Source: an uncultured Acidobacteriota bacterium (GTDB lineage Bacteria > Acidobacteriota > Terriglobia > UBA7540). From it: a stretch of DNA of 64,000 nucleotides. The notes beneath the pieces are model-generated. The model was not told the DNA's origin and did not search any database. It saw only the letters and a list, made by a program, of their open reading frames with translations. Made by a program: the position numbers and the translations under genes. Every line of letters starts with the position of its first letter. Within the stretch, counting starts at the first letter, position 1. Where the stretch lies: positions 1,760,001-1,824,000 of the forward strand of contig CAWDSK010000006.1 of NCBI GenBank assembly GCA_963804995.1, given 5' to 3'. Shown piece after piece: positions 1 to 64,000 of this stretch.

Positions 1-209
1 GCTTCCAAAACCAGCACGCGCGCGTAGAGCGGATCGAGTATTCCTTGCGCGCCCTTCTGCCGGTCAAAGTACCCCCACATCCGTGTCCCCAACGGCGGAG
101 TGATGTCCACCTTGGCAACGCCCGCCTTGAGTGACGCCGCTTGGACCGGCAGCACCACGCTCAGAATCAGAACACTTAAAATGAGACCCTTGCTTAATCT
201 TCCCAACAT
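1..209 (-). CDS. Secreted neutral/alkaline ceramidase-like protein, N-terminal part (runs off window)
   Basis: Manual translation MLGRLSKGLILSVLILSVVLPVQAASLKAGVAKVDITPPLGTRMWGYFDR...DPLYARVLVLE: signal peptide plus the AGxAxVDITP...GY..R...D.LYAR motif; GGAG RBS upstream. Confidence 0.75.
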   Translation of the reverse strand, partial: MLGRLSKGLILSVLILSVVLPVQAASLKAGVAKVDITPPLGTRMWGYFDRQKGAQGILDPLYARVLVLE

Positions 210-346
210 CGTCCCTCCTCGTGACAAGTGAAGTCCAGCAGCCCCGTGTGCCCGGTTCGATTACTTTTCCAGAGGCCACGGAATGTCGGGTAAGATACTA
301 CCGCATTTCAGGGCAAATGACGTTGTACGACTACAAGGAGATGGGA

Positions 347-568
347 ATGTTCTGCTGCGATATGCTGGCGGAGGCGGTTGATCGCGAAGCGTTTTATTTT
401 GGCGCCAAGCACCGCATTGACGATGGGCGGATTGTGAACGACGTGAACACCGAATACTTCATCAAAGCCGCCTCGACCCGCGGCTTCGATTATTATGGGG
501 TCAATTACTGCCCTTTTTGCGGCCGCGCGCTATCGGTCGGCCTGTGGCAGGCGGAAAAGAAGAAGTAA
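347..568 (+). CDS. Small Cys-containing hypothetical protein (CC...YCPFCG)
   Basis: Within ORF 221..568; AAGGAG RBS at 335-340 favours a start at 347; CxxC motif near the C-terminus. Confidence 0.55.
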   Translation: MFCCDMLAEAVDREAFYFGAKHRIDDGRIVNDVNTEYFIKAASTRGFDYYGVNYCPFCGRALSVGLWQAEKKK

Positions 569-601
569 GGTGGCCCCCGCAGGTTAATTTGGCCCTGGCT
601 A

Positions 602-738
602 ACCCCCTCACCCGTCCCGCCCCGGCTGATGAAAACGCCAGTTGCGGTCCACCCTCTCCCCCAAAGGGGCGAGGGCTATATACTCAAATTAACTCTCCCC
701 TCGCCCCTTTGGGGGAGAGGGGCCTGGGGTGAGGGGGT
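602..738. repeat. REP family A doublet (CCCCTCACCC...CCCTCTCCCCCAAAGGGGCGAGGG / inverse)
   Basis: Two inverted half-elements between convergent genes; near-identical copies at ~32.8, 33.5, 35.5, 36.8, 43.3, 44.7, 45.2 and 57.8-58.1 kb. Confidence 0.85.
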
Positions 739-829
739 CTTAAGGTTCAGCGAGACAGCCAAAAGCTCTTCACCTTTAAGATTTAAGTTTTGCGTTTTGA
801 TCTTTTCTTGCTCCCCCGCCCCCGCCGGC

Positions 830-1480
830 CTACTCAAACGCAATCAACTTCAAGGTGGTAAGCGGAACGGAGTAGTCAAAAACATCTTGGCTGGAGGAAT
901 CGTACTGCTCGGTGATTCCCAGCACGCGAACCTCCGCGGGCTGAGTGGTGGGCATCAGGAATTTCCCTGCCAGGGTCTTGCCTTCCCGAGTTGTGATGCT
1001 CAGGCGGTCACCCTGAATAGACACCGTGTCGGCCTTGGAGAAATCAACTTCATCCGCGCCACCGCCGTCGAGAACGAGCGGGAAACCCGTGACTGGAGGA
1101 ACCGACTCCAGCAGCGACCCGCGCCCTCCGGGAGGATAGAAGTCCAGATAAAGATCTGCGACGTGGGTGATCTTGCCGGCCTGGTCGGTGATGGTTGCCT
1201 TAAACCCGAAGCGCTTCCAGACCTCCACAATCTGGGCGCGCTGGTTGGTGTTGCCGGTCTGCACGTAAAAGGGCAAGGTGCCTTTATTCAGGTGAACCTT
1301 GGTGACCCGGCGCTCCTTAAGGTCAAAGTGTTTGTAGATCAGGAAAGAGGCATCCTCGTGGATGACGATGCAGTCTCTTTGCAACACCACCTGCTTGCCC
1401 TGTGCGGTCATCTGGTAGATAGTGTCGGCCAGCACGGGGTGCGCCAGGAGTCCCAGGCCGATACAGAACAGGAGTTTCAT
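830..1480 (-). CDS. Secreted hypothetical protein
   Basis: 216-aa ORF with signal peptide MKLLFCIGLGLLAHPVLA. Confidence 0.75.
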   Translation of the reverse strand: MKLLFCIGLGLLAHPVLADTIYQMTAQGKQVVLQRDCIVIHEDASFLIYKHFDLKERRVTKVHLNKGTLPFYVQTGNTNQRAQIVEVWKRFGFKATITDQAGKITHVADLYLDFYPPGGRGSLLESVPPVTGFPLVLDGGGADEVDFSKADTVSIQGDRLSITTREGKTLAGKFLMPTTQPAEVRVLGITEQYDSSSQDVFDYSVPLTTLKLIAFE

Positions 1481-1498
1481 GGTGGGTCCCCATCAATA

Positions 1499-1541
1499 AA
1501 AAAGCCCCGCAGCAGGGTTCCGGTGGAGCCGCGGGGCTTTA
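1499..1541. terminator. Probable intrinsic terminator hairpin
   Basis: AAAAGCCCCGC...GCGGGGCTTT stem with A/T tails, just downstream of the TPR gene. Confidence 0.55.
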
Positions 1542-1556
1542 CATTAAGAGCCAAAA

Positions 1557-2657
1557 CTAGCCCTTCTTTTTCTTGGTCGATTTGTATTCCGTGTCGACTT
1601 TACCCGTCAGTTGGTCCAGGCTGGCTTGCGAAGCCGCAGCCCACTGCCCGGTGGGGGCAAGCTTCAAGTAGGTCTGGAAAGCTTCCACCGTGCCCGGCGC
1701 TGCAACGACCGTCCCATCCGGCTTGAACTCCGCCTTCCCCATCAGGGCCATGCCATACCAATACCAGGCATTCGAGTTGGTGGGATCCAGATCCGTGCAC
1801 TTCTTCAGGGCCGCCCCGGCTTCATCCATCTTACCTTTGTTCACCAGGATGACACCCATGTTGTAATAATAGGCGGCTGCGCCAGTGGGGTTCAGGTCGA
1901 TAGCTTTCTGAAACTCCGCTTGCGCCTCTGGAATCTTTCCCATGTCCGCATAGAGGCTCCCCAGATTATTGTGCAGGGACGCATCACTTGGACTGGCTTC
2001 GAGGGCCTTCTGGTAATAACTCAGAGACTTATCTTGATCCGCCTTGCGGGCATCCGGCGTCGTTTCCAAAGTGGCGGCCTTGCTGTAAGTGTCCGCCAAG
2101 CGCGCCAAAATGACAGGAAAGTTCTTGTCCTTGGCGAGCGGCAGCGCTTGCTCATACATCCCGGCTGCCTCGGAGTAACGCTTCTGATTGTAGAGTACGG
2201 TCCCCTGGTCAAAGAGCGCCTTTAAGCCCGTGAACTGTTTCTGCTCCTTTTCCTCTACCGCCTTCTTTTGCTGGAATTCCGGGTTGGCTTCCGCCTCTTT
2301 CTTGGCAACATTCATTTCCTTTGCCATGTCAAAGTTTACTTCCGTGGGGTCGCCAAGTCCCACATGGTTTGTAATGTTAAAGATCGCATTCCCGCTCGGG
2401 TCCTTGAGCGTGACTTTGTACATCCCCGGCGCCAAGCCAATGTAAGTGTACTCACCCTTCTTATTGGTCTTGACCTTGGACGTCCATTTGATTTCCACCC
2501 GATCGAGTTGGACAGTGTACCCCGCCAGCACCGAGCCGTCCTGCCCTGTACACTTGCCTGTCAACCCTCCGGTTTGGGCAAACCCCGAAGCGCAAGCCAA
2601 AAGCGCTGCGCCGATGACTGCCACCCCTATCATCTTGCGCGCGCATGAACTAGACAT
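1557..2657 (-). CDS. Secreted TPR-repeat protein with N-terminal carboxypeptidase-regulatory-like domain
   Basis: Signal peptide, TNKKGEYTYIGLAPGMYKV beta domain, several TPRs (LHNNLGSLYADMG, YYNMGVILVNKG); GGAGG RBS before 2657. Confidence 0.85.
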   Translation of the reverse strand: MSSSCARKMIGVAVIGAALLACASGFAQTGGLTGKCTGQDGSVLAGYTVQLDRVEIKWTSKVKTNKKGEYTYIGLAPGMYKVTLKDPSGNAIFNITNHVGLGDPTEVNFDMAKEMNVAKKEAEANPEFQQKKAVEEKEQKQFTGLKALFDQGTVLYNQKRYSEAAGMYEQALPLAKDKNFPVILARLADTYSKAATLETTPDARKADQDKSLSYYQKALEASPSDASLHNNLGSLYADMGKIPEAQAEFQKAIDLNPTGAAAYYYNMGVILVNKGKMDEAGAALKKCTDLDPTNSNAWYWYGMALMGKAEFKPDGTVVAAPGTVEAFQTYLKLAPTGQWAAASQASLDQLTGKVDTEYKSTKKKKG

Positions 2658-3055
2658 AATTGCCTCCTCTCCCAATCGTAAATCATCATAATTGTAACGT
2701 GTTGGACGCTCAGACTCAACAGGGAGGTTGTCTTTCCGACCACAGCAAGAAATATCCTCCGAACGCCCCACGATCTCGATAGACGAGTGCGAAGAATCTC
2801 ACGAACTATGGGGTAAGGTCAATGAGGTTGTCAACTTTCTTTGACCATGGACCCGCTGTCCCCGATTTCGGTCTCCGTGACTGTGTCCTCGCCACCCCAA
2901 GCGCCAAAAAGGCAGACTTTGGGGCATTTCCACACTCCAGCCGGATACCCTGCAACCCAATGGCCAGCCTCACCGCAGAGGCGCTGAGACGCAGAGAGCT
3001 TCGTAGCGCGGTCCCCCCCCCGCCTCTGGGGTCTGTGGCTCCTCGTAGGCTGGCG

Positions 3056-4968
3056 GTTGCGGTAGGGATACCGGTTACCCGGTACCCCCCGCACGGATCC
3101 GTACGTGCGCTGGTTAGCGCATACGGCTCTTATCTCGGATGTGTGGCGGCGAACCGTTGGGATGGCCAAGGATGCACAACGTGCGGAGCAGGCAACCAGC
3201 AGGCCGCAAGCTTCCCCAGTCGGTCCCAGTTGAGGCGGTGGCGTTGACTGCGTTGACGCAGTTGCGTTCGCCACAGTCGGGTCAACCGTTCCCGAAAGAT
3301 TCGCAGGCGGTCGAGGTTTCCCGGTACCGCGTGATAGTTGAAGTAGCCTTGCACGACCGACCGGAGCCATTTACCCGTATCCGCGATGGGATCGTGCCGA
3401 CGCTGCCGGAGTTGTTGCTTGAGTTCCTGCAACTTCCCCCGCAGGCGCTTGCTGATCGTCTTCCGCTTCACGGTAAATTGCCCCCTCCGGTTCTTCCCGC
3501 TGATATGCGTGAAGCCCAGAAAGTCGAACGTCTCCGGCTTACCTTCTCCTCTCCGTTTCCGGTAAAGTTCGGCAAACGGCCCGAACTCGATCCGGCGCGT
3601 TTTGTCAGGATGCAGTTCCAATCCAAACTTCCCCACCCGCTCCCGGAAATCCTCCAGAAAGCGGTCGGCTTCCGTCTGCGATTGGAATCCAAGGACCGTA
3701 TCGTCGGCATACCGCACCACGACCACGTCTCCCCGGGCGTGCTTCTTGCGCCACGCCTGCACCCACAGGTCAAAGACGTAGTGCAGATAGATATTCGCCA
3801 GCAGGGGCGAGACCACCGCCCCTTGTGGCGTACCCATCTCCGTCTCCGACCATTCGCCTTCCTCCCTCACCCCGGCTTTCAGCCATTTCTGGATGAGCCG
3901 GAGAATCCGGGGGTCGGCGACGCGATGCTGCACGAACTTGAGCATCCATTCGTGGGATATCGAATCGAAAAATCCACGAATGTCCGCGTCAAGAACGTAG
4001 TTCACGTGCTTCACCGTGAGCGCGTACGAGAGCGCGTCCAGCGCTTGATGCTGGCTGCATCCCGGTCGAAAGCCATACGAGAAGCCCAGAAAGTCTTCCT
4101 CGTAAATCGCCTTGAGGATGGTGACCACGGCCTGTTGGACGATCTTGTCCTCCAGTGCCGCAACCCCCAACGGACGTTGCCGCCCGTCGCCTTTCGGGAT
4201 ATACGCCCTTCGCGAGGGCTTCGCTCGGAATGCTCCGCGGTGGACCCGGCTGTGCAGATCGACGAGTCGACCTTCCAGCCCGCTTTCATACTCCTGCCAC
4301 GTCATGCCGTCTACTCCCGGTGCAGCTTTTCGCTTCAAGGCGTAAAAGCTTTCCCGCAGCAGATCGACCGTTAAGTGGTGGAGCAAGGCCGTGAACTTCA
4401 TCTCCCTGTGTTCCTTCGCGGCTTTCCGCACACCCGCGAGTCCCTGGGACACGCGTGCCCCGCTCTGTGTCGGGTGCGTGTTAGGCCAACGGGTGTTCTC
4501 CTTGATCAGCGGCCTTCCCTCCTCATTCTCCGCCAACGGCTTCCCGTCTTTGTTCAAATGATTCATCGGTACTGTTCCGCTGTCCGACTCCTCGAAAGCG
4601 TGCAGGCGGGCTGTACGGCCATCGCCTTTTCCCGCCGTCCGGCCACGATCTACGGCGGCCGGCGCCTCCGAGGTCTCCCGGTTCTCGTGCAGAAAGTGTC
4701 TAGGCGTGTCTGGGGTCTACGACTACGCAGGACTGTGCCGGAACTCGCGTTGGCGTCCCGGCCTCATGTTGCCTTCCGTTTAGTCTGAAAACGTCGGCGT
4801 CCTGATTGGACATTTTCGAAGCTCAATACCCAGCCCACCTATTCCCCTGTTTACGCTTCACCGTGCGCCTCACGACGCCCAGCGCAAAACTCGGGGCCGA
4901 GTGGATCGCTACTCCTTCCTCGTGAGAAATTTTCATTCTCTGCTTTCTGCCGGTTTATCCCGGCGCAC
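3056..4968 (-). mobile_element. Complete group II intron (~1.9 kb)
   Basis: 5' end GTGCGCCGGGATAAACCGGC at 4968; domain V GAGCCGTATGCGCTAACCAGCGCACGTACGGATC and domain VI ending CCCTACCGCAAC at 3056; internal RT ORF. Confidence 0.93.
3130..4566 (-). CDS. ltrA: Group II intron reverse transcriptase/maturase (no C-terminal endonuclease domain)
   Basis: APGVDG, RPLG..DK.VQ, GTPQG..SPLLANIYL, RYADD and FDFLGF motifs. Confidence 0.95.
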   Translation of the reverse strand: MNHLNKDGKPLAENEEGRPLIKENTRWPNTHPTQSGARVSQGLAGVRKAAKEHREMKFTALLHHLTVDLLRESFYALKRKAAPGVDGMTWQEYESGLEGRLVDLHSRVHRGAFRAKPSRRAYIPKGDGRQRPLGVAALEDKIVQQAVVTILKAIYEEDFLGFSYGFRPGCSQHQALDALSYALTVKHVNYVLDADIRGFFDSISHEWMLKFVQHRVADPRILRLIQKWLKAGVREEGEWSETEMGTPQGAVVSPLLANIYLHYVFDLWVQAWRKKHARGDVVVVRYADDTVLGFQSQTEADRFLEDFRERVGKFGLELHPDKTRRIEFGPFAELYRKRRGEGKPETFDFLGFTHISGKNRRGQFTVKRKTISKRLRGKLQELKQQLRQRRHDPIADTGKWLRSVVQGYFNYHAVPGNLDRLRIFRERLTRLWRTQLRQRSQRHRLNWDRLGKLAACWLPAPHVVHPWPSQRFAATHPR

Positions 4969-5018
4969 CAGACCCCTGTACTTGGGGGTCTGCGACGCAC
5001 CAAAAGGGCAGGGATAAG

Positions 5019-5753
5019 TCACGAGCTTGAAGCATTGCTCCGCTCGCACTGGGGCCGCTGCGCGTAGGGGATAGGATCCTCCACCTCAGCCTCCCGGAAA
5101 GCACGCAAGCGCAAAGCACAGCTATCGCACACTCCGCATGCGGTGTCCTGGCCCTGGTAGCACGACCAGGTAAGCTCGAACGGCGCACCCAGTTCCAGGC
5201 CGCGCCGCACAATCTCACTCTTCCGCATGTGGATGACCGGGGTCACGATTTCAAGTTGTGTCTCGGGCTTGGTTCCGGCGGCAATCACTCGATTAAACGC
5301 TTCGTAATATTCCGGACGGCAATCGGGGTATCCGGAGCTGTCTTCCGCCACCGCACCAATGAAGATCTTTCGTGCTCCCAGGACTTCTCCCCAGGAGACG
5401 GCGATGGAAATGAAGTGTGCGTTGCGGAACGGAACGTAGCTCGAAGGGATACCCTGCCTCTCGAGATTAGCAAGCTCAACCTTGATGTTGGGATCCGTCA
5501 AGCTTGACCCGCCAATCTGTTTCAAGTGATCGAGGCAGCACACCAAACGATGCTCGGCCCGGTAGAAGTCCGCCAAGGCGTGGAAGGCGCGGAGTTCACG
5601 AGCTTCCGTGCGCTGTCCGTAACCGACGTGCAGCATGGCAAGCCGATAATCGAGGTACGCAATCGCGGTCGTGACACAACTGTCCATGCCGCCACTGGCG
5701 AGCACGACAGCAAGGGCTTTGTCCGTGGTCCGTCGTCCGTTGTCCGTGGTCAT
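5019..5753 (-). CDS. queC: 7-cyano-7-deazaguanine synthase
   Basis: SGGMDS, YGQR, YVPFRN, YPDCR, TWSCY and CGVCDSC motifs. Confidence 0.95.
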
Positions 5754-5764
5754 GGTTCGTTCAT

Positions 5765-5841
5765 TCACCGCAGAGGCGCTGAGACGCAGAGAAAAGCCCA
5801 TTGGTTTTCGAAGCTCTGCATCTCAGCGCCTCTGCGGTTGA
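5765..5841. repeat. REP family B doublet (TCACCGCAGAGGCGCTGAGACGCAGAGA / inverse)
   Basis: Inverted pair; a single half at 2970-2997; related TCACCACAGAG elements at 31.7, 54.2 and 59.7 kb. Confidence 0.7.
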
Positions 5842-5872
5842 TATAGTTAGTTCCCAATCCCAACCCCGGTTC

Positions 5873-6511
5873 TTAAACTCCCCTAGTTTCCGGGTCCCAA
5901 ATGAATTTATGAATCTGCATGCCCATGCGGACGCGCAGCCTGTCGCGCAGGATCCAATCGGCAAGCTGGCGGGGCGGCATTTGGCCGAATACCGGCGAGA
6001 GAATGATTTCGTCAACGCGTTTCTTCAGTTCATGCTTCGACATAAACTCGCAGGCGTAGCGATAGTCGGCTTCATCCGCAATCACAAACTTGACTTGATC
6101 TTTCCGTTCCAAGACTTCCAGGTTGTCGGAGCAGAATTGCCCGCCCTCGCCGCTCCCCGGGCACTTGACGTCCATGATCTTGACAACGGCGCGCGGCAGC
6201 CGGCGGATGGACCGTTCCCCGCTCGTCTCGATGAGAACCTGGAACTCCTCAGCCAGCAGGCGCTCGGTCAAGGGATAGACGTCGTCCTGGAGCAGCGGCT
6301 CGCCGCCCGTCAGTTCCACCAATTTGCCGCCGAAGTCGCGAACTCGAGCCATGACCTCATCCACGGTCATCTTCTGGCCGCCATGAAAGGCGTAAGCGGT
6401 GTCGCACCAATGGCAGCGCAGATTACATCCCGTCAGGCGGACGAAGACGCAGGGAAGCCCCGCGAAAGTGGACTCACCCTGAATCGATTTGAAGATTTCA
6501 GTAATGACCAT
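5873..6511 (-). CDS. queE: 7-carboxy-7-deazaguanine synthase (radical SAM)
   Basis: EIFKSIQGES, CNLRCHWCDT (CxxxCxxC) and TGGEPL motifs; adjacent to queC. Confidence 0.93.
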   Translation of the reverse strand: MVITEIFKSIQGESTFAGLPCVFVRLTGCNLRCHWCDTAYAFHGGQKMTVDEVMARVRDFGGKLVELTGGEPLLQDDVYPLTERLLAEEFQVLIETSGERSIRRLPRAVVKIMDVKCPGSGEGGQFCSDNLEVLERKDQVKFVIADEADYRYACEFMSKHELKKRVDEIILSPVFGQMPPRQLADWILRDRLRVRMGMQIHKFIWDPETRGV

Positions 6512-6576
6512 GCGCTATAAGACCCCTGGCCGCTCCCGAATCATTTTACATGATTTCCCGGCAGGCTGAGGGAAGC

Positions 6577-7898
6577 GGGAGTGTCACAGTTTGAATTTCA
6601 TCTCGCTGGACAGACGGCGGAGCGGTATTAGGATGGATGCATGAAGCGCCTCCGCAAGCCACTCCGCAAAGACCCCATCCAGCTACTTTACTAAGATCGT
6701 AAGGTCGACAAGAGGTTGCGGGCCGCTCCCCCGATAAAAAAGATTACTGACTATATATGGACAATCGAGCAAATACCTGCTAATGTGGGTCGCTTTAAAT
6801 GGGAGGAATTATGGGAAATCAGATTCCAGTGCAGGTAATCCACCAAGCCAAGGATCCCAGCGCTCTCCCGGCTTACGTCTCCTTTTCATCGGAAATAATG
6901 CCATTTACCACCGAGAGTCTTATCGCGCTGCTATCTCACCTATCGAACCAGGGAGTGCGACATGTTTACCTGATGATCTCCACTCCCGGAGGGAGTTTCA
7001 TGCACGGCATGAATCTCTATAATGTCCTTCGTGCCTTCTCCTTCAAGTTAACCACACATAATGTTGGGAATGTCGACTCGATTGGGAACGCAATTTTTCT
7101 AGCCGGGGAGGAAAGATTTGCGTGCCCGCACTCCACCTTCATGTTTCACGGAGTCACCACGCAAGTTCCCGCGATTACTGCCGAGGCCAAATCCCTACGG
7201 GAGCGTCTTGATGCGATCAGCGGCGTTATCCAGAGGAACGGGAATACTCTCGTGGGGCGGACTCGGATTAGGCATGAGGATGTTAATGATTTGTTCGGTG
7301 AAGCCAGCACCAGAGACGCGGCATTTGCCGTGGGTGGCGGATTTACTCACGAGGTTCGCGATACCAGGATGGGCTCCGGCGCCTCCGTGTCCTCCCTGAT
7401 GACTGCCGAGGCCAAATCCCTACGGGAGCGCCTTGACACAATCACGGGCGATATTCAGAGGATTGGGAACATCCTCGTGGAGCGCACTCGGATTAAGCAG
7501 GAAGAGATTAATGATTTGTTCGGTGAAGCCAGTACCAAAGACGCGGCATTTGCCGTGGGCTGCGGGATTGTTCACGAGGTTCGTGATGTCAAAATTCCCG
7601 TAGGCGCCTCCGTATTTTCTCTCGTATTCCAACGCTAAAGCGTTGCAATCGTTGCAAGGCATCGACGGCCTGGTTCTTGAGTCACGCATGATCTGCTCCT
7701 GATAGGTGGGACAGGACACTTTCCAGAAAACCTGAGGGGCTGCTTCAATGAGGTAAAAAGCTATTCCCCACTGCCAAGTCCAGCGCGCCATACTAGCCGC
7801 AGGTTACCATGTAGTCAAGTATAATTTCTAACAATTAATTTTCAAGTCGGCTGTCGCAGAATTGGCTCTATCAAAGTTATTCAAACTGAGACACTGCC
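6577..7898. mobile_element. Transposase-less TIR element with 8-bp TSD carrying a ClpP-like passenger gene
   Basis: Left TIR GGGAGTGTCACAGTTTGAAT versus right TIR (reverse complement) GGCAGTGTCTCAGTTTGAAT, 18/20 match; AGGGAAGC duplicated at 6569-6576 and 7899-7906. Confidence 0.85.
6799..7638 (+). CDS. ClpP/crotonase-like peptidase with internal 75-aa duplication
   Basis: ISTPGGS, VDSIG (Ser) and FMFHG (His) motifs; TAEAKSLRERLD...HEVRD block present twice. Confidence 0.8.
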   Translation: MGGIMGNQIPVQVIHQAKDPSALPAYVSFSSEIMPFTTESLIALLSHLSNQGVRHVYLMISTPGGSFMHGMNLYNVLRAFSFKLTTHNVGNVDSIGNAIFLAGEERFACPHSTFMFHGVTTQVPAITAEAKSLRERLDAISGVIQRNGNTLVGRTRIRHEDVNDLFGEASTRDAAFAVGGGFTHEVRDTRMGSGASVSSLMTAEAKSLRERLDTITGDIQRIGNILVERTRIKQEEINDLFGEASTKDAAFAVGCGIVHEVRDVKIPVGASVFSLVFQR

Positions 7899-8133
7899 AG
7901 GGAAGCAGGCTGGGAGGATCTGCGTCTCAAAACGGGACATTGCGTTCCAAATTGGGGGAATTTGCCTACAAATTGTCATTTATTGACGCCTAGAGTTGAC
8001 CGCCGTCAAATTCTCTGGCCCGGCTATTAAGTTGAATCTAAGCTAGTTGCTCAAACTGCCGATATTAAGTGTAGGGAAGCCTAACCATGGCATCCAGGTT
8101 GCATCCAATTAAGCAGTAGGCGAGGTGCTGATT

Positions 8134-8379
8134 ATGCTTAGCCACGACGAGATGCAGAAGATCAGGGAAGAGCGGGAAGTCATGGACACTTGGCGAAAGG
8201 TCTCGCGGCACGTTGTCGCTGACCTGCTGGAGGTCTGCGCCATTTGCGGGACCGTCCGCGAAAGGGTTCACCTAACCCACTGCCGCTGGTGCGAAGACAC
8301 TTATATTTGCAAGGAAGGCGTCTGCGCCCAGCAACACCAGGCGGAATTGCATCCCGCAGTGGCTTTCTGGACTTGGTAA
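8134..8379 (+). CDS. Small zinc-finger-like protein
   Basis: C-x2-C-x11-C-x2-C-x5-C-x4-C-x3-H-x4-H pattern; GAGG RBS upstream. Confidence 0.65.
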   Translation: MLSHDEMQKIREEREVMDTWRKVSRHVVADLLEVCAICGTVRERVHLTHCRWCEDTYICKEGVCAQQHQAELHPAVAFWTW

Positions 8380-8434
8380 GTCAGCTCCGGCTGGTCCGCG
8401 TTTGGAAAATCCCTTTACCTGTGCCGAAGGCACT

Positions 8435-8467
8435 TTGGACTGCGGTAGCTGCTGCTACCGCACTCTA
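8435..8467. repeat. REP family C (TTGGACTGCGGTAGCTGCTGCTACCGC)
   Basis: Palindrome; other copies at 9249-9276 and 13316-13410, relative at 52647-52759. Confidence 0.7.
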
Positions 8468-8551
8468 AGGTGCTAACCCCTACCCCCCCATCGGTAACTA
8501 TCGAGCCCGAGGCATTTGACATATTTCCTTAAGCGCGGTATGGTTTTCCAT

Positions 8552-8818
8552 ATGAAGACGACTTTGATCATCCCGGACCCTATCTTCCGTGATTTGAAGC
8601 ATCGCGCCGCGGAGCGTGGCGAGACTCTTTCCGCGCTGGTCAGCGAATACCTGCGCCAGGGTCTGCGTGAAAGCCGCAAACTCCAGGGTCCCTTTCGCTT
8701 TCCCACCTTCAGCGCCGGTCTCCCCAAAGTAGACGTCGCCGATCGTCAGGCCCTGTATGACGTGCTCGATGCCGAGCGCGACGCGCGGCTCTATAGACGG
8801 GCCGGAAAGAAAGGCTGA
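8552..8818 (+). CDS. VapB-like ribbon-helix-helix antitoxin
   Basis: MKTTLIIPDPIFRDLKHRAAERGETLSALV RHH signature, 2 bp upstream of a PIN gene. Confidence 0.85.
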   Translation: MKTTLIIPDPIFRDLKHRAAERGETLSALVSEYLRQGLRESRKLQGPFRFPTFSAGLPKVDVADRQALYDVLDAERDARLYRRAGKKG

Positions 8819-8820
8819 GA

Positions 8821-9261
8821 GTGTTTGTTGTCGACACGAATCTCCTGATCTACGCGGCCATTCGGGAATTCCCCGAACACGATCAGGCCACCAAGCTCGT
8901 GGCAAAGTGGGGATCGGCGGCGGAGCCTTGGTGCATTACTTGGTCGATTGCCTACGAATTCCTGAGGGTGGTCACGCATCGGGCCGCCCTTCCCCGTCCC
9001 CTCACCTTCGCCGATGCCTGGAGTTTCATCGACAGCCTTCGCGGGTCGCCCTCCTTTGGAATCCTGGTGGAAACGGACCGCCACGCGGAAGTGGTTCGCG
9101 ACCTCACCCGTGAATACCCGCGCCTTTCCGGCAACCGTTTGCATGATCTTCACATCGCCGCGGTCATGAGAGAGCACGGCGTGCTGGAGATTCGCACCGC
9201 CGATACCGGTTTCCACCAATTCAAATTCCTGCGCGTCGTTAATCCGCTTGGACTGCGGTAG
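8821..9261 (+). CDS. vapC: VapC-family PIN toxin
   Basis: VDTNLLIYA...YEFLR...HDLHIAA...TAD PIN acidic motifs. Confidence 0.9.
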   Translation: MFVVDTNLLIYAAIREFPEHDQATKLVAKWGSAAEPWCITWSIAYEFLRVVTHRAALPRPLTFADAWSFIDSLRGSPSFGILVETDRHAEVVRDLTREYPRLSGNRLHDLHIAAVMREHGVLEIRTADTGFHQFKFLRVVNPLGLR

Positions 9262-9593
9262 CAGCAGCTACCGCTTTCCCATTTCTCGATCAAGTACGAT
9301 TCCCGTATGGGCCACAGCGGGCGGAGCGATGTCTCGGAGCGTCACGAGGAGCTCCTCTGGCGCGACCTGGACCCACACGCCAGCAAACGGCGGCAGCGGA
9401 GGCGGGACTGATGCCGCTTCTAATCGACTTCCAAGCTCTGGTCACTACGGACCGGCGCGACTTCCGGCGCGTTCGCCCCAAGCATATCCCCGCCTTCACT
9501 CTCCTGCCTTGAACATCACCCTTACTCGTACCGCAGCGCCACCGTGGTTACCTGCTCCTCCAACAGGCGCTGGAAAGTTGCGATTCACTGACT

Positions 9594-9673
9594 CTAGCCA
9601 CTAACCACTATCCACTAGCCACTGCTTTACTCATACCGCAGCGCCACCATGGGATCAACCTTGGTCGCCCGGC
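9594..9673. repeat. 80-bp direct repeat of the permease 3' end (partner 10504-10583)
   Basis: 79/80 identical; encodes RATKVDPMVALRYE-stop on the minus strand; a shorter third copy at 9522-9547. Confidence 0.9.
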
Positions 9674-9728
9674 TCCTGATCCTAATAGCGGCGGCGAAAG
9701 AATCGAGTCCAGCTCATGGTGAGCTCCG

Positions 9729-10175
9729 CTAAAGCTGGTTTGGATGCACTGGGGTGAGACCCGGGAAACGATTGAAGTCTGTCACATTGAGCGTCAGGAT
9801 GTGGGGCACGCGATGCACGTACATTGCCGCTGCCAAGCGTGCGTCATGGACCTGAACCCCCAGCACACCATATTGGAAAATGATTTTCCGCCATTCTTGG
9901 TAAACCGCCTCGCTGTCGGGCAAGAGAGTCATGCCACGCTCGATGGCGCGGACTTCGGTCTCAGCTTCGTTGACGGATAAACCGAGACCATTGCGGCCCA
10001 CAGGCCGCGTCATGACGTTCCACAGTTCCGCAATATTCTGGTGCGTGTAGTGAAGCGTAGTGCCCTGCCTAGCCAGTTGAGCGAGGGCCAATGTTACAAG
10101 TTGGTGTTGTGGATCAGAGCGCCTGGTTATCCGCAACAGGATGTTGGTATCGACCACACACGCATCGATGGCCAT
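9729..10175 (-). CDS. PIN-domain toxin
   Basis: VDTNILLR, QNIAELWNV, VHDARLAA and LTLN..DF motifs. Confidence 0.9.
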   Translation of the reverse strand: MAIDACVVDTNILLRITRRSDPQHQLVTLALAQLARQGTTLHYTHQNIAELWNVMTRPVGRNGLGLSVNEAETEVRAIERGMTLLPDSEAVYQEWRKIIFQYGVLGVQVHDARLAAAMYVHRVPHILTLNVTDFNRFPGLTPVHPNQL

Positions 10176-10421
10176 TTAGTCGTGATCCTGGTAGATCCAC
10201 TCTCGCGAAATGTTTTCGGGCAGCGGCGGAATCTTATCGGAGAACTGGGCCAGGGAGTCGAGCCAGGCACGAATCTCTTCGGGAGTTCGCGCTTGCCGGG
10301 TTCCAACCGAGCGCATTTCTACCTGTCGCGCCAGGATTTCTTCGGCGTAGGCTTCCGGCCGCAAACCACGAGCCTGGGCCTGTGCGGCAAGTTCGTCCGG
10401 GACGTTGACTCGGATTTCCAT
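10176..10421 (-). CDS. Antitoxin of the PIN TA module
   Basis: 81 aa with RHH-like N-terminus and SREWIYQDHD C-terminus; abuts the toxin start. Confidence 0.8.
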   Translation of the reverse strand: MEIRVNVPDELAAQAQARGLRPEAYAEEILARQVEMRSVGTRQARTPEEIRAWLDSLAQFSDKIPPLPENISREWIYQDHD

Positions 10422-10536
10422 AGTAGAACTTTAACACAGCCTAGCGGGCGTCGGGCAAACAGAATTAGCGGCTGGCGCACAGGCAGGAGTGTCTGTGCCA
10501 CCACTAGCCACTAACCACTATCCACTAGCCACTGCT

Positions 10537-13242
10537 TTACTCATACCGCAGCGCCACCATGGGATCGACCTTGGTCGCCCGGCGGGCGGGAATATAACAA
10601 GCGAGCAGCGCTACTGCTGTCAGTAGGAGTGAAACGCTTACAAACGTCACGGGGTCAGTCGGTTTCACTCCATAGAGCATCCCAGCAATCACCCGAGTAG
10701 CTGCGAGCGATATCAGCAACCCGATTGCCACACCGAGCAGAGTTAGGCGCACGCCTTGCCCCACAACGAGCCTTAGCACATCACCCTGGCTAGCGCCGAG
10801 TGCCATACGGATGCCCATTTCATGCGTGCGTTGGGTCACCGAATAGGACATGACACCATAAATGCCGACGGCGGCCAGGAGTAGCGCCAGAAGACCCAGT
10901 CCGCTGGAGAGCATGGCACCTACTTGCGAAAACCATACCCAGCGCCCGACGCTTTTTACGAGTAGCGTGCAAGAGGCCTGGACGTTCGGATCCAACCTTT
11001 TGACTACACGTGGCAGCATAGCCGCAACGGTACCCGGATTCGTCTCAGCCCGGACAAGCAACTTCATGCCTAGTTGGCCGGTTTGAACAGGTGGACCCTC
11101 CGTGGTTTGAAGTATGGGAAGATAGACATAGGGCTCATCTGCTCCCCACAATCGTGCGCCTCGCGTGTTCTTAACTACGCCGACTATTTCAGCGAAAGGA
11201 ACGGACGGCGGCCCCGGCCTGAGTCGCTTGCCCACGGGGTCTCCTCCTGGCCAAAACTGTCGCGCCATCGCTTCGTTGACAATCGCAACAGGCGTTCCCC
11301 CCCGCGTGTCCAGAACACTAAAGTTACGGCCGCGCACAATTGGGACGCCCAACGTCTCGAAGTAGTTCGGCGAGACAACCCAATAATTCACCGAAAGTGA
11401 CGACAGGCTTGCTGAAGTCTCACGGCCCCCAATCGTGATGGGCGCCCCTCTACTGATGCCGCCTAACGGAGCCAGGGATGCCAAGCTTACGGACTTCACT
11501 CCGGGTAGAGTTTGCAATTGGTCTGTAAGTTCGCGGTGAAACTCCGCTGCCCGTATGTCGTCATAACCATGTAGATCCAAGTCCAAGGAGACAACGAGCA
11601 CGTGCTTCGCATCGAATCCCAGATCAACCGTTTGGGCTCTCCTCAACGCCCGGACTAGCAAACCCGCGCCCAGCAGGAGCACGACACAGATCGAGGTTTC
11701 TGCAACTACCAACAGGGTGTAGAGGCGAGAGCGGCTTAGCCCCTGGCCGAAGGGGTTGCCTCCGTCCTTAATAGCAGATAATAGATCGGGTGTCGAGGCT
11801 TGCAATGCCGGCGCGAGACCAAAGGCGGCTCCCGTGATGAGTGACAAAAGTAGTGTGTAGCCGAGTATTGGGATGTCCAGGCCCAGATGAAGAGCGATCG
11901 TTTGTTCATACGGAGGTTTCAGCGCTTCGATCAAGAGGTTCGGCATCCAACACGCCAACAAAAGTCCAACCCCCCCGCCCAACAGGGCAACCAGGGAACT
12001 CTCTGTCAGCAACTGTTGGATCAAACGGCGACGGGTCGCGCCCAGCGACAAGCGGATACCAATTTCTTTTTGTCGTCCAGTCGCCCGCGCCAGCACTAGG
12101 TTGGCCACGTTCGCACACGCGATCAGCAAAACCATGCCGACAGCGGCCATCACAAGAAAAGCCAGCGAATCGAATTGTCCTCGCACATCAGGACGCGCCA
12201 AGAAAGACCCCGGCGTCAGCGTAATACTAGCCTGCGCACTGGTTCCCAAGTAATCTCGAGAAAATCGATTAATGAGGACATCCATGCCTCCCTGAGCTTG
12301 CCTGATGGACACGCTAGGCCTTAGACGAGCAACAACCTCGAGCCAAAACGAACCGCGGTCGGGCAGTCGATCATCGTGCGGCATCAGCTGGCCCTGCATC
12401 GTCAGCGGCACCCAAAGATCAGGAATTTGAGGCTCTGTACCAATGAAGTCTTGGCCGGCGATTCCCACTATCGTGAACCGAATGCCATTGAGCTTCACAC
12501 TCTTCCCCACTGCGGCCGGATCAGAATCAAAGTGCCGCTTCCAGAAGGCGTGGCTCAGAACCACCACTGGGTCAGCACTGGGAGCCTGATCTTCTTCGGG
12601 CGTAAACGTGCGCCCGAGCACAGCCTCCCCGCCAAGCACGGTGAAATAGTTTCCCGACACGAGGAGTGCATGGGCTTCTTCGGCTTCCCGAGTAGTGGCA
12701 TCGCTACCGAGTTCAACCGCTATCCAAGCGTGCGCGACGAGGCCCGAGAATACGCTGTTGGAGTCTCGAAGGGCAACATACTCAGGATAGGAGAACGACC
12801 GGTAGCTGCCGGGTTCGCCCTGAATGCGCTGATAAACGTTCACGACAGTAGTGGGGTCCTTCACCGGAAGAGGTCGCAGCGTTACTGCATCGAACAATGT
12901 GAAGATAGTGGTGTTCAGGCCGATGCCCAATGCTAGCGTGAACACCGCAACCGCTGTGAAGCCGGGATTGCGGCGCAACTGGCGCAGGCCGAAGCGAACG
13001 TCCTGCCAGAGCGTCTCTGCCCAATCCCATTCCCACATTTCGCGGCTCCGCTCTTGCGCCAGGGTCACGTTGCCGAACCGGCGCAATGCTGCGTAGTGAG
13101 CTTCCTCGGGCGGCATCCCGGATTCCAGGTTCTCCTGCTCTTCCATGGCGAGATGCGAGCGAATCTCTTCCGCGAGATCGTCCACCGGCTTCCGCCGGCG
13201 AAACAGCGCCCCGAGTTTCGAAAGCTCGCGATGCCAAGTCAT
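10537..13242 (-). CDS. ADOP-type (duplicated MacB/FtsX-like) ABC permease
   Basis: Permease prefix domain (ALRRFGNV), LALGIGLNTTIFT, LLIACANVANL, EIGIRLSLGA and DPMVALRYE; no ATPase gene nearby. Confidence 0.92.
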   Translation of the reverse strand: MTWHRELSKLGALFRRRKPVDDLAEEIRSHLAMEEQENLESGMPPEEAHYAALRRFGNVTLAQERSREMWEWDWAETLWQDVRFGLRQLRRNPGFTAVAVFTLALGIGLNTTIFTLFDAVTLRPLPVKDPTTVVNVYQRIQGEPGSYRSFSYPEYVALRDSNSVFSGLVAHAWIAVELGSDATTREAEEAHALLVSGNYFTVLGGEAVLGRTFTPEEDQAPSADPVVVLSHAFWKRHFDSDPAAVGKSVKLNGIRFTIVGIAGQDFIGTEPQIPDLWVPLTMQGQLMPHDDRLPDRGSFWLEVVARLRPSVSIRQAQGGMDVLINRFSRDYLGTSAQASITLTPGSFLARPDVRGQFDSLAFLVMAAVGMVLLIACANVANLVLARATGRQKEIGIRLSLGATRRRLIQQLLTESSLVALLGGGVGLLLACWMPNLLIEALKPPYEQTIALHLGLDIPILGYTLLLSLITGAAFGLAPALQASTPDLLSAIKDGGNPFGQGLSRSRLYTLLVVAETSICVVLLLGAGLLVRALRRAQTVDLGFDAKHVLVVSLDLDLHGYDDIRAAEFHRELTDQLQTLPGVKSVSLASLAPLGGISRGAPITIGGRETSASLSSLSVNYWVVSPNYFETLGVPIVRGRNFSVLDTRGGTPVAIVNEAMARQFWPGGDPVGKRLRPGPPSVPFAEIVGVVKNTRGARLWGADEPYVYLPILQTTEGPPVQTGQLGMKLLVRAETNPGTVAAMLPRVVKRLDPNVQASCTLLVKSVGRWVWFSQVGAMLSSGLGLLALLLAAVGIYGVMSYSVTQRTHEMGIRMALGASQGDVLRLVVGQGVRLTLLGVAIGLLISLAATRVIAGMLYGVKPTDPVTFVSVSLLLTAVALLACYIPARRATKVDPMVALRYE

Positions 13243-13315
13243 AGTTAGCTCTCAGCTACCGCCCGCCGGGTTGTTCCAAGCACGCCCCACCGAGGATGAA
13301 AATGCGCGGCGCGCT

Positions 13316-13410
13316 TTGGAGTGCGGTCGCAGCAGCTACCGCCTTCCGCCTTCTGTTCATACGGCGACGGTGCCAGGGAAAGCGGTAGCTGCTGCGACCG
13401 CACTCCAAAG
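13316..13410. repeat. REP family C doublet
   Basis: TTTGGAGTGCGGTCGCAGCAGCTACCGC ... GCGGTAGCTGCTGCGACCGCACTCCAAAG. Confidence 0.8.
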
Positions 13411-13424
13411 TGCCTGCGGCACAG

Positions 13425-13781
13425 CTATTCCCCGGACTCGGCGGGCCGCAGAACGCCGGTAACGGCCCGCACAAAACGCTCCCAACGTGAGGTCTCCGCT
13501 ACTAATTGCCGCCGTCCCGCCGCGGTCAAGCGGTAGTACTTGGCCCGCTGGTTATTCTTGGAAACTCCCCACTCGGCCGAAATCCAACCCTCCTGTTGCA
13601 GGCGCTGGAGCGCGGGGTAGAGCGACCCGTGCTCCACCCGGAGCGTCTCTTCGGACATCCGCTCAATCGACTTCGCAATGCCATGCCCGTGCGTGGGTCC
13701 CCAGCGCAAGGTGCGCAGAATCAGCATGTCGAGGGAGCCGTAAACGAGTTCAATGCGGTCTTGGGAGGATTGCTTGGCCAT
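13425..13781 (-). CDS. PadR-family regulator (acidobacterial type)
   Basis: [32 protein letters not shown]; upstream of the ADOP permease. Confidence 0.93.
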
Positions 13782-13809
13782 TGTGGCAGGTAATCTACTA
13801 CTCCGGGTG

Positions 13810-13822
13810 GTAGATTGTCTAC
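13810..13822. promoter_or_regulatory. Candidate PadR operator palindrome GTAGA-TTG-TCTAC
   Basis: Inverted repeat about 30 bp upstream of the padR start. Confidence 0.5.
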
Positions 13823-14059
13823 TAAATAATTGGTGGGGGGCGCCCTCATCTGGCGAAGTGATTCGAAATAGAGGTTCGGACTTCCCAGCCCCGAAGGAGC
13901 GACCTAGTACATCCCAGGCATGCTCCAAGGCACTGCGCACGAGAGATCATAGCCCTCGCCCTTGGGGAGAGGGCTATGATTCCTAGTGCTTGCCAGCCCC
14001 GAAGGGGCGACCTAATCTGGCGAAGTGATTTCGCAATAGCAAGTAGCGTGGCCCTGGTA

Positions 14060-14221
14060 CGTAGCGCGGTCCCCCGGTTTTGGGGTCCGCGGTCCTTCAT
14101 TTGAAAGATCCACAAATCCTAAACCCGGGCGGCCACACTACCCACGGTTCTTCGTCGCGATACATTAACTCAAGTGGGGCACCAAGAACCGCGGACCCCA
14201 AAACCGGGGGACCGCGCTACG
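14060..14221. repeat. GTAG-type REP doublet (family D)
   Basis: GTAGCGCGGTCCCCCGGTTTTGGGGTCCGCGGT with a perfect inverse copy at 14189-14220; related to the intron target site. Confidence 0.8.
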
Positions 14222-14291
14222 ATTGCTGCCACCAGAGGCGCTCGCTGCCTTCTCCTCTGCGGCCATTTCTGTATTTCCTGACTCCTAACTT

Positions 14292-14678
14292 CTAGCTTCT
14301 AGCTCCTGGCCTCGGACGGTAGGTAGCTGAGGTCGTATCCGTTTCCCAAATCTTTACGGCCAGAATCTCAAGGGCGCGATCCGCCACTTGCGGCCCCAAC
14401 TCGTCGTAAAAATACTTGGCAATGTTCTCCGCTGACGGGTTCAGCTTGTCAAACGGTTCCACATCGTTCAGGAAGCGATGATCCAGGCGCTCCACCAGCA
14501 CTTTGATCGCCTTGCGCAAATCCACGAAATCCAATAACAATCCCGCGGAATTAAGCTGCTCGCCGCCCACGGTCACCTGCACTTTGTAATTGTGCCCGTG
14601 CACGTTCTCGCACTTGCCCTTGTACTCGCGCAGAGCATGCCCCGCCGCGAAAGTGTATTCCACTGAGACTTCGAACAT
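14292..14678 (-). CDS. queD: 6-carboxytetrahydropterin synthase
   Basis: FAAGH, CENVHGHNY, LDHRFLN, SAENIA and WET motifs. Confidence 0.95.
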   Translation of the reverse strand: MFEVSVEYTFAAGHALREYKGKCENVHGHNYKVQVTVGGEQLNSAGLLLDFVDLRKAIKVLVERLDHRFLNDVEPFDKLNPSAENIAKYFYDELGPQVADRALEILAVKIWETDTTSATYRPRPGARS

Positions 14679-14689
14679 TAGAACCTCTG

Positions 14690-14984
14690 GAGAAGGAGTT
14701 AGGAGCGAGAAGCGAGAAGCTAGGAGTCAGGAGCTAGGAGGCCCTCGAACGCACGCAGGATCTATCCATGCCCAAAAATCAGCTTGTCCCCTGAACCCCG
14801 GATAAACTCTGACTTACGACCGCCGACTTCTAACTCCTAACTTCTAGCTCCTGTCTTCCGACTCCTAGCTCCTAACTCCTACCTTCTAGCTTCTGCCTTC
14901 TCCTTCTAGCTTCTAGCTCCTGTCTTCCGACTCCTAGCTTCTAACTCCTGGCTCCTAACTTCTAGCTCCTAGCTTCTCGCTTTC
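14690..14984. repeat. Degenerate heptamer tandem arrays in inverted arrangement
   Basis: GAGCTAG/GAAGCGA units at 14690-14740 facing CTAGCTC/CTAACTC/CTAGCTT units at 14820-14984. Confidence 0.85.
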
Positions 14985-16922
14985 TCATTCTCGCATGAAG
15001 GCCTTCACGTCTTCCAGCCGATTCGTCTTCTGGTAGGGTGGCAGGCTTTCGAGGAAGACTCGCCCATACGGCTTGCGCATCATGCGGTGATCCAGGATGA
15101 CCAGCACGCCGCGGTCCGTCTCACTGCGGATCAGCCTGCCGAAGCCCTGCTTGAGCGTGATGACGGCCTGCGGCACCTGATAATCGCTGAAGGCGTTGCC
15201 TCCCTCATCGTTGATATGGCGGATGCGCGCGGCGGTAATCGGGTCCGACGGCACGGCGAAGGGCAGGCGATCGATCAGCACCGCGCTTAACTGTTCACCT
15301 TGCACATCCACACCCTGCCAGAACGAACTGGTGCCGAAGAGGACCGCATGGGGAGTCGAGCGGAAGCGGTCCAGCAACTCCGTGCGCGGCATCGAGCCCT
15401 GCAGCAGCAGGGGATAGCGCACCCGCGGCCGCACGCGCTCATATACGTCGCGCATTTGCACGTAGGAAGTGAACAGCACGAAGGCGCGCCCGCGCGTGGC
15501 CTTTAACAGTTGCACCACTTCCTCCGCCGCCAGACGCGCGAAATCCGGCTCGCGCGGATCGGGCAAATGCAGCGGCGTGTAGAGCAGCGCCTGGTGCGCG
15601 TAATCGAAGTGCGAGTCGAGGATTCTTTCCCGCGCATTCTGCACACCCAGGCGCCGCTTAAGGAAATCGAAGGTGCCGCCCACGGCCAGCGTCGCGGAGG
15701 TCAGGATCACGGTCTCCACCTGCTCGAACAAACGCTCGCGCAGCAGGGCGGAAACGTCAATGGGCGTCGCCTCCAGAAACACGCCGCGCCCGCGCCGCTC
15801 CCACCAATACACCATATTGCGCTCGTTCGATTCCATCACCACCTCGAACGCCCCGCGCAATTCCTTGGCGCGCCGTGTCAGGTTGTGGATCTCCTCGGGT
15901 TGGTCCGGCAGGCGGCTCAGTTCGGTTTCGAGAAGCAGCAGCGCATTCGTCAGGCCCGTGTAGGCCCCGCGATGGACGTCGAGGAAACTATCGCGATTGT
16001 CGAAGTTGGTGCGGCCCTGGTTGGCGGGAAAAAGCTCGAAAAAATTATCGGCGCGGCGGCGCAGCTCACCCACCGCGGAGAGGGGCTCCGGCGCCTTGAG
16101 ACCCTTCTGCCGCAGCGTCACTTCCGTGTCGCGCGCCAGCTCCTCCACCCGGTAATTGCTGACCTGCAAGCCGAAGTACTGCGTGGCCACGTCTTCCATC
16201 TCGTGCGCTTCATCGAAAACCAGTGCCGCGTAATCGGGAAGCAGCGTGGCGTAATCCATCTGGCGCAAAGCGAGGTCGGCAAAAAACAGATGATGGTTCA
16301 CAATCAGCAAATCGGATTCCGCGGCGCGCTGGTGCATGAGCGTGATGAAACAACGCTCGAATTGCGCGCACTTCTGGCCGGTGCAGGTCTCGCGACGGGC
16401 GTCCACCTGCTTCCAAAGTTCGCTCGAATCCGGCAGCCAACCCAGTTCCGCGCGGTCGCCCGTTTCCGTGCGCTCCTCCCACTTGCGCAGCTTCGGGTAC
16501 TGCTCGACTTCTTCCATGCCGTTCAGCACCGGCTGCTTCTCGATGTCATAAAGCTTTTGCCGGCACAGATAATTCTGGCGGCCCTTCATCAGCGTGACGC
16601 GCAGTTGAGGGAAAAGCTTTTTTAGAAACGGCACGTCCTTGTAGAAAAGCTGCTCCTGCAGATTCTTCGTGCCCGTGGAAATCACGGCGCGCGCCCCACT
16701 GCGCATCAGCGGCACCAGATACGCCAGCGTCTTGCCCGTGCCCGTCCCCGCCTCCACAATCAGGTGCTGGCGGCTCTCAAGCGCCGACTCGACGCTCTCC
16801 GCCATTTCGAGCTGGCCGGGACGGTACTCGTAATTCGGATGGTGACGAGCCAGCCATCCCCCCGGCGCAAAAACCTTCTCGAGGGGGAGTTTTTCAGACA
16901 ACTTTTTATCCGTAATCGACAT
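14985..16922 (-). CDS. DinG/YoaA-family Fe-S DNA helicase
   Basis: EAGTGTGKT, KGRQNYLC, Fe-S Cys residues, FDEAH, TSATL and QGFGRLIRS motifs. Confidence 0.93.
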   Translation of the reverse strand: MSITDKKLSEKLPLEKVFAPGGWLARHHPNYEYRPGQLEMAESVESALESRQHLIVEAGTGTGKTLAYLVPLMRSGARAVISTGTKNLQEQLFYKDVPFLKKLFPQLRVTLMKGRQNYLCRQKLYDIEKQPVLNGMEEVEQYPKLRKWEERTETGDRAELGWLPDSSELWKQVDARRETCTGQKCAQFERCFITLMHQRAAESDLLIVNHHLFFADLALRQMDYATLLPDYAALVFDEAHEMEDVATQYFGLQVSNYRVEELARDTEVTLRQKGLKAPEPLSAVGELRRRADNFFELFPANQGRTNFDNRDSFLDVHRGAYTGLTNALLLLETELSRLPDQPEEIHNLTRRAKELRGAFEVVMESNERNMVYWWERRGRGVFLEATPIDVSALLRERLFEQVETVILTSATLAVGGTFDFLKRRLGVQNARERILDSHFDYAHQALLYTPLHLPDPREPDFARLAAEEVVQLLKATRGRAFVLFTSYVQMRDVYERVRPRVRYPLLLQGSMPRTELLDRFRSTPHAVLFGTSSFWQGVDVQGEQLSAVLIDRLPFAVPSDPITAARIRHINDEGGNAFSDYQVPQAVITLKQGFGRLIRSETDRGVLVILDHRMMRKPYGRVFLESLPPYQKTNRLEDVKAFMRE

Positions 16923-17073
16923 AAGCAGCAATCAGCAGTCAGCGGTCAGAATGTCCGCACCCGCGAACAGCATGTGTCCCCGTTGTGCGCCGTGTAGCCC
17001 CGTAGTCACCGTCGTCCCACCAAAAACTCCGCCTCCTCGCAAATTCAGAAAGATGGGACAATGGCGCATCCGC

Positions 17074-17103
17074 TTGACAGGTCCTCGGCAGGGAGTCTAA
17101 GTT
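17074..17103 (+). promoter_or_regulatory. Candidate sigma70 promoter for der
   Basis: TTGACA-18 bp-TAAGTT. Confidence 0.5.
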
Positions 17104-17281
17104 GGATTGTCGCTATCGCACTCCTCAAGTGATGGGGCAAGGCGACCAACAGGAAGAATATCACAGAGGTCATCGGCCGGCGCGAACGAACCGCGAACGC
17201 TCATTTCACGCCGGACCCTAGACCGATCCTTTTGACTTTCAACTTTCGACTTTCAACTCTTCACCTTCGACCGTTTCCCTC

Positions 17282-18667
17282 ATGGCCTTACTACCTCGCA
17301 TCGTGATTCTCGGCCGCCCGAATGTCGGCAAGTCAACGTTGTTCAATCGCATCTGCGGGCACCGTCGCGCGCTGGTCGGCGATGAACCCGGCATGACGCG
17401 CGATCGCCTCTACGCACGCGCCGAGTGGCTGGGCAAGCCTTTCGAAGTTATCGACACCGGCGGCATTATTCCCGCGGATGAGGAATTGATTCCCATCGAA
17501 ATCTATCGCCAGGCGCAGATGGCCATCGAGGAAGCCGCGCATCTGGTGCTCGTCGTGGACGCTCAGGAAGGCGTGGTGCCAATGGATCAAGAGTTGGCGC
17601 AACTCCTTCGCCGCACGGGGAAGAGCCTGGTGCTGGCCGTGAACAAGATCGACTCAGCGCAGCACTCGCCGCTCGCTGCGGAATTTCATCGCCTGGGCAT
17701 CAAGCACATCTTCCCCCTTTCGGCCGAGCACGGTTTGGGTATCGATGATTTGCTCAACTATGTAACGGCGGGATTCCAGCACGATCCCGTCGCGGAGGAT
17801 GAATCTACCAATCTTGAAAACCCTGACCTATCACCTGCGGGCCAGGAGCCTGTTCAGCCGATCACCGGGTCGGCCGATCAACCGATTAGTGTTGCCATCA
17901 TTGGCCGGCCTAACGTGGGAAAATCCACGCTCTTAAATCGCTTGCTCAACGAAGAGCGCGCGATTGTTTCTGCCGTACCGGGAACGACTCGCGACGCCAT
18001 TGACGCGGAATTTTCTCGTGACGGCCTGCACTTCCGTTTTATCGATACGGCGGGCATCCGGCGCAAAGGTAAAACCCACCTGCTAGCGGAAAAGCTGAGT
18101 GTTATTCAGGCGCGCAAACACCTGGAACGCGCGGACGTAGCGTTGCTCATTTTGGATGCGCAGGATGGCGTTACCGCGCTCGATACCCACATCGGCGGAT
18201 ACGCGCACGAAAGCCGGCGCTCCGTGATAATTGTCGTTAATAAATGGGATGCCATCACCAAAGGCCCGACCACGACTAAGGACTTCACGGCGATGATCCG
18301 GGAACGCATGAAGTACCTGGATTACGCCCCCATCGTTTTCATCTCCGCGCTACGCGGCCAGCGGTTGGGGAATCTTTTAAAGGCGATCGGAGAGGTTGCG
18401 GAAGGCCGTCGCCTGCGGGTCAGCACCGCGGAAATGAACCGCTTTTTGAGTGAAGTAGATTTCGAGCGCGCCACCAGTCCCTCCGGCAAGCCTCAACGCC
18501 TTTACTACATGACGCAAGCCGGGGTGGCGCCGCCCATTTTCATCGTCTTCACCAACCGTAAGGGGAAACTGCACTTCTCTTTCGAGCGATTCCTCATCAA
18601 CCGCATCCGGGAAAGATTTGGCTTCGTGGGCACGCCGATTGTGATCAAGTCGAAAACCCGCCATTAG
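17282..18667 (+). CDS. der: Ribosome biogenesis GTPase Der
   Basis: Two GRPNVGKS G domains with TRD, DTGG/DTAG and NKID/NKWD, plus KH-like C-terminus. Confidence 0.97.
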   Translation: MALLPRIVILGRPNVGKSTLFNRICGHRRALVGDEPGMTRDRLYARAEWLGKPFEVIDTGGIIPADEELIPIEIYRQAQMAIEEAAHLVLVVDAQEGVVPMDQELAQLLRRTGKSLVLAVNKIDSAQHSPLAAEFHRLGIKHIFPLSAEHGLGIDDLLNYVTAGFQHDPVAEDESTNLENPDLSPAGQEPVQPITGSADQPISVAIIGRPNVGKSTLLNRLLNEERAIVSAVPGTTRDAIDAEFSRDGLHFRFIDTAGIRRKGKTHLLAEKLSVIQARKHLERADVALLILDAQDGVTALDTHIGGYAHESRRSVIIVVNKWDAITKGPTTTKDFTAMIRERMKYLDYAPIVFISALRGQRLGNLLKAIGEVAEGRRLRVSTAEMNRFLSEVDFERATSPSGKPQRLYYMTQAGVAPPIFIVFTNRKGKLHFSFERFLINRIRERFGFVGTPIVIKSKTRH

Positions 18668-18869
18668 GCCGCTTCCGGGCGCACCACTGCATGTAACGCA
18701 GTCAGTCCCCAAGAGGGAGTAACCACGCAGTATCCAGCGTTCCTGATGTCTTGCTTTCAAGCCGCGTAAGGGAATGTTATACTCCGCTAGTTGCATAGAG
18801 GGTTGAAAGCGGGTCGGTATACATCATGTTCATAGTCGCAATCGGGTCCCGGAAGGGAGGTTCTTTTTC

Positions 18870-19889
18870 ATGTCCTGGGAAATGGCAGGAATACGCAGTA
18901 TCTTCGTCATCATTATCGTTGCGGCGTCCTTGCATCTTCGTCCTTTTGGGTTGTCGGGAATCAGGTCCGCGGTTTTAGGCTTTGCTCTGGGTATTTTCTT
19001 TATCTTCTTTGAAATAAGGTTGGAAAAAGCCAGCTTGAAGCGCCTGATTGGTGCTGCGATCGGGTCGATCCTTGGCATCTTGGGCGCCTTCATGATCAGT
19101 CACCTGCTGAGCTTGACGGAAATTGACAAGGCCGCCCTGTCGTTCTTTCAAGTGACCCTGCTTTTGTTGATGGCCTACGTAGGATTAGTGTTGGGCGCCA
19201 ATAAGGGCGACTTGCTAAACCTCTCCGCACTGGGCGGGCTGTTCGCCACTGAGCGGCAAACCAAGAAGAATTACAAAGTGCTCGATACCAGCGTCATCAT
19301 TGACGGTCGAATTGCGGATGTATGCGAGACAGGATTCATCGACGGCACCCTGGTCGTCCCCCAGTTCGTGCTGCGCGAACTGCAATTGGTGGCCGACTCC
19401 TCCGATCCGCTGAAACGCAATCGCGGCCGCAGGGGATTGGATATCCTCCAGCGTATGCAGAAGATGAGCGACATCACCGTGCAGATCGTGGAAGAAGATT
19501 TTCCACAGACGAGGGAAGTGGATCTGAAGCTCATCGAGTTGGCGCGGCTGTACGAAGGAAAGATCGTTACCAACGACTTCAACTTGAACAAGGTCTCCCA
19601 GCTCCAGGGAGTCGCGGTTCTGAATATCAATGAACTTGCCAACGCCCTCAAGCCCGTGGTGCTGCCCGGCGAAATCATGCGGGTGTTCATCTTGAAAGAA
19701 GGCAAGGAGTACAACCAGGGTGTCGCTTACCTGGATGACGGTACGATGGTGGTGGTGGACAACGCCAAGAAAATGATTTCCAAGACCATCGATATTTCTG
19801 TAACCAGCGTTTTGCAGACCACGGCGGGAAAGATGATCTTTGGCAAGTACGACGAGCGCAAAGCCATGGTCGAGGCGATCCACCAGTAG
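18870..19889 (+). CDS. PIN/TRAM domain membrane protein (YacL-like)
   Basis: TM helices, [19 protein letters not shown] and [10 protein letters not shown]; precedes ispD. Confidence 0.92.
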
Positions 19890-20032
19890 TCGAGGGTTAT
19901 TACCGCACAGAGGGCGACGGAGCCAAGCGCGTTCCGTCGCCTTTCTTTTCGCGTTGACCCCGTGGTTCCGAGCCAGGCGTTTCGAAGAGCCAAGGAAGCG
20001 CCGGCCACCTAACGTTGAGGTGCGGAGAGGGC

Positions 20033-20737
20033 ATGAGCGTCTTAGCAATTATTCCAGCGGCAGGAATGGGGGTGCGGATGGGTGGGGGTACGCCCAAACA
20101 ATTCCTCTCCCTTGAAGGGGTGCCCATTTTCGTGCACACACTGCGAAAGTTTGTGGGCTCCGACGCCATCGATGAGATCTTTCTGGGCGTGCGCCCGGAA
20201 GACATGGAGCGGGCTTCCAAGGAAATCGATGGCGCGCGCTTTCTGAAGACTGTCCGCCTCGTCCTGGGCGGCGCATCACGTCAGGACACCGTGGCGCGCT
20301 GCCTCCGGGAAGCGTCAGCCGACACTGAAATCGTGGTCGTGCACGACGCCGTGCGTCCCTTTATCAAGCTGGAAATGATTCGCGAAGTGGTTGAAACGGC
20401 GCGCGAGACGGGTGCGGCCATCCTGGGCATCCCGAGCGTTGACACCGTGAAGCAGGTGGAGCGGCAAGTCATTCTGGGAACGATTCCGCGCGAGCGCATT
20501 GTATTGGCCCAGACGCCTCAAGCTTTCCGTTACACGATCCTGCGTGAGGCCGTCGACCGTGCCTTGACGGAAGGCTTTAACGGCACGGATGAATCCAGCC
20601 TGGTGGAACGCCAAGGCCAAAACGTAACCGTGTTGATGGGTTCGGACCGGAACATCAAGATCACCAAGCCTTCGGACCTGCCCCTGGCCCGCCTTTACAT
20701 CGCCCAGGAACGCGAGCACATTCAGAGTGACGTCTAA
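20033..20737 (+). CDS. ispD: MEP cytidylyltransferase
   Basis: [25 protein letters not shown] and [10 protein letters not shown] motifs. Confidence 0.95.
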
Positions 20738-20747
20738 CTTGGGAAAT

Positions 20748-21279
20748 ATGAGTCCTCTACCTCGGAGTAAAAAACCTACACCGGTCGACCGGTCACCACT
20801 CGCGTTCCGGGTGGGCCTCGGTAACGACCTCCACCCACTGGCCGCGGGACGCAAGCTGATCCTGGGCGGCGTTCACATCCCCTTTGAAAAAGGACCCGTC
20901 GGCCATTCCGATGGCGATGTGCTGGCCCACGCTATCTGCGACGCCCTGCTGGGGGCGGCGGCCATGGGCGACATCGGACGCCATTTCCCCAACACCTCTC
21001 CAAAGTGGAAAAACGCTTCCAGCCTGCTGTTTTTGCGCCGCGTCCGCGCCTTGCTTGCTGACGCCGGGTACGCAATTGTCAACGTCGACTCAACGGTCGG
21101 GCTCGAAGCGGCCCAAGCTTGCTCCCCACATTCCGCGCATTACTCGCAATCTGGCGGCGGCGCTCGGATTGAAGCCCCATGAGGTCAGCGTGAAGGCCAA
21201 AAGCGGCGAAGGTCTGGACGCAATCGGTCGCGGCGAGGCGATTCGCGCGGATGCTGTGGCACTGCTGCACCGCCATTGA
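20748..21279 (+). CDS. ispF: MECDP synthase, split by a 1-nt frameshift near 21108
   Basis: D.H, GHSDGDV.AHA and DIGRHFP in one frame; [14 protein letters not shown] in the next. Confidence 0.88.
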
Positions 21280-21479
21280 CCTTGGTGTGGTATGCCGATG
21301 TGGCGCCAGATGGAATTCTTCCAGACTAAATCGGGAGATCAGCGTTCCGACTTTTGCCTTTTGACCTTTGCACTTTGCCTTTTGAATTGCTTTTTCCGGC
21401 TAGAGGCTGACCCCCAGCAGATGCATTCTCAGGTTGGTATTCCTCGCCAACGAATTCAACCTCCCGGCCCTGAAACCAA

Positions 21480-22307
21480 ATGGTCCCCCTCCCACCCATT
21501 CTGAAGCGCATGCTCACACGCCGGCCGGCGCCGCTCGTGTGGCCACCGCTCAAGATTGGCCATCGGGGCGCGGCGGGTGAGGCGCCGGAAAACACTCTTC
21601 AGGCATTCGAACTGGCCCTACGTCAGGGAGCGGATGGAATCGAATTCGACGTTCATCTCTCTTCTGACGGCATTCCTGTGGTCATCCACGACCCGCGCCT
21701 CACCCGCACCACCTCCGGAAATGGCTGGGTACACGAGCATCGGGCAAGCGTGTTGCGCAGGCTCAACGCAGGTTCCTGGTTCAATCGCCGGCATCCCATA
21801 CGCGCGCGCGAACGATACGCGGGCGCGCGCATTCCCTTGCTATCGGAAATCCTCCAATGGGTGCGCAGCCGGCAGTGCCTGGCGTTTGTTGAGATCAAAG
21901 GCTCAACACCGGGTCTGGAGGAGAAGATTCTCAGGGAGATCGACCGCGCCGGAGTGTGGCGTCTGGCGTGGGTGATTTGCTTCGACCCGCAAAGGCTCCA
22001 GCGGGTTCGGGATTCAAACACGCAAGTCCGCCTCGGCCTGGATACCTCGAGCCGTCTGCTGGCCATCCGCCAGGCTGGGGCGGTGGGCGCTCGGCTATTG
22101 CTTCCGCACTGGGCGATCGCTTCGCGACGATTCATCCGCCGTGCGCATCGCGAATCAATACAAGTCATCCCCTGGACGGTTAATTACCGGCTGCATATGC
22201 GGCGTAAGATTCTGGATGGTGTGGACGGCATCATTACAAATTACCCGGCGAGACTTACCGAGGTGGTGGCGCGCTTCGAGAAGCGGCTACACATGCCAGA
22301 GGAGTGA
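21480..22307 (+). CDS. Glycerophosphodiester phosphodiesterase
   Basis: GHRG..PENTL..EFDV..VIHD, EIK, WTVN and GIITNYP motifs. Confidence 0.92.
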   Translation: MVPLPPILKRMLTRRPAPLVWPPLKIGHRGAAGEAPENTLQAFELALRQGADGIEFDVHLSSDGIPVVIHDPRLTRTTSGNGWVHEHRASVLRRLNAGSWFNRRHPIRARERYAGARIPLLSEILQWVRSRQCLAFVEIKGSTPGLEEKILREIDRAGVWRLAWVICFDPQRLQRVRDSNTQVRLGLDTSSRLLAIRQAGAVGARLLLPHWAIASRRFIRRAHRESIQVIPWTVNYRLHMRRKILDGVDGIITNYPARLTEVVARFEKRLHMPEE

Positions 22308-22378
22308 GGTGCACTCCGGCACGACGCGTGTTGTCGCCTGTCGCGGGCACGGTTATAATCCCGCCCGGGCAATTATTG

Positions 22379-22681
22379 ATGTCTATGGCCAAGCCGGCGT
22401 CCAAAATCGCCAAGAAGTTTGTGATCACGGGCCGTGTCCAGGGTGTAGGGTTTCGCTATTTCGCCGAACGTTGGGCCAGTCAACTCAGCGTCTGCGGGTA
22501 TGTGAAAAACCTTTGGGACGGCAACGTCGAGGTCTACGCCATTGGTGACCCGGTTGCCATCGAAGAATTTAAGAGACAACTCGCGGAGGGACCGCGCAGT
22601 GCTCGGGTGACCAACGTCAGCGAGTCGGACGAGCCTGTGGACAAACGCTGTAACTACTTCGCCATCGAGGGTGGGTGGTAA
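22379..22681 (+). CDS. acyP: Acylphosphatase
   Basis: GRVQGVGFR..GYVKN..DG.VE motif. Confidence 0.92.
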   Translation: MSMAKPASKIAKKFVITGRVQGVGFRYFAERWASQLSVCGYVKNLWDGNVEVYAIGDPVAIEEFKRQLAEGPRSARVTNVSESDEPVDKRCNYFAIEGGW

Positions 22682-22780
22682 GCAAGCAGTCTTGCAGGGG
22701 CGAGCGGCGCTCGCCCGGCATCGAAGGCCGAGCGCCGCTACGCCCTACTATTTCCATCTTGTACATGCGACGGAGGACCT

Positions 22781-23296
22781 GTGATCGATCTAAAGAAGCT
22801 GATTCGTGAAATTCCTGATTACCCCAAGCCGGGCATTCTGTTTTACGACATCACCACCCTGCTGAAAGACCCTGCGGGGCTGCACTGGGTCGTCGACGTG
22901 CTCGCCAATTCCTTCTTGACGCAGAAAATCGACCAGGTCATCGGCATCGAGGCGCGGGGCTTTATTTTCGCGCCCATGGTGGCCTACCGGCTGAACGCAG
23001 GCTTTGTGCCGGCGCGCAAACCCAACAAGCTGCCCGCCGAGCGCGCTAAGATGTCCTACAACCTTGAATACGGGACAGACGCGATAGAGATTCACCGCGA
23101 CGCCATTCGCCCAGGACTAGAACTGTTGATCATCGACAACCTGCTGGCGACGGGAGGAACTGCCGCAGCAACGGCGCGGCTCGTAGAATCACTGGGCGGT
23201 GTCGTGGCCGGAATGGGATTTGTGATCGAATTGGAGGAATTGAAAGGCCGCGAGAAGCTGAGCAAGTACGCGGTTTATTCGGTTCTGAAGTATTGA
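22781..23296 (+). CDS. apt: Adenine phosphoribosyltransferase
   Basis: [23 protein letters not shown] and [10 protein letters not shown] motifs. Confidence 0.93.
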
Positions 23297-23389
23297 AGAA
23301 GAGCAGTTGATAGTTGATAGTCGATAGTTGATAGTCGAAAGCGGCGAGTGCCTGCTCCCAACCTTCGACTTTCAACTCTCAACTATGGA

Positions 23390-24037
23390 CTATTGACTAT
23401 CAACCGCTTTCAAGATCGCATCCAGGAAGAACTCTTCCGGCAGTGACCCTTCGATGTATTCCCCTTCATTAATGACCGTCTTGGGGACGGCGTAGACGCG
23501 GTAGTGGCCGGCAAGGTCAGGGAATTCCGTAGCTTCGATGCCGTCGGCGCGGACGAGGTCACTTTCCAGGGCGAACTGATAAGCCAGGCGCACGGCCCGC
23601 GGACAGTGGGGTCAGGTGGGTGTGGAAAAGACTTCCAGATGAAGCGGTTGACTGAGTTTGGCCAGCTTTTCGCGGCTCTCAGGCTGCAATCCCGAATCCC
23701 CCTTTGAAACCGCCAGGATGGCATCCAGCACCGCCGAGAACTCATACCCCGCGGGCAGCCCGAAGAATCGAATGCCGAAGTCCTTGCCGTTGCGAATGGC
23801 TGTGGCGGGAACCTTGTCGACCCCGTACTCGGCCACCTTCTCATGGTCGAGAAGGAAATTGTAGATCTCGAGCGAAAGATTGTCGGAGAGTAACACCAAT
23901 TCTTCAAGCATTTGCCGGGTTTCGCGGCCGTATTCAAGATTCAGCTCCTGGGTGAAATGCACCAGCTTAACGGGGTCCACCATTCCTTTGAGTCTTAAGC
24001 GGATTTCTTCCGCATCCGATTCCTGAATCAGTCCCAT
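23390..24037 (-). CDS. Two-domain thioredoxin-fold protein disulfide oxidoreductase with selenocysteine (UPHC)
   Basis: ORFs 23612..24118 and 23390..23593 are in frame across TGA (23612-23614) in FSTPT-U-PHCP; DKVPA, G.PAGYEF and AVPKTVIN motifs; AAGGAG RBS. Confidence 0.88.
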
Positions 24038-24185
24038 GGGTCTCCTTGCCGAAATTTCATCATGATTCGCAGACCAGACCACCTCGGTCTGCCAGGCCGC
24101 CTGCAATTTCAGATGCATGAGAAAAGAAAGAGGTGCAGGGAAAAGTGACTAACCGGTTTGAAGTGGCAAGGCTTGTGGGAAATGG

Positions 24186-25118
24186 TCACGATGATGGTTG
24201 TGATGCTCGTCCAATTTCTTCCAATGGTGCGATGGCGAAGGTTACCAGCCGTTGTCCAATGTAATAAAGCTGCTCCGCCGTGAAGTTGCGCCCCGAGAGT
24301 AGACCGTTGGCACATTGGTAGGTGGCCTCCTGCAAGTCTTCGTCACCGGCGAGCAACCTGCGAAGTCCGGCACCCGCAGAGGCCGCCAGTTCGCGCCAGC
24401 GGTGTGGGAAGCAATGATCGAGGGCATTCGCCCATCGCTCAGGCCACTGCTCGATAGCATCTTCAGGGCTCAGAGCAGCGATGGCGAGAACCCGCCCGAG
24501 GTCCTTGTTCCGGCGCATGTGGGGACGCCCGAGGTACTCGGTATGTTCGATGATCACATCGGAGAAGTCCCGATGTTCAAGCAGATTCATGAGGGCCATC
24601 ATCTCCGGCCGGGCACAGCGGATACCAAACTCGGTAGACTGGGCATCATAAGTGGCGACACGCGTGAATTGAAAACTCGGCAGGCCGTAGTGGTCGCCGG
24701 AGGATAAGGGCAAACGGGTCCACTCCCGCGCGGTCTGATCCTCCGACGCCGGCTCCGTAAGGAGTTCAAGGTACCATTCGGTGGAACCCGGCGGATAAAG
24801 TCGAACAGCTGGCAGGTTGTCACGCGGAGTATTTTGGTTTCCTGGCTTTCCGAACTCTCCCTCCGCTATGGGTTTCCAGCCGCCGGAGAGGAGTTTCTCC
24901 GCCACCTTGCGTCCGGATTCCACGGCAGTAAGGTATGGTGAAAGAACGCAGTCAATGTCCTTGGTACGAACCCCGAAGGTCTCGTCATCGTGGAACAGGC
25001 AATAGGCAGCAGCAAGGCTGCCGATTATGATGATGTGGGGATGGATTTCGGGCGGGATCGCCGAAGCTACTTGCGCGAGCACCTCTCGTGGGGAGACTTT
25101 CTGGGGTCCGGGGTTCAT
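24186..25118 (-). CDS. Putative nucleotidyltransferase (AbiEii-like toxin)
   Basis: IIIGSLA...RTKDID Pol-beta-like NTase motif; RRNKDLGR; start overlaps the upstream stop (ATGA). Confidence 0.6.
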
Positions 25119-26176
25119 GGCGTGTGTAACCGTCGGGATTCGAGCGCCCGGAGAAAATCAACCGCCTGAGACTCCAAGTGCGCCTCATGCAAATCGAGCA
25201 AGCACTCAACTGGGTCCGCCCAGGACAATGTTCCCGCAACATGTTCGAAAAACGACTGCTGTCGCCGCACGGCGTGGACAGCCACGTTTACAGGCTGAAG
25301 GGGGTCCTCCACTTTCTTCAGTGCCGGATCGAGTTTTTCGATGAAACTGAGGTCCATGTTCCCGCCTGGACAAAGAAGTGAGAGATCCAGCCGTGGTGTG
25401 CCAACGAGGTCGAGGTTCGGGTAATGGTGCTTTGCCCCAATAACACCCCCAACGGCCAAGTTAGCGATGTTCAGCTTTTCGAGGCGGCGGATATGGGATT
25501 CGGGCGACCGCTGTTGTTCAAACAGTTGTCCAGAATGGTCAACGAAACGAACAGTAGAACGAACGTGGTCCGAGACAGCCAACAATCTTCGCCACTCATC
25601 CTTGGGAAAGTATCGAAGTTCGACTCGCCGATCGGAGTGGCGCAGCAGGTAGGGATCAAGTCGGCGGAGCGCGTCGCGGACGGTCGGGTAGCTGCAACCG
25701 GCGGTTTTCATGAGCCAGTCACTGGTCATTGGCCCCTGGTTGAGCAACCATTGATGCAGCAGGATTTGAAAAATGGCGTAGTAGGAGTTTCGCGGCTTGC
25801 CCTGGTGGGATTCTTCAAGGATCAGTTGATCCAGCCAAGCACGAAAGTCCGCTCCCAGGTCCGGAGGGAGCCCGATGTATTGTTTGTCTCTCGCGACGGC
25901 TACCGTGAGGCGGCTCATAATCTCCGGGCGGAGCACCTTATTGTCGAGTTGCCGCTCCTGTTGCAACCCTTCCTCTGTAATACGCGAATCCACCAGAACC
26001 AGTAATCCGCGGCACCTGGGGTTGTTGGTCAGCCAGTAGGCCAGACCAAGAAGGCTGGCGCGAAGGTCCCGAAAGCCATGGGTTTGGAACTTCACTTCGA
26101 CCCCGATGTCCTGCCATTGGCCGTCTAGCTGATAGCCGATTCCAACCATCCGCCGTCTGGGTAGGCTAACTGTCAT
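25115..26176 (-). CDS. Putative AbiEi-like antitoxin/regulator
   Basis: N-terminal D..VEVK, central wHTH ([19 protein letters not shown]), C-terminal [10 protein letters not shown]...A. Confidence 0.55.
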
Positions 26177-26187
26177 AGCGAGATTAG

Positions 26188-26235
26188 GTTACAACTTTCA
26201 AGTTGAAGTTGCAACTACATATTAAAGTAGCAACT
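26188..26235. promoter_or_regulatory. Inverted repeat operator candidate
   Basis: GTTACAACTT-N8-AAGTTGCAAC plus an extra half-site AAGTAGCAACT, immediately upstream of the 26176 start. Confidence 0.6.
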
Positions 26236-26454
26236 CAATGTTTTAGTTCCAGAATCGAGTTTCATACTGGAGCCCAGCAGCGGTCATTCTGGGGTAGTGA
26301 AAAGCAAAGCCTGTGGTCACGGCCCGCTCCAGGCAGGCAGCCCGCATTGGCAAGACCACAAGTCAAAATTCAAATGGCAAAAGTCTTGCTTTTTTGTCGG
26401 AGAGCCGCTCGGCGCTACGGGGCACCCCTACTGTCCTTCGGAGGCGAAGTTTCG

Positions 26455-27937
26455 TTACGTTTCCGCCTCCGCGTCGAACCCGAACTTCTTCATCTTATAG
26501 CGGAGGGCGTCGCGGGAGATATCGAGCAACTTGGCGGCGTGGGTCTGGTTGCCCGCGGTTTGTTTGAGCGCCAAACCCACGAGTTCCCGTTCCACTTCTT
26601 CAAGCGAGGTGCCCTGTTTGGGAAGTTCCAGCACCGGGATCATCCTCCCCGAAGCCAGGGGTCGCCACGTGGCAGCCGTACTGCTGACCATCAAGGGAGT
26701 ATCCGTGGACTCCCCATCGGGGACGCTCACCGGCATAGGCGATTCGTACCTCTCGGTTTGTCCTGTCACCTGGATGGGCAAGTAGGTGGGCCGGATGTAA
26801 TCCGACTCCTCCAGGATCATGGCGCGCTCCACGGCGTTCTTGAGCTCGCGGACGTTTCCCGGCCAATCGTATTGCAGCAGCAGGTCGCGGGTTTCCTGGG
26901 TGATGCCTTTCACCGTCTTGCGGAAGCGAAAGTTATAGCGCTCGATAAAGAACTCGAACGAGGGGCAGGATATCTTCCTTGCGGTGCCGCAGGGGAGGAA
27001 TGAAGATGGGGATGACGCTGAGCCGGTAGAACAAGTCCTGGCGGAAGGTCGAGTCGCGCACGCCCTGCTCCAGATCGCGATTGGAGGCGGCGATGACGCG
27101 AATATCCACGCCGATATCCTTGACGCCGCCGATGCGCCGAATGGTTTGATCTTCCAGCGCCCGCAACAGCTTCGCCTGCAGGTACGTGGACAACTCGCCG
27201 ATTTCGTCCAGGAAAAGCGTGCCGCCGTCGGCAACTTCAAACAGTCCCTTCTTCTGCGCCTTGGCATCGGTAAAGGCGCCGCGCTCATGCCCGAAAAGCT
27301 CCGCTTCCATCAGGGTCTCGGGAATAGCCGAGCAATTGATGGTCACGAAGGGCTTATCGTTGCGAGTGCTGTCGTAATGAATGGACTTGGCAATCAGATC
27401 CTTGCCCGTCCCGCTTTCCCCCTGGATGAGCACGGTAGAGGTTTCACTGACCGCCACCTTGCGCACAAAGTTCATCAGCTCGAGCATGCGGGGCGATTTC
27501 CCGATGACCTCGTGGTAACCCGAGCGCTTGCGCACCTCATCGCGCAGGTTGTCGCGCTCTGAACGCAGGCGCGAGCGGTCAATGGCGTTGGCCAGGGTGA
27601 TTTGCAGCTCGTCGAAATCAAGCGGCTTCTTGATAAAGTCGAGCGCCCCCAGCTTAATCGCCGTCTTGATGTCGTCAAGCTGCGGGTCACCCGTAATCAT
27701 GATGACCGGAATGGAAAGGTTGTTCTGCTTGATTTCGCGCAGGACCTCGATTCCGCTCAGGTCCGGCAGGCGCACGTCGAGAAGAATGAGGTCGGGAGCC
27801 TCGGCGCGAATCTGCGCCAGCCCCCCCGTGCCGCTTTCAGCTTCGATGGCCGTGTAACCCCACTCCTCCAATTGGCGGCGGACTGACCAGCGGATCAGTT
27901 TTTCGTCGTCCACAATCAGAACTTTTTCATTGGGCAT
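26455..27937 (-). CDS. NtrC-family sigma54 response regulator, frameshifted near 26958
   Basis: REC domain, GESGTGK, GAFTDA and DEIGE in one frame; WPGNVREL and Fis HTH in the other. Confidence 0.9.
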
Positions 27938-28112
27938 AGATTCAAGCCTCGGGGTTACGGGCTGCGGACCAGGAGCGATAGAATTATGAATGATAAATAG
28001 TAAATTATGAAAGCGAAACCACTCGGCCGCAATGGCATTGGGCGAGATAGTCAGGCTGTTACGTAATTCATAATTCAGAATTCAGAATTCAGAATTCTAA
28101 ATCCCCCAGCAC

Positions 28113-29234
28113 CTAGTCCCTAGAACCTAGCACCTGTACTTCTTCGACGGCCTCGCGCATGGGGAGGCGGATCATAAAGCGGCTTCCTTTGTTGATTTCG
28201 CTTTCTGCCGTGAGAGTGCCGCCGTGCTGGCTGATGATGCGCCGGCAAAGTGAAAGGCCCAGCCCCGTCCCTCCCCGCTTGGTGGTGTAGAAGGGGCGAA
28301 AGATCTTCTCGATCTGTTCCCGCGAAATTCCCGACCCGGTGTCGCTGACGGAAATCTCCACCTGGCTGGGGCGGTTTGGCCCACCTCCCCCACCCAGGAG
28401 TTTAGCCTGAATAGTAATCATACCCTCTTGGTTGATCGCCTGGATACCATTCAACACCAAGTTCAACAATACCTGGTGCAACTGCTCCGGGTCCATACGG
28501 AAACGCGGCAGTGCCGAGGGAAGCTGGATAGCAAACTCCACATTTTTGCTTCCAATCTGCTGTCTTGCAAACTGTAAAGTACGCGCCACCGTCTCCCGTA
28601 AATCCGCCATACCGAATTTGGGGGCTTTGGGGCGCGCGTAATTCAACAGGTCATTCAGGACCTTCTCTATACGCCGCACCTCCTGCCGCAGGTCTTCCAG
28701 GATTTCGCGGTCGGGGTGATCTTGGGGGAAATCCTTGCTGATAATCTCGATAGCACCGGCAATGCCCGCCAGGGGGTTGCGGATTTCATGCGCCACACCG
28801 GCCGCCAGTTCACCCATGGTGGCCAGGTGCTCCGCCTGCACCATCTCAGTGTCGTGGACGCGCTGGCAGTGGTCACAGAACTCGCGCCAGTGCTCCGTCA
28901 ACGACCGGATTTCCTTCTCCAGCGCCACGGTGCTGCTGGGAGGCGGGGTGATCTGAATCAGCGCGGGGTAAGTAGGCGCAATCTTGCTGATGGCTCCCCG
29001 CAAATCGTTGAGAATCTCCCAGGACCGCCGCTCCTGATAAATCAGCATCCCCATAGCGGCGGAAAGGGCCGCAAGCAATGCGACTGCCAATCCGATCCTG
29101 AAGGTCAGTCCATGACGAAAGCCCTCCACCGCCGTCAGCAAGATAATACCCGCCAGGGATATCACCAGAACCATCAGGTTCTGACGGAAGGACGGTGGAA
29201 ACCGCAAAAGGCGTTTTAGCCGTGCCCAATCCAA
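28113..29234 (-). CDS. Membrane sensor histidine kinase
   Basis: Two TM helices, AHEIRNPL, N box, DTG.G and GTGLGL. Confidence 0.93.
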   Translation of the reverse strand: MDWARLKRLLRFPPSFRQNLMVLVISLAGIILLTAVEGFRHGLTFRIGLAVALLAALSAAMGMLIYQERRSWEILNDLRGAISKIAPTYPALIQITPPPSSTVALEKEIRSLTEHWREFCDHCQRVHDTEMVQAEHLATMGELAAGVAHEIRNPLAGIAGAIEIISKDFPQDHPDREILEDLRQEVRRIEKVLNDLLNYARPKAPKFGMADLRETVARTLQFARQQIGSKNVEFAIQLPSALPRFRMDPEQLHQVLLNLVLNGIQAINQEGMITIQAKLLGGGGGPNRPSQVEISVSDTGSGISREQIEKIFRPFYTTKRGGTGLGLSLCRRIISQHGGTLTAESEINKGSRFMIRLPMREAVEEVQVLGSRD

Positions 29235-29255
29235 TGGTATGATATTTCCTTCTCA

Positions 29256-31039
29256 GTGAATATCAGCGGTCAATTTTATCACAAGGCAAAAATTGTGACT
29301 AGAAAGCCCGAGACATTCTTCGAGGAAATGAAGCGCTATGTCGGCTTCACTGAAGAAGATGCTCGCCTCTTGCACTCTCTCGGTGCAGGCATGGATCCCT
29401 ACTTGCCGGTCATGTCGGAGCGCTTCTACAACCAGATCACGCAACACCCTGAGGCGGACAAGGTCTTCACCGGCGGCCAGGAACAGATTGACCGGTTGAA
29501 GCACACGTTGCAAATCTGGGGGCGGCGTCTGTTTGAGGGGCCTTTCGACGAGGATTATGCTGCCGAGCGTTATAAGATCGGCGTTCGCCACGTACTCATC
29601 GGCTTGCCCCAGCGCTATATGATCAGCGCCATGGGAGTGGTGCGGGTGTGCCTCCAGGAAAGCCTGAATGAAGTTTTGCGCTCTGAACCCGAGCGCTTGG
29701 ATGCCACCCGGCTCGCACTGGACAAGATCCTGAACCTTGATCTGAACATGATGTGCGAGTCTTATTTCCAGGGAAGTATCCGCCACCTGAGTGAGCTGAA
29801 CCGAAAACTGGAACGCGCCAACTTCGAACTGGCGGAGTTGAGCAACGTCAAGACGGAGTTTCTGGCAACCACTTCGCACGAACTCCGCACCCCCCTCAAT
29901 TCCATACTGGGCTTTACACGGCTGATTCTCGATGGCCTGTGTGAGAACCGCGAGGAAGAGCGGGAGTTGCTGCGGGATGTCCTTTCCAGCGCCCAGCACC
30001 TCCTTTCCATCGTCAACGACCTGTTGGACGTGGCTAAGATCGAGGCGGGCAAACTCCGCTTGTCGGTGGAGAAGGTGGACCTCCAATCCATCATCCGAGA
30101 GGCCAAAGCCGTGGTGGGTGTACAGGCGGCGGCCAAGCACCTGACAATCGTCGACGAGACGGAATCGTTGCCTCTGCCTCTGGTGTCCGCCGATGGAGCC
30201 CGCGTCAAGCAGGTCCTGATCAACCTCATGAGCAACTCCGTCAAGTTCACCGACAAGGGCTGGATTACGCTGCGCGGGCGCTCTTTCCCGGATCGCGGCT
30301 TTGTGGAGCTCGAGCTTCAGGACACCGGGGTCGGAATTCCCCCGGCGATGCAGCGGCATCTCTTTGAGAAGTTCCGCCAGGTTGACAGCTCCTTCACTCG
30401 CCCGCAAGGTGGCAGCGGCCTGGGGCTGGCCATTTGCCGCAGCCTGGTGCAAATGATGGGGGGGCGTATCAAGCTCTGGAGCGCGGGCGTCGGCTGTGGA
30501 ACCACGGTGACTTTCTCACTTCCTGTGCGCCACGAGGTCGAAGATGCCGTGCACGTGAAAGGTAAGGAAGCCCTGGCCGCGGCCGGGAACGAAAACGGAG
30601 TGCGCGTTCTGGTGGTTGATAACGATCCGGAATTTCGCCGCTACCTCAAAACGCTGCTGACCAAGCGCGGTTACTACGTCCTGGGCGCAGCCACCGCAGA
30701 CGACGCGCTGGATGCTTCGCGCCGCTTCCGGCCGCAATTGCTGATCGTCGACTTGGCCCTGCCGCAGCGCCCCGGCGCGGAGTTGGCGGACGGCGCCGAT
30801 GTCATCTCCCAACTGCAGACGGGCGCCTTGGTTCGCGAAATCTATTGCTTGATGGTCACCGGCTATGACCCCATGGAGGCGCGCGAGCGGCTGTCACTGC
30901 TGCAAGTGACGCCGGAAATCTGGCAGAAGCCCCTCGAGGGCGGGAAATTCCTGGCGCGGCTGGAGGAGATTTTGCAAGGCTCCGGCTCGGCTCGAACCCC
31001 GGAGTCCGGCGCAAAGGCTGGCGGAGGAGCGGTAATGCA

Positions 31040-31043
<4 letters not shown>
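29256..31043 (+). CDS. Globin-coupled hybrid histidine kinase (protoglobin-HisKA-HATPase-REC)
   Basis: [13 protein letters not shown]...[10 protein letters not shown] sensor globin; SHELRTPL; G boxes; C-terminal receiver. Confidence 0.88.
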
Positions 31044-31125
<82 letters not shown>

Positions 31126-31179
31126 TAGCGCTTGCTGCGAGTCCCGGCAGAGTCGGGATAGGCACTAACCAATTTCATC

Positions 31180-31575
31180 ATGCTTCGCATCTTGGTAGTT
31201 GAAGACAACCCGCTGGTAGCCAAATTCTATCGCCTCGCGCTGGAGCGCGCCGGCGGTTACCAGGTGACTTGCAGCGAGGACGTTGACGCGATCCTGGCAC
31301 AGGTTGCGGCCTCGTCGTTTGACGCTCTGATCCTCGATGTTTCCTTGCGTAGCTGTAGCTATAAAGGCCGCATGATCGATGGTCTGGAACTCGCCCGCCT
31401 GGTGCGCCAAATCCCGGCGGGCCAATCGTTACCCATCCTGCTGGCCACCGCCCACGCGATGGAGGGTGATCGCCAACGCTTGCTCACCGCCTCGGGCGCC
31501 AACGCCTACCTTGAGAAACCCATCTACGATCCCCAAATCCTCATCAGCAAGATCAAAGAATTGACCACGCCCTGA
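31180..31575 (+). CDS. Single-domain response regulator
   Basis: LVVED, LILD, DGLEL, TAHA and KP motifs. Confidence 0.92.
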   Translation: MLRILVVEDNPLVAKFYRLALERAGGYQVTCSEDVDAILAQVAASSFDALILDVSLRSCSYKGRMIDGLELARLVRQIPAGQSLPILLATAHAMEGDRQRLLTASGANAYLEKPIYDPQILISKIKELTTP

Positions 31576-31683
31576 CGAGACGGACGGTTTTTGGACCTTT
31601 GTGTCACGACGGGTAGCGTAAGTGGTCGGCGAATTTTGGCGTGTCCCAGACCCTGGGTTTTTGGTGGGACCTCGCGCGCTATG

Positions 31684-32013
31684 GTGGTCTCTGTGCGCTC
31701 TGTGGTGAATCCGTGTTTATGAAAAAATTCACCACAGAGGACACAGAGGTCACGGAGAGCAGCCGGAGAAAAAACGTGGGTCGATAACCAAGGAAGCGTG
31801 ATCTCCACCCGCGCCATCAGAAGGGCTCTGCTCTGTGGTCTCTGTGCGCTCTGTGGTGAATCCGTGTTTATGAAAAAATTCACCACAGAGGACACAGAGG
31901 TCACGGAGAGCAGCCGGAGAAAAAACGTGGGTCGATAACCAAGGAAGCGCAATCTCCACCCGCGCCATCAGAAGCGTTCTGCTCTGTGGTCTCTGTGCGC
32001 TCTGTAGTGAATC
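31684..32013. repeat. 151-bp tandem repeat (2.2 copies) built on family B palindromes
   Basis: Units start at 31684, 31835 and 31986. Confidence 0.88.
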
Positions 32014-32033
32014 TTATCTTCGCGCCCCCCGCA

Positions 32034-32591
32034 CTACAAATTCTTTTTCAGATGTTCCAGCGCCTGCTCGGGCGTATTAAACAGCGTGACGATCTCCATG
32101 GCCGGCGCGAGCCACTCGGGGTCCAGGCCGTTAAGCTGTCCCTCCTGTTTCAGACAGTCGATAACGGGCTGCCAGTACGGCGCCCTCACCAGAACCGGTT
32201 TTCGCCCGCCCACGGTTTCGGAGAGTGCCCCCTTATTCATCATTTCCCAGACCAGCGCAAGTTCAGCAAGCGTTCCGGTACCGCCTGGAAGAACAATGTA
32301 GGCGTCCCCGCGCTCGATGAGCGTCATCAACCGCTCGCTAAAGGTTTGAGTGCGGATTTCTTCGACGATGTAAGGGTTGGCGGCGCGCGGCCAGAGGACG
32401 CAGGTGATGCCGATCGTGTGTCCGGCAACTTCGCGCGCCCCCCGCGCCGACGCTTCCATCAAGCCTCGATAGCCACCATTGCAAACCGCATAGCCGGCTT
32501 CGGCCAGCAGGCGGCCCAGGAGTTGCGCCTCAATGTAAGCCGCACTGCCCTCAGTGGGCTGCGAGCTTCCGAATACCGTGATGGTTTTCAT
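32034..32591 (-). CDS. LOG-family protein
   Basis: VFGSS, GGY.GLMEA and LPGGTGTLAEL motifs. Confidence 0.9.
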   Translation of the reverse strand: MKTITVFGSSQPTEGSAAYIEAQLLGRLLAEAGYAVCNGGYRGLMEASARGAREVAGHTIGITCVLWPRAANPYIVEEIRTQTFSERLMTLIERGDAYIVLPGGTGTLAELALVWEMMNKGALSETVGGRKPVLVRAPYWQPVIDCLKQEGQLNGLDPEWLAPAMEIVTLFNTPEQALEHLKKNL

Positions 32592-32699
32592 GATGTCATT
32601 CTCTCGTCGGCGGCGCAAAACATCTATTCTAGCCATGATATTTGACCGGAGTATTACAAATGAATTTTTATGCGTTCTTCATCGCCTGTTTGGATGTGA

Positions 32700-33015
32700 G
32701 AGTAATTATCCTCCGGCAAAGCCGGAGGCTTTACGGTGGCTGGACCCTCAAAGGGGCCTGACCGCCACCGTCGGGAAAAGACCCCTCACCCGACCTCGTC
32801 CCTCGGCCACCCTCTCCCCAAGGGAGAGGGAAAGGGTTTCACCACGCGGTAGCGCCCCCAGAGAAACCCCCGCCCTCTCCCCGGGGAGAGGGTGGACCGC
32901 CGCCGGCGTTTTCATCAGCCGGGGCGGGACGGGTGAGGGGTCTTTTCCCGGCCAACGAACCGTTACTCCAGAAGATGTCAAACTCTTACTGCCTCACCGG
33001 CAGAGCCGGGGGATC
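32700..33015. mobile_element. Non-autonomous IS200/IS605-like shell containing a family A REP doublet (32773-32949)
   Basis: Subterminal hairpins CCTCCGGC-AAA-GCCGGAGG and CCGGC-AGA-GCCGG; no tnpA between them. Confidence 0.55.
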
Positions 33016-33019
33016 TCCC

Positions 33020-33107
33020 GACGAATTAGCACGAGCACACGGATGTGGGTGGGGAGCCGGTCGACGTCCCTCTCGACCGACGCCCGATATCTAATCTCCC
33101 AGCTCAT
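33020..33107 (-). pseudogene. Truncated RelE/ParE-like toxin
   Basis: MSWEIRYRASVERDVDRLPTHIRVLVL overlaps the stop of the upstream ORF and is cut at the IS200-like end. Confidence 0.55.
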
Positions 33108-33366
33108 GCTTGTATTTTTTCAACAGTTTAGTAATCGGTTGGACGGGCTCATGCTTGCGGGAATCGCATATCAGATTCAGCGCTTCATCTTCGCTTAGCG
33201 GGCGTCTTTCGTACGGGATTCTTGCACGTTCCATGATTGCGGTGACGCCGGGTGCATTGCGCAGTGATACCAAGCGCGGAAGAGGAGAGAGGTGCTCATC
33301 CACCTGGCCTACGGGATTCTTCATGAGAGGCCGTTTTGTGGCTGCGTTGTTGCGCCGCTTTCTCAT
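33091..33366 (-). CDS. Putative antitoxin
   Basis: 91 aa; acidic/helical C-terminus overlapping the RelE-like start. Confidence 0.45.
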   Translation of the reverse strand: MRKRRNNAATKRPLMKNPVGQVDEHLSPLPRLVSLRNAPGVTAIMERARIPYERRPLSEDEALNLICDSRKHEPVQPITKLLKKYKHELGD

Positions 33367-33448
33367 ATCTACAAGTGTTCCCCACCAGGGAAGTGATGGC
33401 CAGAAAAACCGCGAATTTCAGGAACAGAGGTCTGCGATACCTGCCTTC

Positions 33449-33661
33449 CTAGTGTGGTGTCCCGTGTTAGAGTTGACAATGGGTAGAACCCCCTCACCCG
33501 TCTGGCATCGGCTGATGAGAACGCCTCGGCCAGCCACCCTCTCCCCCAAAGGGGCGAGGGCAAGAAAATTAACTCTCCCCTCGCCCCCTTGGGGGAGAGG
33601 GGCTGGGGGGGGTGAGGGGGTCGGACAGCCTTGTCAAATAGTAACCGGGACACCACACTAG
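33449..33661. mobile_element. CTAG-bounded MITE type 1 with family A REP doublet
   Basis: TIR CTAGTGTGGTGTCCCG..TTGACAA at both ends. Confidence 0.8.
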
Positions 33662-33678
33662 AGACCTCGGAATTCGGC

Positions 33679-35311
33679 CTATCTTCCTCGTCTTGCGAAC
33701 CACTTGTAAATCTCCAGAGCAATCGCATCGAGCGTCGCCGCTCCCGTCTTGTCTTTTAGGGGATGATTGTTGGCGAGAATCGAAAAAGCCAGGCGTTTGC
33801 CCGTAGGCAGGTCCATATAACCGGAAAGCGTATTGACGTGCTCAACCGACCCTGTCTTGGCGTGAATCTTACCCTTCACAAGGTCCGCCTCCAAATGGTG
33901 TGCCAGGGTGCCATCGACCCCTGACACCGGCAAGGACGCAAAAAAAGTCGCGAAGTGCGGCGAGTTCGCCATGTAGAGGAGCAACTTCACGACCGCGTGC
34001 GGCGCCACCAGAATCCTCACGGGAAAGGCCTGAGCCGTCGGAAAAATAGGTCTCACCTGGCAGGATGCCCACCTGCTGGGTTGTAAACGTGTTGAGCACT
34101 TCAAGCCCCACGGTCAAACTGCCGAAGTTTTTCACCACGTGGCCCAGGGTTCGCAGCAGCATCTCCGCATGCAGGTTTTGGCTCTCCTTGTTGATCGCCT
34201 TGATCGCTTCGCTGAGCGGAGGCGAATCGTGCTCCCCCAGGACCTGCCGTGCCGGAGCCTTTGCGTAGAGATCCGGCTGCGAAGCGCCCTCCAGACGCGT
34301 CCAGTGGCGGACTTCGACCGGTCCCCTCACTTCAATGCCGCGGGCCACAAGGGCGCGCCGGAAAAGTTCCCCAACCAACCGGGGAGGATCGAGGATCGCC
34401 ACCGTGTCGATGTCCTCGGCGGCATCGGCAGGAATCTGGCCCCACACGTCGAGTTGCATGGCGCCGGGCAAGCGCTCAACAAAGATGCGCTTCTCGGTTC
34501 CGGGCGCGGTGGTCTCAACGCGATTTCGCAACTGGTAATAATCGGCCACAGGCTCCAGGCTCACAGCGGCAGCGACCCCTGCCTTCTCACCCGGCTTCAC
34601 GTGCAGTGTGAGCGCATTATCATTGAAGGCCAGCGCCGTGACGGGAGCGCCGTAGCCCCACTCAAGATCATCGGCAGCCCAGTTGGGCGCGAAAGGTTCC
34701 CAAAGAAAGTAACTGTCATCGGCAACCAAGGGTCCTGAGACCTCACGCACGCCGCGCGCTTTGACCTGCTCGGCAAGGTCCTCAAGGAATTTGTCCGCCG
34801 CTTGGTGCGGTCCGTGGAACGTGTAGGGGAAGGTGCGGCTGCCGAGATTCGGATCCCCACGCCCCACCAGATAGAGATTCGCGACGCGCCCCTCGGTATC
34901 CGGTGCGGCATCGCTTTCCACGGTGGTCCGGAACACATAACCAGGGCCCAACTTTTCAAGCGCCGCGGCGGTGGTGAACATCTTCATATTCGAAGCCGGA
35001 ATGTAAAGGTGATCCGCATCGCGCTCGTAAAGCAACTTTCCACTGGGAAGTTCGACAACCTCGATCCCCCAGAAGCCGCGTCGCGCATCATTCACGCCCA
35101 GAATTTGGTCGATGCGCCGGTCCAGCGCTTGGTTCCTCGGCGCGTGGGCGGCGGTGGCGGGAAGCTTCGAACCTCCCTCACCGGCAACCCCTGACTGCAC
35201 GGCTGGCTGCGTTTGCCCCACAGTCAGCGGCGCGCGCGGCTGCACCGCCCAGGCAAAGAGCAGCACGAGCAGTGCACCAATCCGTTTCGGGTGAAGTGGG
35301 ATTTTATCCAT
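33679..35311 (-). CDS. dacB: D-Ala-D-Ala carboxypeptidase/endopeptidase (PBP4), frameshifted near 34012
   Basis: PASNMK (SxxK), GRGDP, SQN and DGSGLSR; AKTG in the second frame. Confidence 0.9.
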
Positions 35312-35476
35312 CTCGGCCAAAGTGGTAGCTTGGCGTGTCCATCTAAAAAGCAGTGGATAGTGGTTAGTTCTTAGGGCACCAACCACTCAAGGCTGTTCAA
35401 ATTAGCGAGCGACCCCAGCGGCTTCGGTCGCCGCGGCGACAAAGCCTCTGGCTTTCCGGCCCGATCCGCTTGATTT

Positions 35477-35712
35477 CTAGTGTGGTGTCCCGGTTAATAT
35501 TTGACAAGGCTGTCCGACCCCCTCACCCCCCAGCCCCTCTCCCCCAAAGGGGCGAGGGGAGAGTTAATTCTCTTGCCCTCGCCCCTTTGGGGGAGAGGGT
35601 GGCTGGCCGAGGCGTTCTCATCAGCCGAGGCCAGAAGGGGGCCCCACGTTCTGCTTGTCGTGGGGGTGAGGGGGTTCTACCCCTTGTCAAATCTAACTCG
35701 GGACACTACCTG
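35477..35712. mobile_element. CTAG-bounded MITE type 1 (inverted copy of 33449-33661)
   Basis: Same TIRs and REP doublet, with a short extra insert. Confidence 0.78.
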
Positions 35713-35772
35713 ATTTCTCTTCCTCCGCGCCCCACACCGCCTGCAATCCAAAATCAAAAATCCAAAATCAGT

Positions 35773-36744
35773 TCAGCCCAGCAGGCGGGCCACTTCTTTA
35801 GCGTAATAGGTGAGAATAATGTCGGCGCCCGCCCGGCGAATGCAGGTCAGCGCTTCCAGAATGGTGCGTTCGCGATCAATCCAGCCCTGGCGCGCCGCAG
35901 CTTCGATGAGCGAGAATTCACCACTCACCTGATAGGCGGCGATGGGAACATCAAACTCCCGCCGGGCCAGCGCAATGATATCCAGATAGGGGAGCGCGGG
36001 TTTTACCATGATGATGTCCGCGCCTTCTTCCAGGTCGAGCGCAATCTCGCGCATCGCCTCGCGCTGGTTGGCGGGGTCCATCTGATAGGATTTGCGGTCG
36101 CCGAACTTGGGGGCGGAATCCGCCGCCTCGCGGAAGGGGCCGTAAAAGGCCGAGGCGTATTTCGCCGAGTAAGCAAGAATGGGCGTTTGCGTGAACCCGT
36201 GCGCGTCCAGTTCCTGGCGAATGGCGCCCACGCGGCCATCCATCATGTCGGAGGGCGCCACGATGTCAGCGCCGGCCTCAACCTGCGTCAGGGCGGTTTT
36301 GGCGAGCAGCGGCAAGGTGGAATCATTATCGACCTCGCCGTTCTTGATAAGGCCGCAATGGCCATGGCTGGTGTATTCATCCAGGCAGACATCGCAGATA
36401 ACCATCAGGTCCGGCAACGCCTGCTTTACGGCGCGCACGGCCCGCTGCACGATGCCGTCCGGATCGTAAGCGCCGGACCCGACGTCATCCTTGCTTTCCG
36501 GAATGCCAAACAGGATCACGGCTGGGATGCCCAGAGCGTGGGCGGACTTGCATTCCTCGACAAGCCTGTCCACTGACCAGCGGTAGTTGCCCGGCATGGA
36601 TTTGATTTCGTCCCGGACGTTCGAGCCCGGGCAGACAAAGAGCGGGTAGATGAACGAGCGCACACTCAGTCGCGATTCGCGGACGAACCCGCGAAGCGCC
36701 TCCGTGCGCCGCAATCGTCGAGGTCGGTGGGTAGGGAATGGCAT
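35773..36744 (-). CDS. hemB: Porphobilinogen synthase
   Basis: [33 protein letters not shown] and MVKP motifs. Confidence 0.97.
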
Positions 36745-36793
36745 GGGATCGTCCTTCGTCCGTGGTCAGTTGTCAGTTGCGAGAAGTTAGGAG

Positions 36794-37035
36794 CTAGTGT
36801 CATGTAACAGAAGTTCGCTGATTATTGGAAAACCCCCTCACCCCCCAGCCCCTCTCCCCCAAAGGGGCGAGGGGAGAGTTAATTTTCTTGCCCTCGCCCC
36901 TTTGGGGGAGAGGGTGGCTGGCCGAGGCGTTCTCATCAGCCGAGGCCTGACGGGTGAGGGGGTTCTACCCCTTGTCAAATCTAACTCGGGACACCACACC
37001 AGCTTAATCAACGGACTTCTGTTACAGGACACTAG
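36794..37035. mobile_element. CTAG-bounded MITE type 2 enclosing a family A doublet and a type 1 end
   Basis: TIR CTAGTGTCATGTAACAGAAGTTCGCTGATTA / TAATCAACGGACTTCTGTTACAGGACACTAG. Confidence 0.8.
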
Positions 37036-37053
37036 AATAAAAGCGGCAGCCTT

Positions 37054-37176
37054 CTAGCGTAGCGTCCGGTAATTAACTGGACATCGTAGCGCCCCGATCC
37101 ATCGGGGCATTTGCCGGCAGGATGCCGGCGCTACGGCCAACACATTTGTCCAGCCATTTCCCGGACACGACACTAG
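37054..37176. mobile_element. CTAG-bounded MITE type 3 enclosing a GTAG REP doublet
   Basis: CTAGCGTAGCGTCCGG..CTGGACA / TGTCCAG..CCGGACACGACACTAG. Confidence 0.65.
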
Positions 37177-37214
37177 CCCCTCACTTCTAACTTCTGACTT
37201 CTGCCCCCGGACCC

Positions 37215-39548
37215 TCAATACAATCTTTCTCGCGGCTTCAGGTTACCGAAGGTTCCGACGTTGGCGAGCGCCAGCGCCACGCGAAACTGGCTTTCATGGC
37301 GCAGCGGTCCGAGGTCGAACTGCCGGTATTCGATATCGATTCCGAAACACCCAAAATTATAGCTGACCTGACCCACCGCCTGCTGGGCTATTCTCTGCGT
37401 AAAATTGTAGTCAAGCCCGAATGCGCCGCTGAAGCCTTTGCGGTTCACGTCACCATAGGTCAGAACGTTGCGCAGCAGGTGGAAAGAGGGCAACTCCGAC
37501 ACGGGAATATTAGGCGCAACCGGAATGTTCAAGGAGGCCGTGCGATTGATGAAGAAGTCCGTGAAGGCGAGCCCAAACAACCCCCGTTTAATGTGGGAAG
37601 TGATACCGGCATTGAGAATACCTCCGCCGCCGGTGGGGCTCATGTCAGTGCGGAGTTCCGTATCGTAGTTCGAGAAGGGGGCGAACTTGAGAACCGACTC
37701 CACGGGAGAGAGCCGCTGCCCATGCGCAAACGCAAATCCCGTAAGCGAAATCGTGGAATCGAAGACGTTGTTCTGGCCCGGCACCAAGGCGCCGCCAAAG
37801 GTCGGGTCGAAATAGTACTTCTCAGACAAACGCCAGGAGAAGATTTCACGCGCCTGGGGCGGATTGGGTGTCCCGTCTGGCGCCTCCTGGCGCGCGAAAA
37901 TCGTATTGGTCAACGAGTATTCAATCTCATTGGTCTGCGTAAAGATATCCAACTGATCGAAGCGCACGATGTCGAGGATGTCTGCGGGGTCGTGGGCGCG
38001 CACCAAATGGTATTGGATATCGGGCTCAATCACGTGCTTCAAACGCCGCCCCTTGATGGGTTTGGTGAAGACCCTCTCCAAGGAAGGCGGCCGCAAGTCG
38101 AACCCCAGTTCCCCCAGCAGGCGATTGATGGGTGCATGGTTTAGCCCGAGGCTGGTGCCATATTGCGTGGCCTGAAACCCTAACAGGGGAGTGAAATGAA
38201 AATGCCAGAACTCCTTCGGCCGCAGCAGGAGTTGGGGGTGAATATACAGGCGGTCGCTCAGAAACGGGAGCATCAACCCCGGCTCCGTGCGGCCCACGGC
38301 GTCCGCCTGGGCATCAAAGGAGAAGTAGAGTGGCGAGTTGCCGATTTGCTTGTCCTCTCCCGAAAGCTCCACGCTGGGGGCATGGCGAATGATGACGGCG
38401 TTCCCCGGCACTATTTCCGTGGAAAGAAAATTCTCATAACGTTCGGCCGAAATATTCAAGCTGTACGCATCGAAATTCTTACTCACGAATCCGGACAACA
38501 CAGCTTCGGAACTGACGGCTTCCGTAAAATTCGACGACCACGTCAAGCGGAAGGCCATGGTGTTGACGTAATCAACGTTTAGTGCGCCCCTGAACCCGCC
38601 GCCCAGGTCGTCGTCTTTGCCCACCGCATGCAGACTTTCGCCGGGGGCACGCAGGGTCGCGTTACTATCCTTATCGTTGACGCCGAAGTACTGAACATTC
38701 AGGCTGCTGTCCTGGGTGGGCCGCGCGCGAAATTCTCCTCGTTCGGCGACTCCCCGCTTGCTGTAATCCTCCAAGCCGAACATCAAATCCGTGCTGGGAT
38801 TAATGGCCCAGAAAAACCCCTCGCCGATAATGTAGCCTTTCTGGGAGGAATTCCCGACATGCGGAAGCAGGAACCCGGTCTGGCGAGGCTCCTTGGCTAT
38901 GGACTCCATCAGGAAGGGAAAGTAGAAGAAAGGGATGCCCAGCAGGCGGAAGAGGGCGCCGTGCGCGACCAGCTTATCATCGACGGTGACGCGGGCCTGT
39001 TGTGCGGAAAGTGACCATCCCTTCTTCTCACAATCGCAAGAGGTCAGGCGGGCATGATTCACCACGTAGGTGTCTTCGTCCAGGCGGTCCACGGTCGAGC
39101 CCGAAATATAGAAAGGGTTCTCCGACCGCAGAACCCGCGGCCGGGGCTGCCCTCGGGGGTGGACAAACCCCGTTCCGTTGCTGAACCAACCCTTTTGGGT
39201 TCGGACGTTGTAGTGGACCTCCTCAGCATTCAGATGGCTCTTGGGGTCGTCAAAGACCACGTGGCCACGGGCCATCACCTCACCGGAACTCAGGTCGTAG
39301 GAAGCCTCATCGGCATGCACCTGCATGTCCTCATATACGATTTCAACGTGACCGCGCAGGTGGTAGGTATCCTTATCCTTCTGTTGCGTGTCGGCACGGA
39401 TGCTGACCTCTTTTCCGGAAGCCCGAAGGTCCGGCGGAGAGGAGATTTGCTGTGCGGATGCCGTCGCCACCAGAAATGAAATGAGCAGGACGGCGGCCGT
39501 GAACCGCCAGCCGCCACGTTTTGGAATCGAATCAAGAAGAAGATGCAT
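37215..39548 (-). CDS. lptD: LPS assembly protein LptD
   Basis: Signal peptide, OstA-like N-domain, TSC, RQTGFLLP and beta-barrel C-terminus. Confidence 0.88.
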   Translation of the reverse strand: MHLLLDSIPKRGGWRFTAAVLLISFLVATASAQQISSPPDLRASGKEVSIRADTQQKDKDTYHLRGHVEIVYEDMQVHADEASYDLSSGEVMARGHVVFDDPKSHLNAEEVHYNVRTQKGWFSNGTGFVHPRGQPRPRVLRSENPFYISGSTVDRLDEDTYVVNHARLTSCDCEKKGWSLSAQQARVTVDDKLVAHGALFRLLGIPFFYFPFLMESIAKEPRQTGFLLPHVGNSSQKGYIIGEGFFWAINPSTDLMFGLEDYSKRGVAERGEFRARPTQDSSLNVQYFGVNDKDSNATLRAPGESLHAVGKDDDLGGGFRGALNVDYVNTMAFRLTWSSNFTEAVSSEAVLSGFVSKNFDAYSLNISAERYENFLSTEIVPGNAVIIRHAPSVELSGEDKQIGNSPLYFSFDAQADAVGRTEPGLMLPFLSDRLYIHPQLLLRPKEFWHFHFTPLLGFQATQYGTSLGLNHAPINRLLGELGFDLRPPSLERVFTKPIKGRRLKHVIEPDIQYHLVRAHDPADILDIVRFDQLDIFTQTNEIEYSLTNTIFARQEAPDGTPNPPQAREIFSWRLSEKYYFDPTFGGALVPGQNNVFDSTISLTGFAFAHGQRLSPVESVLKFAPFSNYDTELRTDMSPTGGGGILNAGITSHIKRGLFGLAFTDFFINRTASLNIPVAPNIPVSELPSFHLLRNVLTYGDVNRKGFSGAFGLDYNFTQRIAQQAVGQVSYNFGCFGIDIEYRQFDLGPLRHESQFRVALALANVGTFGNLKPRERLY

Positions 39549-39659
39549 GAGCGCGCCGAAGAACGGCCATTTTACTCGAAAGGGCTTTGTTCTTCCGAAT
39601 GAATTTGCTAAGATGCCCGGAAGAGCAGCAAATGCTGCCCGGAGGATTTAACACTAGCA

Positions 39660-40889
39660 GTGAAGTGCCCCAAATGTGGATTTGTCAGCTACGCTGGGCT
39701 GCCACAGTGTAAGAGGTGTGGCTACAAGTACGTGAAGGCTCCCCCCAAGGGGTCTCCCTCCCTCGCGACTTCTCCAGTTACTTCTTTATTCCCGGAAGGA
39801 ACCCACCCGCTCCTTTCCTCTTCGCCACCGCCAACCCCGAAACCTGCGGAAGATCCGATCCCGGTGAAGCCGGAGTTTTCGGCTCCAGACGCTTCTTTGC
39901 CCAGGCCCGCGCCGGGATCTGTGCCCGTTTTGAGTGCGCCTGTAACTGACCGCTCTCAGGTTAACGAAGCCGTCGAAGACTGGAGAGAAATGCGCGCCAC
40001 GGTGGTCCCCGTACCGTCTTCCGAGGATACCGATCCCGGCTGGAGAGAAGAACTCTCAAAACGTGTTGAGACATTCCGCAGGCGGCGAGCCCGCTTGCAC
40101 CCGTCCGAGGATTCCGCCGGGAATCTCCAAATGGAATTCGAAAACGTGGGCGAGGCTGACGATCCTTTCCTCCTCGATGAGGCGGCGACAGGCAACGAAA
40201 GAAGTGGGCACGGCTTCGATCTGGACCTTGGGGATCACGACGAAGCGCGCCTCGAGACGGGGAAGAATCTTGAGACCATCCCCTTCCAGAAAGCGAGTGA
40301 AGACGGGATGCAGTTTGAACCGGCGCCCGCACCCGGCGAGGACATGTCGTGGGAAGTGAGCGCCCCGGAAGGCAGGCCGATGGAGATTGTGGTGGGTCTG
40401 CCGGATGAACCTCTGATGGGCAGTGAACAGGAAGCGGAAACGATTACTTTGGCGCCGGTGGGTCATCGCTTCCTGGCGGGCTTGACCGATGCCTTGGTGC
40501 TGGTTCTCAGTGCCGTCGTATTTGGGGGCATTTTTTGGCGCTCCGGTGGTCACATGTCGCCCAATCCCATCAACCTGGGGGTGGCGGGAGCAATCGTTAT
40601 CATCCTCATTTTCTCCTACTTCGGATTGTTCACTGCGCTCACATCCACTACGCCCGGATTGCTGTGGATGGGTTATGAAATCCGTAACCTGCACGGGGAC
40701 CGTCCAACCCTGCGCGAATCTTGCTGGCGCGCCTTCGGCGTACTGGTTTCGCTTTCGGCGCTGATGTTGGGCTTCATCTGGGCCTGGGTGGACAGCGAGA
40801 GCCTGACTTGGCACGACAGAATGTCAGGCACGTTCATCTCCGTGGCACCGAGCGGGCATGGGACTCCGCACACGGAAAGAGACATTTAG
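39660..40889 (+). CDS. RDD-family membrane protein with N-terminal zinc ribbon
   Basis: CPKC..CKRC; RFLAGLTD, TPG and TWHDRMSGT motifs. Confidence 0.85.
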   Translation: MKCPKCGFVSYAGLPQCKRCGYKYVKAPPKGSPSLATSPVTSLFPEGTHPLLSSSPPPTPKPAEDPIPVKPEFSAPDASLPRPAPGSVPVLSAPVTDRSQVNEAVEDWREMRATVVPVPSSEDTDPGWREELSKRVETFRRRRARLHPSEDSAGNLQMEFENVGEADDPFLLDEAATGNERSGHGFDLDLGDHDEARLETGKNLETIPFQKASEDGMQFEPAPAPGEDMSWEVSAPEGRPMEIVVGLPDEPLMGSEQEAETITLAPVGHRFLAGLTDALVLVLSAVVFGGIFWRSGGHMSPNPINLGVAGAIVIILIFSYFGLFTALTSTTPGLLWMGYEIRNLHGDRPTLRESCWRAFGVLVSLSALMLGFIWAWVDSESLTWHDRMSGTFISVAPSGHGTPHTERDI

Positions 40890-41229
40890 TCCATCTTCCT
40901 TCCCCGTGCTCGGATATGCCCCTATAGCCCCATTTAGGGTTTATTATGGGTTTAGTCAGGTTTGTAAATCAAAAACTTGGCAAGCGCATGAGCCGCAAGT
41001 TCGAATTGCTCCGCTCCGAACTTGCCGGTCGCATCAAACCGCAGGCGACGAACACCGTGGACTTCAAACTCCCCAAGAAGGGGCCCTCCCGCGAGAGAAA
41101 ACCTCCCACCCCGTAAGACCTTCACCGGCACGATTGCCTTGGCCATCAAATGGTATAATGAAGGAACTTCGTCGCCAGATGTGCGAAGAAGGCCGCTCAG
41201 GGAACCTGCAAAACGACAGAGGAGGATTC

Positions 41230-41820
41230 ATGAAGTTTCGGTTCGTGCTCACCCTTATCTCGATGGCGGCGTTGGCAGCAACCGCTTCCGCTCAATCGGA
41301 CGCCTGGCAGCTTGACCCCAACCATACCGCCGCGCAATTCTCTGTGCGCCATATGGGCATTTCCACAGTGCGTGGCGCATTTACGAAAGTGACCGGAACG
41401 GTTCAATACAATCCCGCCGACCTGCCCAAGACTACCATCGACGTGTCGATTGATGCCGCTTCCGTAGACACTCGCGTGGAGATGCGTGATAAGGACATCC
41501 GGAGCCCGAAGTTTTTGGACGTGGAGAAGTATCCGACGATTACCTTCAAATCCAAGCGCGTCGAAGCAGCGAGTGGGGGCAAGCTGAAGGTTACGGGCGA
41601 CCTCACCCTGCACGGCGTCACCAAAGAGGTCGTGCTGGATGTGGATGCCCCCACAGGCCCCATCAAGGACCCGCGCGGGATTCAGCACCTGGGCACTTCA
41701 GCGACCACCCAGATCAACCGGCAGGATTTTGGAGTGAGTGGCGTTCCCTCCGCCATCGTCGCAGATGACATTGGTATTACGCTTGACGTGGAGTTGAAGC
41801 AGGCTGCCGCTACCCCGTAA
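41230..41820 (+). CDS. YceI-family protein
   Basis: Signal peptide; D.NHT, HMGISTVRGAF, RD, YPTITFKS and GDLTLHGVTK. Confidence 0.93.
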   Translation: MKFRFVLTLISMAALAATASAQSDAWQLDPNHTAAQFSVRHMGISTVRGAFTKVTGTVQYNPADLPKTTIDVSIDAASVDTRVEMRDKDIRSPKFLDVEKYPTITFKSKRVEAASGGKLKVTGDLTLHGVTKEVVLDVDAPTGPIKDPRGIQHLGTSATTQINRQDFGVSGVPSAIVADDIGITLDVELKQAAATP

Positions 41821-42024
41821 GTTCCCATGTCATTGAAAATAGCTCGCCCCTTCAGGGCTGGTTCTGGCAATCTGTGCCGCAACCACCCCCTGGCCCCTCC
41901 TTTTAAGGATGGGAATTATTTAACCGAAGAAGCCCCGCGCGCCCCCTGTGCATCCAAACAGAGGGCATGTTATAATTCTAGGCACCGGGGCCACGGAAGC
42001 CCGAGCAAAAGGAGCACTCCCAGC

Positions 42025-43242
42025 ATGACAAACCGCGTTCGCGCCATACTTATCACTGTGTCCCTGATCCTCATCTTCTACATCGTGGTAGGAGGGCTGC
42101 TGGGAAAAAACGAGAACGGCACCGAACAAACCTACCGCGACCTGGGCGTGTACAGCGAGGTCCTGAATCGCATCAAGCAGGAATACGTGACGGAGCCGGA
42201 TCTGAACAAGGTCACGGACGGGGCCATCCGGGGACTCCTGGAATCGCTGGACCCTTACAGCACCTATCTGACCCCGCAACAATATCAGGACTACTTGCAG
42301 CACCCCGACCCGGGACCAGCGGATGTTGGAGTTTTTGTCTCGAAGCGGATGGGATATGCCACGGTGATTGCGGTGCTTCCAGGGAGCCCGGCGGAGAAAG
42401 CCGGCGTCAAGCCGGGTGATCTGCTTGATAAAGTCGATAACACACCGGCTCGCGAGCTCTCCGTCCTGCAAATCGAACGGCAGTTAGCAGGACAGCCCAA
42501 TACCAACGTTAGTGTCACGGTAGTCCGCGAAGCCCGCGGCGATCCGCAAACTATCACCATCACCCGCGCCGTTCTGAACTACCCTCCCGTCATATCCAAG
42601 ATGATTGAAGACGGGACAGGCTACTTGCGCGTGGCGACCTTCAACAAAGGCAAGGCCCAGGAGATTTCCGACAAAATCAAGGAGCTCACCTCCCAGGGCG
42701 CCCACAAGATTGTTCTGGACCTGCGCAACTGTGCGGGAGGAGATGTGCAGGAGGCCGTAGACACCGCCAGCCTTTTCATCGATAAGGGTCTGGTCACTTA
42801 CATTGCGGGCCAGCGCTTTCCTCGCCAGAACCTGGAAGTCCACCCTACCGGTCCAGTTTGCCATCTTCCACTCGCGTTGCTGATCAACCAGTCCAGCGCC
42901 GGGCCTTCCGAATTGGTGGCCTCCGCGATTTTGGGTAACAAACGCGGCGAAGTGGTGGGAGTGCGCAGTTTTGGCATCGGTGTTTATCAGAAACCCGTTC
43001 CCGTGGGCGATGGCTCTGCCCTGTTGCTATCTGTAGCCAAGTACTACGGGCCGGACGGCAAAACCATCAACGAGAACGGCGTCACCCCCAGTGTGGTCCA
43101 GGCGGCCGCCAGCGAACCTGAAAACGCGGACGAAGAAAATCAGCCCGAGGAGCCGGAGCACTTCGGTGGCAAGGATGACTTGCAGCTCCGCAAGGCAATC
43201 GAGATTCTCAACACGTCGATAACAGCCACCAAGGCCGCTTGA
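42025..43242 (+). CDS. S41 C-terminal peptidase homolog with PDZ domain (catalytic residues substituted)
   Basis: LDPYSTYL, PDZ (GSPAEKAG), LDLRN.GG; SSAGPSE and SFGIG in place of SASASE and TFGKG. Confidence 0.88.
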   Translation: MTNRVRAILITVSLILIFYIVVGGLLGKNENGTEQTYRDLGVYSEVLNRIKQEYVTEPDLNKVTDGAIRGLLESLDPYSTYLTPQQYQDYLQHPDPGPADVGVFVSKRMGYATVIAVLPGSPAEKAGVKPGDLLDKVDNTPARELSVLQIERQLAGQPNTNVSVTVVREARGDPQTITITRAVLNYPPVISKMIEDGTGYLRVATFNKGKAQEISDKIKELTSQGAHKIVLDLRNCAGGDVQEAVDTASLFIDKGLVTYIAGQRFPRQNLEVHPTGPVCHLPLALLINQSSAGPSELVASAILGNKRGEVVGVRSFGIGVYQKPVPVGDGSALLLSVAKYYGPDGKTINENGVTPSVVQAAASEPENADEENQPEEPEHFGGKDDLQLRKAIEILNTSITATKAA

Positions 43243-43286
43243 TCGATTCGTCATCCGCTGCGCAGGAGCGGGGGCAATTCCGACAT

Positions 43287-43512
43287 CTAGTGTCGTGAGT
43301 CAGAAATTCGTTGATGATTCGAGAACCCCCTCACCCCCGGCCCCCTCCCCCAAAGGGGCGAGGGGGGAGTTTATTTGAGTTTACTGCCCTCGCCCCCTTG
43401 GGGAGAGGGTGGCCCGCCGCCAGCGTTTTCATCAGCCGGGGCGGGACGGGTGAGGGGGTCGCCCTGCAACCCAGTGAGACTTTGTCAGCGAACTTCTGAC
43501 TCAGGACACTAG
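43287..43512. mobile_element. CTAG-bounded MITE type 2 with family A REP doublet
   Basis: TIR CTAGTGTCGTGAGTCAGAAATTCGTTGA / TCAGCGAACTTCTGACTCAGGACACTAG. Confidence 0.8.
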
Positions 43513-43642
43513 GAGCCTGCGTCTTGCCTTTCTGGTCCCGTAGGAGGCGTAAGGCCTCACGCGCCGCGGCGTCCTTGCTGCTGCTTCTCTCTCGATTCTG
43601 GCCCTGGCTACAGGCGCCTGCCAATGGTTTCACCCCCCACCT

Positions 43643-44662
43643 TTGAAAGAGTCGGAACGCCGCAAGCTGGCGGAGCATTTCAGGGACTTGGTTGCCGGCA
43701 CCGGGGGCCCCGAGGTCTGGATCAAGCGCCCGGCCGGTCCCCGTCATGGGACAAGGGCTGAGGCGCCCCTCGAAGCCGTGGCAACTCCGGACGCCTACCG
43801 CGCCGTGCTGTCGGCTGTCCAACTTGAATGTGCAAAGGACGAGTTACAGCTTGGCGGGTCTCAGACTTCCACCGGTGGCCTCCATACGATCGGTCTGGAC
43901 GTTACCCGGCGTGGGCAGCCTATCTGCCGAATCAATCTGCGCGAGGTGCCGCGCCTGCTGCGTGCCGCCATCGTGATCGACGACCTGGGTCAGGACCTGG
44001 AGGCGGCGCACAAGCTCCTGGCCTTGCCCTACCCGTTCACTTTTTCAGTCCTTCCCCATCTGCGCTATTCGGGGACAACCGCCGAGGAAGCGCATCGCCG
44101 GGGACGCGAGGTGATGTTGCACTTGCCCATGGAAGCCCAACCGGGCGCCCATCCCTCGCCGGGTCAAGGGGACATCCACACGGGCATGAGCGCTGCGGAA
44201 GTCCAAGCGGCAGTCCAGAATGATTTGGCGACGGTTCCGTTTGCGGCAGGTGTCAACAACCACATGGGCTCCCAAGCCACGAAAAGCGTGGTATTGATGG
44301 CTGAGGTCATGAAGGTCCTGGCGGAACACCAACTCTACTTTATTGACAGCCGAACCACCGCCAATAGCGTGGCGCTCGATGTAGCGCGCCAGCAGGGACT
44401 CCCGGCCTTCTATCGCGCGGTTTTTCTGGATGACACGGAAACCGTTCCCTACACCTTGGGACAGTTGCGGGAGTTCCGCCGGGTCGTGGAAGACCAAGGG
44501 GCGGCATTGGCCATCGGGCACCCGCACGCGACGACCATTGCGGCCCTGGCAAAGTTCCTGCCGGAACTCGATCCCGCCGATATTGAGATCGTCAAGGCTT
44601 CTGAGCTAGTCCACCTGCCGGAGGTCGCCCGCCTGCACCCCCGGGCCAAGCCGGGGACGTGA
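43643..44662 (+). CDS. Divergent polysaccharide deacetylase (YibQ-like); real start probably ~43524 through a frameshift
   Basis: IVIDDLG, MLHLPME, NNHMGS, FIDSRT, VFLD and AIGHP; lipobox-like LATGAC in frame upstream. Confidence 0.88.
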   Translation: MKESERRKLAEHFRDLVAGTGGPEVWIKRPAGPRHGTRAEAPLEAVATPDAYRAVLSAVQLECAKDELQLGGSQTSTGGLHTIGLDVTRRGQPICRINLREVPRLLRAAIVIDDLGQDLEAAHKLLALPYPFTFSVLPHLRYSGTTAEEAHRRGREVMLHLPMEAQPGAHPSPGQGDIHTGMSAAEVQAAVQNDLATVPFAAGVNNHMGSQATKSVVLMAEVMKVLAEHQLYFIDSRTTANSVALDVARQQGLPAFYRAVFLDDTETVPYTLGQLREFRRVVEDQGAALAIGHPHATTIAALAKFLPELDPADIEIVKASELVHLPEVARLHPRAKPGT

Positions 44663-44681
44663 GGAGTTTGATTTGAATATA

Positions 44682-44762
44682 TAGCCCTCGCCCCCTTGGG
44701 GGAGAGGGTGGCCCGCCGCCGGCGTTTTCATCAGCCGGGGCGGGACGGGTGAGGGGGTCAAA
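44682..44762. repeat. Family A half-element, left flank of the DUF559 gene
   Basis: 77/81 identical to the reverse complement of 45233-45313. Confidence 0.92.
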
Positions 44763-44788
44763 CGCCTGCGCCAGTACTTCGCCGCAGC

Positions 44789-45205
44789 TCACGACTCATC
44801 GGCAAAGGCATCGGGTAGCGACCGGACTATTTTCAGTACGTTCTCCACGAACAATTCGGGCGCCTTAAGAACCATTCCGTTTGGAAATCGTGTCACAACG
44901 TATCCCAGGTCTTTGAGTAGCGCGTCCCGGCGTGTGTCCCGTTTGGCCTGACTCGGCTGCCCGTGCACGCTGCCGTCCAGTTCCACAACCAGTCGCCGCC
45001 GCGGGCAGCAAAAATCGACGATGTATTGGCCGACGGGGTGCTGCCGACGAAATCTAACACCCTTGAATCTGAGAGTACGTAATAAATACCAGGCGATTAT
45101 TTCTGACTCAGTCTTGTCTTGGCGAAGGGTGCGCGCCCTGGCAATTGGTTCTGCGCCACGTGCAAGTGAACGTCGCTTGCGGCGGGGCGGGGCGCGTTTG
45201 GTCAT
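44789..45205 (-). CDS. DUF559 / Vsr-like endonuclease domain protein
   Basis: ARTLRQ..TESE, FRRQHPVGQYIVDF, VVELDGSVH and RD..L..LGY.V.RF.N; AAGGAG RBS. Confidence 0.9.
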   Translation of the reverse strand: MTKRAPPRRKRRSLARGAEPIARARTLRQDKTESEIIAWYLLRTLRFKGVRFRRQHPVGQYIVDFCCPRRRLVVELDGSVHGQPSQAKRDTRRDALLKDLGYVVTRFPNGMVLKAPELFVENVLKIVRSLPDAFADES

Positions 45206-45232
45206 GTTCACCGTCTCCTTCTCCTTCACAAT

Positions 45233-45313
45233 TTTGACCCCCTCACCCGTCCCGCCCCGGCTGGTGAAAACGCCGGTTGCGGTCCACCCTCTCCCCCAAG
45301 GGGGCGAGGGCTA
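45233..45313. repeat. Family A half-element, right flank of the DUF559 gene
   Basis: Inverse partner of 44682-44762. Confidence 0.92.
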
Positions 45314-45415
45314 GGATCCTTCCGTTTTGAGACTCGGCCATGGCTAAATTGGGCACCAATATACTTGACTCATCCACTGGGTTTTGGTATAGTTTTGCTT
45401 GTGAGGAGCGAAACC

Positions 45416-46384
45416 ATGCGCGAACCCCGTACCCTGCAAGAAGCCATTATCTATTTTTCGAACCCTGACAATTCCCGCGCCTACCTTGTGGCGAAGCGCT
45501 GGCCCCAGGGCGTCATCTGCCCAACCTGCGGGTCGGAAAAGGTCAAATTCAATCCGGCTCGCGGCGTCTGGCAATGCCCCCGCCATCATGCCCGGCGGCA
45601 ATTCTCCGTCAAGGTGGGCACCCTGTTTGAGGATAGCGCCATCGGCCTGGATAAGTGGCTCACGGCGGTGTGGATGCTCACCAACTGCAAGAACGGTATC
45701 AGTTCCTATGAAGTAGCCCGCGACCTGGGGGTCACGCAAAAGACCGCCTGGTTCATGCTGCACCGCATCCGGCTGGCCTTGCAGGACGAGGGCGGCGGCA
45801 AGTTGGGAGGAGAAGTTGAGGTTGACGAAACCTTTATCGGCGGCCTCTCCCGCAACATGCACATCGGTAAGCGGCGGGAGAAAATCCAGGGCACGGGCGG
45901 GCGCGATAAAATTGCGGTCCTGGGAATTCTGAAACGGCGAGGCAAAGTTCGCACTTCGGTCGTTCCCGATGTGACCCTCAAAACTCTTCGCGGCAGCGTT
46001 GTCGAAAACGTTTCGGCGGGCTCGCAGGTTTTCACGGACGCTTGGATTGGTTACCACGGGTTGGATTCCGAATATGTTCATAGCGTTATTGACCATGCCC
46101 AAGCCTATGCCGTGGAAAACGTCCACACCAACGGCCTCGAAAACTACTGGAGCCTTTTGCAGCGCACCCTCCAAGGGACCTACGTTAGCGTCGAACCGTT
46201 CCATTTGTTTCGTTACCTTGACGAGCAAGCCTTCCGTTACAACCAGCGCGAAGGACTTGATGATCGTGGCCGCTTCGATGCGGCGGTTTCCAGGATCATC
46301 GGTAAGCGCCTCACCTGGAATCGCCTCGCCGGAAAGACGCAAGCTCGTCCAACCTGTTCTAACGCACAAGGCAAGGCAACGTGA
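45416..46384 (+). CDS. IS1595-family transposase
   Basis: RWPQGVICPTCG zinc ribbon, VEVDETFIGG, FTD, HTNGLENYWS and YLDEQAFRYN motifs. Confidence 0.95.
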   Translation: MREPRTLQEAIIYFSNPDNSRAYLVAKRWPQGVICPTCGSEKVKFNPARGVWQCPRHHARRQFSVKVGTLFEDSAIGLDKWLTAVWMLTNCKNGISSYEVARDLGVTQKTAWFMLHRIRLALQDEGGGKLGGEVEVDETFIGGLSRNMHIGKRREKIQGTGGRDKIAVLGILKRRGKVRTSVVPDVTLKTLRGSVVENVSAGSQVFTDAWIGYHGLDSEYVHSVIDHAQAYAVENVHTNGLENYWSLLQRTLQGTYVSVEPFHLFRYLDEQAFRYNQREGLDDRGRFDAAVSRIIGKRLTWNRLAGKTQARPTCSNAQGKAT

Positions 46385-46401
46385 GCGCCGGGGGAAGCGG
46401 G

Positions 46402-46548
46402 TCAAGCCTTCGCCCGCTTCTTCCGCTGGCGTTGCTTCTTCCACTCCGCTTTCCTTCGCTGTAACTCCTCCCGCGGGACGGAGAAAATCTTGCTGATTGC
46501 AGCGTCGAAATTCTGGAATTCTGAGGTTTTTATCCCCTTCTGGCTCAT
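46402..46548 (-). CDS. Small basic passenger protein inside IS1595
   Basis: MSQKGIKTSEFQNFDAAISKIFSVPREELQRRKAEWKKQRQRKKRAKA, convergent to the transposase. Confidence 0.5.
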   Translation of the reverse strand: MSQKGIKTSEFQNFDAAISKIFSVPREELQRRKAEWKKQRQRKKRAKA

Positions 46549-46726
46549 AAACATTAAATGCCTCAGTCCGTGACAATACCTTATCCACTCAACATCGTAC
46601 ACCTCCAACCCGTTCATCTCGCACCTTTCGAATGGATGAGTCAAGTAAGTTGGTGCCCTAAATTGGACAGGCTTGGCTTAGAAAAGGCGCGGCAAGGTTC
46701 ACTGGAATGGGATCGTACGTGAACGG

Positions 46727-47373
46727 CTACTTTGCGGCAGGGATAACCATGGTGACGTTGCGGTCCAGGCGCATACCCACTAGCGAGCCGGCGGCCAAGG
46801 CAGCCTGTTTGCCTTTGGGGATCAGGACGGCAGACATTACGCCGGCAGCTCCCAAAGCGATCGCGGTGCCCGGTCCCGCGGCGGCTCCCAGGGCAGCGGG
46901 GACTGCGGCCATAACGACTTGCTCTTTACGATTGGGGCCCTTGCCCTTAAGTTCACCTTCCGGGCCCACGTTGGGATCGCTCCCGGTTTCGCTCAGAAAA
47001 CCTCTGTTAATGACCCGATGATGGCAACCTTCTGTCCATTCGGCAGCTCCACGGTGTCGAAAACGATGGTGAGAAAACCACCCTTGCCTTTTCTCGCCGC
47101 TGCCCTGACCTCGCCCACGTGGCCATCCACTCGCACGCCCTTGGAGAGCACATCCTGGTCCTCCACTGCCACCGGGTCGATTAAGGTGGTTAGAATGCGA
47201 TCGCCCACTTTTGAGCTTTTGGAATTAAGGGTGGTGTGCAACTGAAGCTTGAACTCCGTGCCCTCCGGGATGGTGATTTCGTCTACATTTGCTGTTTCTT
47301 GCGCGACCAATGGTAACGCCATGCCCAGAACCATTGAGCACGCCGTCAGCATCGCCAGGATTTTCAACTTCAT
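46727..47373 (-). CDS. Secreted beta-rich protein (TrbI/VirB10-like), frameshifted near 46995
   Basis: Signal peptide, TIPEGT..L..LNSK.SKVGD; glycine-zipper-like C-terminal part in the next frame. Confidence 0.65.
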
Positions 47374-47737
47374 TACGATGTCCCCCAAGCGTAGACTGGC
47401 CACCATCCGGTGACGAGCCCTCAAGCCAATCTATGATTTCACCACTAAACAGCTAACACAGTCAAAGGTAAAATCAAGACCCAAAGGTCCATGCTCTCTT
47501 CGATGCAGATGCCGCTCCGGGGTTGGATGGGTTTAGAACACGGGATACGGGGCACGGGAAACGGGATACGAGAATCGCTTGGGACTTGGTGTTAAAGGCC
47601 ATGGATTAGGGCTTCGGAATTAGGGGTTCGGGCGAAAAACCCGATTTCATGATTTAGATAGCCCCACCATTGTAAGACCGGAAATCGCACACGAAACGCG
47701 TGTCCCGTATCCCGTTTCCCGTACCCCGTATCCCGGG

Positions 47738-48400
47738 TTATTCCCGCGTTTCCGCGTGGTGGCGGACGTCCACACCCTGCACCAGAAACAGGACGTCCTC
47801 AGCGATATTGGTCGCGTGGTCGGCAAGGCGTTCCAGGTTGCGCGCCACGAAGATCAGATTGATCCCCTGGCGGATGGTCTTGGGGTCGCGCTCCATGTAG
47901 CCAATCAACTCCTCGTAGATGGAGCCACATAACTCGTCCACTTCGTCGTCAGAGACCAGCACATTGCGGGCGAGATCCGGATCCCTCTTCACGAAAGCGT
48001 CCAGGCTCTTGCGGATCATGGCCTGGGTACGCTCTGCCATCAGCGGGATATCCACCAGGGGTTTCAGCAGTGGCTCGCCAATCAGCGAAAGGGAGCGCTC
48101 TACAATGTTGACGGCCAGGTCTCCCATACGCTCCAGGTCATTGTTGATCTTGATCGCCGAGGTAAGAAATCGCAGATCGGTGGCCATGGGTTGTTGCAGG
48201 GCCAGGAGCTGCGTGGCCAGATCGTCGATCTCGATCTCCATGCGGTTGATCTCCGCTTCGTTGAGAAGAACCTTCTGCGCCTGCTGCGGATCTTTCTCAG
48301 TAAGGGAGAGCACACTTCTGTACACGGAGTCTTCCACCAACCCGCTCATCACCAGCAGGCGGCTGCGCAAATAGTCCAGTTCCTCAACAAAGTGGCGCAA
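47738..48400 (-). CDS. phoU: Phosphate signalling protein PhoU
   Basis: QPMATDLR, DLERMGD and LERLADHATNIAE motifs. Confidence 0.95.
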   Translation of the reverse strand: MRHFVEELDYLRSRLLVMSGLVEDSVYRSVLSLTEKDPQQAQKVLLNEAEINRMEIEIDDLATQLLALQQPMATDLRFLTSAIKINNDLERMGDLAVNIVERSLSLIGEPLLKPLVDIPLMAERTQAMIRKSLDAFVKRDPDLARNVLVSDDEVDELCGSIYEELIGYMERDPKTIRQGINLIFVARNLERLADHATNIAEDVLFLVQGVDVRHHAETRE

Positions 48401-48434
48401 AGGTCAGTTCCCCTTTCATCCCCCGCACTTCATT

Positions 48435-49250
48435 CTAGCCGAACCTGCCCGTGATGTAATCTTCCGTTTCCTTACGGGCGGGAGTTTTGAAGATGATCGC
48501 GGTCTTGTTGAACTCGATCAACTTCCCCATCAGGAAGAAACCGGTAACATCCGCAACCCGCGCGGCCTGCTGCATGTTGTGCGTGACAATGACCATGGTG
48601 CAGAGATCTTTCAAATTGAACAGCAGATCCTCGATTTTGGCGGTGGCAATCGGATCCAGCGCCGAGCAAGGCTCATCAAGCAGCAGCACCTCCGGCTCGA
48701 CAGCCAGCGCCCGCGCGATGCAGAGGCGCTGTTGCTGGCCTCCCGAAAGCGCATAGGCGGACTTGTGCAGTTGATCTTTGACTTCATCCCAGAGCGCGGC
48801 GCGCCGCAAGCTTTTCTCCACCGCTTCCTTCAACCCACCGCGGGTGGCCATTCCGTTGATGCGCAAGCCGTAGGCGATGTTGTCGAAAATCGACTTGGGA
48901 AAAGGATTGGGCTTCTGGAAAACCATTCCGACCCTGCGCCGCAGGCTTACCACATCCATCGAGAAAATATCCTCGCCATCGAGGAGCACTTCCCCCTCGG
49001 GGCGCGCGTGGGGAACCGTCTCGTACATGCGGTTCAGGATTCTCAGGAAGGTGGTCTTGCCGCACCCCGACGGCCCGATGAGCGCCGTGATGCGTCCGGA
49101 GGGTACCGTCAAGCCGATGGTATGCAAGGCTTGCTTGCCCCCGTAATAGAAATCCAACCCGGTGGAGCGCATCTTGACGTCGCTCGGCCAGGCCGGCGTT
49201 ACTGCCCCTTCACGCTCTGTGGGACGAGTTTCTTCAGTCATCTTCACCAT
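48435..49250 (-). CDS. pstB: Phosphate ABC ATPase
   Basis: [24 protein letters not shown] and YITGRFG motifs. Confidence 0.96.
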
Positions 49251-49311
49251 AGTTGAAACACTCGATGCAGAATTCACGTTTCACACCTATCAAGTCGTGG
49301 GGCCGATTGCT

Positions 49312-49379
49312 GTAGCGGCGGTCTCTGACCGCCGACTTTTCATTCAACAAATTCCGGCGGTCAGAGACCGCCGCTACAG
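49312..49379. repeat. GTAG-type REP doublet within the pst operon
   Basis: GTAGCGGCGGTCTCTGACCGCCG with perfect inverse copy. Confidence 0.8.
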
Positions 49380-49393
49380 CGAGCCACTGAGAC

Positions 49394-50239
49394 CTATGTA
49401 CGAGCCACCCCTCGGGAAACCATCATACGAGCCCCGATGTTGGCCAGCAAAACAAACCCCAGCAGGACCAGACCGGCCGCCCAGGCTTGCCGGTGCCAAT
49501 CGTCGTAAGGAGAAATCGCGTAAGTGTAGATCATCACCGGCAGGGATGCTATGGGTTGATTCCAGCCGGAACTCCAGAAGCGATTGCTGAACGCGGTAAA
49601 GAGCAGGGGCGCGGTCTCCCCGGCCACGCGCGCCACGGTAAGCATAATGCCCGTAACAATTCCGCGAACCGCCGCGGGCATGACCACCGTCGCCACCATC
49701 TTCCACTTGCTCGTTCCCAATGCCAGGGCGCCCTCTCTCAGCATGCGCGGGACACCCAGCAACGATTCCTCCGTGGTGCGCACGCCGATGGGAATCATAA
49801 TCACGCCCAGCGCCATGCCGCCCGCCAGCGCCGAAAAGTGCTTCATGGGCAGCACGATGACCGTATACGCAAAAATTCCCATAACAATCGAGGGCACGCC
49901 GTTCAGCAAGTCCGTGGTATAGCGCACGAAGAATGAGAACGTCTGCCCCCCGAATTCTGCCAGGTAAACTCCCCCCAGAATCCCGATCGGGATACCCAGC
50001 ATGGAAGCCAGGAGGATAAGCTTGCCACTGCCCACGATGGCATTGGCCATCCCGCCGCCAATTTCGCCCACCGGCTTGGGCAGTTCGGTAAAGAATGCCC
50101 AATTCAGCGACTTACCTCCGTACCACAACAGATAACCCAGAATGAAGAAGAGGACAGAAACCGTGAACAAGGCGCAGACACCGGTGAGGCTGAGCATGAC
50201 GAAATTCAAGGATTTGCGCCAAATGCTACGAAAATTCAT
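49394..50239 (-). CDS. pstA: Phosphate ABC permease
   Basis: GGMANAIVGS, GVPSIV and ARVAGETAPL motifs. Confidence 0.95.
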   Translation of the reverse strand: MNFRSIWRKSLNFVMLSLTGVCALFTVSVLFFILGYLLWYGGKSLNWAFFTELPKPVGEIGGGMANAIVGSGKLILLASMLGIPIGILGGVYLAEFGGQTFSFFVRYTTDLLNGVPSIVMGIFAYTVIVLPMKHFSALAGGMALGVIMIPIGVRTTEESLLGVPRMLREGALALGTSKWKMVATVVMPAAVRGIVTGIMLTVARVAGETAPLLFTAFSNRFWSSGWNQPIASLPVMIYTYAISPYDDWHRQAWAAGLVLLGFVLLANIGARMMVSRGVART

Positions 50240-51219
50240 CCGCGTGCCGACCCTTTCTGCGTGGTCGCTATGATCACCAGTCGCCCCAGGCCGTTGAGCA
50301 AAATGGTCAGCAGGAAAAGAACCAGCCCCAACTCAATCAAAGCTTGCAGATACAAATCACCCGTCGCCTCGGTAAATTCGTTGGCGATGACCGCGGCAAT
50401 CGAATAGCCCGGGGCAAAGAGCGAGGCATTGATCTTGGGATCATTCCCGATCACCATGGTCACCGCCATGGTCTCCCCCAGGGCGCGCGCCAAGGCCAGG
50501 AAAACCGAGGCGAAAATTCCCACCTTCGCAAAGGGCACCACGATCTGCCAGGTGGATTCCCACTTGGTGGCTCCCAGCCCCAAAGCCGCTTCGCGTTGCT
50601 CCACCGGCACGGCCAGTAACACTTCCCGCGAGACGGAGATGATAAAGGGAACAATCATGATGGCCAGAACCACTCCCGCCGCCAGCATGCTGACCCCGTA
50701 AATGGGCCCCTTGAAGAGAGGGAGAAATCCCAACGTGTGCTTGAGGAAAGGCATCACCGGTTTACGTAATATTGGAATCAGAACGAAAAATCCCAAGAGA
50801 CCATAGATGACACTGGGCACGGCGGCCAGCAACTCAATCACGAACGTCGTAATGCTGGAAATGCGCGGCGGCGCCAGCTCGGAAAGGAAGACGGCGGCGC
50901 CCACACCCAGGGGCACAGCAATCAGGAGTGCCAAAGCCGAAGAAACCACGGTGCCGTAAATAAAAGGTAAAGCACCGAAATCCCCGCTGACCGGGTCCCA
51001 GGTCTTGGTCACGAAGAATTCCAAACCAAATTTGTGGCGGGGCAGTGCGGAATTGATAAAGAGCTGGTAAACCAGCATGAGGGTGACCACGATAATGCTG
51101 GTAGCCGCGAGCAAGGTGATGAGGTGCGCCGCCTCATCCCCGCGCCGCAGGCGCCGGACAAAGTCCCGCGCGCGCCGTTTAAAGCGCGCGCGGTCATCGG
51201 TATTCACAGCATTCGTCAC
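50236..51219 (-). CDS. pstC: Phosphate ABC permease
   Basis: WDP..FGALP, AAVPSVIYGL and RALGETMAV motifs. Confidence 0.95.
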   Translation of the reverse strand: MTNAVNTDDRARFKRRARDFVRRLRRGDEAAHLITLLAATSIIVVTLMLVYQLFINSALPRHKFGLEFFVTKTWDPVSGDFGALPFIYGTVVSSALALLIAVPLGVGAAVFLSELAPPRISSITTFVIELLAAVPSVIYGLLGFFVLIPILRKPVMPFLKHTLGFLPLFKGPIYGVSMLAAGVVLAIMIVPFIISVSREVLLAVPVEQREAALGLGATKWESTWQIVVPFAKVGIFASVFLALARALGETMAVTMVIGNDPKINASLFAPGYSIAAVIANEFTEATGDLYLQALIELGLVLFLLTILLNGLGRLVIIATTQKGSARG

Positions 51220-51220
51220 G

Positions 51221-52285
51221 CTAGTTAACCTGTGAAATGGCTTTGGTTTCTTTGACTACAATTTCTTTCGGCAGTTTCGCGTAGCTCAGATTCTCCACCA
51301 TCCCCTGGCCGTCCTTCAGCATCCAGCGCAGAAAATCCGTGATGGCCTTCTTTTTGCCGGGATCGTCAATCTTACTGGGCACCAACAACCACGTGAAGGT
51401 GGAAATGGGGTAAGTTGCCTTCCCGGGCCCATCCGTGATGGAAACCCGGAAATCGTCCGGCATCGACTTCGCTGCCCCAGCCGCCGCGGCAGTGACGCTG
51501 TCCAAATTCGCCTTCACGAACACCCCCGCCGAATTTCGCACCTTGCCGTAGGCCATATTGTTCTGGACGGCGTAGATCAGCTCGACGTACCCAAAGGCGC
51601 CGGGCTGCTGCTTCACCAACCCCGCCACGCCCTCATTGCCTTTGCCGCCCAGTCCCACCGGCCAGTTGACGGCAGTGTTCTTGCCCACCTTGGTCTTCCA
51701 CTCTGGACTCACCTTGGAGAGATAATCAACCCAAACATAGGTCGTACCGCTGCCGTCCGACCGGTGCACCACAACAATGTCCAGGTCAGGCAGCTTCACG
51801 CCCGGGTTAGCGCTGGCGATGGCCTTATCGTTCCAATTGGTAATCTTTCCCAGGAAAATCCCGGCCAGTACGTCACCAGTAAAATTGAGCTCCTGGTTTG
51901 CTCCCGGAATGTTGTAAGTCGGGACAACCGCACCCATCACGGTCGGGAAGTGCAGGATTTTAATTTTGGCTTGACCCAACTGCTCGTCGGTCATGGGGCC
52001 GTCCGTGGCGCCGAAATCGACCGTGCCAGCCAGAACCTGCCGAATGCCGCCGCCCGAGCCAATCGATTGATAATTGAATTGCAGATCAGGATGAAGCTTG
52101 TGGTACTCGTCGAACCACTTGGAATAAATTGGGTACGGAAACGTTGCACCCGCTCCGTTAATCAGTGTCGCCGGAGCTGGTGCAGGCGCCGGGGCCGCCG
52201 AGGGAGAATTAACAAATGTGATCACTCCCGCAACCACCAGTACCGCGCCTAGAACAATACTTGTGATGGAACTTTTGAGATTCAT
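51221..52285 (-). CDS. pstS: Phosphate-binding protein
   Basis: GAGATFP, IGSGGG and HRSDGSGTT motifs. Confidence 0.96.
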   Translation of the reverse strand: MNLKSSITSIVLGAVLVVAGVITFVNSPSAAPAPAPAPATLINGAGATFPYPIYSKWFDEYHKLHPDLQFNYQSIGSGGGIRQVLAGTVDFGATDGPMTDEQLGQAKIKILHFPTVMGAVVPTYNIPGANQELNFTGDVLAGIFLGKITNWNDKAIASANPGVKLPDLDIVVVHRSDGSGTTYVWVDYLSKVSPEWKTKVGKNTAVNWPVGLGGKGNEGVAGLVKQQPGAFGYVELIYAVQNNMAYGKVRNSAGVFVKANLDSVTAAAAGAAKSMPDDFRVSITDGPGKATYPISTFTWLLVPSKIDDPGKKKAITDFLRWMLKDGQGMVENLSYAKLPKEIVVKETKAISQVN

Positions 52286-52317
52286 AGTTTGTTGCCTCCG
52301 CCGTTAGTGTGAGAAAA

Positions 52318-52420
52318 CTGTGTTACGGCTGAATTAACCCTTGGTTATTCCTAGATTTAGCTGCATGGCAGATCAATATTGTTGGGCCTGTATGTTACAA
52401 ACAGATTAAAGATGTGTTGC
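52318..52420 (-). promoter_or_regulatory. Candidate Pho-box-like 11-bp repeats
   Basis: Minus strand GCAACACATCT-TTAATCTGTTT-GTAACATACAG and TTAATTCAGCC-GTAACACAG upstream of pstS. Confidence 0.5.
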
Positions 52421-52485
52421 GAGAGGATAAAGGGGTAGGAGAGGGGTAAATTTGTCCGATTTATTTGGGCGGCATCCCCGGGACA

Positions 52486-52521
52486 TCGCAGACCCCAAAG
52501 AACGGGGGTCTGCGCCAGCCT
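52486..52521 (+). repeat. Empty copy of the group II intron target palindrome
   Basis: TCGCAGACCCCAAAGAACGGGGGTCTG|CGCCAGCCT matches the rejoined intron flanks. Confidence 0.85.
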
Positions 52522-52646
52522 TGTGGGGGGCTAACCCGCAATTCTCATCACGGCTTTGGAAGGGCGGGGTTTAATCCCCGTCGTTAAAGGCCCTTTCTGA
52601 TGGTTTCCGCGTCCGCCACGATCGAACCGCTTGTCGGGGCAAATTT

Positions 52647-52759
52647 CGGAGTGCGGGAGCTCGCTCCCGCTTTTTCTACCGCTGACTCGTCAGCGCTTAG
52701 TGATTCGCCGCGACGAGTCGCGGCGTCGGAAAGCGGCGACGAGTCGCCGCACTCCAAAC
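52647..52759. repeat. Family C-related REP cluster
   Basis: GGAGTGCGGGAGCTCGCTCCCGCTTT ... AAAGCGGCGACGAGTCGCCGCACTCC. Confidence 0.7.
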
Positions 52760-52871
52760 TTCGGTTCGCTTGCCCGTGGTGAGAATTGCGGGCTAATGAA
52801 TAACTGGCAGGGGACAACAAACAACTGACAACTGGCCACGGACCACGGACAGCTCTTCCAACCCACCCGCC

Positions 52872-54461
52872 TCAATGCAACTGCCCAAGCTGATAATTGA
52901 GGACCGCGTTTTGGGTCTCGTAATCGTACTTGGCGCTGGTGTTGGCGATTTGCGCCTGGGTGAGGTTCAATTGCGCCTGCGAAAGTTCCACAATCGAACT
53001 GAGCCCCAGATTGTAGCGCCCTTGTGCGAGTTGGAACGCCAGGGTGGCCTGCTCCAATAATTGAGCGGTGACGTCAAGCCGCTGGAACGCCGTGCCGGCA
53101 TCCAGCCACGCGGTGCGCACGTCGCGGGCGATGCGGTCCACCAAGTCGCGTGTCTCCTGGTCCGCCGCCTTGGCGCGCAGGTTGGCCTCCTGATGGCGGG
53201 CGGAAAAGAGGAATCCATTAAAGATCGGGATATTCACGTTGATGCCCGCCGCTGCGTAGCGGTCGGTAAGCGGAGCTTGATAAGCCGGCGTAAGGCCAGC
53301 CGCACCCGCCGCGCTGATGGTGGGCATCCACAAATCGCGTTCGGCGCGGGCATAACGCAGGGCGGCCTCTTCGCTGAAGCGGGCGCTCTGTAGGTCCGGC
53401 CGATTCTGCAGAGCCTGCGCGACGAGGTCCGTGGGGTCAGGGGGAGGCGCCGAGGGCATGGGTTCATCCACGAGGTTAAAGGGCTGAGGGGCGGCAAGCC
53501 CGAGGGCAGTGGCCAGATCCGCATAAGCCGCTTTTTCGTCGTTCTGCGCCTGGACCAGCAGCAGTTGCGCCTGCGCCAAATTTACCTTGGCGAAGCTGAC
53601 GTCCAGAAGAGACTTCAGCTTGTTCTTTTCGAGCGTGGTCACCTGCTCTGCCAGAATCTGGCGCGCCTTGACGGTCTCCTCCGCCACCTTGAGGACAGCC
53701 TCCGCGCGCAAGACGCCGAAGTAGGAGCGATTGACGCCCAGCAGCACATCCTGTTCAGTTTGCTTGGCGCTCAGGGAAGCGGCCTGCGCTCCCAGCCGGG
53801 CTGAGCCCACCAGGTTGGAAGTGCGCCCGAAGTCCGTAATGAGCTGGTTGACCATGAGACCGTTCGAATAACGGTTTAGGACGTTTGGGTCGTTCAGGAA
53901 GCCCGCGGCGATGCGGCTATTGGACATGGCCCCGGCCCCCGTCAAGCTGCCGTTGGCGGTCGGCAAGTAGGCGGATTTTGCTTCACGCGTCACTTGCTCA
54001 GCCGCCTGCGCATTGAAGGTGGCGGCCTGCAACACGGGATGATTCCGCAACGCCATCGCCTCCGCATCTTTCAAGGAAAGGTTGGGTGTTTGGGGTGGCG
54101 CAGCCAGAGCTGGGGCCATCACGAGCATCCCCAAAGTCACGGAGAAGACACGGAGAAAAAACTGTAGATCAACAGAATAGGGAATCGTAATTCCTAACCG
54201 CTTAACTCGAAGCGCTTTTCTCTGTGGTCTCTGTGCGCTCTGTGGTGAGTCTTTTCTCCGCGGCACGAGAAGGAAGGATTTCACCACAGAGGCCACAGAG
54301 GTCACAGAGAAGACACGGAGAAAAAACTGTAGATCAACAGAATAGGGAACCGTAATTCCTAACCGCTTAACTCGAAGCGCTTTTCTCTGTGGTCTCTGTG
54401 CTCTCTGTGGTGAGTCTTTTCTCTGCGGCACGAGATGAATTAATGTGAGAACATTTCTCAT
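52872..54461 (-). CDS. TolC-family outer membrane efflux protein with repeat-derived N-terminal insert
   Basis: LSLKDAEAMAL, AYLPT, IPIFNG and RYNLGLSSIVEL motifs; start overlaps the RND stop. Confidence 0.9.
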   Translation of the reverse strand: MRNVLTLIHLVPQRKDSPQRAQRPQRKALRVKRLGITVPYSVDLQFFLRVFSVTSVASVVKSFLLVPRRKDSPQSAQRPQRKALRVKRLGITIPYSVDLQFFLRVFSVTLGMLVMAPALAAPPQTPNLSLKDAEAMALRNHPVLQAATFNAQAAEQVTREAKSAYLPTANGSLTGAGAMSNSRIAAGFLNDPNVLNRYSNGLMVNQLITDFGRTSNLVGSARLGAQAASLSAKQTEQDVLLGVNRSYFGVLRAEAVLKVAEETVKARQILAEQVTTLEKNKLKSLLDVSFAKVNLAQAQLLLVQAQNDEKAAYADLATALGLAAPQPFNLVDEPMPSAPPPDPTDLVAQALQNRPDLQSARFSEEAALRYARAERDLWMPTISAAGAAGLTPAYQAPLTDRYAAAGINVNIPIFNGFLFSARHQEANLRAKAADQETRDLVDRIARDVRTAWLDAGTAFQRLDVTAQLLEQATLAFQLAQGRYNLGLSSIVELSQAQLNLTQAQIANTSAKYDYETQNAVLNYQLGQLH

Positions 54462-57400
54462 TCCCCAACCTCCTTGGGACCCAATGCCGGGCTTGCCTGC
54501 CGCCGGCCGTACACCAGCAGATAGGCGGCGGGAACAATAAAAATCGTCAACAGCACGGACGAAGTCAGGCCGCCGATAATGGCGCGCGCCATGGGTGTGT
54601 ACTGTTCGGCCCCCGTCCCCAATTTCATGGCCATGGGAATCATTCCGATGATGGTGGCGAGTGAAGTCATCAGGATGGGCCGCAGGCGCACGCGGCAGGC
54701 CGTAATCACGGCATCAGCGGGCGACATCCCTTGCGTCTCCAGGTTATGCGCGAAGTCCACAATCAGGATGCTGTTGGAATCGGCGATGCCCACCAGCATC
54801 AACACTCCCATCAGCGACATCACGTTCAGCGTGCTGTGGGTGAGCGGCAGGATAATCAGCACTCCCACAAAGCCCATAGGAATGGCCAGCATGATCAGGA
54901 AGGGGTCGACGAAGGAACGAAACTGCGCTACCAGGATGAGATACAGCAGCATGAAAGAGAGCAGGAAGCCCAGCCCGAAACTCTTGAAGGAGGCTTCCAT
55001 GCCATTCACCATGCCGCGCAGATTAACCCGCACGTTGCCCGGGATATCGGTCTTGCGCAGGATGCCCCGTATTTCATCGGTGAGTTTCCCCAGATCCTCT
55101 CCCTTGGGGGTCACATACACATCCGAAACCCGCTGAATCTGGTAATGGTCTACTTCCGTGGGCGACTGCAGCGGGGTGAGTTTCACGACGCTGTCGAGCG
55201 TCGTAGGCTCTTTCAGGTTAGGCGCCCGCAGCGGAATATTCTTCAGGTCCGCGGGGTTGTGAATCGCTGCTGACCCGTTCTCGAAGTATTGCACGGTCAG
55301 GAAGTAGTCATTGCCGGTTTTCCGGTCCACCCAGTAGTTGGGCGCAATCATCAGGTTGGAATTAAGGGCGGTGATGACATTGTCCACCACATCCTTCTGA
55401 CTCAGCCCCAACTCCCCGGCGTGTACGCGGTCCACATCCAAACGCAGCGCGGGATAGTTCATATCCTGCGGAATATAGACTTCGCCCACGCCCCGCAAAC
55501 CGCGGATCTGCCGGGCCAGGTCCTCCGCGATCCCATAGCTCTGCTCCAATCTCGAACTGCTCACCTGCACATCGATGGGCGCCGGCATTCCCATATTCAA
55601 AATCGCATCCACCATGGAGCCGCTGGAGAAGAACGTGCGAATCTCCGGATCGTGCTCCCTCAACTCCTCCTGCAACTTCTCCATATAATCGAAACTGCTG
55701 CGCCGGTGGTCATCCTGTAACTGCACTTGCACGGTAGCCGTGTATTCCCCGGCGTTGGTGGTATAGAGCGAGGAGAAATCCGGTGTCACGCCGATGTTCG
55801 AGACCACCAGCTTGAAGTCCTGGGGATCCACGGTCTTCCGGATCAGGTTCTCCACCTTGGCCACGTACTGCTCGGTCACTTCTATGCGCGTGCCGGTGGG
55901 GGCCTTCAGGTTGATGGTGAATTGCCCCGCATCGGTGCGCGGGAAGAAGGCCAAGCCCAGAAAGGGGTAGATGGCCAGGCTGGCCAGGAACACTCCCGCC
56001 AGGAGCGCGACGGTGCGCCCCGGATGCACCAGCGCCCGCCGCACCCAAGACTCGTAGAAATCCAGAAGCTTGTTGAATTGCCGGTTAAATCCGGCATTAA
56101 ACCTCTCCCACCGGGAACGGTCGGCCGGCGTGGTCGGCTCAATTTCGTACTCGCCTTCTTTCTTCCCCTCGGCGTGCGGCACCTGCTTCAAGAAACGCGA
56201 GCAGAACAGCGGAATTACCGTCATCGCCACCACAAAAGATGCGAGGAGCGACAGGCAGAAAGCCAGAGCCAGCGCGGAGAAGAGAAATTTGCTGACGCCA
56301 TAGAGAAACACCACGGGGAGAAAATCTCCCAACGTCCACCAGGGTTGCGGCGAGGACGGCCAGATTCACTTCCGCCCCTCCCACCTCCGCCGCCACCATG
56401 GGTAAGGCGCCCATCTCCAAATGGCGATAGATGTTTTCGAGCGAGATCACGGAATTATCGATGACACGTGAAAAAGCGAGCGCCAGTCCCCCCAGAATCA
56501 TGGTGTTCACGGTGCTGCCCATCAGATTCAGCGCCACAAACATGGTCAGGGCGGAAAGTGGAATGGAAAGCAAAACCGCTGTGGTGGCGCGAAAACTGCC
56601 GAGAAAAACCAGAATCATGATGCTGGTGAGCAGCAGTCCCAGCAGGCCCTCATGCAGCACGGTGTGGATCGCTTCCTTGACGTACACGGATTGATCGAAC
56701 ACTAGGGTGGCCGTCATCTGCTTGGGAATGTCAAACAGGTGGCCGAGCAGCGCCCGTACTCCGTCCACCACCTCGATGGTGTTGGTATCGCCCCCTTGCT
56801 TCATGATGGGGATGTAACTGGAGCGCTGGCCGTCTACCCGCACCACGTTGTACTGAATTTGATTGGCGTCTTCGGCGTGCCCCACGTCTCCCACCGTAAC
56901 CCAGGAGGTCCCCACCGTCTTGATGGGGATACTGTTCAAGTCCTTCACCTGGTCCACCAGGCTATTGGAATAAACGTAGAAGTCGGTAGGGCCCATCTTC
57001 ACATCCCCGGCGGGCAGAATCAGGTTCGATTGGTTCACCGCATCCACCACGTCCATGGGAGTCATCTGGCGTGAAAAGAGCTTGTAGGGGTCCACGTACA
57101 CCATGGCCTGCCGGTATTTCCCGCCAAAGGGCGGCGGTATCGTTGCCCCCTTCACCACCGCAATCTGGTTGCGGATGGCAAACTGGGCAAAGTCGTGAAG
57201 TTGGGTTTCGTTGAGCCCCTCTCCTTTCACCGTCACCAGGCAAACGGGGAGGCTGGAGGCATCGAACTTCAGCACCACGGGCGGCAGGGTGCCGGGCGGC
57301 AGGCGCTTCAGGTCGGCGAGGGCGAGGTTCGAGAGTTCCGTCACATCCGCGTCGGCGTTCGTCCCGGGCTGGAAATAGACCTTGATGATGCTGACGCCCA

Positions 57401-57650
57401 ACATCGAACGCGACTCCATGTGGTCGATACCGCTGGCCATGGTGAAAAAGCGCTCAAGGGGGTTGGTGATGTCGATTTCGATATCCTGCGGAGGCATGCC
57501 GGAGTAAAACGTCGCCACCACCACCTCGGGGATATTGATGGGGGGGAAAAGGTCCACCGGCATGCGCGCCACACTGGTCACACCCAGGAGCAGCAGCACC
57601 AGACAGCAGACGATGATGAAATACGGGTTGCGGATTGAAAATCTTGGCAT
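54458..57650 (-). CDS. RND efflux permease (AcrB/CzcA-like), frameshifted near 56330
   Basis: MPVDLFP, IDNSVISLENI, FFPRTDAGQF and RLRPILMTSLATIIGM, split over two frames. Confidence 0.92.
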
Positions 57651-57835
57651 AGGACTTCCACCCTCACCTTTTGAGGAGTAGCTTTCAGTTTTCAGCTGTC
57701 AGCTATCAGCTATCAGCTTTCAGCTCTCAGCTATCAGCTCTTTGTTGGACCGCCCTGAAGCGGGGGCCTAACCCCGCCCAGGCCAGCGGCCCACCAGCGT
57801 TAACCAATGTCCACGAAGTCCCTGGACACTACCCT

Positions 57836-58150
57836 AGCCCTCTCCGAGGGGAGAGGGTGGACCGCGGCCAGCGCTTTCACCAACTGGCGCGGGACGGGTG
57901 AGGGGTCACTTCGTCAGCTTCGCCCCACCTGAAGCATCACCCGGCCACGCAGCGCCAACCCGTTCGGAATTCGCAACAATCCCTACGGAGGGAAACCGCG
58001 TGTAATCGTCTCTTGCCGCGTCTTTCCGTCTCCGAATCGGCCGTGAGCGAATACGGCTCAATTCCTCGCACGGAATAACCCCTCACCCGTCGCGCTTCCC
58101 GATCAAGTGCATCGGGACAGCGCGCCACCCTCTCCCCTCGGAGAGGGCTA
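57836..58150 (-). pseudogene. Decayed DUF559 remnant flanked by family A half-elements
   Basis: Between repeats 57836-57907 and 58078-58150 the minus strand reads RSRPIRRRKDAARDDY..G / LLRIPNGLAL, resembling HGQPSQAKRDTRRDAL..GYVVTRFPNGMVL. Confidence 0.6.
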
Positions 58151-58221
58151 TGAGTTCAGACTTACGTCAGCCCTGGGTTTCGCCTATCCCGACTCTGTCG
58201 GGACTCGCACAAAGCGCTCGC

Positions 58222-58392
58222 TGCCTACTGCTTTCTGCCTACCGCCTACTGCTTTCCGCCTTCTGCCATCCGCCTTCCGCCTTCTGCCATCCGCCTTCTG
58301 CCTACCGCTTACTGCTTTCCGCCTTCTGCCTTCCGCCTTCTGCCTTCTGCTTTCTGCCTTCCGCCTTCCGCCTTCTGCTTTCCCCCCTACTG
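58222..58392. repeat. Long heptamer array (CTGCCTA/CCGCCTT/CTGCTTT)
   Basis: More than 20 degenerate tandem 7-mers. Confidence 0.9.
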
Positions 58393-59925
58393 CCCCACCC
58401 CGTGGTACTGCAGCATCTCAACAACCTGCGGACGCACTTCCTGGCCCGGCTTAAGACCGCTGCGGTCGCTCACAACCACCTCATCGCCCTCCGCGAGACC
58501 GGAAACAACTTCCGCATCGGTCGAGGTTTCAAGTCCCACCGTTACGACTCGAAGCTCAACCTTGCCGGCGGAATTCACCACATCCACGGTGGTCTGGCTG
58601 CCCTCACGGCTCACCGCCTCCAAAGGCACCACCAGCACGTTATCTTTCGCTTCCAGGGTTAGCGTGGTTTCCGCATACATTCCCGGCATCAAGAGCCGGT
58701 CGGAGTTGGGAACGTCGACCTCGGTGTGCATGGTGCGCGTGCCCTCCTGCACGTCCATGGAAAAACGGGCCACTTTGCCGGGAAAAGTACGGTTGAGAGC
58801 CGGCACCCGGACCTGGACGGCGTCTCCCACCCGGATGTAGCGCACCGAGGACTCGGGAACCGGGATAACCAATCGATACAAATCATCCTGGGATAATTTG
58901 ACCAGGGGCATGGCCTGGGTGCTGGAGCTCGTGCCCGCCTGCATCAAGGTTCCCAGGTTGGCGTAACGCTCGGTCACCACACCTGCGAACGGCGCGGTGA
59001 TGCGCGCGTAGTCGAACAGCGCCTGGTCGTGAACCAGTCTGGACCTATTCACCAGGAGCTGGCTTTCGGCGGCCGCCAGAGCTGACTCACCCGCGTCCAC
59101 CTGCGACGCTGCCGCCAGGTCTTTGCCCTGGGCATCGTCAACTTCCTGCTGCGCCACCAGGCCGGGCTGGCTTTCGAAGACGCTATTCAAGCGGGTAAAT
59201 TCGAGGTGAAGCACCCTGTACTGCGCCTGATACCGTTTCAGTTGGTGCTGGGCGCGGGAAACTTCGTCCGTGGCATTCTTGATGGAGGCCTGGTCCGTTT
59301 GCAATTGCGCCTCGAGCTCCGGTATTTCCAGCGTGGCCATCAGTTGACCCGCTTGCACGCGGCTGCCGTAATCGACGTACAACTTTTTGACGAACCCTGA
59401 CTCTTTCGCGTAAACGTCGATTTCCTGAAAGGGAACGAGCTCCGAGGAAAGCGTAATCTGCCGCTGCAAAGATTTCCGGGCTACTTTCGTCACCCCCACC
59501 GTGAGGACTGACTGGGACTCGCCCTTGGCTCGAACTTTTGTGCAGGAGGGGAGAAACACAAGTAAGATGGCGGCGAGGGCGACGGCTGCCCTGCGGCTAA
59601 AACTCCAATCAAGATTCGCTAAGCGCCAACTTCTTCTAAGCCTGCAAAAAATGGATTCACCACAGAGTACACAGAGACCACAGAGAAAAGAACTTATGTT
59701 TGCAGGGCCAGGGATAACGCTTCCTTCTTTTGAGACCCGCAGTTCTTTCTCCACATTCTCTCTGTGTCCTCCGTGTCCTCTGTGGTGAAATCTTTTTTGG
59801 GTTGCGGCCCGGTCGCGCCAGGTTAAATCTTTTCCGCCCACTGCGGCCAGAGAGAAAAGCCTTCCGGCAGTCCGTGGGAATCCGGCGCTACCAGGGAATC
59901 TCATTGTCTTAGTCATCGTTTCCAC
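58387..59925 (-). CDS. RND membrane fusion protein with repeat-derived N-terminal insert
   Basis: YAKESGFV, V.AGQ, ITAPFAGVVT and LMPGMYA; lipobox-like FLPSC; true start uncertain. Confidence 0.9.
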   Translation of the reverse strand: METMTKTMRFPGSAGFPRTAGRLFSLAAVGGKDLTWRDRAATQKRFHHRGHGGHRENVEKELRVSKEGSVIPGPANISSFLCGLCVLCGESIFCRLRRSWRLANLDWSFSRRAAVALAAILLVFLPSCTKVRAKGESQSVLTVGVTKVARKSLQRQITLSSELVPFQEIDVYAKESGFVKKLYVDYGSRVQAGQLMATLEIPELEAQLQTDQASIKNATDEVSRAQHQLKRYQAQYRVLHLEFTRLNSVFESQPGLVAQQEVDDAQGKDLAAASQVDAGESALAAAESQLLVNRSRLVHDQALFDYARITAPFAGVVTERYANLGTLMQAGTSSSTQAMPLVKLSQDDLYRLVIPVPESSVRYIRVGDAVQVRVPALNRTFPGKVARFSMDVQEGTRTMHTEVDVPNSDRLLMPGMYAETTLTLEAKDNVLVVPLEAVSREGSQTTVDVVNSAGKVELRVVTVGLETSTDAEVVSGLAEGDEVVVSDRSGLKPGQEVRPQVVEMLQYHGVGQ

Positions 59926-60653
59926 TCTTTTGCTCCATCCCGAAGGTGATCCGCATTAAAATCGAGTAAATCCTTTAGCGCCGCGCTGAGTTCCGCGGGC
60001 GTGGCGCCCGGCTTTTTCGATAAATCAATAACCTGCTGCTTCATCTCCGCGATCTTGCCGGCCACCGCGGGGAGGTCGGGCATGAGATGCTGTGGAACGG
60101 TAACAATGCCGTGCCGGTCGCCGTGAATTAATTCACCGGGCTGAATCGCGAGGCCCCCCACCTCCACGGGTCCGCCGAATTCCACCACGTGAATATAGGC
60201 TCGGGAGATAGCCAAACGCCCCGCGAAAACCTGAAAACCGGCGGCTTCGATGCCGGGCAACTCGCGCGCCGCTCCGTTGGTGACCACTCCCACACAGCCC
60301 ATGGCCGTCAGGATATTGGCGTGCACCTTGCCGAAGAACGCGCCGGTGCCGGGTGGGTCGTCAATGTCTTGCATCACCACTACGCGCGGCGCGGGAATTC
60401 CGCCAATGTGCTCCCACCAGTCGGTCCGTTCCTCGTAGCGGCTGCCCACGATGGGGGGATCCGCGGAACGAACTTTGCACGTAGCCGCGTAGCCTACCAT
60501 GGGAGGCAGGCTTTTGAAGAGACAGCGAAAGCCTCCGGTGGCAATCCCTTCGTTGCGCAAACGGACGCCGAAGCTTTCAATGGCATCCGCCATGACACAA
60601 GTGTCGATGGCCTGGAGCTGCTGGATTTGCTCGGCGGTCAAAGGACTGTGCAC
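59913..60653 (-). CDS. RraA/HMG-aldolase-family protein
   Basis: DTCVMADA, MVGYAAT, G..HA, VTNGAARE and PGELIHGDRHG motifs. Confidence 0.85.
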   Translation of the reverse strand: MHSPLTAEQIQQLQAIDTCVMADAIESFGVRLRNEGIATGGFRCLFKSLPPMVGYAATCKVRSADPPIVGSRYEERTDWWEHIGGIPAPRVVVMQDIDDPPGTGAFFGKVHANILTAMGCVGVVTNGAARELPGIEAAGFQVFAGRLAISRAYIHVVEFGGPVEVGGLAIQPGELIHGDRHGIVTVPQHLMPDLPAVAGKIAEMKQQVIDLSKKPGATPAELSAALKDLLDFNADHLRDGAKEWKR

Positions 60654-60904
60654 GACCCTACCCCCTCGAAGGAAGTCGAAAATCCGCCACGGAACCCCGG
60701 GCACTGACTGGTGACAACTGACACAATGTCAACAACGCCCTCAACGGTGAGCGCCCCCCGAGTGTCGGCGCGGGGTGTCCCACTTGTTGCCTTCCGCGGG
60801 GCATAGCGAGCGAGGTCCCACTTAAAACTGGAGGCGCTGGCGAAATTCACCCCGTGAAAAAAGCCAGAAGTTGGAAATCTCCTTGCCCCCATTAAGGAAC
60901 GGAA

Positions 60905-61243
60905 TTAACCAAGAGCCGGTGGAGATCGAAAATGGCGGATTTGTTCGACAAGGGAAAGAACCGGAGGGATTGTTTCTTCGCGCGGGAAATAGATCGAGAG
61001 GAGTGAGGCCGGCGAATCTTTCGGAGCAGGTTGGCGCGTGTGGGCCTCAGCAGTCACGCGCAGCTTGCAGATTTCCTGCGCCTCCGACTTGGTCATGTGA
61101 CCAGACTTCCAGAGGTGCCACGGTCCGGTCGACACGTGGAGGCAGGGCCTTCGAGTGGCCGTCGAAAGCACCACCACCCCAGCCAGTAAGAGCAGAATAC
61201 TGACCGCCAAAAAACGTCGAGAGCGCAGGACGATTCGCGTCAT
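60905..61243 (-). CDS. Small membrane-anchored hypothetical protein
   Basis: N-terminal TM segment; C-terminal FRSPP. Confidence 0.5.
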   Translation of the reverse strand: MTRIVLRSRRFLAVSILLLLAGVVVLSTATRRPCLHVSTGPWHLWKSGHMTKSEAQEICKLRVTAEAHTRQPAPKDSPASLLSIYFPREETIPPVLSLVEQIRHFRSPPALG

Positions 61244-61494
61244 GCTTTCAAAGAGGAATGCCAAAGGTGCCCCAGAACTTTCAACCTTTATAATGCCACT
61301 TAACTCGCCGTCCGGCAACACACTTCGGAATGAAACAGCGAAATCCCTCGCAGCTCAAGCGTTGCGGTTATGCTCCCGACGTGTGTCCATAGCATGCCTA
61401 TTGATTAGAAACACATTGAGTCCAAGAAGATGCCTGAGGGGAAATTCCCAGGGTGCGGGCGCGCTGAAAAGGTTCTTCGGATTTAGGAGGAATC

Positions 61495-61540
61495 AGCATT
61501 CACTTCAGTGTGAGCCGAGACCCACACTGAAGTGATGCTG
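61495..61540. terminator. Long stem-loop downstream of the porin gene
   Basis: CAGCATTCACTTCAGTGTG ... CACACTGAAGTGATGCTG. Confidence 0.55.
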
Positions 61541-61571
61541 TGTTTGACCCAATGACCCCGCGAGGGGCTGC

Positions 61572-63428
61572 TTACTTCCCGAGCGTCGGAGCAGAACCCG
61601 GCAGCGTGTAACGCAGGTTGAAGAACACCATGTTGTTCGTGGCATTCGGGGGCTGGCCGGTGTGAAAATTCACATACCAGGGATCGCGCAGAAGGTACGA
61701 GTACTGGCCCATGAAATTGATGGCGCCCCACTTGGCATCCTTCCAGATCGTCTGGTTGAAGCCAAAAGTGGCCTCCTGGATGTCGCGGTTCTGCCCGCTC
61801 GAGGCGCCTGAGTAGCCATAGCCCAGAGTCGGCACTTTTTTGCCCATGTCGATGGCAGTGTTGCGCATGATGTAAATGCCGCCATAATACGCGTAGATCA
61901 TCACTTTCTTCTGGGTGTACTCAAAGCCGCTCACCGTTGAGCCGCTGTGAATGGGAGAAAGGGAGCCGTCGGCGTGCGCGATCACGTCTGGGGCCTGACC
62001 AAAGATGTAGCGGCCACCGCCGTCACTCCAGAAGTTGTTCGTCAAGATGCGGAATCCCTTAAACGGTTCCACATGCAGATTCACGAAACCGCCCCCGCCC
62101 TGCAATGAAAAGGTGCCGGGAGCGACGGCAGGGGTTGAACTAGTGGCAACGGCGCCGGGATTGTAGACTTTGAAGTTCCGCTCCACTCCCCCGATTTCAA
62201 AGTGAACCTGTTTGTAAGGATCAAATGCCAGTTTCGCAATGACATCAGGAGCAACGTTGGGAGTAGCTATGCCACCCGAGCTTGCGCCAAAGTCCAATTC
62301 AGCCGCATAGGGTGTAGCGAGACCTGCGGGAAGGGTGATGGAGCCGCCGCCTGATGAACCGCCACCATACTGATCAGGACTGTCGAGTGCCACCGCGAAG
62401 GCCACTGTCTTGGTGGGGTGGTAAACCACCCGCAATTCCGGGATGCGTCCCCAAAACAAGCCCGCCTGGTAATTCACGTCTATATCTTGCGAGTAAAAGA
62501 GATCACCGGGAAGAGGCGAAATACCTTTGCGGCCCGGGGTGAGCAAACTCCACGTCTGGCCGCCGAGGACTTCCCACGAACCTCTTCGCACGTCGACCCA
62601 GTACAACCGCGACCGGAGAAGGTTGCTGTTACTCGTCACCGCAATGTTTTGGCTGGCAGGGGTGCCCAGAAAGTCGGCTTCCATGTAACCGATTACGTGC
62701 GCGCCTTTCACGTCCGCGTCGGCGCGGAAGCCAATCCGGGAGTTCTGCATGCTCAGACGGAACTCGCTCAGATTGGTCTGATAGGGAAGGATGCCACCCG
62801 TCGCCACGGCGGCATAGGGAATGCTTCCGAAGCTGGTCCCGATGTTCCCACCCGCTGTCTTGGTACGAAATACGCTGGTGAAATCCATAAACCCAACCGG
62901 CATCAAAGTCGCACTGCCAATGTGGAACTGCAGGGGTGATGTTTCATCCCCCGCCGGCGCTGCGGATTTCGGTGTCGGCGAAACTCCCCCCGCCGAGGGA
63001 ATCAAGGTGGAAGAAATCAGATTCCCACCGATACCGGCAGTGGATTTCTCTGCGGTGTGCGGAATGATCGGGGTGGTTGAGGCCACCTGGCCAAGGTTCG
63101 GTGACTGGGGCTGCAGGGGTTGTGGCTGCACCGCTTGCTGCGTTGGTGCAGCGGGTTGCGACAACTTTTCGAGCAGTTGCTTCTGAGCCGCTAGGGCCTT
63201 TTGCATTTGCTCGATCTGCTGCTGTTGCAGGGCCATCTGTTGCTTGAGAAGAGTGATTTCATCATTCGTGTCTGTTTTGGTTTTGGCGGCCGTCTCCGCC
63301 GGAGGTGTTGCCTTCTTCTCCGTCGAGGACGGGTTATCACTGCCAAAGTTCGACATGGGGGACAACCACACGAGTAGCGCCACCATACCCACAAACAAAC
63401 CTGTAACCAGCCTGCGTTTCTGCATCAT
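61572..63428 (-). CDS. Outer-membrane porin-like protein with N-terminal coiled coil (DcaP-like)
   Basis: Signal peptide, Q-rich coil, SRIGF, YMEADF, LRSRLYWV, GQTWSL and terminal LRYTLP. Confidence 0.75.
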   Translation of the reverse strand: MMQKRRLVTGLFVGMVALLVWLSPMSNFGSDNPSSTEKKATPPAETAAKTKTDTNDEITLLKQQMALQQQQIEQMQKALAAQKQLLEKLSQPAAPTQQAVQPQPLQPQSPNLGQVASTTPIIPHTAEKSTAGIGGNLISSTLIPSAGGVSPTPKSAAPAGDETSPLQFHIGSATLMPVGFMDFTSVFRTKTAGGNIGTSFGSIPYAAVATGGILPYQTNLSEFRLSMQNSRIGFRADADVKGAHVIGYMEADFLGTPASQNIAVTSNSNLLRSRLYWVDVRRGSWEVLGGQTWSLLTPGRKGISPLPGDLFYSQDIDVNYQAGLFWGRIPELRVVYHPTKTVAFAVALDSPDQYGGGSSGGGSITLPAGLATPYAAELDFGASSGGIATPNVAPDVIAKLAFDPYKQVHFEIGGVERNFKVYNPGAVATSSTPAVAPGTFSLQGGGGFVNLHVEPFKGFRILTNNFWSDGGGRYIFGQAPDVIAHADGSLSPIHSGSTVSGFEYTQKKVMIYAYYGGIYIMRNTAIDMGKKVPTLGYGYSGASSGQNRDIQEATFGFNQTIWKDAKWGAINFMGQYSYLLRDPWYVNFHTGQPPNATNNMVFFNLRYTLPGSAPTLGK

Positions 63429-63813
63429 TCGCTCCTTAACTTGTTGTGCTGTGAGACTGCCCAAGGTTTCTTGAAATACCTTGGAACAACTACGACCATA
63501 TTGTTCTGACAGTCGGAGTCATGGTGACGGAGCACGATTACCAAATTGTGTTACGAATGTGACAGGAAGGTTACATTGTTCGGCTTGACTGGTTATCCTG
63601 CGACAGAATGGCTTGTGCCGGGGGCTTATTACCACAAAGTTAATTCAGCCCACATCATTCGCGACCAGTGGCCCGCCTCCCGGAAAGTCCACGAACTTAC
63701 CCGAGGGCGCCAAGCCGGTGGGCAGCCATTTCTGATGCTCGCGGAACAAGCGTAGGCTTCCGTGCTCTTTCGTAGACCGCAAGCGGGCTAGAGCTTCAGG
63801 AATTGGTTCCCCA

Positions 63814-64000
63814 TTAACGTGCCGCGGGATGCGCTGCCACTCTCGGTGTCGTCGCCGCTTCGCGAAACGAAAACTTCTTGTCGACCCCCTCAAACGGCTT
63901 GCCGTCGACTTCCACATAGGGGTAAATGAAGTAGTTCAGGGGCTCACCGGCCTGCCTGGGCTGGAGCACCAAGTCGCGGCCCACCGAAAATTGCACGCGG
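63814..64000 (-). CDS. C-terminus of a transglutaminase-domain protein (partial)
   Basis: RVQFSVGRDLVL.P.Q.GEPLNYFIYPYVEVDGK motif. Confidence 0.65.
   Translation of the reverse strand, partial: RVQFSVGRDLVLQPRQAGEPLNYFIYPYVEVDGKPFEGVDKKFSFREAATTPRVAAHPAAR

Follow-up and report, generated by a model that had tools for sequence, protein, structure and literature searches.

Bacterial group II introns are known to have three kinds of target specificity, namely for homing sites, for terminators and for attC (PMC4424553). The described systems closest to the intron reported here are class E introns such as S.me.I4 on pRmeGR4b and Cl.be.I2 (PMC5894124, PMC3753933), which share with it an RT-maturase without an endonuclease domain (En-less), a 6-nt EBS1 and a weak EBS2. 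The class D introns RmInt1 and RmInt2 of Sinorhizobium meliloti are likewise En-less, are biased towards the lagging-strand template and use a multicopy target; that of RmInt2 is repetitive non-coding DNA, the inverted repeats of ISRm17 (PMC5894124). Class C introns at terminators and attC sites (PMC4424553, PMC7923331) are also En-less, intergenic, hairpin-adjoining and strand-biased, and fragments of class E introns have been reported behind attC-like hairpins (PMC7923331). High copy number, with EBS divergence leading to families with new targets, is a feature of TeI3/TeI4 of Thermosynechococcus, which also have ORF-less derivatives; their targets are genes, IS elements and intergenic sites, and no REP is named among them in the accessible part of that report (PMC2882425). 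REP elements themselves are broken at a fixed position by several IS elements (IS1397, ISKpn1, IS621, ISPsy8, ISPa11, ISPpu9/10 and ISRm22), which, unlike the intron here, are DNA transposons (PMC1525189). A table in the same paper gives two of nine Pseudomonas putida group II introns as REP-associated, the only mention of introns in its accessible text, with no claim of homing (PMC1525189). Among the open-licence full texts searched, we found no description of group II intron homing into REPs; the accessible text of PMC12584367, PMC2504315, PMC3522654, PMC2936281 and bioRxiv 10.64898/2026.09.22.753630 contains no REP case.

The locus studied here lies in a window of 64,000 nt, by which we mean the whole stretch of DNA that was analysed (Table 1). 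The intron has the hallmarks of group II: GUGYG...AY ends and domains I, V and VI, with a bulged A in domain VI. The RT/maturase encoded in its domain IV scores 342.5 bits against TIGR04416 (cut-off 300), its ORF stops at domain V, and its only Pfam match is RVT_1; the intron was thus correctly called En-less in the earlier note on this DNA. The queC stop codon lies 50 nt upstream of the intron, no terminator-like or promoter-like site was found between the two, and read-through from queE-queC is a plausible source of the precursor RNA.

Table 1. Features of the intron locus and of related repeats in the window.
Feature	Positions	Strand	Basis or remark
Complete class E group II intron	3056..4968	-	1,913 nt; ends GTGCG...AAC
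Ribozyme, part of domain I	4713..4933	-	Rfam RF02005 group-II-D1D4-6, 173 bits, E 2.4e-50
EBS1 CAGACU, in a hairpin loop, delta U just before	4782..4787	-	Predicted fold and covariation in 57 relatives
Candidate EBS2 UGUCC, able to pair in part with -9 to -13	4808..4812	-	Weak covariation
EBS3 (G), partner is 3' exon +1 C	4720..4720	-	Complementary to +1 in 54/57 relatives
RT/maturase of the intron (478 aa, YADD motif), lacking an endonuclease domain	3130..4566	-	TIGR04416, RVT_1
Catalytic domain V	3096..3129	-	Letters read directly; same motif in relatives
Domain VI, bulged A at 3063 (8 nt before the 3' end)	3059..3094	-	Letters read directly; stem predicted
Interrupted REP, 5' part (left arm, loop, right arm through IBS1 at 4974-4969)	4969..4995	-	Flank reading and copy comparison
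Interrupted REP, 3' part: CGCCAG, which on the + strand gives CTGG, a variant of the GTAG tag	3047..3055	-	Flank reading and copy comparison
Second, degenerate GTAG REP, arm GGACCG, no EBS1 match	3003..3038	+	Same orientation as the interrupted REP; letters read directly
Empty REP, CTGG subfamily	52486..52521	+	Orientation almost never filled
queE-queC genes	5019..6511	-	Upstream in the sense of the intron

Judged by pairwise protein identity rather than by a tree, the intron is of class E (IIE). Its protein is 57% identical to a disrupted class E RT on pRmeGR4b, which we take to be the S.me.I4 named on that plasmid in PMC5894124, while the other RT matches on two GR4 plasmids reach 32-37%. 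It is also 58% identical to the protein of the intron in NC_010627, listed as class E in a table of PMC8919778; for that intron we followed the later table and the identities over the older Table S1 of PMC3552965, where an 'incomplete' class D entry has overlapping coordinates. RmInt1 and RmInt2 differ in protein class (the GR4 plasmids' remaining RT matches show 33-35% identity) as well as in target, which here is a non-autonomous REP of about 270 copies and not an IS. Covariation indicates a 6-nt EBS1 and an EBS3 of the IIB type, and a tentative candidate for alpha-prime, which in class E introns is at the tip of a stem-loop in DId3, lies in a terminal loop; it is suggested by nt 60 and nt 222, which covary with few changes (G-C in 46 and A-U in 2 of 48 distinct rows). 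The domain V loop has four nt if a U-A pair is closed and six if it is not, and is five nt long in 7 of 62 relatives; a 5-nt loop is among the secondary RNA traits shared by IIE and IIF introns (PMC3753933), and the intron here appears to deviate from described class E introns in that respect, besides having some 40 copies in one REP family. The class E assignment is kept despite this deviation, because the class is defined on the protein. Class C (IIC) was considered and rejected on the six covarying IBS1 positions, the location of IBS1 inside the stem and the class E protein identity; no terminator-like site, as would suit a class C-type insertion at a terminator or attC, occurs at the junction, and every readable flank is a REP. 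The IBS1 of class C introns is 3-4 bp long and follows a stem whose sequence does not matter; in the present intron a 6-bp IBS1 lies within the stem and the other arm goes unused. The analogy with class C hairpin targeting in the earlier note is therefore not supported.

About 40 copies of the intron are present in the 7.55-Mb genome, as 40 BLAST matches of at least 99.6% identity. Thirty-eight are full length, one lacks 9 nt and one spans 644 nt, both partial matches being at contig ends; two contig-end matches (C2:649 and C9:390164) may belong to a single copy, which would make 39 or 40 distinct copies. The 478-aa ORF is intact in 38 of the 39 near-complete copies and frameshifted in the other, and YADD is kept in all 39. 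The readable 5' flanks (38) end in GGTCTG in 33 cases, in GGTCCG in four, where EBS1 is mismatched, and in AGTCTG in one. These are all forms of RGTCYG, an arm that belongs to a single family of REP hairpins. On the 3' side, each of the 39 readable flanks starts with CGCYA. A single cut position is therefore common to every readable flank and no readable copy lies in unrelated sequence; the check on further copies put forward in the earlier note thus goes in favour of its proposal that the intron sits within a REP palindrome. Mobility of the intron is inferred from these copies. Contigs from 4 of 20 listed public sequencing runs cover the intron and hardly its host flanks, and with this little flank they show no joint across 3056-4968; one contig of run X2 connects the intron 5' end with a GTAG-type REP, one weak sign from outside the assembly.

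The repeat was counted after removal of the introns in silico, as RGTCYG/CGCYA sites (the slash marking the junction) within a hairpin. There are 270 such sites, of which 255 are intergenic according to a simple ORF caller. Read on the opposite strand, the repeat consists of GTAG or CTGG followed by the stem, which is the layout of GTAG-family REPs, i.e. abundant intergenic palindromes of 20-40 nt with a GTAG tag or a variant of it (PMC3733652). The genome has 14 matches to Y1 transposases, and all five proteins picked from these pass the RAYT model NF047646. Because two of the RAYT genes (C5:58461 and C6:722534) are flanked by inverted copies of the repeat, one gene for each subfamily, we regard the repeat, on this genomic arrangement, as a true, RAYT-associated REP; at both genes, one of the flanking REPs carries the intron. 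The insertion point is 2 nt into the REP tag, and the intron is antisense to the tag. Within the window, the rejoined flanks resemble the uninterrupted CTGG-type repeat, as had been noted before, in 33 of 36 letters (counted by eye); given the recurrence of the junction at every readable flank of the other copies, chance does not account for this. This repeat had been called an empty target. It is indeed an empty member of the family, but hardly an available target, because its site is on the + strand of contig C6, a contig whose 15 copies are without exception minus-strand, and sites in that orientation are filled in 1 of 79 cases. The degenerate REP beside the intron, earlier read as the partner half of a REP doublet, is oriented like the interrupted REP; the two form a head-to-tail pair and not an inverted doublet.

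The copies are strongly oriented. On four contigs they lie on one strand in 15/15 (C6), 4/4 (C5), 4/4 (C9) and 6/7 (C3) cases, and on C2 the orientation switches at dnaA, with two minus-strand copies to the left and three plus-strand copies to the right. In 33 of 34 assignable copies, a set that excludes the six on C1 and C9, the intron has leading-strand sense, which corresponds to insertion into the lagging-strand template; the exception is C3:231098. These assignments depend on replication polarity as judged from GC skew, KOPS counts and fourfold-site skew, which are weak signals and were evaluated after the intron strands had been seen; searches for parS and dif motifs to fix the polarity found none. 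The bias is in keeping with the main pathway of RmInt1, which uses the lagging-strand template, with a target extending from -20 to +5 (PMC5894124); for class E introns a moderate strand bias has been reported (PMC8919778).

Occupancy could be scored for the 36 of 40 junctions with enough flank. The intron occupies 26 of the 57 REPs with GGTCTG/CGC that have the favoured orientation, or 26 of 47 if clusters are counted, and 1 of the 79 that have the opposite one. On the favoured strand only 3 of 56 GGTCCG REPs are filled (p = 7e-7 relative to GGTCTG), and the match to EBS1 thus matters for occupancy. The opposite, mirror arms of the same hairpins, which lack both the +3 C and the IBS2 core, are filled in none of 71 cases, and this rules out the hairpin alone as the determinant. 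None of 457 non-hairpin GGTCTG/C sites is filled either, including 97 intergenic sites and 16 intergenic sites with the IBS2 core. It follows from the empty mirror arms and non-hairpin sites that EBS pairing alone is insufficient, as is a hairpin combined with EBS1 and EBS3 pairing, and from the empty neutral sites that selection alone cannot explain the pattern. Sequence and structure are inseparable in these comparisons, because just one non-hairpin site on the favoured strand combines IBS1, the IBS2 core and CGC. No effect on occupancy was seen for stem energy (p = 0.17), the IBS2 core (p = 0.5), REP subfamily (p = 0.38) or the sense of the upstream gene (15/31 versus 9/21).

EBS1 (CAGACU) can form five Watson-Crick pairs and one G-U pair with IBS1 (GGTCTG). 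From 119 loci of relatives we obtained 89 distinct 5' junctions, after merging duplicates and with 25 loci missed by the search patterns; at least five of six EBS1 pairs are possible in 84 of the 89, a figure inflated by the choice of register and start for best pairing. A fixed-column test used the 57 rows in which both ends are present and five or more pairs can form (L114 excluded). The best columns for positions -1 to -6 are intron nt 182-187, complementary in 55, 56, 51, 52, 52 and 44 of the 57 rows, respectively, and the best column for +1 is nt 249 (54 of 57), a result independent of how the rows were selected. The alignment of these 57 relatives reveals no RNA partner for +2 to +6, as none of its columns covaries with them, and the signal for EBS2 (nt 157-161) is weak. 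EBS pairing with the 5' exon, which the earlier note had proposed to look for, thus holds for EBS1 but is weak for EBS2. This agrees with work on class E and F introns, in which splicing did not require EBS2 and its role in homing was left open (PMC3753933); here occupancy shows no link with it (22/43 filled versus 4/11, p = 0.5). That EBS1 has the sequence of the left arm of the hairpin requires no special explanation, because the target is palindromic; for the same reason the intron must compete with the stem, should the stem form.

Matches to the intron were found in 31 of 61 genomes searched, and its closest relatives are mostly from Acidobacteriota, to which the host probably belongs too. 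A tree was computed from domain I with 83 rows, the EBS columns being masked and the REP group drawn from a first tree; in it a clade of 25 rows (support 97/91) contains all 16 rows read as having an EBS1 of the REP-arm type, which come from seven genomes of the genus and from loci L069 and L079. The other nine rows of the clade have different EBS1 sequences and targets, and rows outside it are mostly at non-hairpin sites, L042 being a distant hairpin case. On this tree, REP targeting is confined to one sub-lineage, and most relatives are at non-REP sites. An automatic REP label (14 of 83 rows, nine changes on the tree) was noisy, with L084 probably false and L034 missed, and was not used for counting origins. 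The REP family is present in all five congeners checked. In one genome (G005) the intron has EBS1 CGGACU, a match to the GGTCCG subfamily, which in that genome exceeds GGTCTG by 28 empty sites to eight. Its six copies lie at arms of the same REP family ending in CCG; five of the six copies, two of which share one 5' flank, nevertheless occupy uncommon arms that are mismatched at -4, despite the 28 perfect empty sites. In another genome (G026), one insertion is at a non-hairpin site and a further copy has a differing 3' flank. As to whether the targets of other relatives are repeats as well, 16 rejoined 16-mers counted in the genome studied here (G000), which is not their own, gave a mixed result, several being at control level; L048 gave 31 against 1 for the reversed control and L072 gave 9 against 0.

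Taken together, we consider it highly probable that this class E intron is active, or was until recently, and that its retrohoming is directed to the RAYT-associated REPs, which serve as its multicopy homing site. As far as can be read from sequence, the mechanism appears to be ordinary retrohoming of the RmInt1 kind, the novelty being the REP target. A copy would be transcribed by read-through from the host and spliced with the help of its maturase, and the RNP would then reverse-splice into the single-stranded lagging-strand template at the replication fork, where the nascent lagging strand would prime cDNA synthesis, both steps as for the En-less class D intron RmInt1. In recognition of the site, EBS1 reads six nt of the REP arm and EBS3 the +1 C. 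Further determinants are needed, because these two pairings alone never yield insertion; the best candidate is the invariant GCYA of the REP tag at +2 to +5, which may be read by the protein. With changes in EBS1, relatives are retuned to variant REPs or to targets of another kind.

The hairpin may contribute more directly, in that the RNP would bind it on the single-stranded template, much as class C introns bind terminator and attC stems, and EBS1 would displace its left arm. This would add to the explanation above, and we regard it as possible but doubtful. A perfect 6-bp left arm is present upstream of the junction in 37 of 38 readable copies, and EBS1, IBS1 and the left arm have changed together in L049, L042 and the remnant C1:441118. 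Non-hairpin GGTCTG/CGCYA sites on the favoured strand are filled in 0 of 13 cases versus 26 of 57 REPs (p = 0.001), although all 13 lack the IBS2 core and the gene calls place 11 of them within ORFs. Structural assistance is also difficult to reconcile with the unused mirror arms and the similar stem energies of filled and empty REPs, and with the non-hairpin insertion of a REP-type intron (L035) in addition to the non-hairpin targets of most relatives. A stem that hides IBS1 could equally hinder insertion, and the copies in G005 are mostly in weakened stems.

A different possibility is that the intron inserts loosely at many GGTCTG/C sites and purifying selection spares the harmless insertions in REPs. 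Selection against intron load has been argued for elsewhere (PMC3522654), non-REP sites are mostly in genes, and 34 of the 36 scored insertions are intergenic; the equally neutral sites that stay empty, namely the intergenic non-hairpin sites with or without the IBS2 core and the mirror arms, make this very improbable. Equally hard to credit is the spread of a single REP insertion as DNA, through RAYT-driven REP movement or gene conversion, or an assembly artefact. Two copies do lie in REPs adjoining RAYT genes, and the 39 copies comprise 33 haplotypes built from a few shared SNPs with a shuffled look, as would fit gene conversion or polishing mosaics. However, both REP subfamilies are occupied (24 copies at CGCTAC and 13 at CGCCAG) with differing loops, the outer flanks are unrelated from site to site, the strand bias of the copies is absent from empty REPs, and diverged introns in independent genomes share the same junction.

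Retrohoming into REPs, the reading we prefer, accounts for how a site-specific intron could reach about 40 copies (roughly 1% of the genome) without hitting genes, because the REP family offers hundreds of intergenic sites. The earlier suggestion of a multicopy REP as a safe haven holds as regards its use as a homing site, and the intergenic location of the insertions is consistent with the remainder. The approximately 270 REP variants, filled and empty and on both strands, amount to a natural mutagenesis panel for class E targeting, and they bear on the EBS2 homing question of PMC3753933, with little effect seen here. The apparently ordinary retrohoming chemistry limits the surprise.

Finally, the finding brings together two kinds of mobile system, REPs being dependent on the transposases of the RAYT family. 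The action of RAYTs depends on the GTAG tag adjoining the stem. We tentatively raise the idea, which we think more likely wrong than right by a good distance, that an IIB-type lineage has specialised on RAYT REPs as a fourth natural targeting mode: the RNP would recognise hairpin and tag on the lagging-strand template, EBS1 would copy the left arm, displace it and track the drifting subfamilies, and insertion would part the GTAG tag from the stem, removing the REP from use by the RAYT. If this were true, the intron and the REP-RAYT system would be evolutionary opponents.

Several introns related to the main class E intron of the window (loci designated by L-numbers) have a non-canonical 5′ end that starts 2 nt further upstream, in one of three forms (see the table). 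For two of these introns, L044 and L069, the 5′ boundary is fixed by the rejoining of the REP, the intergenic palindrome that serves as target, and by the pairing of its arm with EBS1. L044 also belongs to a set of relatives of ~650 nt that have no ORF (L023, L044, L045, L047, L048, L058, L067 and L071), and it is inserted at the same REP position as the main intron.

Remnants of other class E-like introns, five from the 5′ side and one from the 3′ side, lie at different targets in G000, the genome that holds the window. The remnant at C1:441118 is situated after a hairpin, one arm of which matches the remnant's own EBS1. A tblastn search of G000 gave 13 more matches with 32–38% identity, located on contigs C1, C3, C4, C5, C6 and C9 and falling into a few multicopy groups; these are probably other RT or intron families.

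Among 39 genomic copies of the main intron there are 33 haplotypes, built from ~7 shared SNPs with a shuffled appearance, which would fit gene conversion or a polishing mosaic. At contig ends, two pairs of copies are separated by only 69 and 264 nt.

Variant 5′ ends, intron remnants and repeats, by locus, G000 contig or window position
Feature	Location
5′ end GAAAGCG	L044, L046, L049, L050, L079, L012
5′ end GATAGCG	L042, G000 C1:441118
5′ end GTAAGCG	L069
5′ remnants, class E-like introns	G000 C1:206552, C1:441118, C2:652257, C5:460087, C6:842676
3′ remnant, class E-like intron	G000 C9:36979
~80-nt dispersed repeat family	window 602-740, 32866-36997, 43287-45313, 57831-57912
Further palindromic repeat families	window 31680-32020, 54136-54435, 59649-59798, 2971-2997, 5766-5839
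Degenerate tandem arrays, 7- and 14-nt units, intergenic	window 14800-14990, 31023-31141, 57680-57735, 58201-58414

The window holds a second dispersed repeat family, whose members are frequently paired and have palindromic, purine-rich ends, and the further palindromic families include units of 151 and 165 nt arranged in tandem. Two REPs of the partner type (GTAG tag, mismatched arm) face each other in inverted orientation at about 14060-14220 (coordinates converted by hand), and both are empty. At 9594-10583, two 80-nt repeats that are 99% identical and separated by 910 nt surround a small ORF (9729-10175), which by eye resembles a PIN-type toxin; the second repeat forms the 3′-terminal part of a permease gene, and a similar gene pair is located at 8516-9261. 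A ClpP-like protease ORF at 6799-7638 (+) contains an internal duplication of 225 nt.

A large group of relatives (L072-L075, L086-L088 and many of L096-L141) has a conserved target site of ~30 nt, which is apparently entered from either strand; most of these relatives come from records of Acidobacteriaceae and Terriglobia. In the congener genome G005, five of the six copies (L002, L031-L034 and L051) lie in REP arms that are mismatched at position -4, the fourth nucleotide upstream of the insertion point, to both EBS1 and the stem, and 28 perfect sites are empty. One possible explanation is that weak stems are easier for the intron to enter.

Follow-up and report, generated by a model that had tools for sequence, protein, structure and literature searches.

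In the window, i.e., the whole 64,000-nt stretch of DNA analysed from the genome of an uncultured Acidobacteriota bacterium, a short gene on the minus strand (44789..45205) encodes a 138-aa nuclease of the Vsr fold, which carries the DUF559 domain (PF04480, 115 bits in Pfam) and belongs to the lineage termed clade A below. Translation from ATG gives the product of 138 aa, and a GTG at 45229 offers an alternative start for a protein of 146 aa. As the initial annotation had described, the gene lies between 81-bp inverted repeats with their heads inward, and the two arms match at 77 of 81 positions. The downstream arm (44682..44762, plus strand) is a long-form type A repeat, the third block of which faces the 3′ end of the gene; it comprises a hairpin formed by CCCTCGCCC and GGGAGAGGG, an internal hairpin of 38 nt, and the third block GGGTGAGGG(GG). 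The upstream arm (45233..45313, minus strand) is the inverted copy, with its head towards the gene start. None of the named DDE-type end classes that were looked for, i.e., M1, M2, or CTGGAG-type ends, is present at 44682-45313. The position of this cassette is lineage-specific: among 27 homologous loci, the deacetylase gene is followed by the cassette at one, that of this genome, and in the relative G191 the same next gene comes soon after the deacetylase gene, without a cassette. No empty site could be defined for the cassette at base level, the nearest relatives within the genus being 70-74% identical in the neighbouring protein. An IS1595-family element (45352..46657, plus strand), flanked by the 8-bp target duplication CTAAATTG, lies 38 bp from the upstream repeat and is independent of the cassette.

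The predicted model of the window protein (pLDDT 86.8) resembles most closely the structure 3HRL (Z 15.4, rmsd 1.6, 94 aa), followed by the catalytic domain of I-Bth0305I (3R3P; Z 13.1, rmsd 3.0, 97 aa) and Vsr (1CW0; Z 11.2, rmsd 2.4, 101 aa), and by sequence 3HRL is the sole structure match (E 4e-17). The earlier description of the protein as Vsr-like thus holds by both domain score and predicted structure. Residues E35, W39, Q55, D64, F65, G78, and H81 do not vary among 43 sequences, and conservation reaches 90% or more at E75, D77, and D90. This pattern is consistent with an active site of the EDxHD type (PMC3239194). A residue-by-residue correspondence to the active site of Vsr is one that we infer rather than read from a superposition. 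Over 13 unsaturated pairs, dN/dS of the window gene ranges from 0.10 to 0.18, and the modelled fold and the predicted active site are intact and under purifying selection. DUF559 has been grouped with Vsr (PMC3424549), and YcjD of E. coli appears as a Vsr-related putative nuclease in the list of PMC1189080. Vsr, I-Bth0305I, NGO0050 from N. gonorrhoeae (3HRL), and YcjD share with the window protein its fold and conserved residues of the E-D-x-H-D type. In contrast to Vsr and the EDxHD homing endonucleases, however, the gene described here has no adjacent cytosine methyltransferase, intron, or intein, Pfam finds no NUMOD domain in the free-standing 138-aa gene, and repeats bracket it.

In the assembly of 7.55 Mb there are 554 copies of the repeat head, CCCCTCACCC, compared with 21-27 copies expected from Markov models. 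Of these heads, 456 passed a filter for real units, 268 belonging to type A (5-C head) and 188 to type B (4-C head). Heads-out doublets lacking a gene number 85 genome-wide; both halves are of the same subtype in 82, and type-A doublets pair a long half with a short half in 68 of 75 cases. The C-C mismatch in the stem, which the initial annotation had considered as a possible site of action of the nuclease, characterizes type A alone (203 of 243 units, versus 4 of 201 in type B). A third variant, type V (ACCACCCC..CCCCTCCT..AGGAGGGG), is represented by 141 repeats in the genome, including 45 doublets, none of them in the window.

Both cassette arms fit, block for block, the consensus of the BoxC/PIT/TMECO elements, given for TMECO as CCCTCNCCC N3-6 GGGNGAGGG N3 GGGNGAGGG (Holder et al. 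2015, PMC4666352), i.e., a C-rich stem, a G-rich stem, and a second G-rich block. The common blocks are CCCTCNCCC, GGGNGAGGG, and GGGTGAGGG, with an optional stem mismatch, and a further likeness consists in inverted doublets of unlike halves, type A with type B in E. coli and long with short here. The difference lies in the second loop, which comprises 38 nt with a hairpin of its own in both cassette arms; genome-wide, no copy has the strict 3-nt second loop and 67 copies have one of 2-8 nt. The repeat is a long-loop variant of BoxC/PIT/TMECO and not a REP linked to RAYT. At one triad position of head, tail, and tail, 393 of 444 units are C-C-G, 42 are T-T-A, and 9 are mixed, although four of five inspected mixed cases of the T-C-G kind are mis-pairings made by the search pattern. 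The T-T-A form is a single inherited variant and therefore counts as one covariation event. In a comparison that did not presuppose a third block, 55 flanks are better fitted by a mirror image of the purine stem and 13 by a direct repeat, with 45 ties and 89 symmetric cases; counted by distinct block, the ratio is 25 versus 6, with 23 ties. The covariation of the third block and its mirror symmetry agree with a conserved fold capable of forming a triplex. ViennaRNA predicts two hairpins only for the repeat, with almost no pairing in the head. No stable triplex was found in duplex DNA or in vivo by Holder et al. (2015, PMC4666352), and earlier work cited there ascribes neither promoter nor terminator activity to PIT elements. 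Rfam has no family matching the repeat, and its sole match in the window, at 4713-4933 on the minus strand, is to group II intron domains D1-D4 (RF02005, 173 bits).

Doublets in the heads-out arrangement are present at all six positions at which the initial annotation had placed them (602, 32773, 33488, 35517, 36832, and 43325). The tail that it had called fixed is not, because the doublet at 32773 (32781..32941, heads 32782/32940) belongs to type B, with a 4-C head and a tail ending in GGAGAGGG. The other five are of type A. The doublet at 602..738 (heads 604/736) joins a long and a short half, and no MITE end was found in the flanks inspected. The remaining four (33488, 35517, 36832, and 43325) reside inside CTAG-ended MITE-like elements: one at 33449..33661 (heads 33490/33619) in an M1 element with CTAGTGTGGTGTCCCG ends, one at 35477..35710 (heads 35519/35673) in an M1 element with a degenerate right end, one at 36794..37002 (heads 36834/36961) in a chimera with an M2-like left and an M1 right end, and one at 43287..43512 (heads 43327/43457) in an M2 MITE, the ends of which are the terminal repeats of an intact insertion sequence. 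Among peat contigs, many differing flanks are found at position 43512. No RNA data set was listed among the sequencing runs that contain the sequence, and all shares were below 0.1. Several other repeats occur in the window as well, i.e., direct and inverted arrays of 7-nt units of the GCAGTAG/CTTCTAG type (14247-14998, 31023-31163, 57680-57735, and 58201-58414), a second dispersed family of the CACCACAGAGGACACAGAG type with inverted pairs and tandem units of 151/165 bp (31680-32020, 54136-54435, and 59647-59798), and a third hairpin family of the TTGGACTGCGGTAGC..GCTACCGC type (8435-9286 and 13316-13413).

Across the genome, 65 of 70 paired CTAG-ended elements enclose the repeats of this family, and heads abut MITE ends in 146 of 268 cases for type A, in 1 of 188 for type B, and for 9 of 141 type-V units. 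The intact insertion sequence with M2 terminal repeats, which we take to be IS630-like, is present in two copies (G000, this genome; C2:723858-725021 and C3:1066081-1067244), and M2 terminal repeats bound 16 repeat-carrying MITEs. For the M1 ends, which are commoner than M2 (47 elements), no autonomous partner was found in this genome; other copies of M1 elements carry a GTAG-type hairpin, and some elements are M1/M2 chimeras. Another DDE insertion sequence of 1,830 bp (Pfam DDE_5, 27.3 bits) has seven copies (G000 C1:327296-329125 and six more) with CTGGAGTTTCTACATTT ends; its insertion sites are hairpin repeats of various kinds, and the duplications are long, about 18-21 bp by eye. Its ends also bound non-autonomous elements, DUF559 cassettes among them: 12 of 29 clade-A cassettes and none of 28 clade-B cassettes lie inside both ends. 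Three near-identical deletion derivatives of the cassette in this genome had been candidates for movement driven by DUF559; this was dropped, as two of them lie within both ends of the DDE element and the third is associated with one end. Tail-to-tail joints, considered as possible circles of the cassette, proved to be ordinary doublets of other organisms (contigs at 85% likeness) and were likewise rejected. Wherever marks of movement remain, i.e., terminal repeats and target duplications, it was DDE insertion sequences that made the movement. A further transposase gene (374-aa frame) is repeatedly found inside type-A doublets in MITEs (G000 C2:95206, C2:410225, C5:237165, and C5:647177), which suggests an insertion sequence targeting the tail of the repeat.

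PF04480 has four matches in the genome. Three are stand-alone genes, all bracketed heads-in by the repeat, whereas the remaining match forms the end of a long ORF and lacks such bracketing. A clade-B paralog of the window gene lies at C6:1390729. Among 6,166 crudely called gene-like ORFs, eight have heads-in repeats within 150 nt and three of these eight are the stand-alone DUF559 genes, so bracketing concerns only 5 of the other 6,163 ORFs. Looked at from the repeats, 16 filtered heads-in pairs less than 700 bp apart comprise two with an intact DUF559 gene and nine with decayed remnants of one (11 of 16), the third intact gene having been missed by the pair filter as one of its repeats is truncated. 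Each of the nine remnants matches best the clade of its own repeat type; their E-values were computed against a set of nine sequences, and the weakest, 0.001, belongs to a second heads-in pair in the window (57905/58079), overlooked in the earlier note. This type B pair (57838..58147) encloses a probable decayed clade-B fragment, which was recovered by tblastn (E 0.001 against the same set) and by blastn (E 6e-5) and is 70-72% identical to two stronger DUF559 remnants. Despite the 141 type-V repeats, a clade-V DUF559 gene is absent from this assembly, which is 92% complete, so repeats can be maintained or increase in number where no gene of their own is seen. The PF04480 genome search gave no match in the control with E. 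coli though ycjD is annotated as DUF559, and a 'no match' in this search may therefore be a miss. Y1_Tnp (PF01797) has 14 matches in the genome, the window DUF559 gene not being among them. No head of type A or type B lies within 600 bp of any of the 14, and one of them has a single V-type core.

Pairing of DUF559 with such repeats is not confined to this genome. Scanning of 175 loci, which were the top-scoring hits per search rather than a random draw and carry phylum labels from the titles of the seed loci, gave 174 with a hit, 167 of them distinct and 152 full-length with 150 nt or more of sequence on either side. With a generic stem-plus-mirror detector that scores orientation towards the gene, a gene-facing element of the triplex type is found on at least one side of 114 of the 152 loci, from five main phyla, and on both sides of 65, whereas the opposite orientation on both sides occurs at 15; 38 loci have no element. 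In controls, the detector responds in 7 of 428 distant windows and in none of 912 shuffles, and the enrichment of the repeat beside DUF559 genes that the initial annotation had asked about is therefore evident. Loci with a gene-facing element amount to 54 of 58 in this genus and 60 of 94 outside it, i.e., 24 of 35 in Chloroflexota, 14 of 23 in Planctomycetota, 13 of 20 in other Acidobacteriota, 5 of 11 in Bacillota, 2 of 2 in Nitrospirota, 2 of 2 in other groups, and 0 of 1 in E. coli. In a phylum sample of 151 genomes, DUF559 is present in 6 of 11 genomes with at least nine hairpin cores versus 9 of 140 others (Fisher p 1.2e-4, with related genomes not being independent); five of the 11 repeat-rich genomes, G062 among them, have no DUF559. 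Without G062 and G000, the frequency in repeat-rich genomes is 5 of 9 (p 3.6e-4). At some loci the domain is part of a larger reading frame. At L125 (Chloroflexota) the reading frame of methionine synthase includes DUF559, and a repeat lies on either side of this domain; DUF559 is also found in frame within an HsdM methylase (L045), an agmatine/peptidyl-arginine deiminase (L008), and a FAD-binding protein with a Hint fragment (L053).

Proteobacteria were not among the sampled genomes, and E. coli was examined from an annotated collection only. In strain K-12, TMECO no. 9 lies 167 bp downstream of ycjD, a gene annotated as DUF559, and faces away from it; by the stem-plus-mirror detector ycjD is not flanked heads-in. 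In its region (L042:1705-2330), a degenerate repeat tail overlaps the stop codon, and the gene is closely preceded by a long perfect palindrome. The ycjD region is covered to at least 80% in 3,378 of 5,426 E. coli genomes.

Within the genus, three nuclease clades go with three repeat variants, even inside one genome. Clade A (29 loci) has 5-C heads and mostly tails of the CCCTCTCCCCC-NN-GGGGGCGAGGG type, clade B (28 loci) has mostly 4-C heads, with one 5-C and three 3-C exceptions, and clade V, which includes one locus from Planctomycetota and two from other Acidobacteriota, carries ACCACCCC/CCCCTCCT. On the protein tree of 62 genus loci, 61 of which were flank-typed from DNA alone, the flank type changes four times, the minimum being three, versus at least 19 changes when flank types are shuffled and at least 13 when they are shuffled within genomes; more than one flank type is present in 12 of 21 genomes. 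The co-phylogeny of repeat and nuclease that had been proposed as a check is thus borne out, although gene and flanks are physically linked and concordance is therefore partly expected from co-inheritance. Clade-A genes have a median dS of 1.5 and a median dN/dS of 0.15, and the cores of their flanks are near-identical. The copy number of the repeat also follows the presence of the gene, another check that had been proposed: the 13 genomes that possess a clade-A gene have 14-274 type-A tails each and the 12 that lack one have 0-12, a comparison in which partial hits were left unclassed, assemblies are 58-98% complete, and the threshold was chosen after seeing the data. Presence of clade A changes seven times on a host tree of 23 genomes, and four of four supported independent pairs on this tree agree (p 0.125). 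Three of four further genomes fit, G191 having 66 tails and clade A and G189 and G190 having 0 and 3 tails and only clade B. The exception is G192, which possesses a clade-A gene, yet one type-A tail. G019, G010, and G004 are rich in type-V repeats and have no V gene among the hits classed.

The closest working model is Ssn, a small GIY-YIG nuclease for single-stranded DNA, the gene of which is flanked by its own hairpin repeat NTS/SRM and the product of which cuts that repeat as single-stranded DNA (Chenal et al. 2025, PMC11893778). Both systems have the gene of a small single-domain nuclease with its own hairpin repeat on both sides, hundreds of dispersed copies of the repeat, and many pairs. 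Flanking rates are similar, 71% on one side and 42% on both for Ssn according to the same article and 75% and 43% for DUF559 here. The folds differ, GIY-YIG there and Vsr-like PD-(D/E)xK here, and the repeat described here has a third, mirror-image purine block. DUF559 is mentioned nowhere in the main text of PMC11893778. To RAYT/REPIN systems the likeness consists in a low-copy enzyme gene flanked by repeats that are also found as gene-less inverted doublets (PMC5581495); the difference is that here there is no HUH/Y1 domain and the repeats do not flank the Y1 genes of the genome. Lacking both GIY-YIG and HUH domains, the DUF559 system is a member of neither group and is Ssn-like by its layout. 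For BoxC/TMECO, the text of PMC4666352, in the part consulted, names no partner enzyme and reports no link to transposons, whereas the repeat described here is linked to a nuclease gene and to MITEs. In the titles and abstracts of the literature searched, which largely leaves subscription journals outside, no link was found between DUF559/YcjD and BoxC, triplex, or REP-like repeats.

In our opinion, DUF559 is probably the cognate, repeat-specific nuclease of this family, Ssn-like and with a different fold. This explanation builds on the layout of the cassette, the enrichment across phyla, the predicted intact fold under selection, the clade-matched repeats, and the covariation of the third block. 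Since a separate repeat variant accompanies each nuclease lineage, recognition and cutting of that repeat by the protein are likely, and the precedent of Ssn together with the comparable flanking rates is the reason why a cognate nuclease is preferred. The gene for DUF559 would be inherited as a unit with the inverted pair of BoxC/triplex-type repeats around it; the protein, likely a nuclease specific for both sequence and structure, would bind its own variant of the repeat as a folded single strand and might nick in or beside the folded repeat, as Ssn nucleases do. Repair or recombination at such nicks could keep the repeats homogeneous and seed new copies, and in this genome DDE insertion sequences have then amplified, as their passengers, several cassettes and roughly one half of the type-A repeats. 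The initial annotation had regarded DUF559 as the nuclease that recognizes or mobilizes the repeat. Recognition gains good support from enrichment, clade-specific variants, and tracking of copy number, but for mobilization the marks that remain are those of DDE elements. Its proposal of a RAYT/REPIN-like system is not upheld, given a BoxC/TMECO-like repeat and unflanked Y1 genes, and Ssn is the closer model.

Other explanations account for part of these observations. The repeats might be cis elements, such as RNA hairpins, terminators, or operator-like sites, or mere co-inherited ends, with DUF559 acting elsewhere and DDE transposases alone having made the copy numbers. Derivation as MITEs or passengers of insertion sequences does account for the 65 of 70 paired CTAG-ended elements, the M2 end being the terminal repeat of an intact element, for the 12 clade-A cassettes and two of three deletion derivatives inside both ends of the seven-copy 1,830-bp element, and the abundance of type-V repeats without their gene points the same way. 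However, the window cassette and nearly all type-B and type-V repeats have no such ends, the pairing is found in five phyla, in which the repeat variants differ, and the reported lack of promoter and terminator activity of PIT elements (work cited by Holder 2015, PMC4666352) argues against a regulatory role, so that we consider this explanation rather unlikely. It is quite unlikely that DUF559 itself moves the cassette and the gene-less doublets as a selfish element, be it RAYT/REPIN-like or homing-like, by nicking resident repeats followed by gene conversion. Such mobility would agree with the cassette behind the deacetylase gene at a single locus, the seven changes of clade-A presence on the host tree, the nine decayed cassettes dispersed in the genome, the in-frame cassette in methionine synthase of Chloroflexota, and a homing endonuclease as the closest characterized structural relative. 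Yet a lone Vsr-type domain is not known to have strand-transfer chemistry, neither an empty site nor a target duplication or circle junction is defined for free repeats, and the recent multi-copy cassettes bear the ends of another insertion sequence.

An origin of the repeats as REPs that owe their spread to a RAYT/Y1 transposase, DUF559 being a bystander, is very improbable: the genome does have the 14 Y1_Tnp matches, but RAYT was rejected as driver since these genes are not flanked by type A or B heads, the only neighbour being the single V-type core, and sequence logos show no GTAG/CGTC-type end on the repeat. With about 550 heads per genome and five unrelated ORFs bracketed too, an abundant repeat might happen to flank one gene, but chance is refuted by the bracketing of all three stand-alone DUF559 genes, the nine remnants, and the 65 of 152 loci elsewhere, and its probability is negligible. 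A bolder extension of the cognate-nuclease explanation is possible but doubtful. According to it, DUF559/YcjD proteins, with their Vsr fold, would make up a second family of nucleases guided by repeats, and a widespread one, reading a folded intrastrand triplex plus hairpin in single-stranded DNA with 'dialects' for each clade, and the missing maker and spreader of BoxC/triplex repeats, including the in-frame cassettes.

The association described here connects two long-standing orphans. These are the triplex repeat BoxC/PIT, which was already known in the 1990s and is associated with genome instability, and DUF559/YcjD, for which a structure (3HRL) and no role had been available. The link between nuclease and repeat can be tested in E. 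coli K-12, where ycjD lies beside a TMECO element, and with the three natural pairs of one genus. If it is true, DUF559 would represent a second fold for site-specific nucleases of single-stranded DNA after Ssn, with many natural specificities, and might possibly read a DNA triplex.
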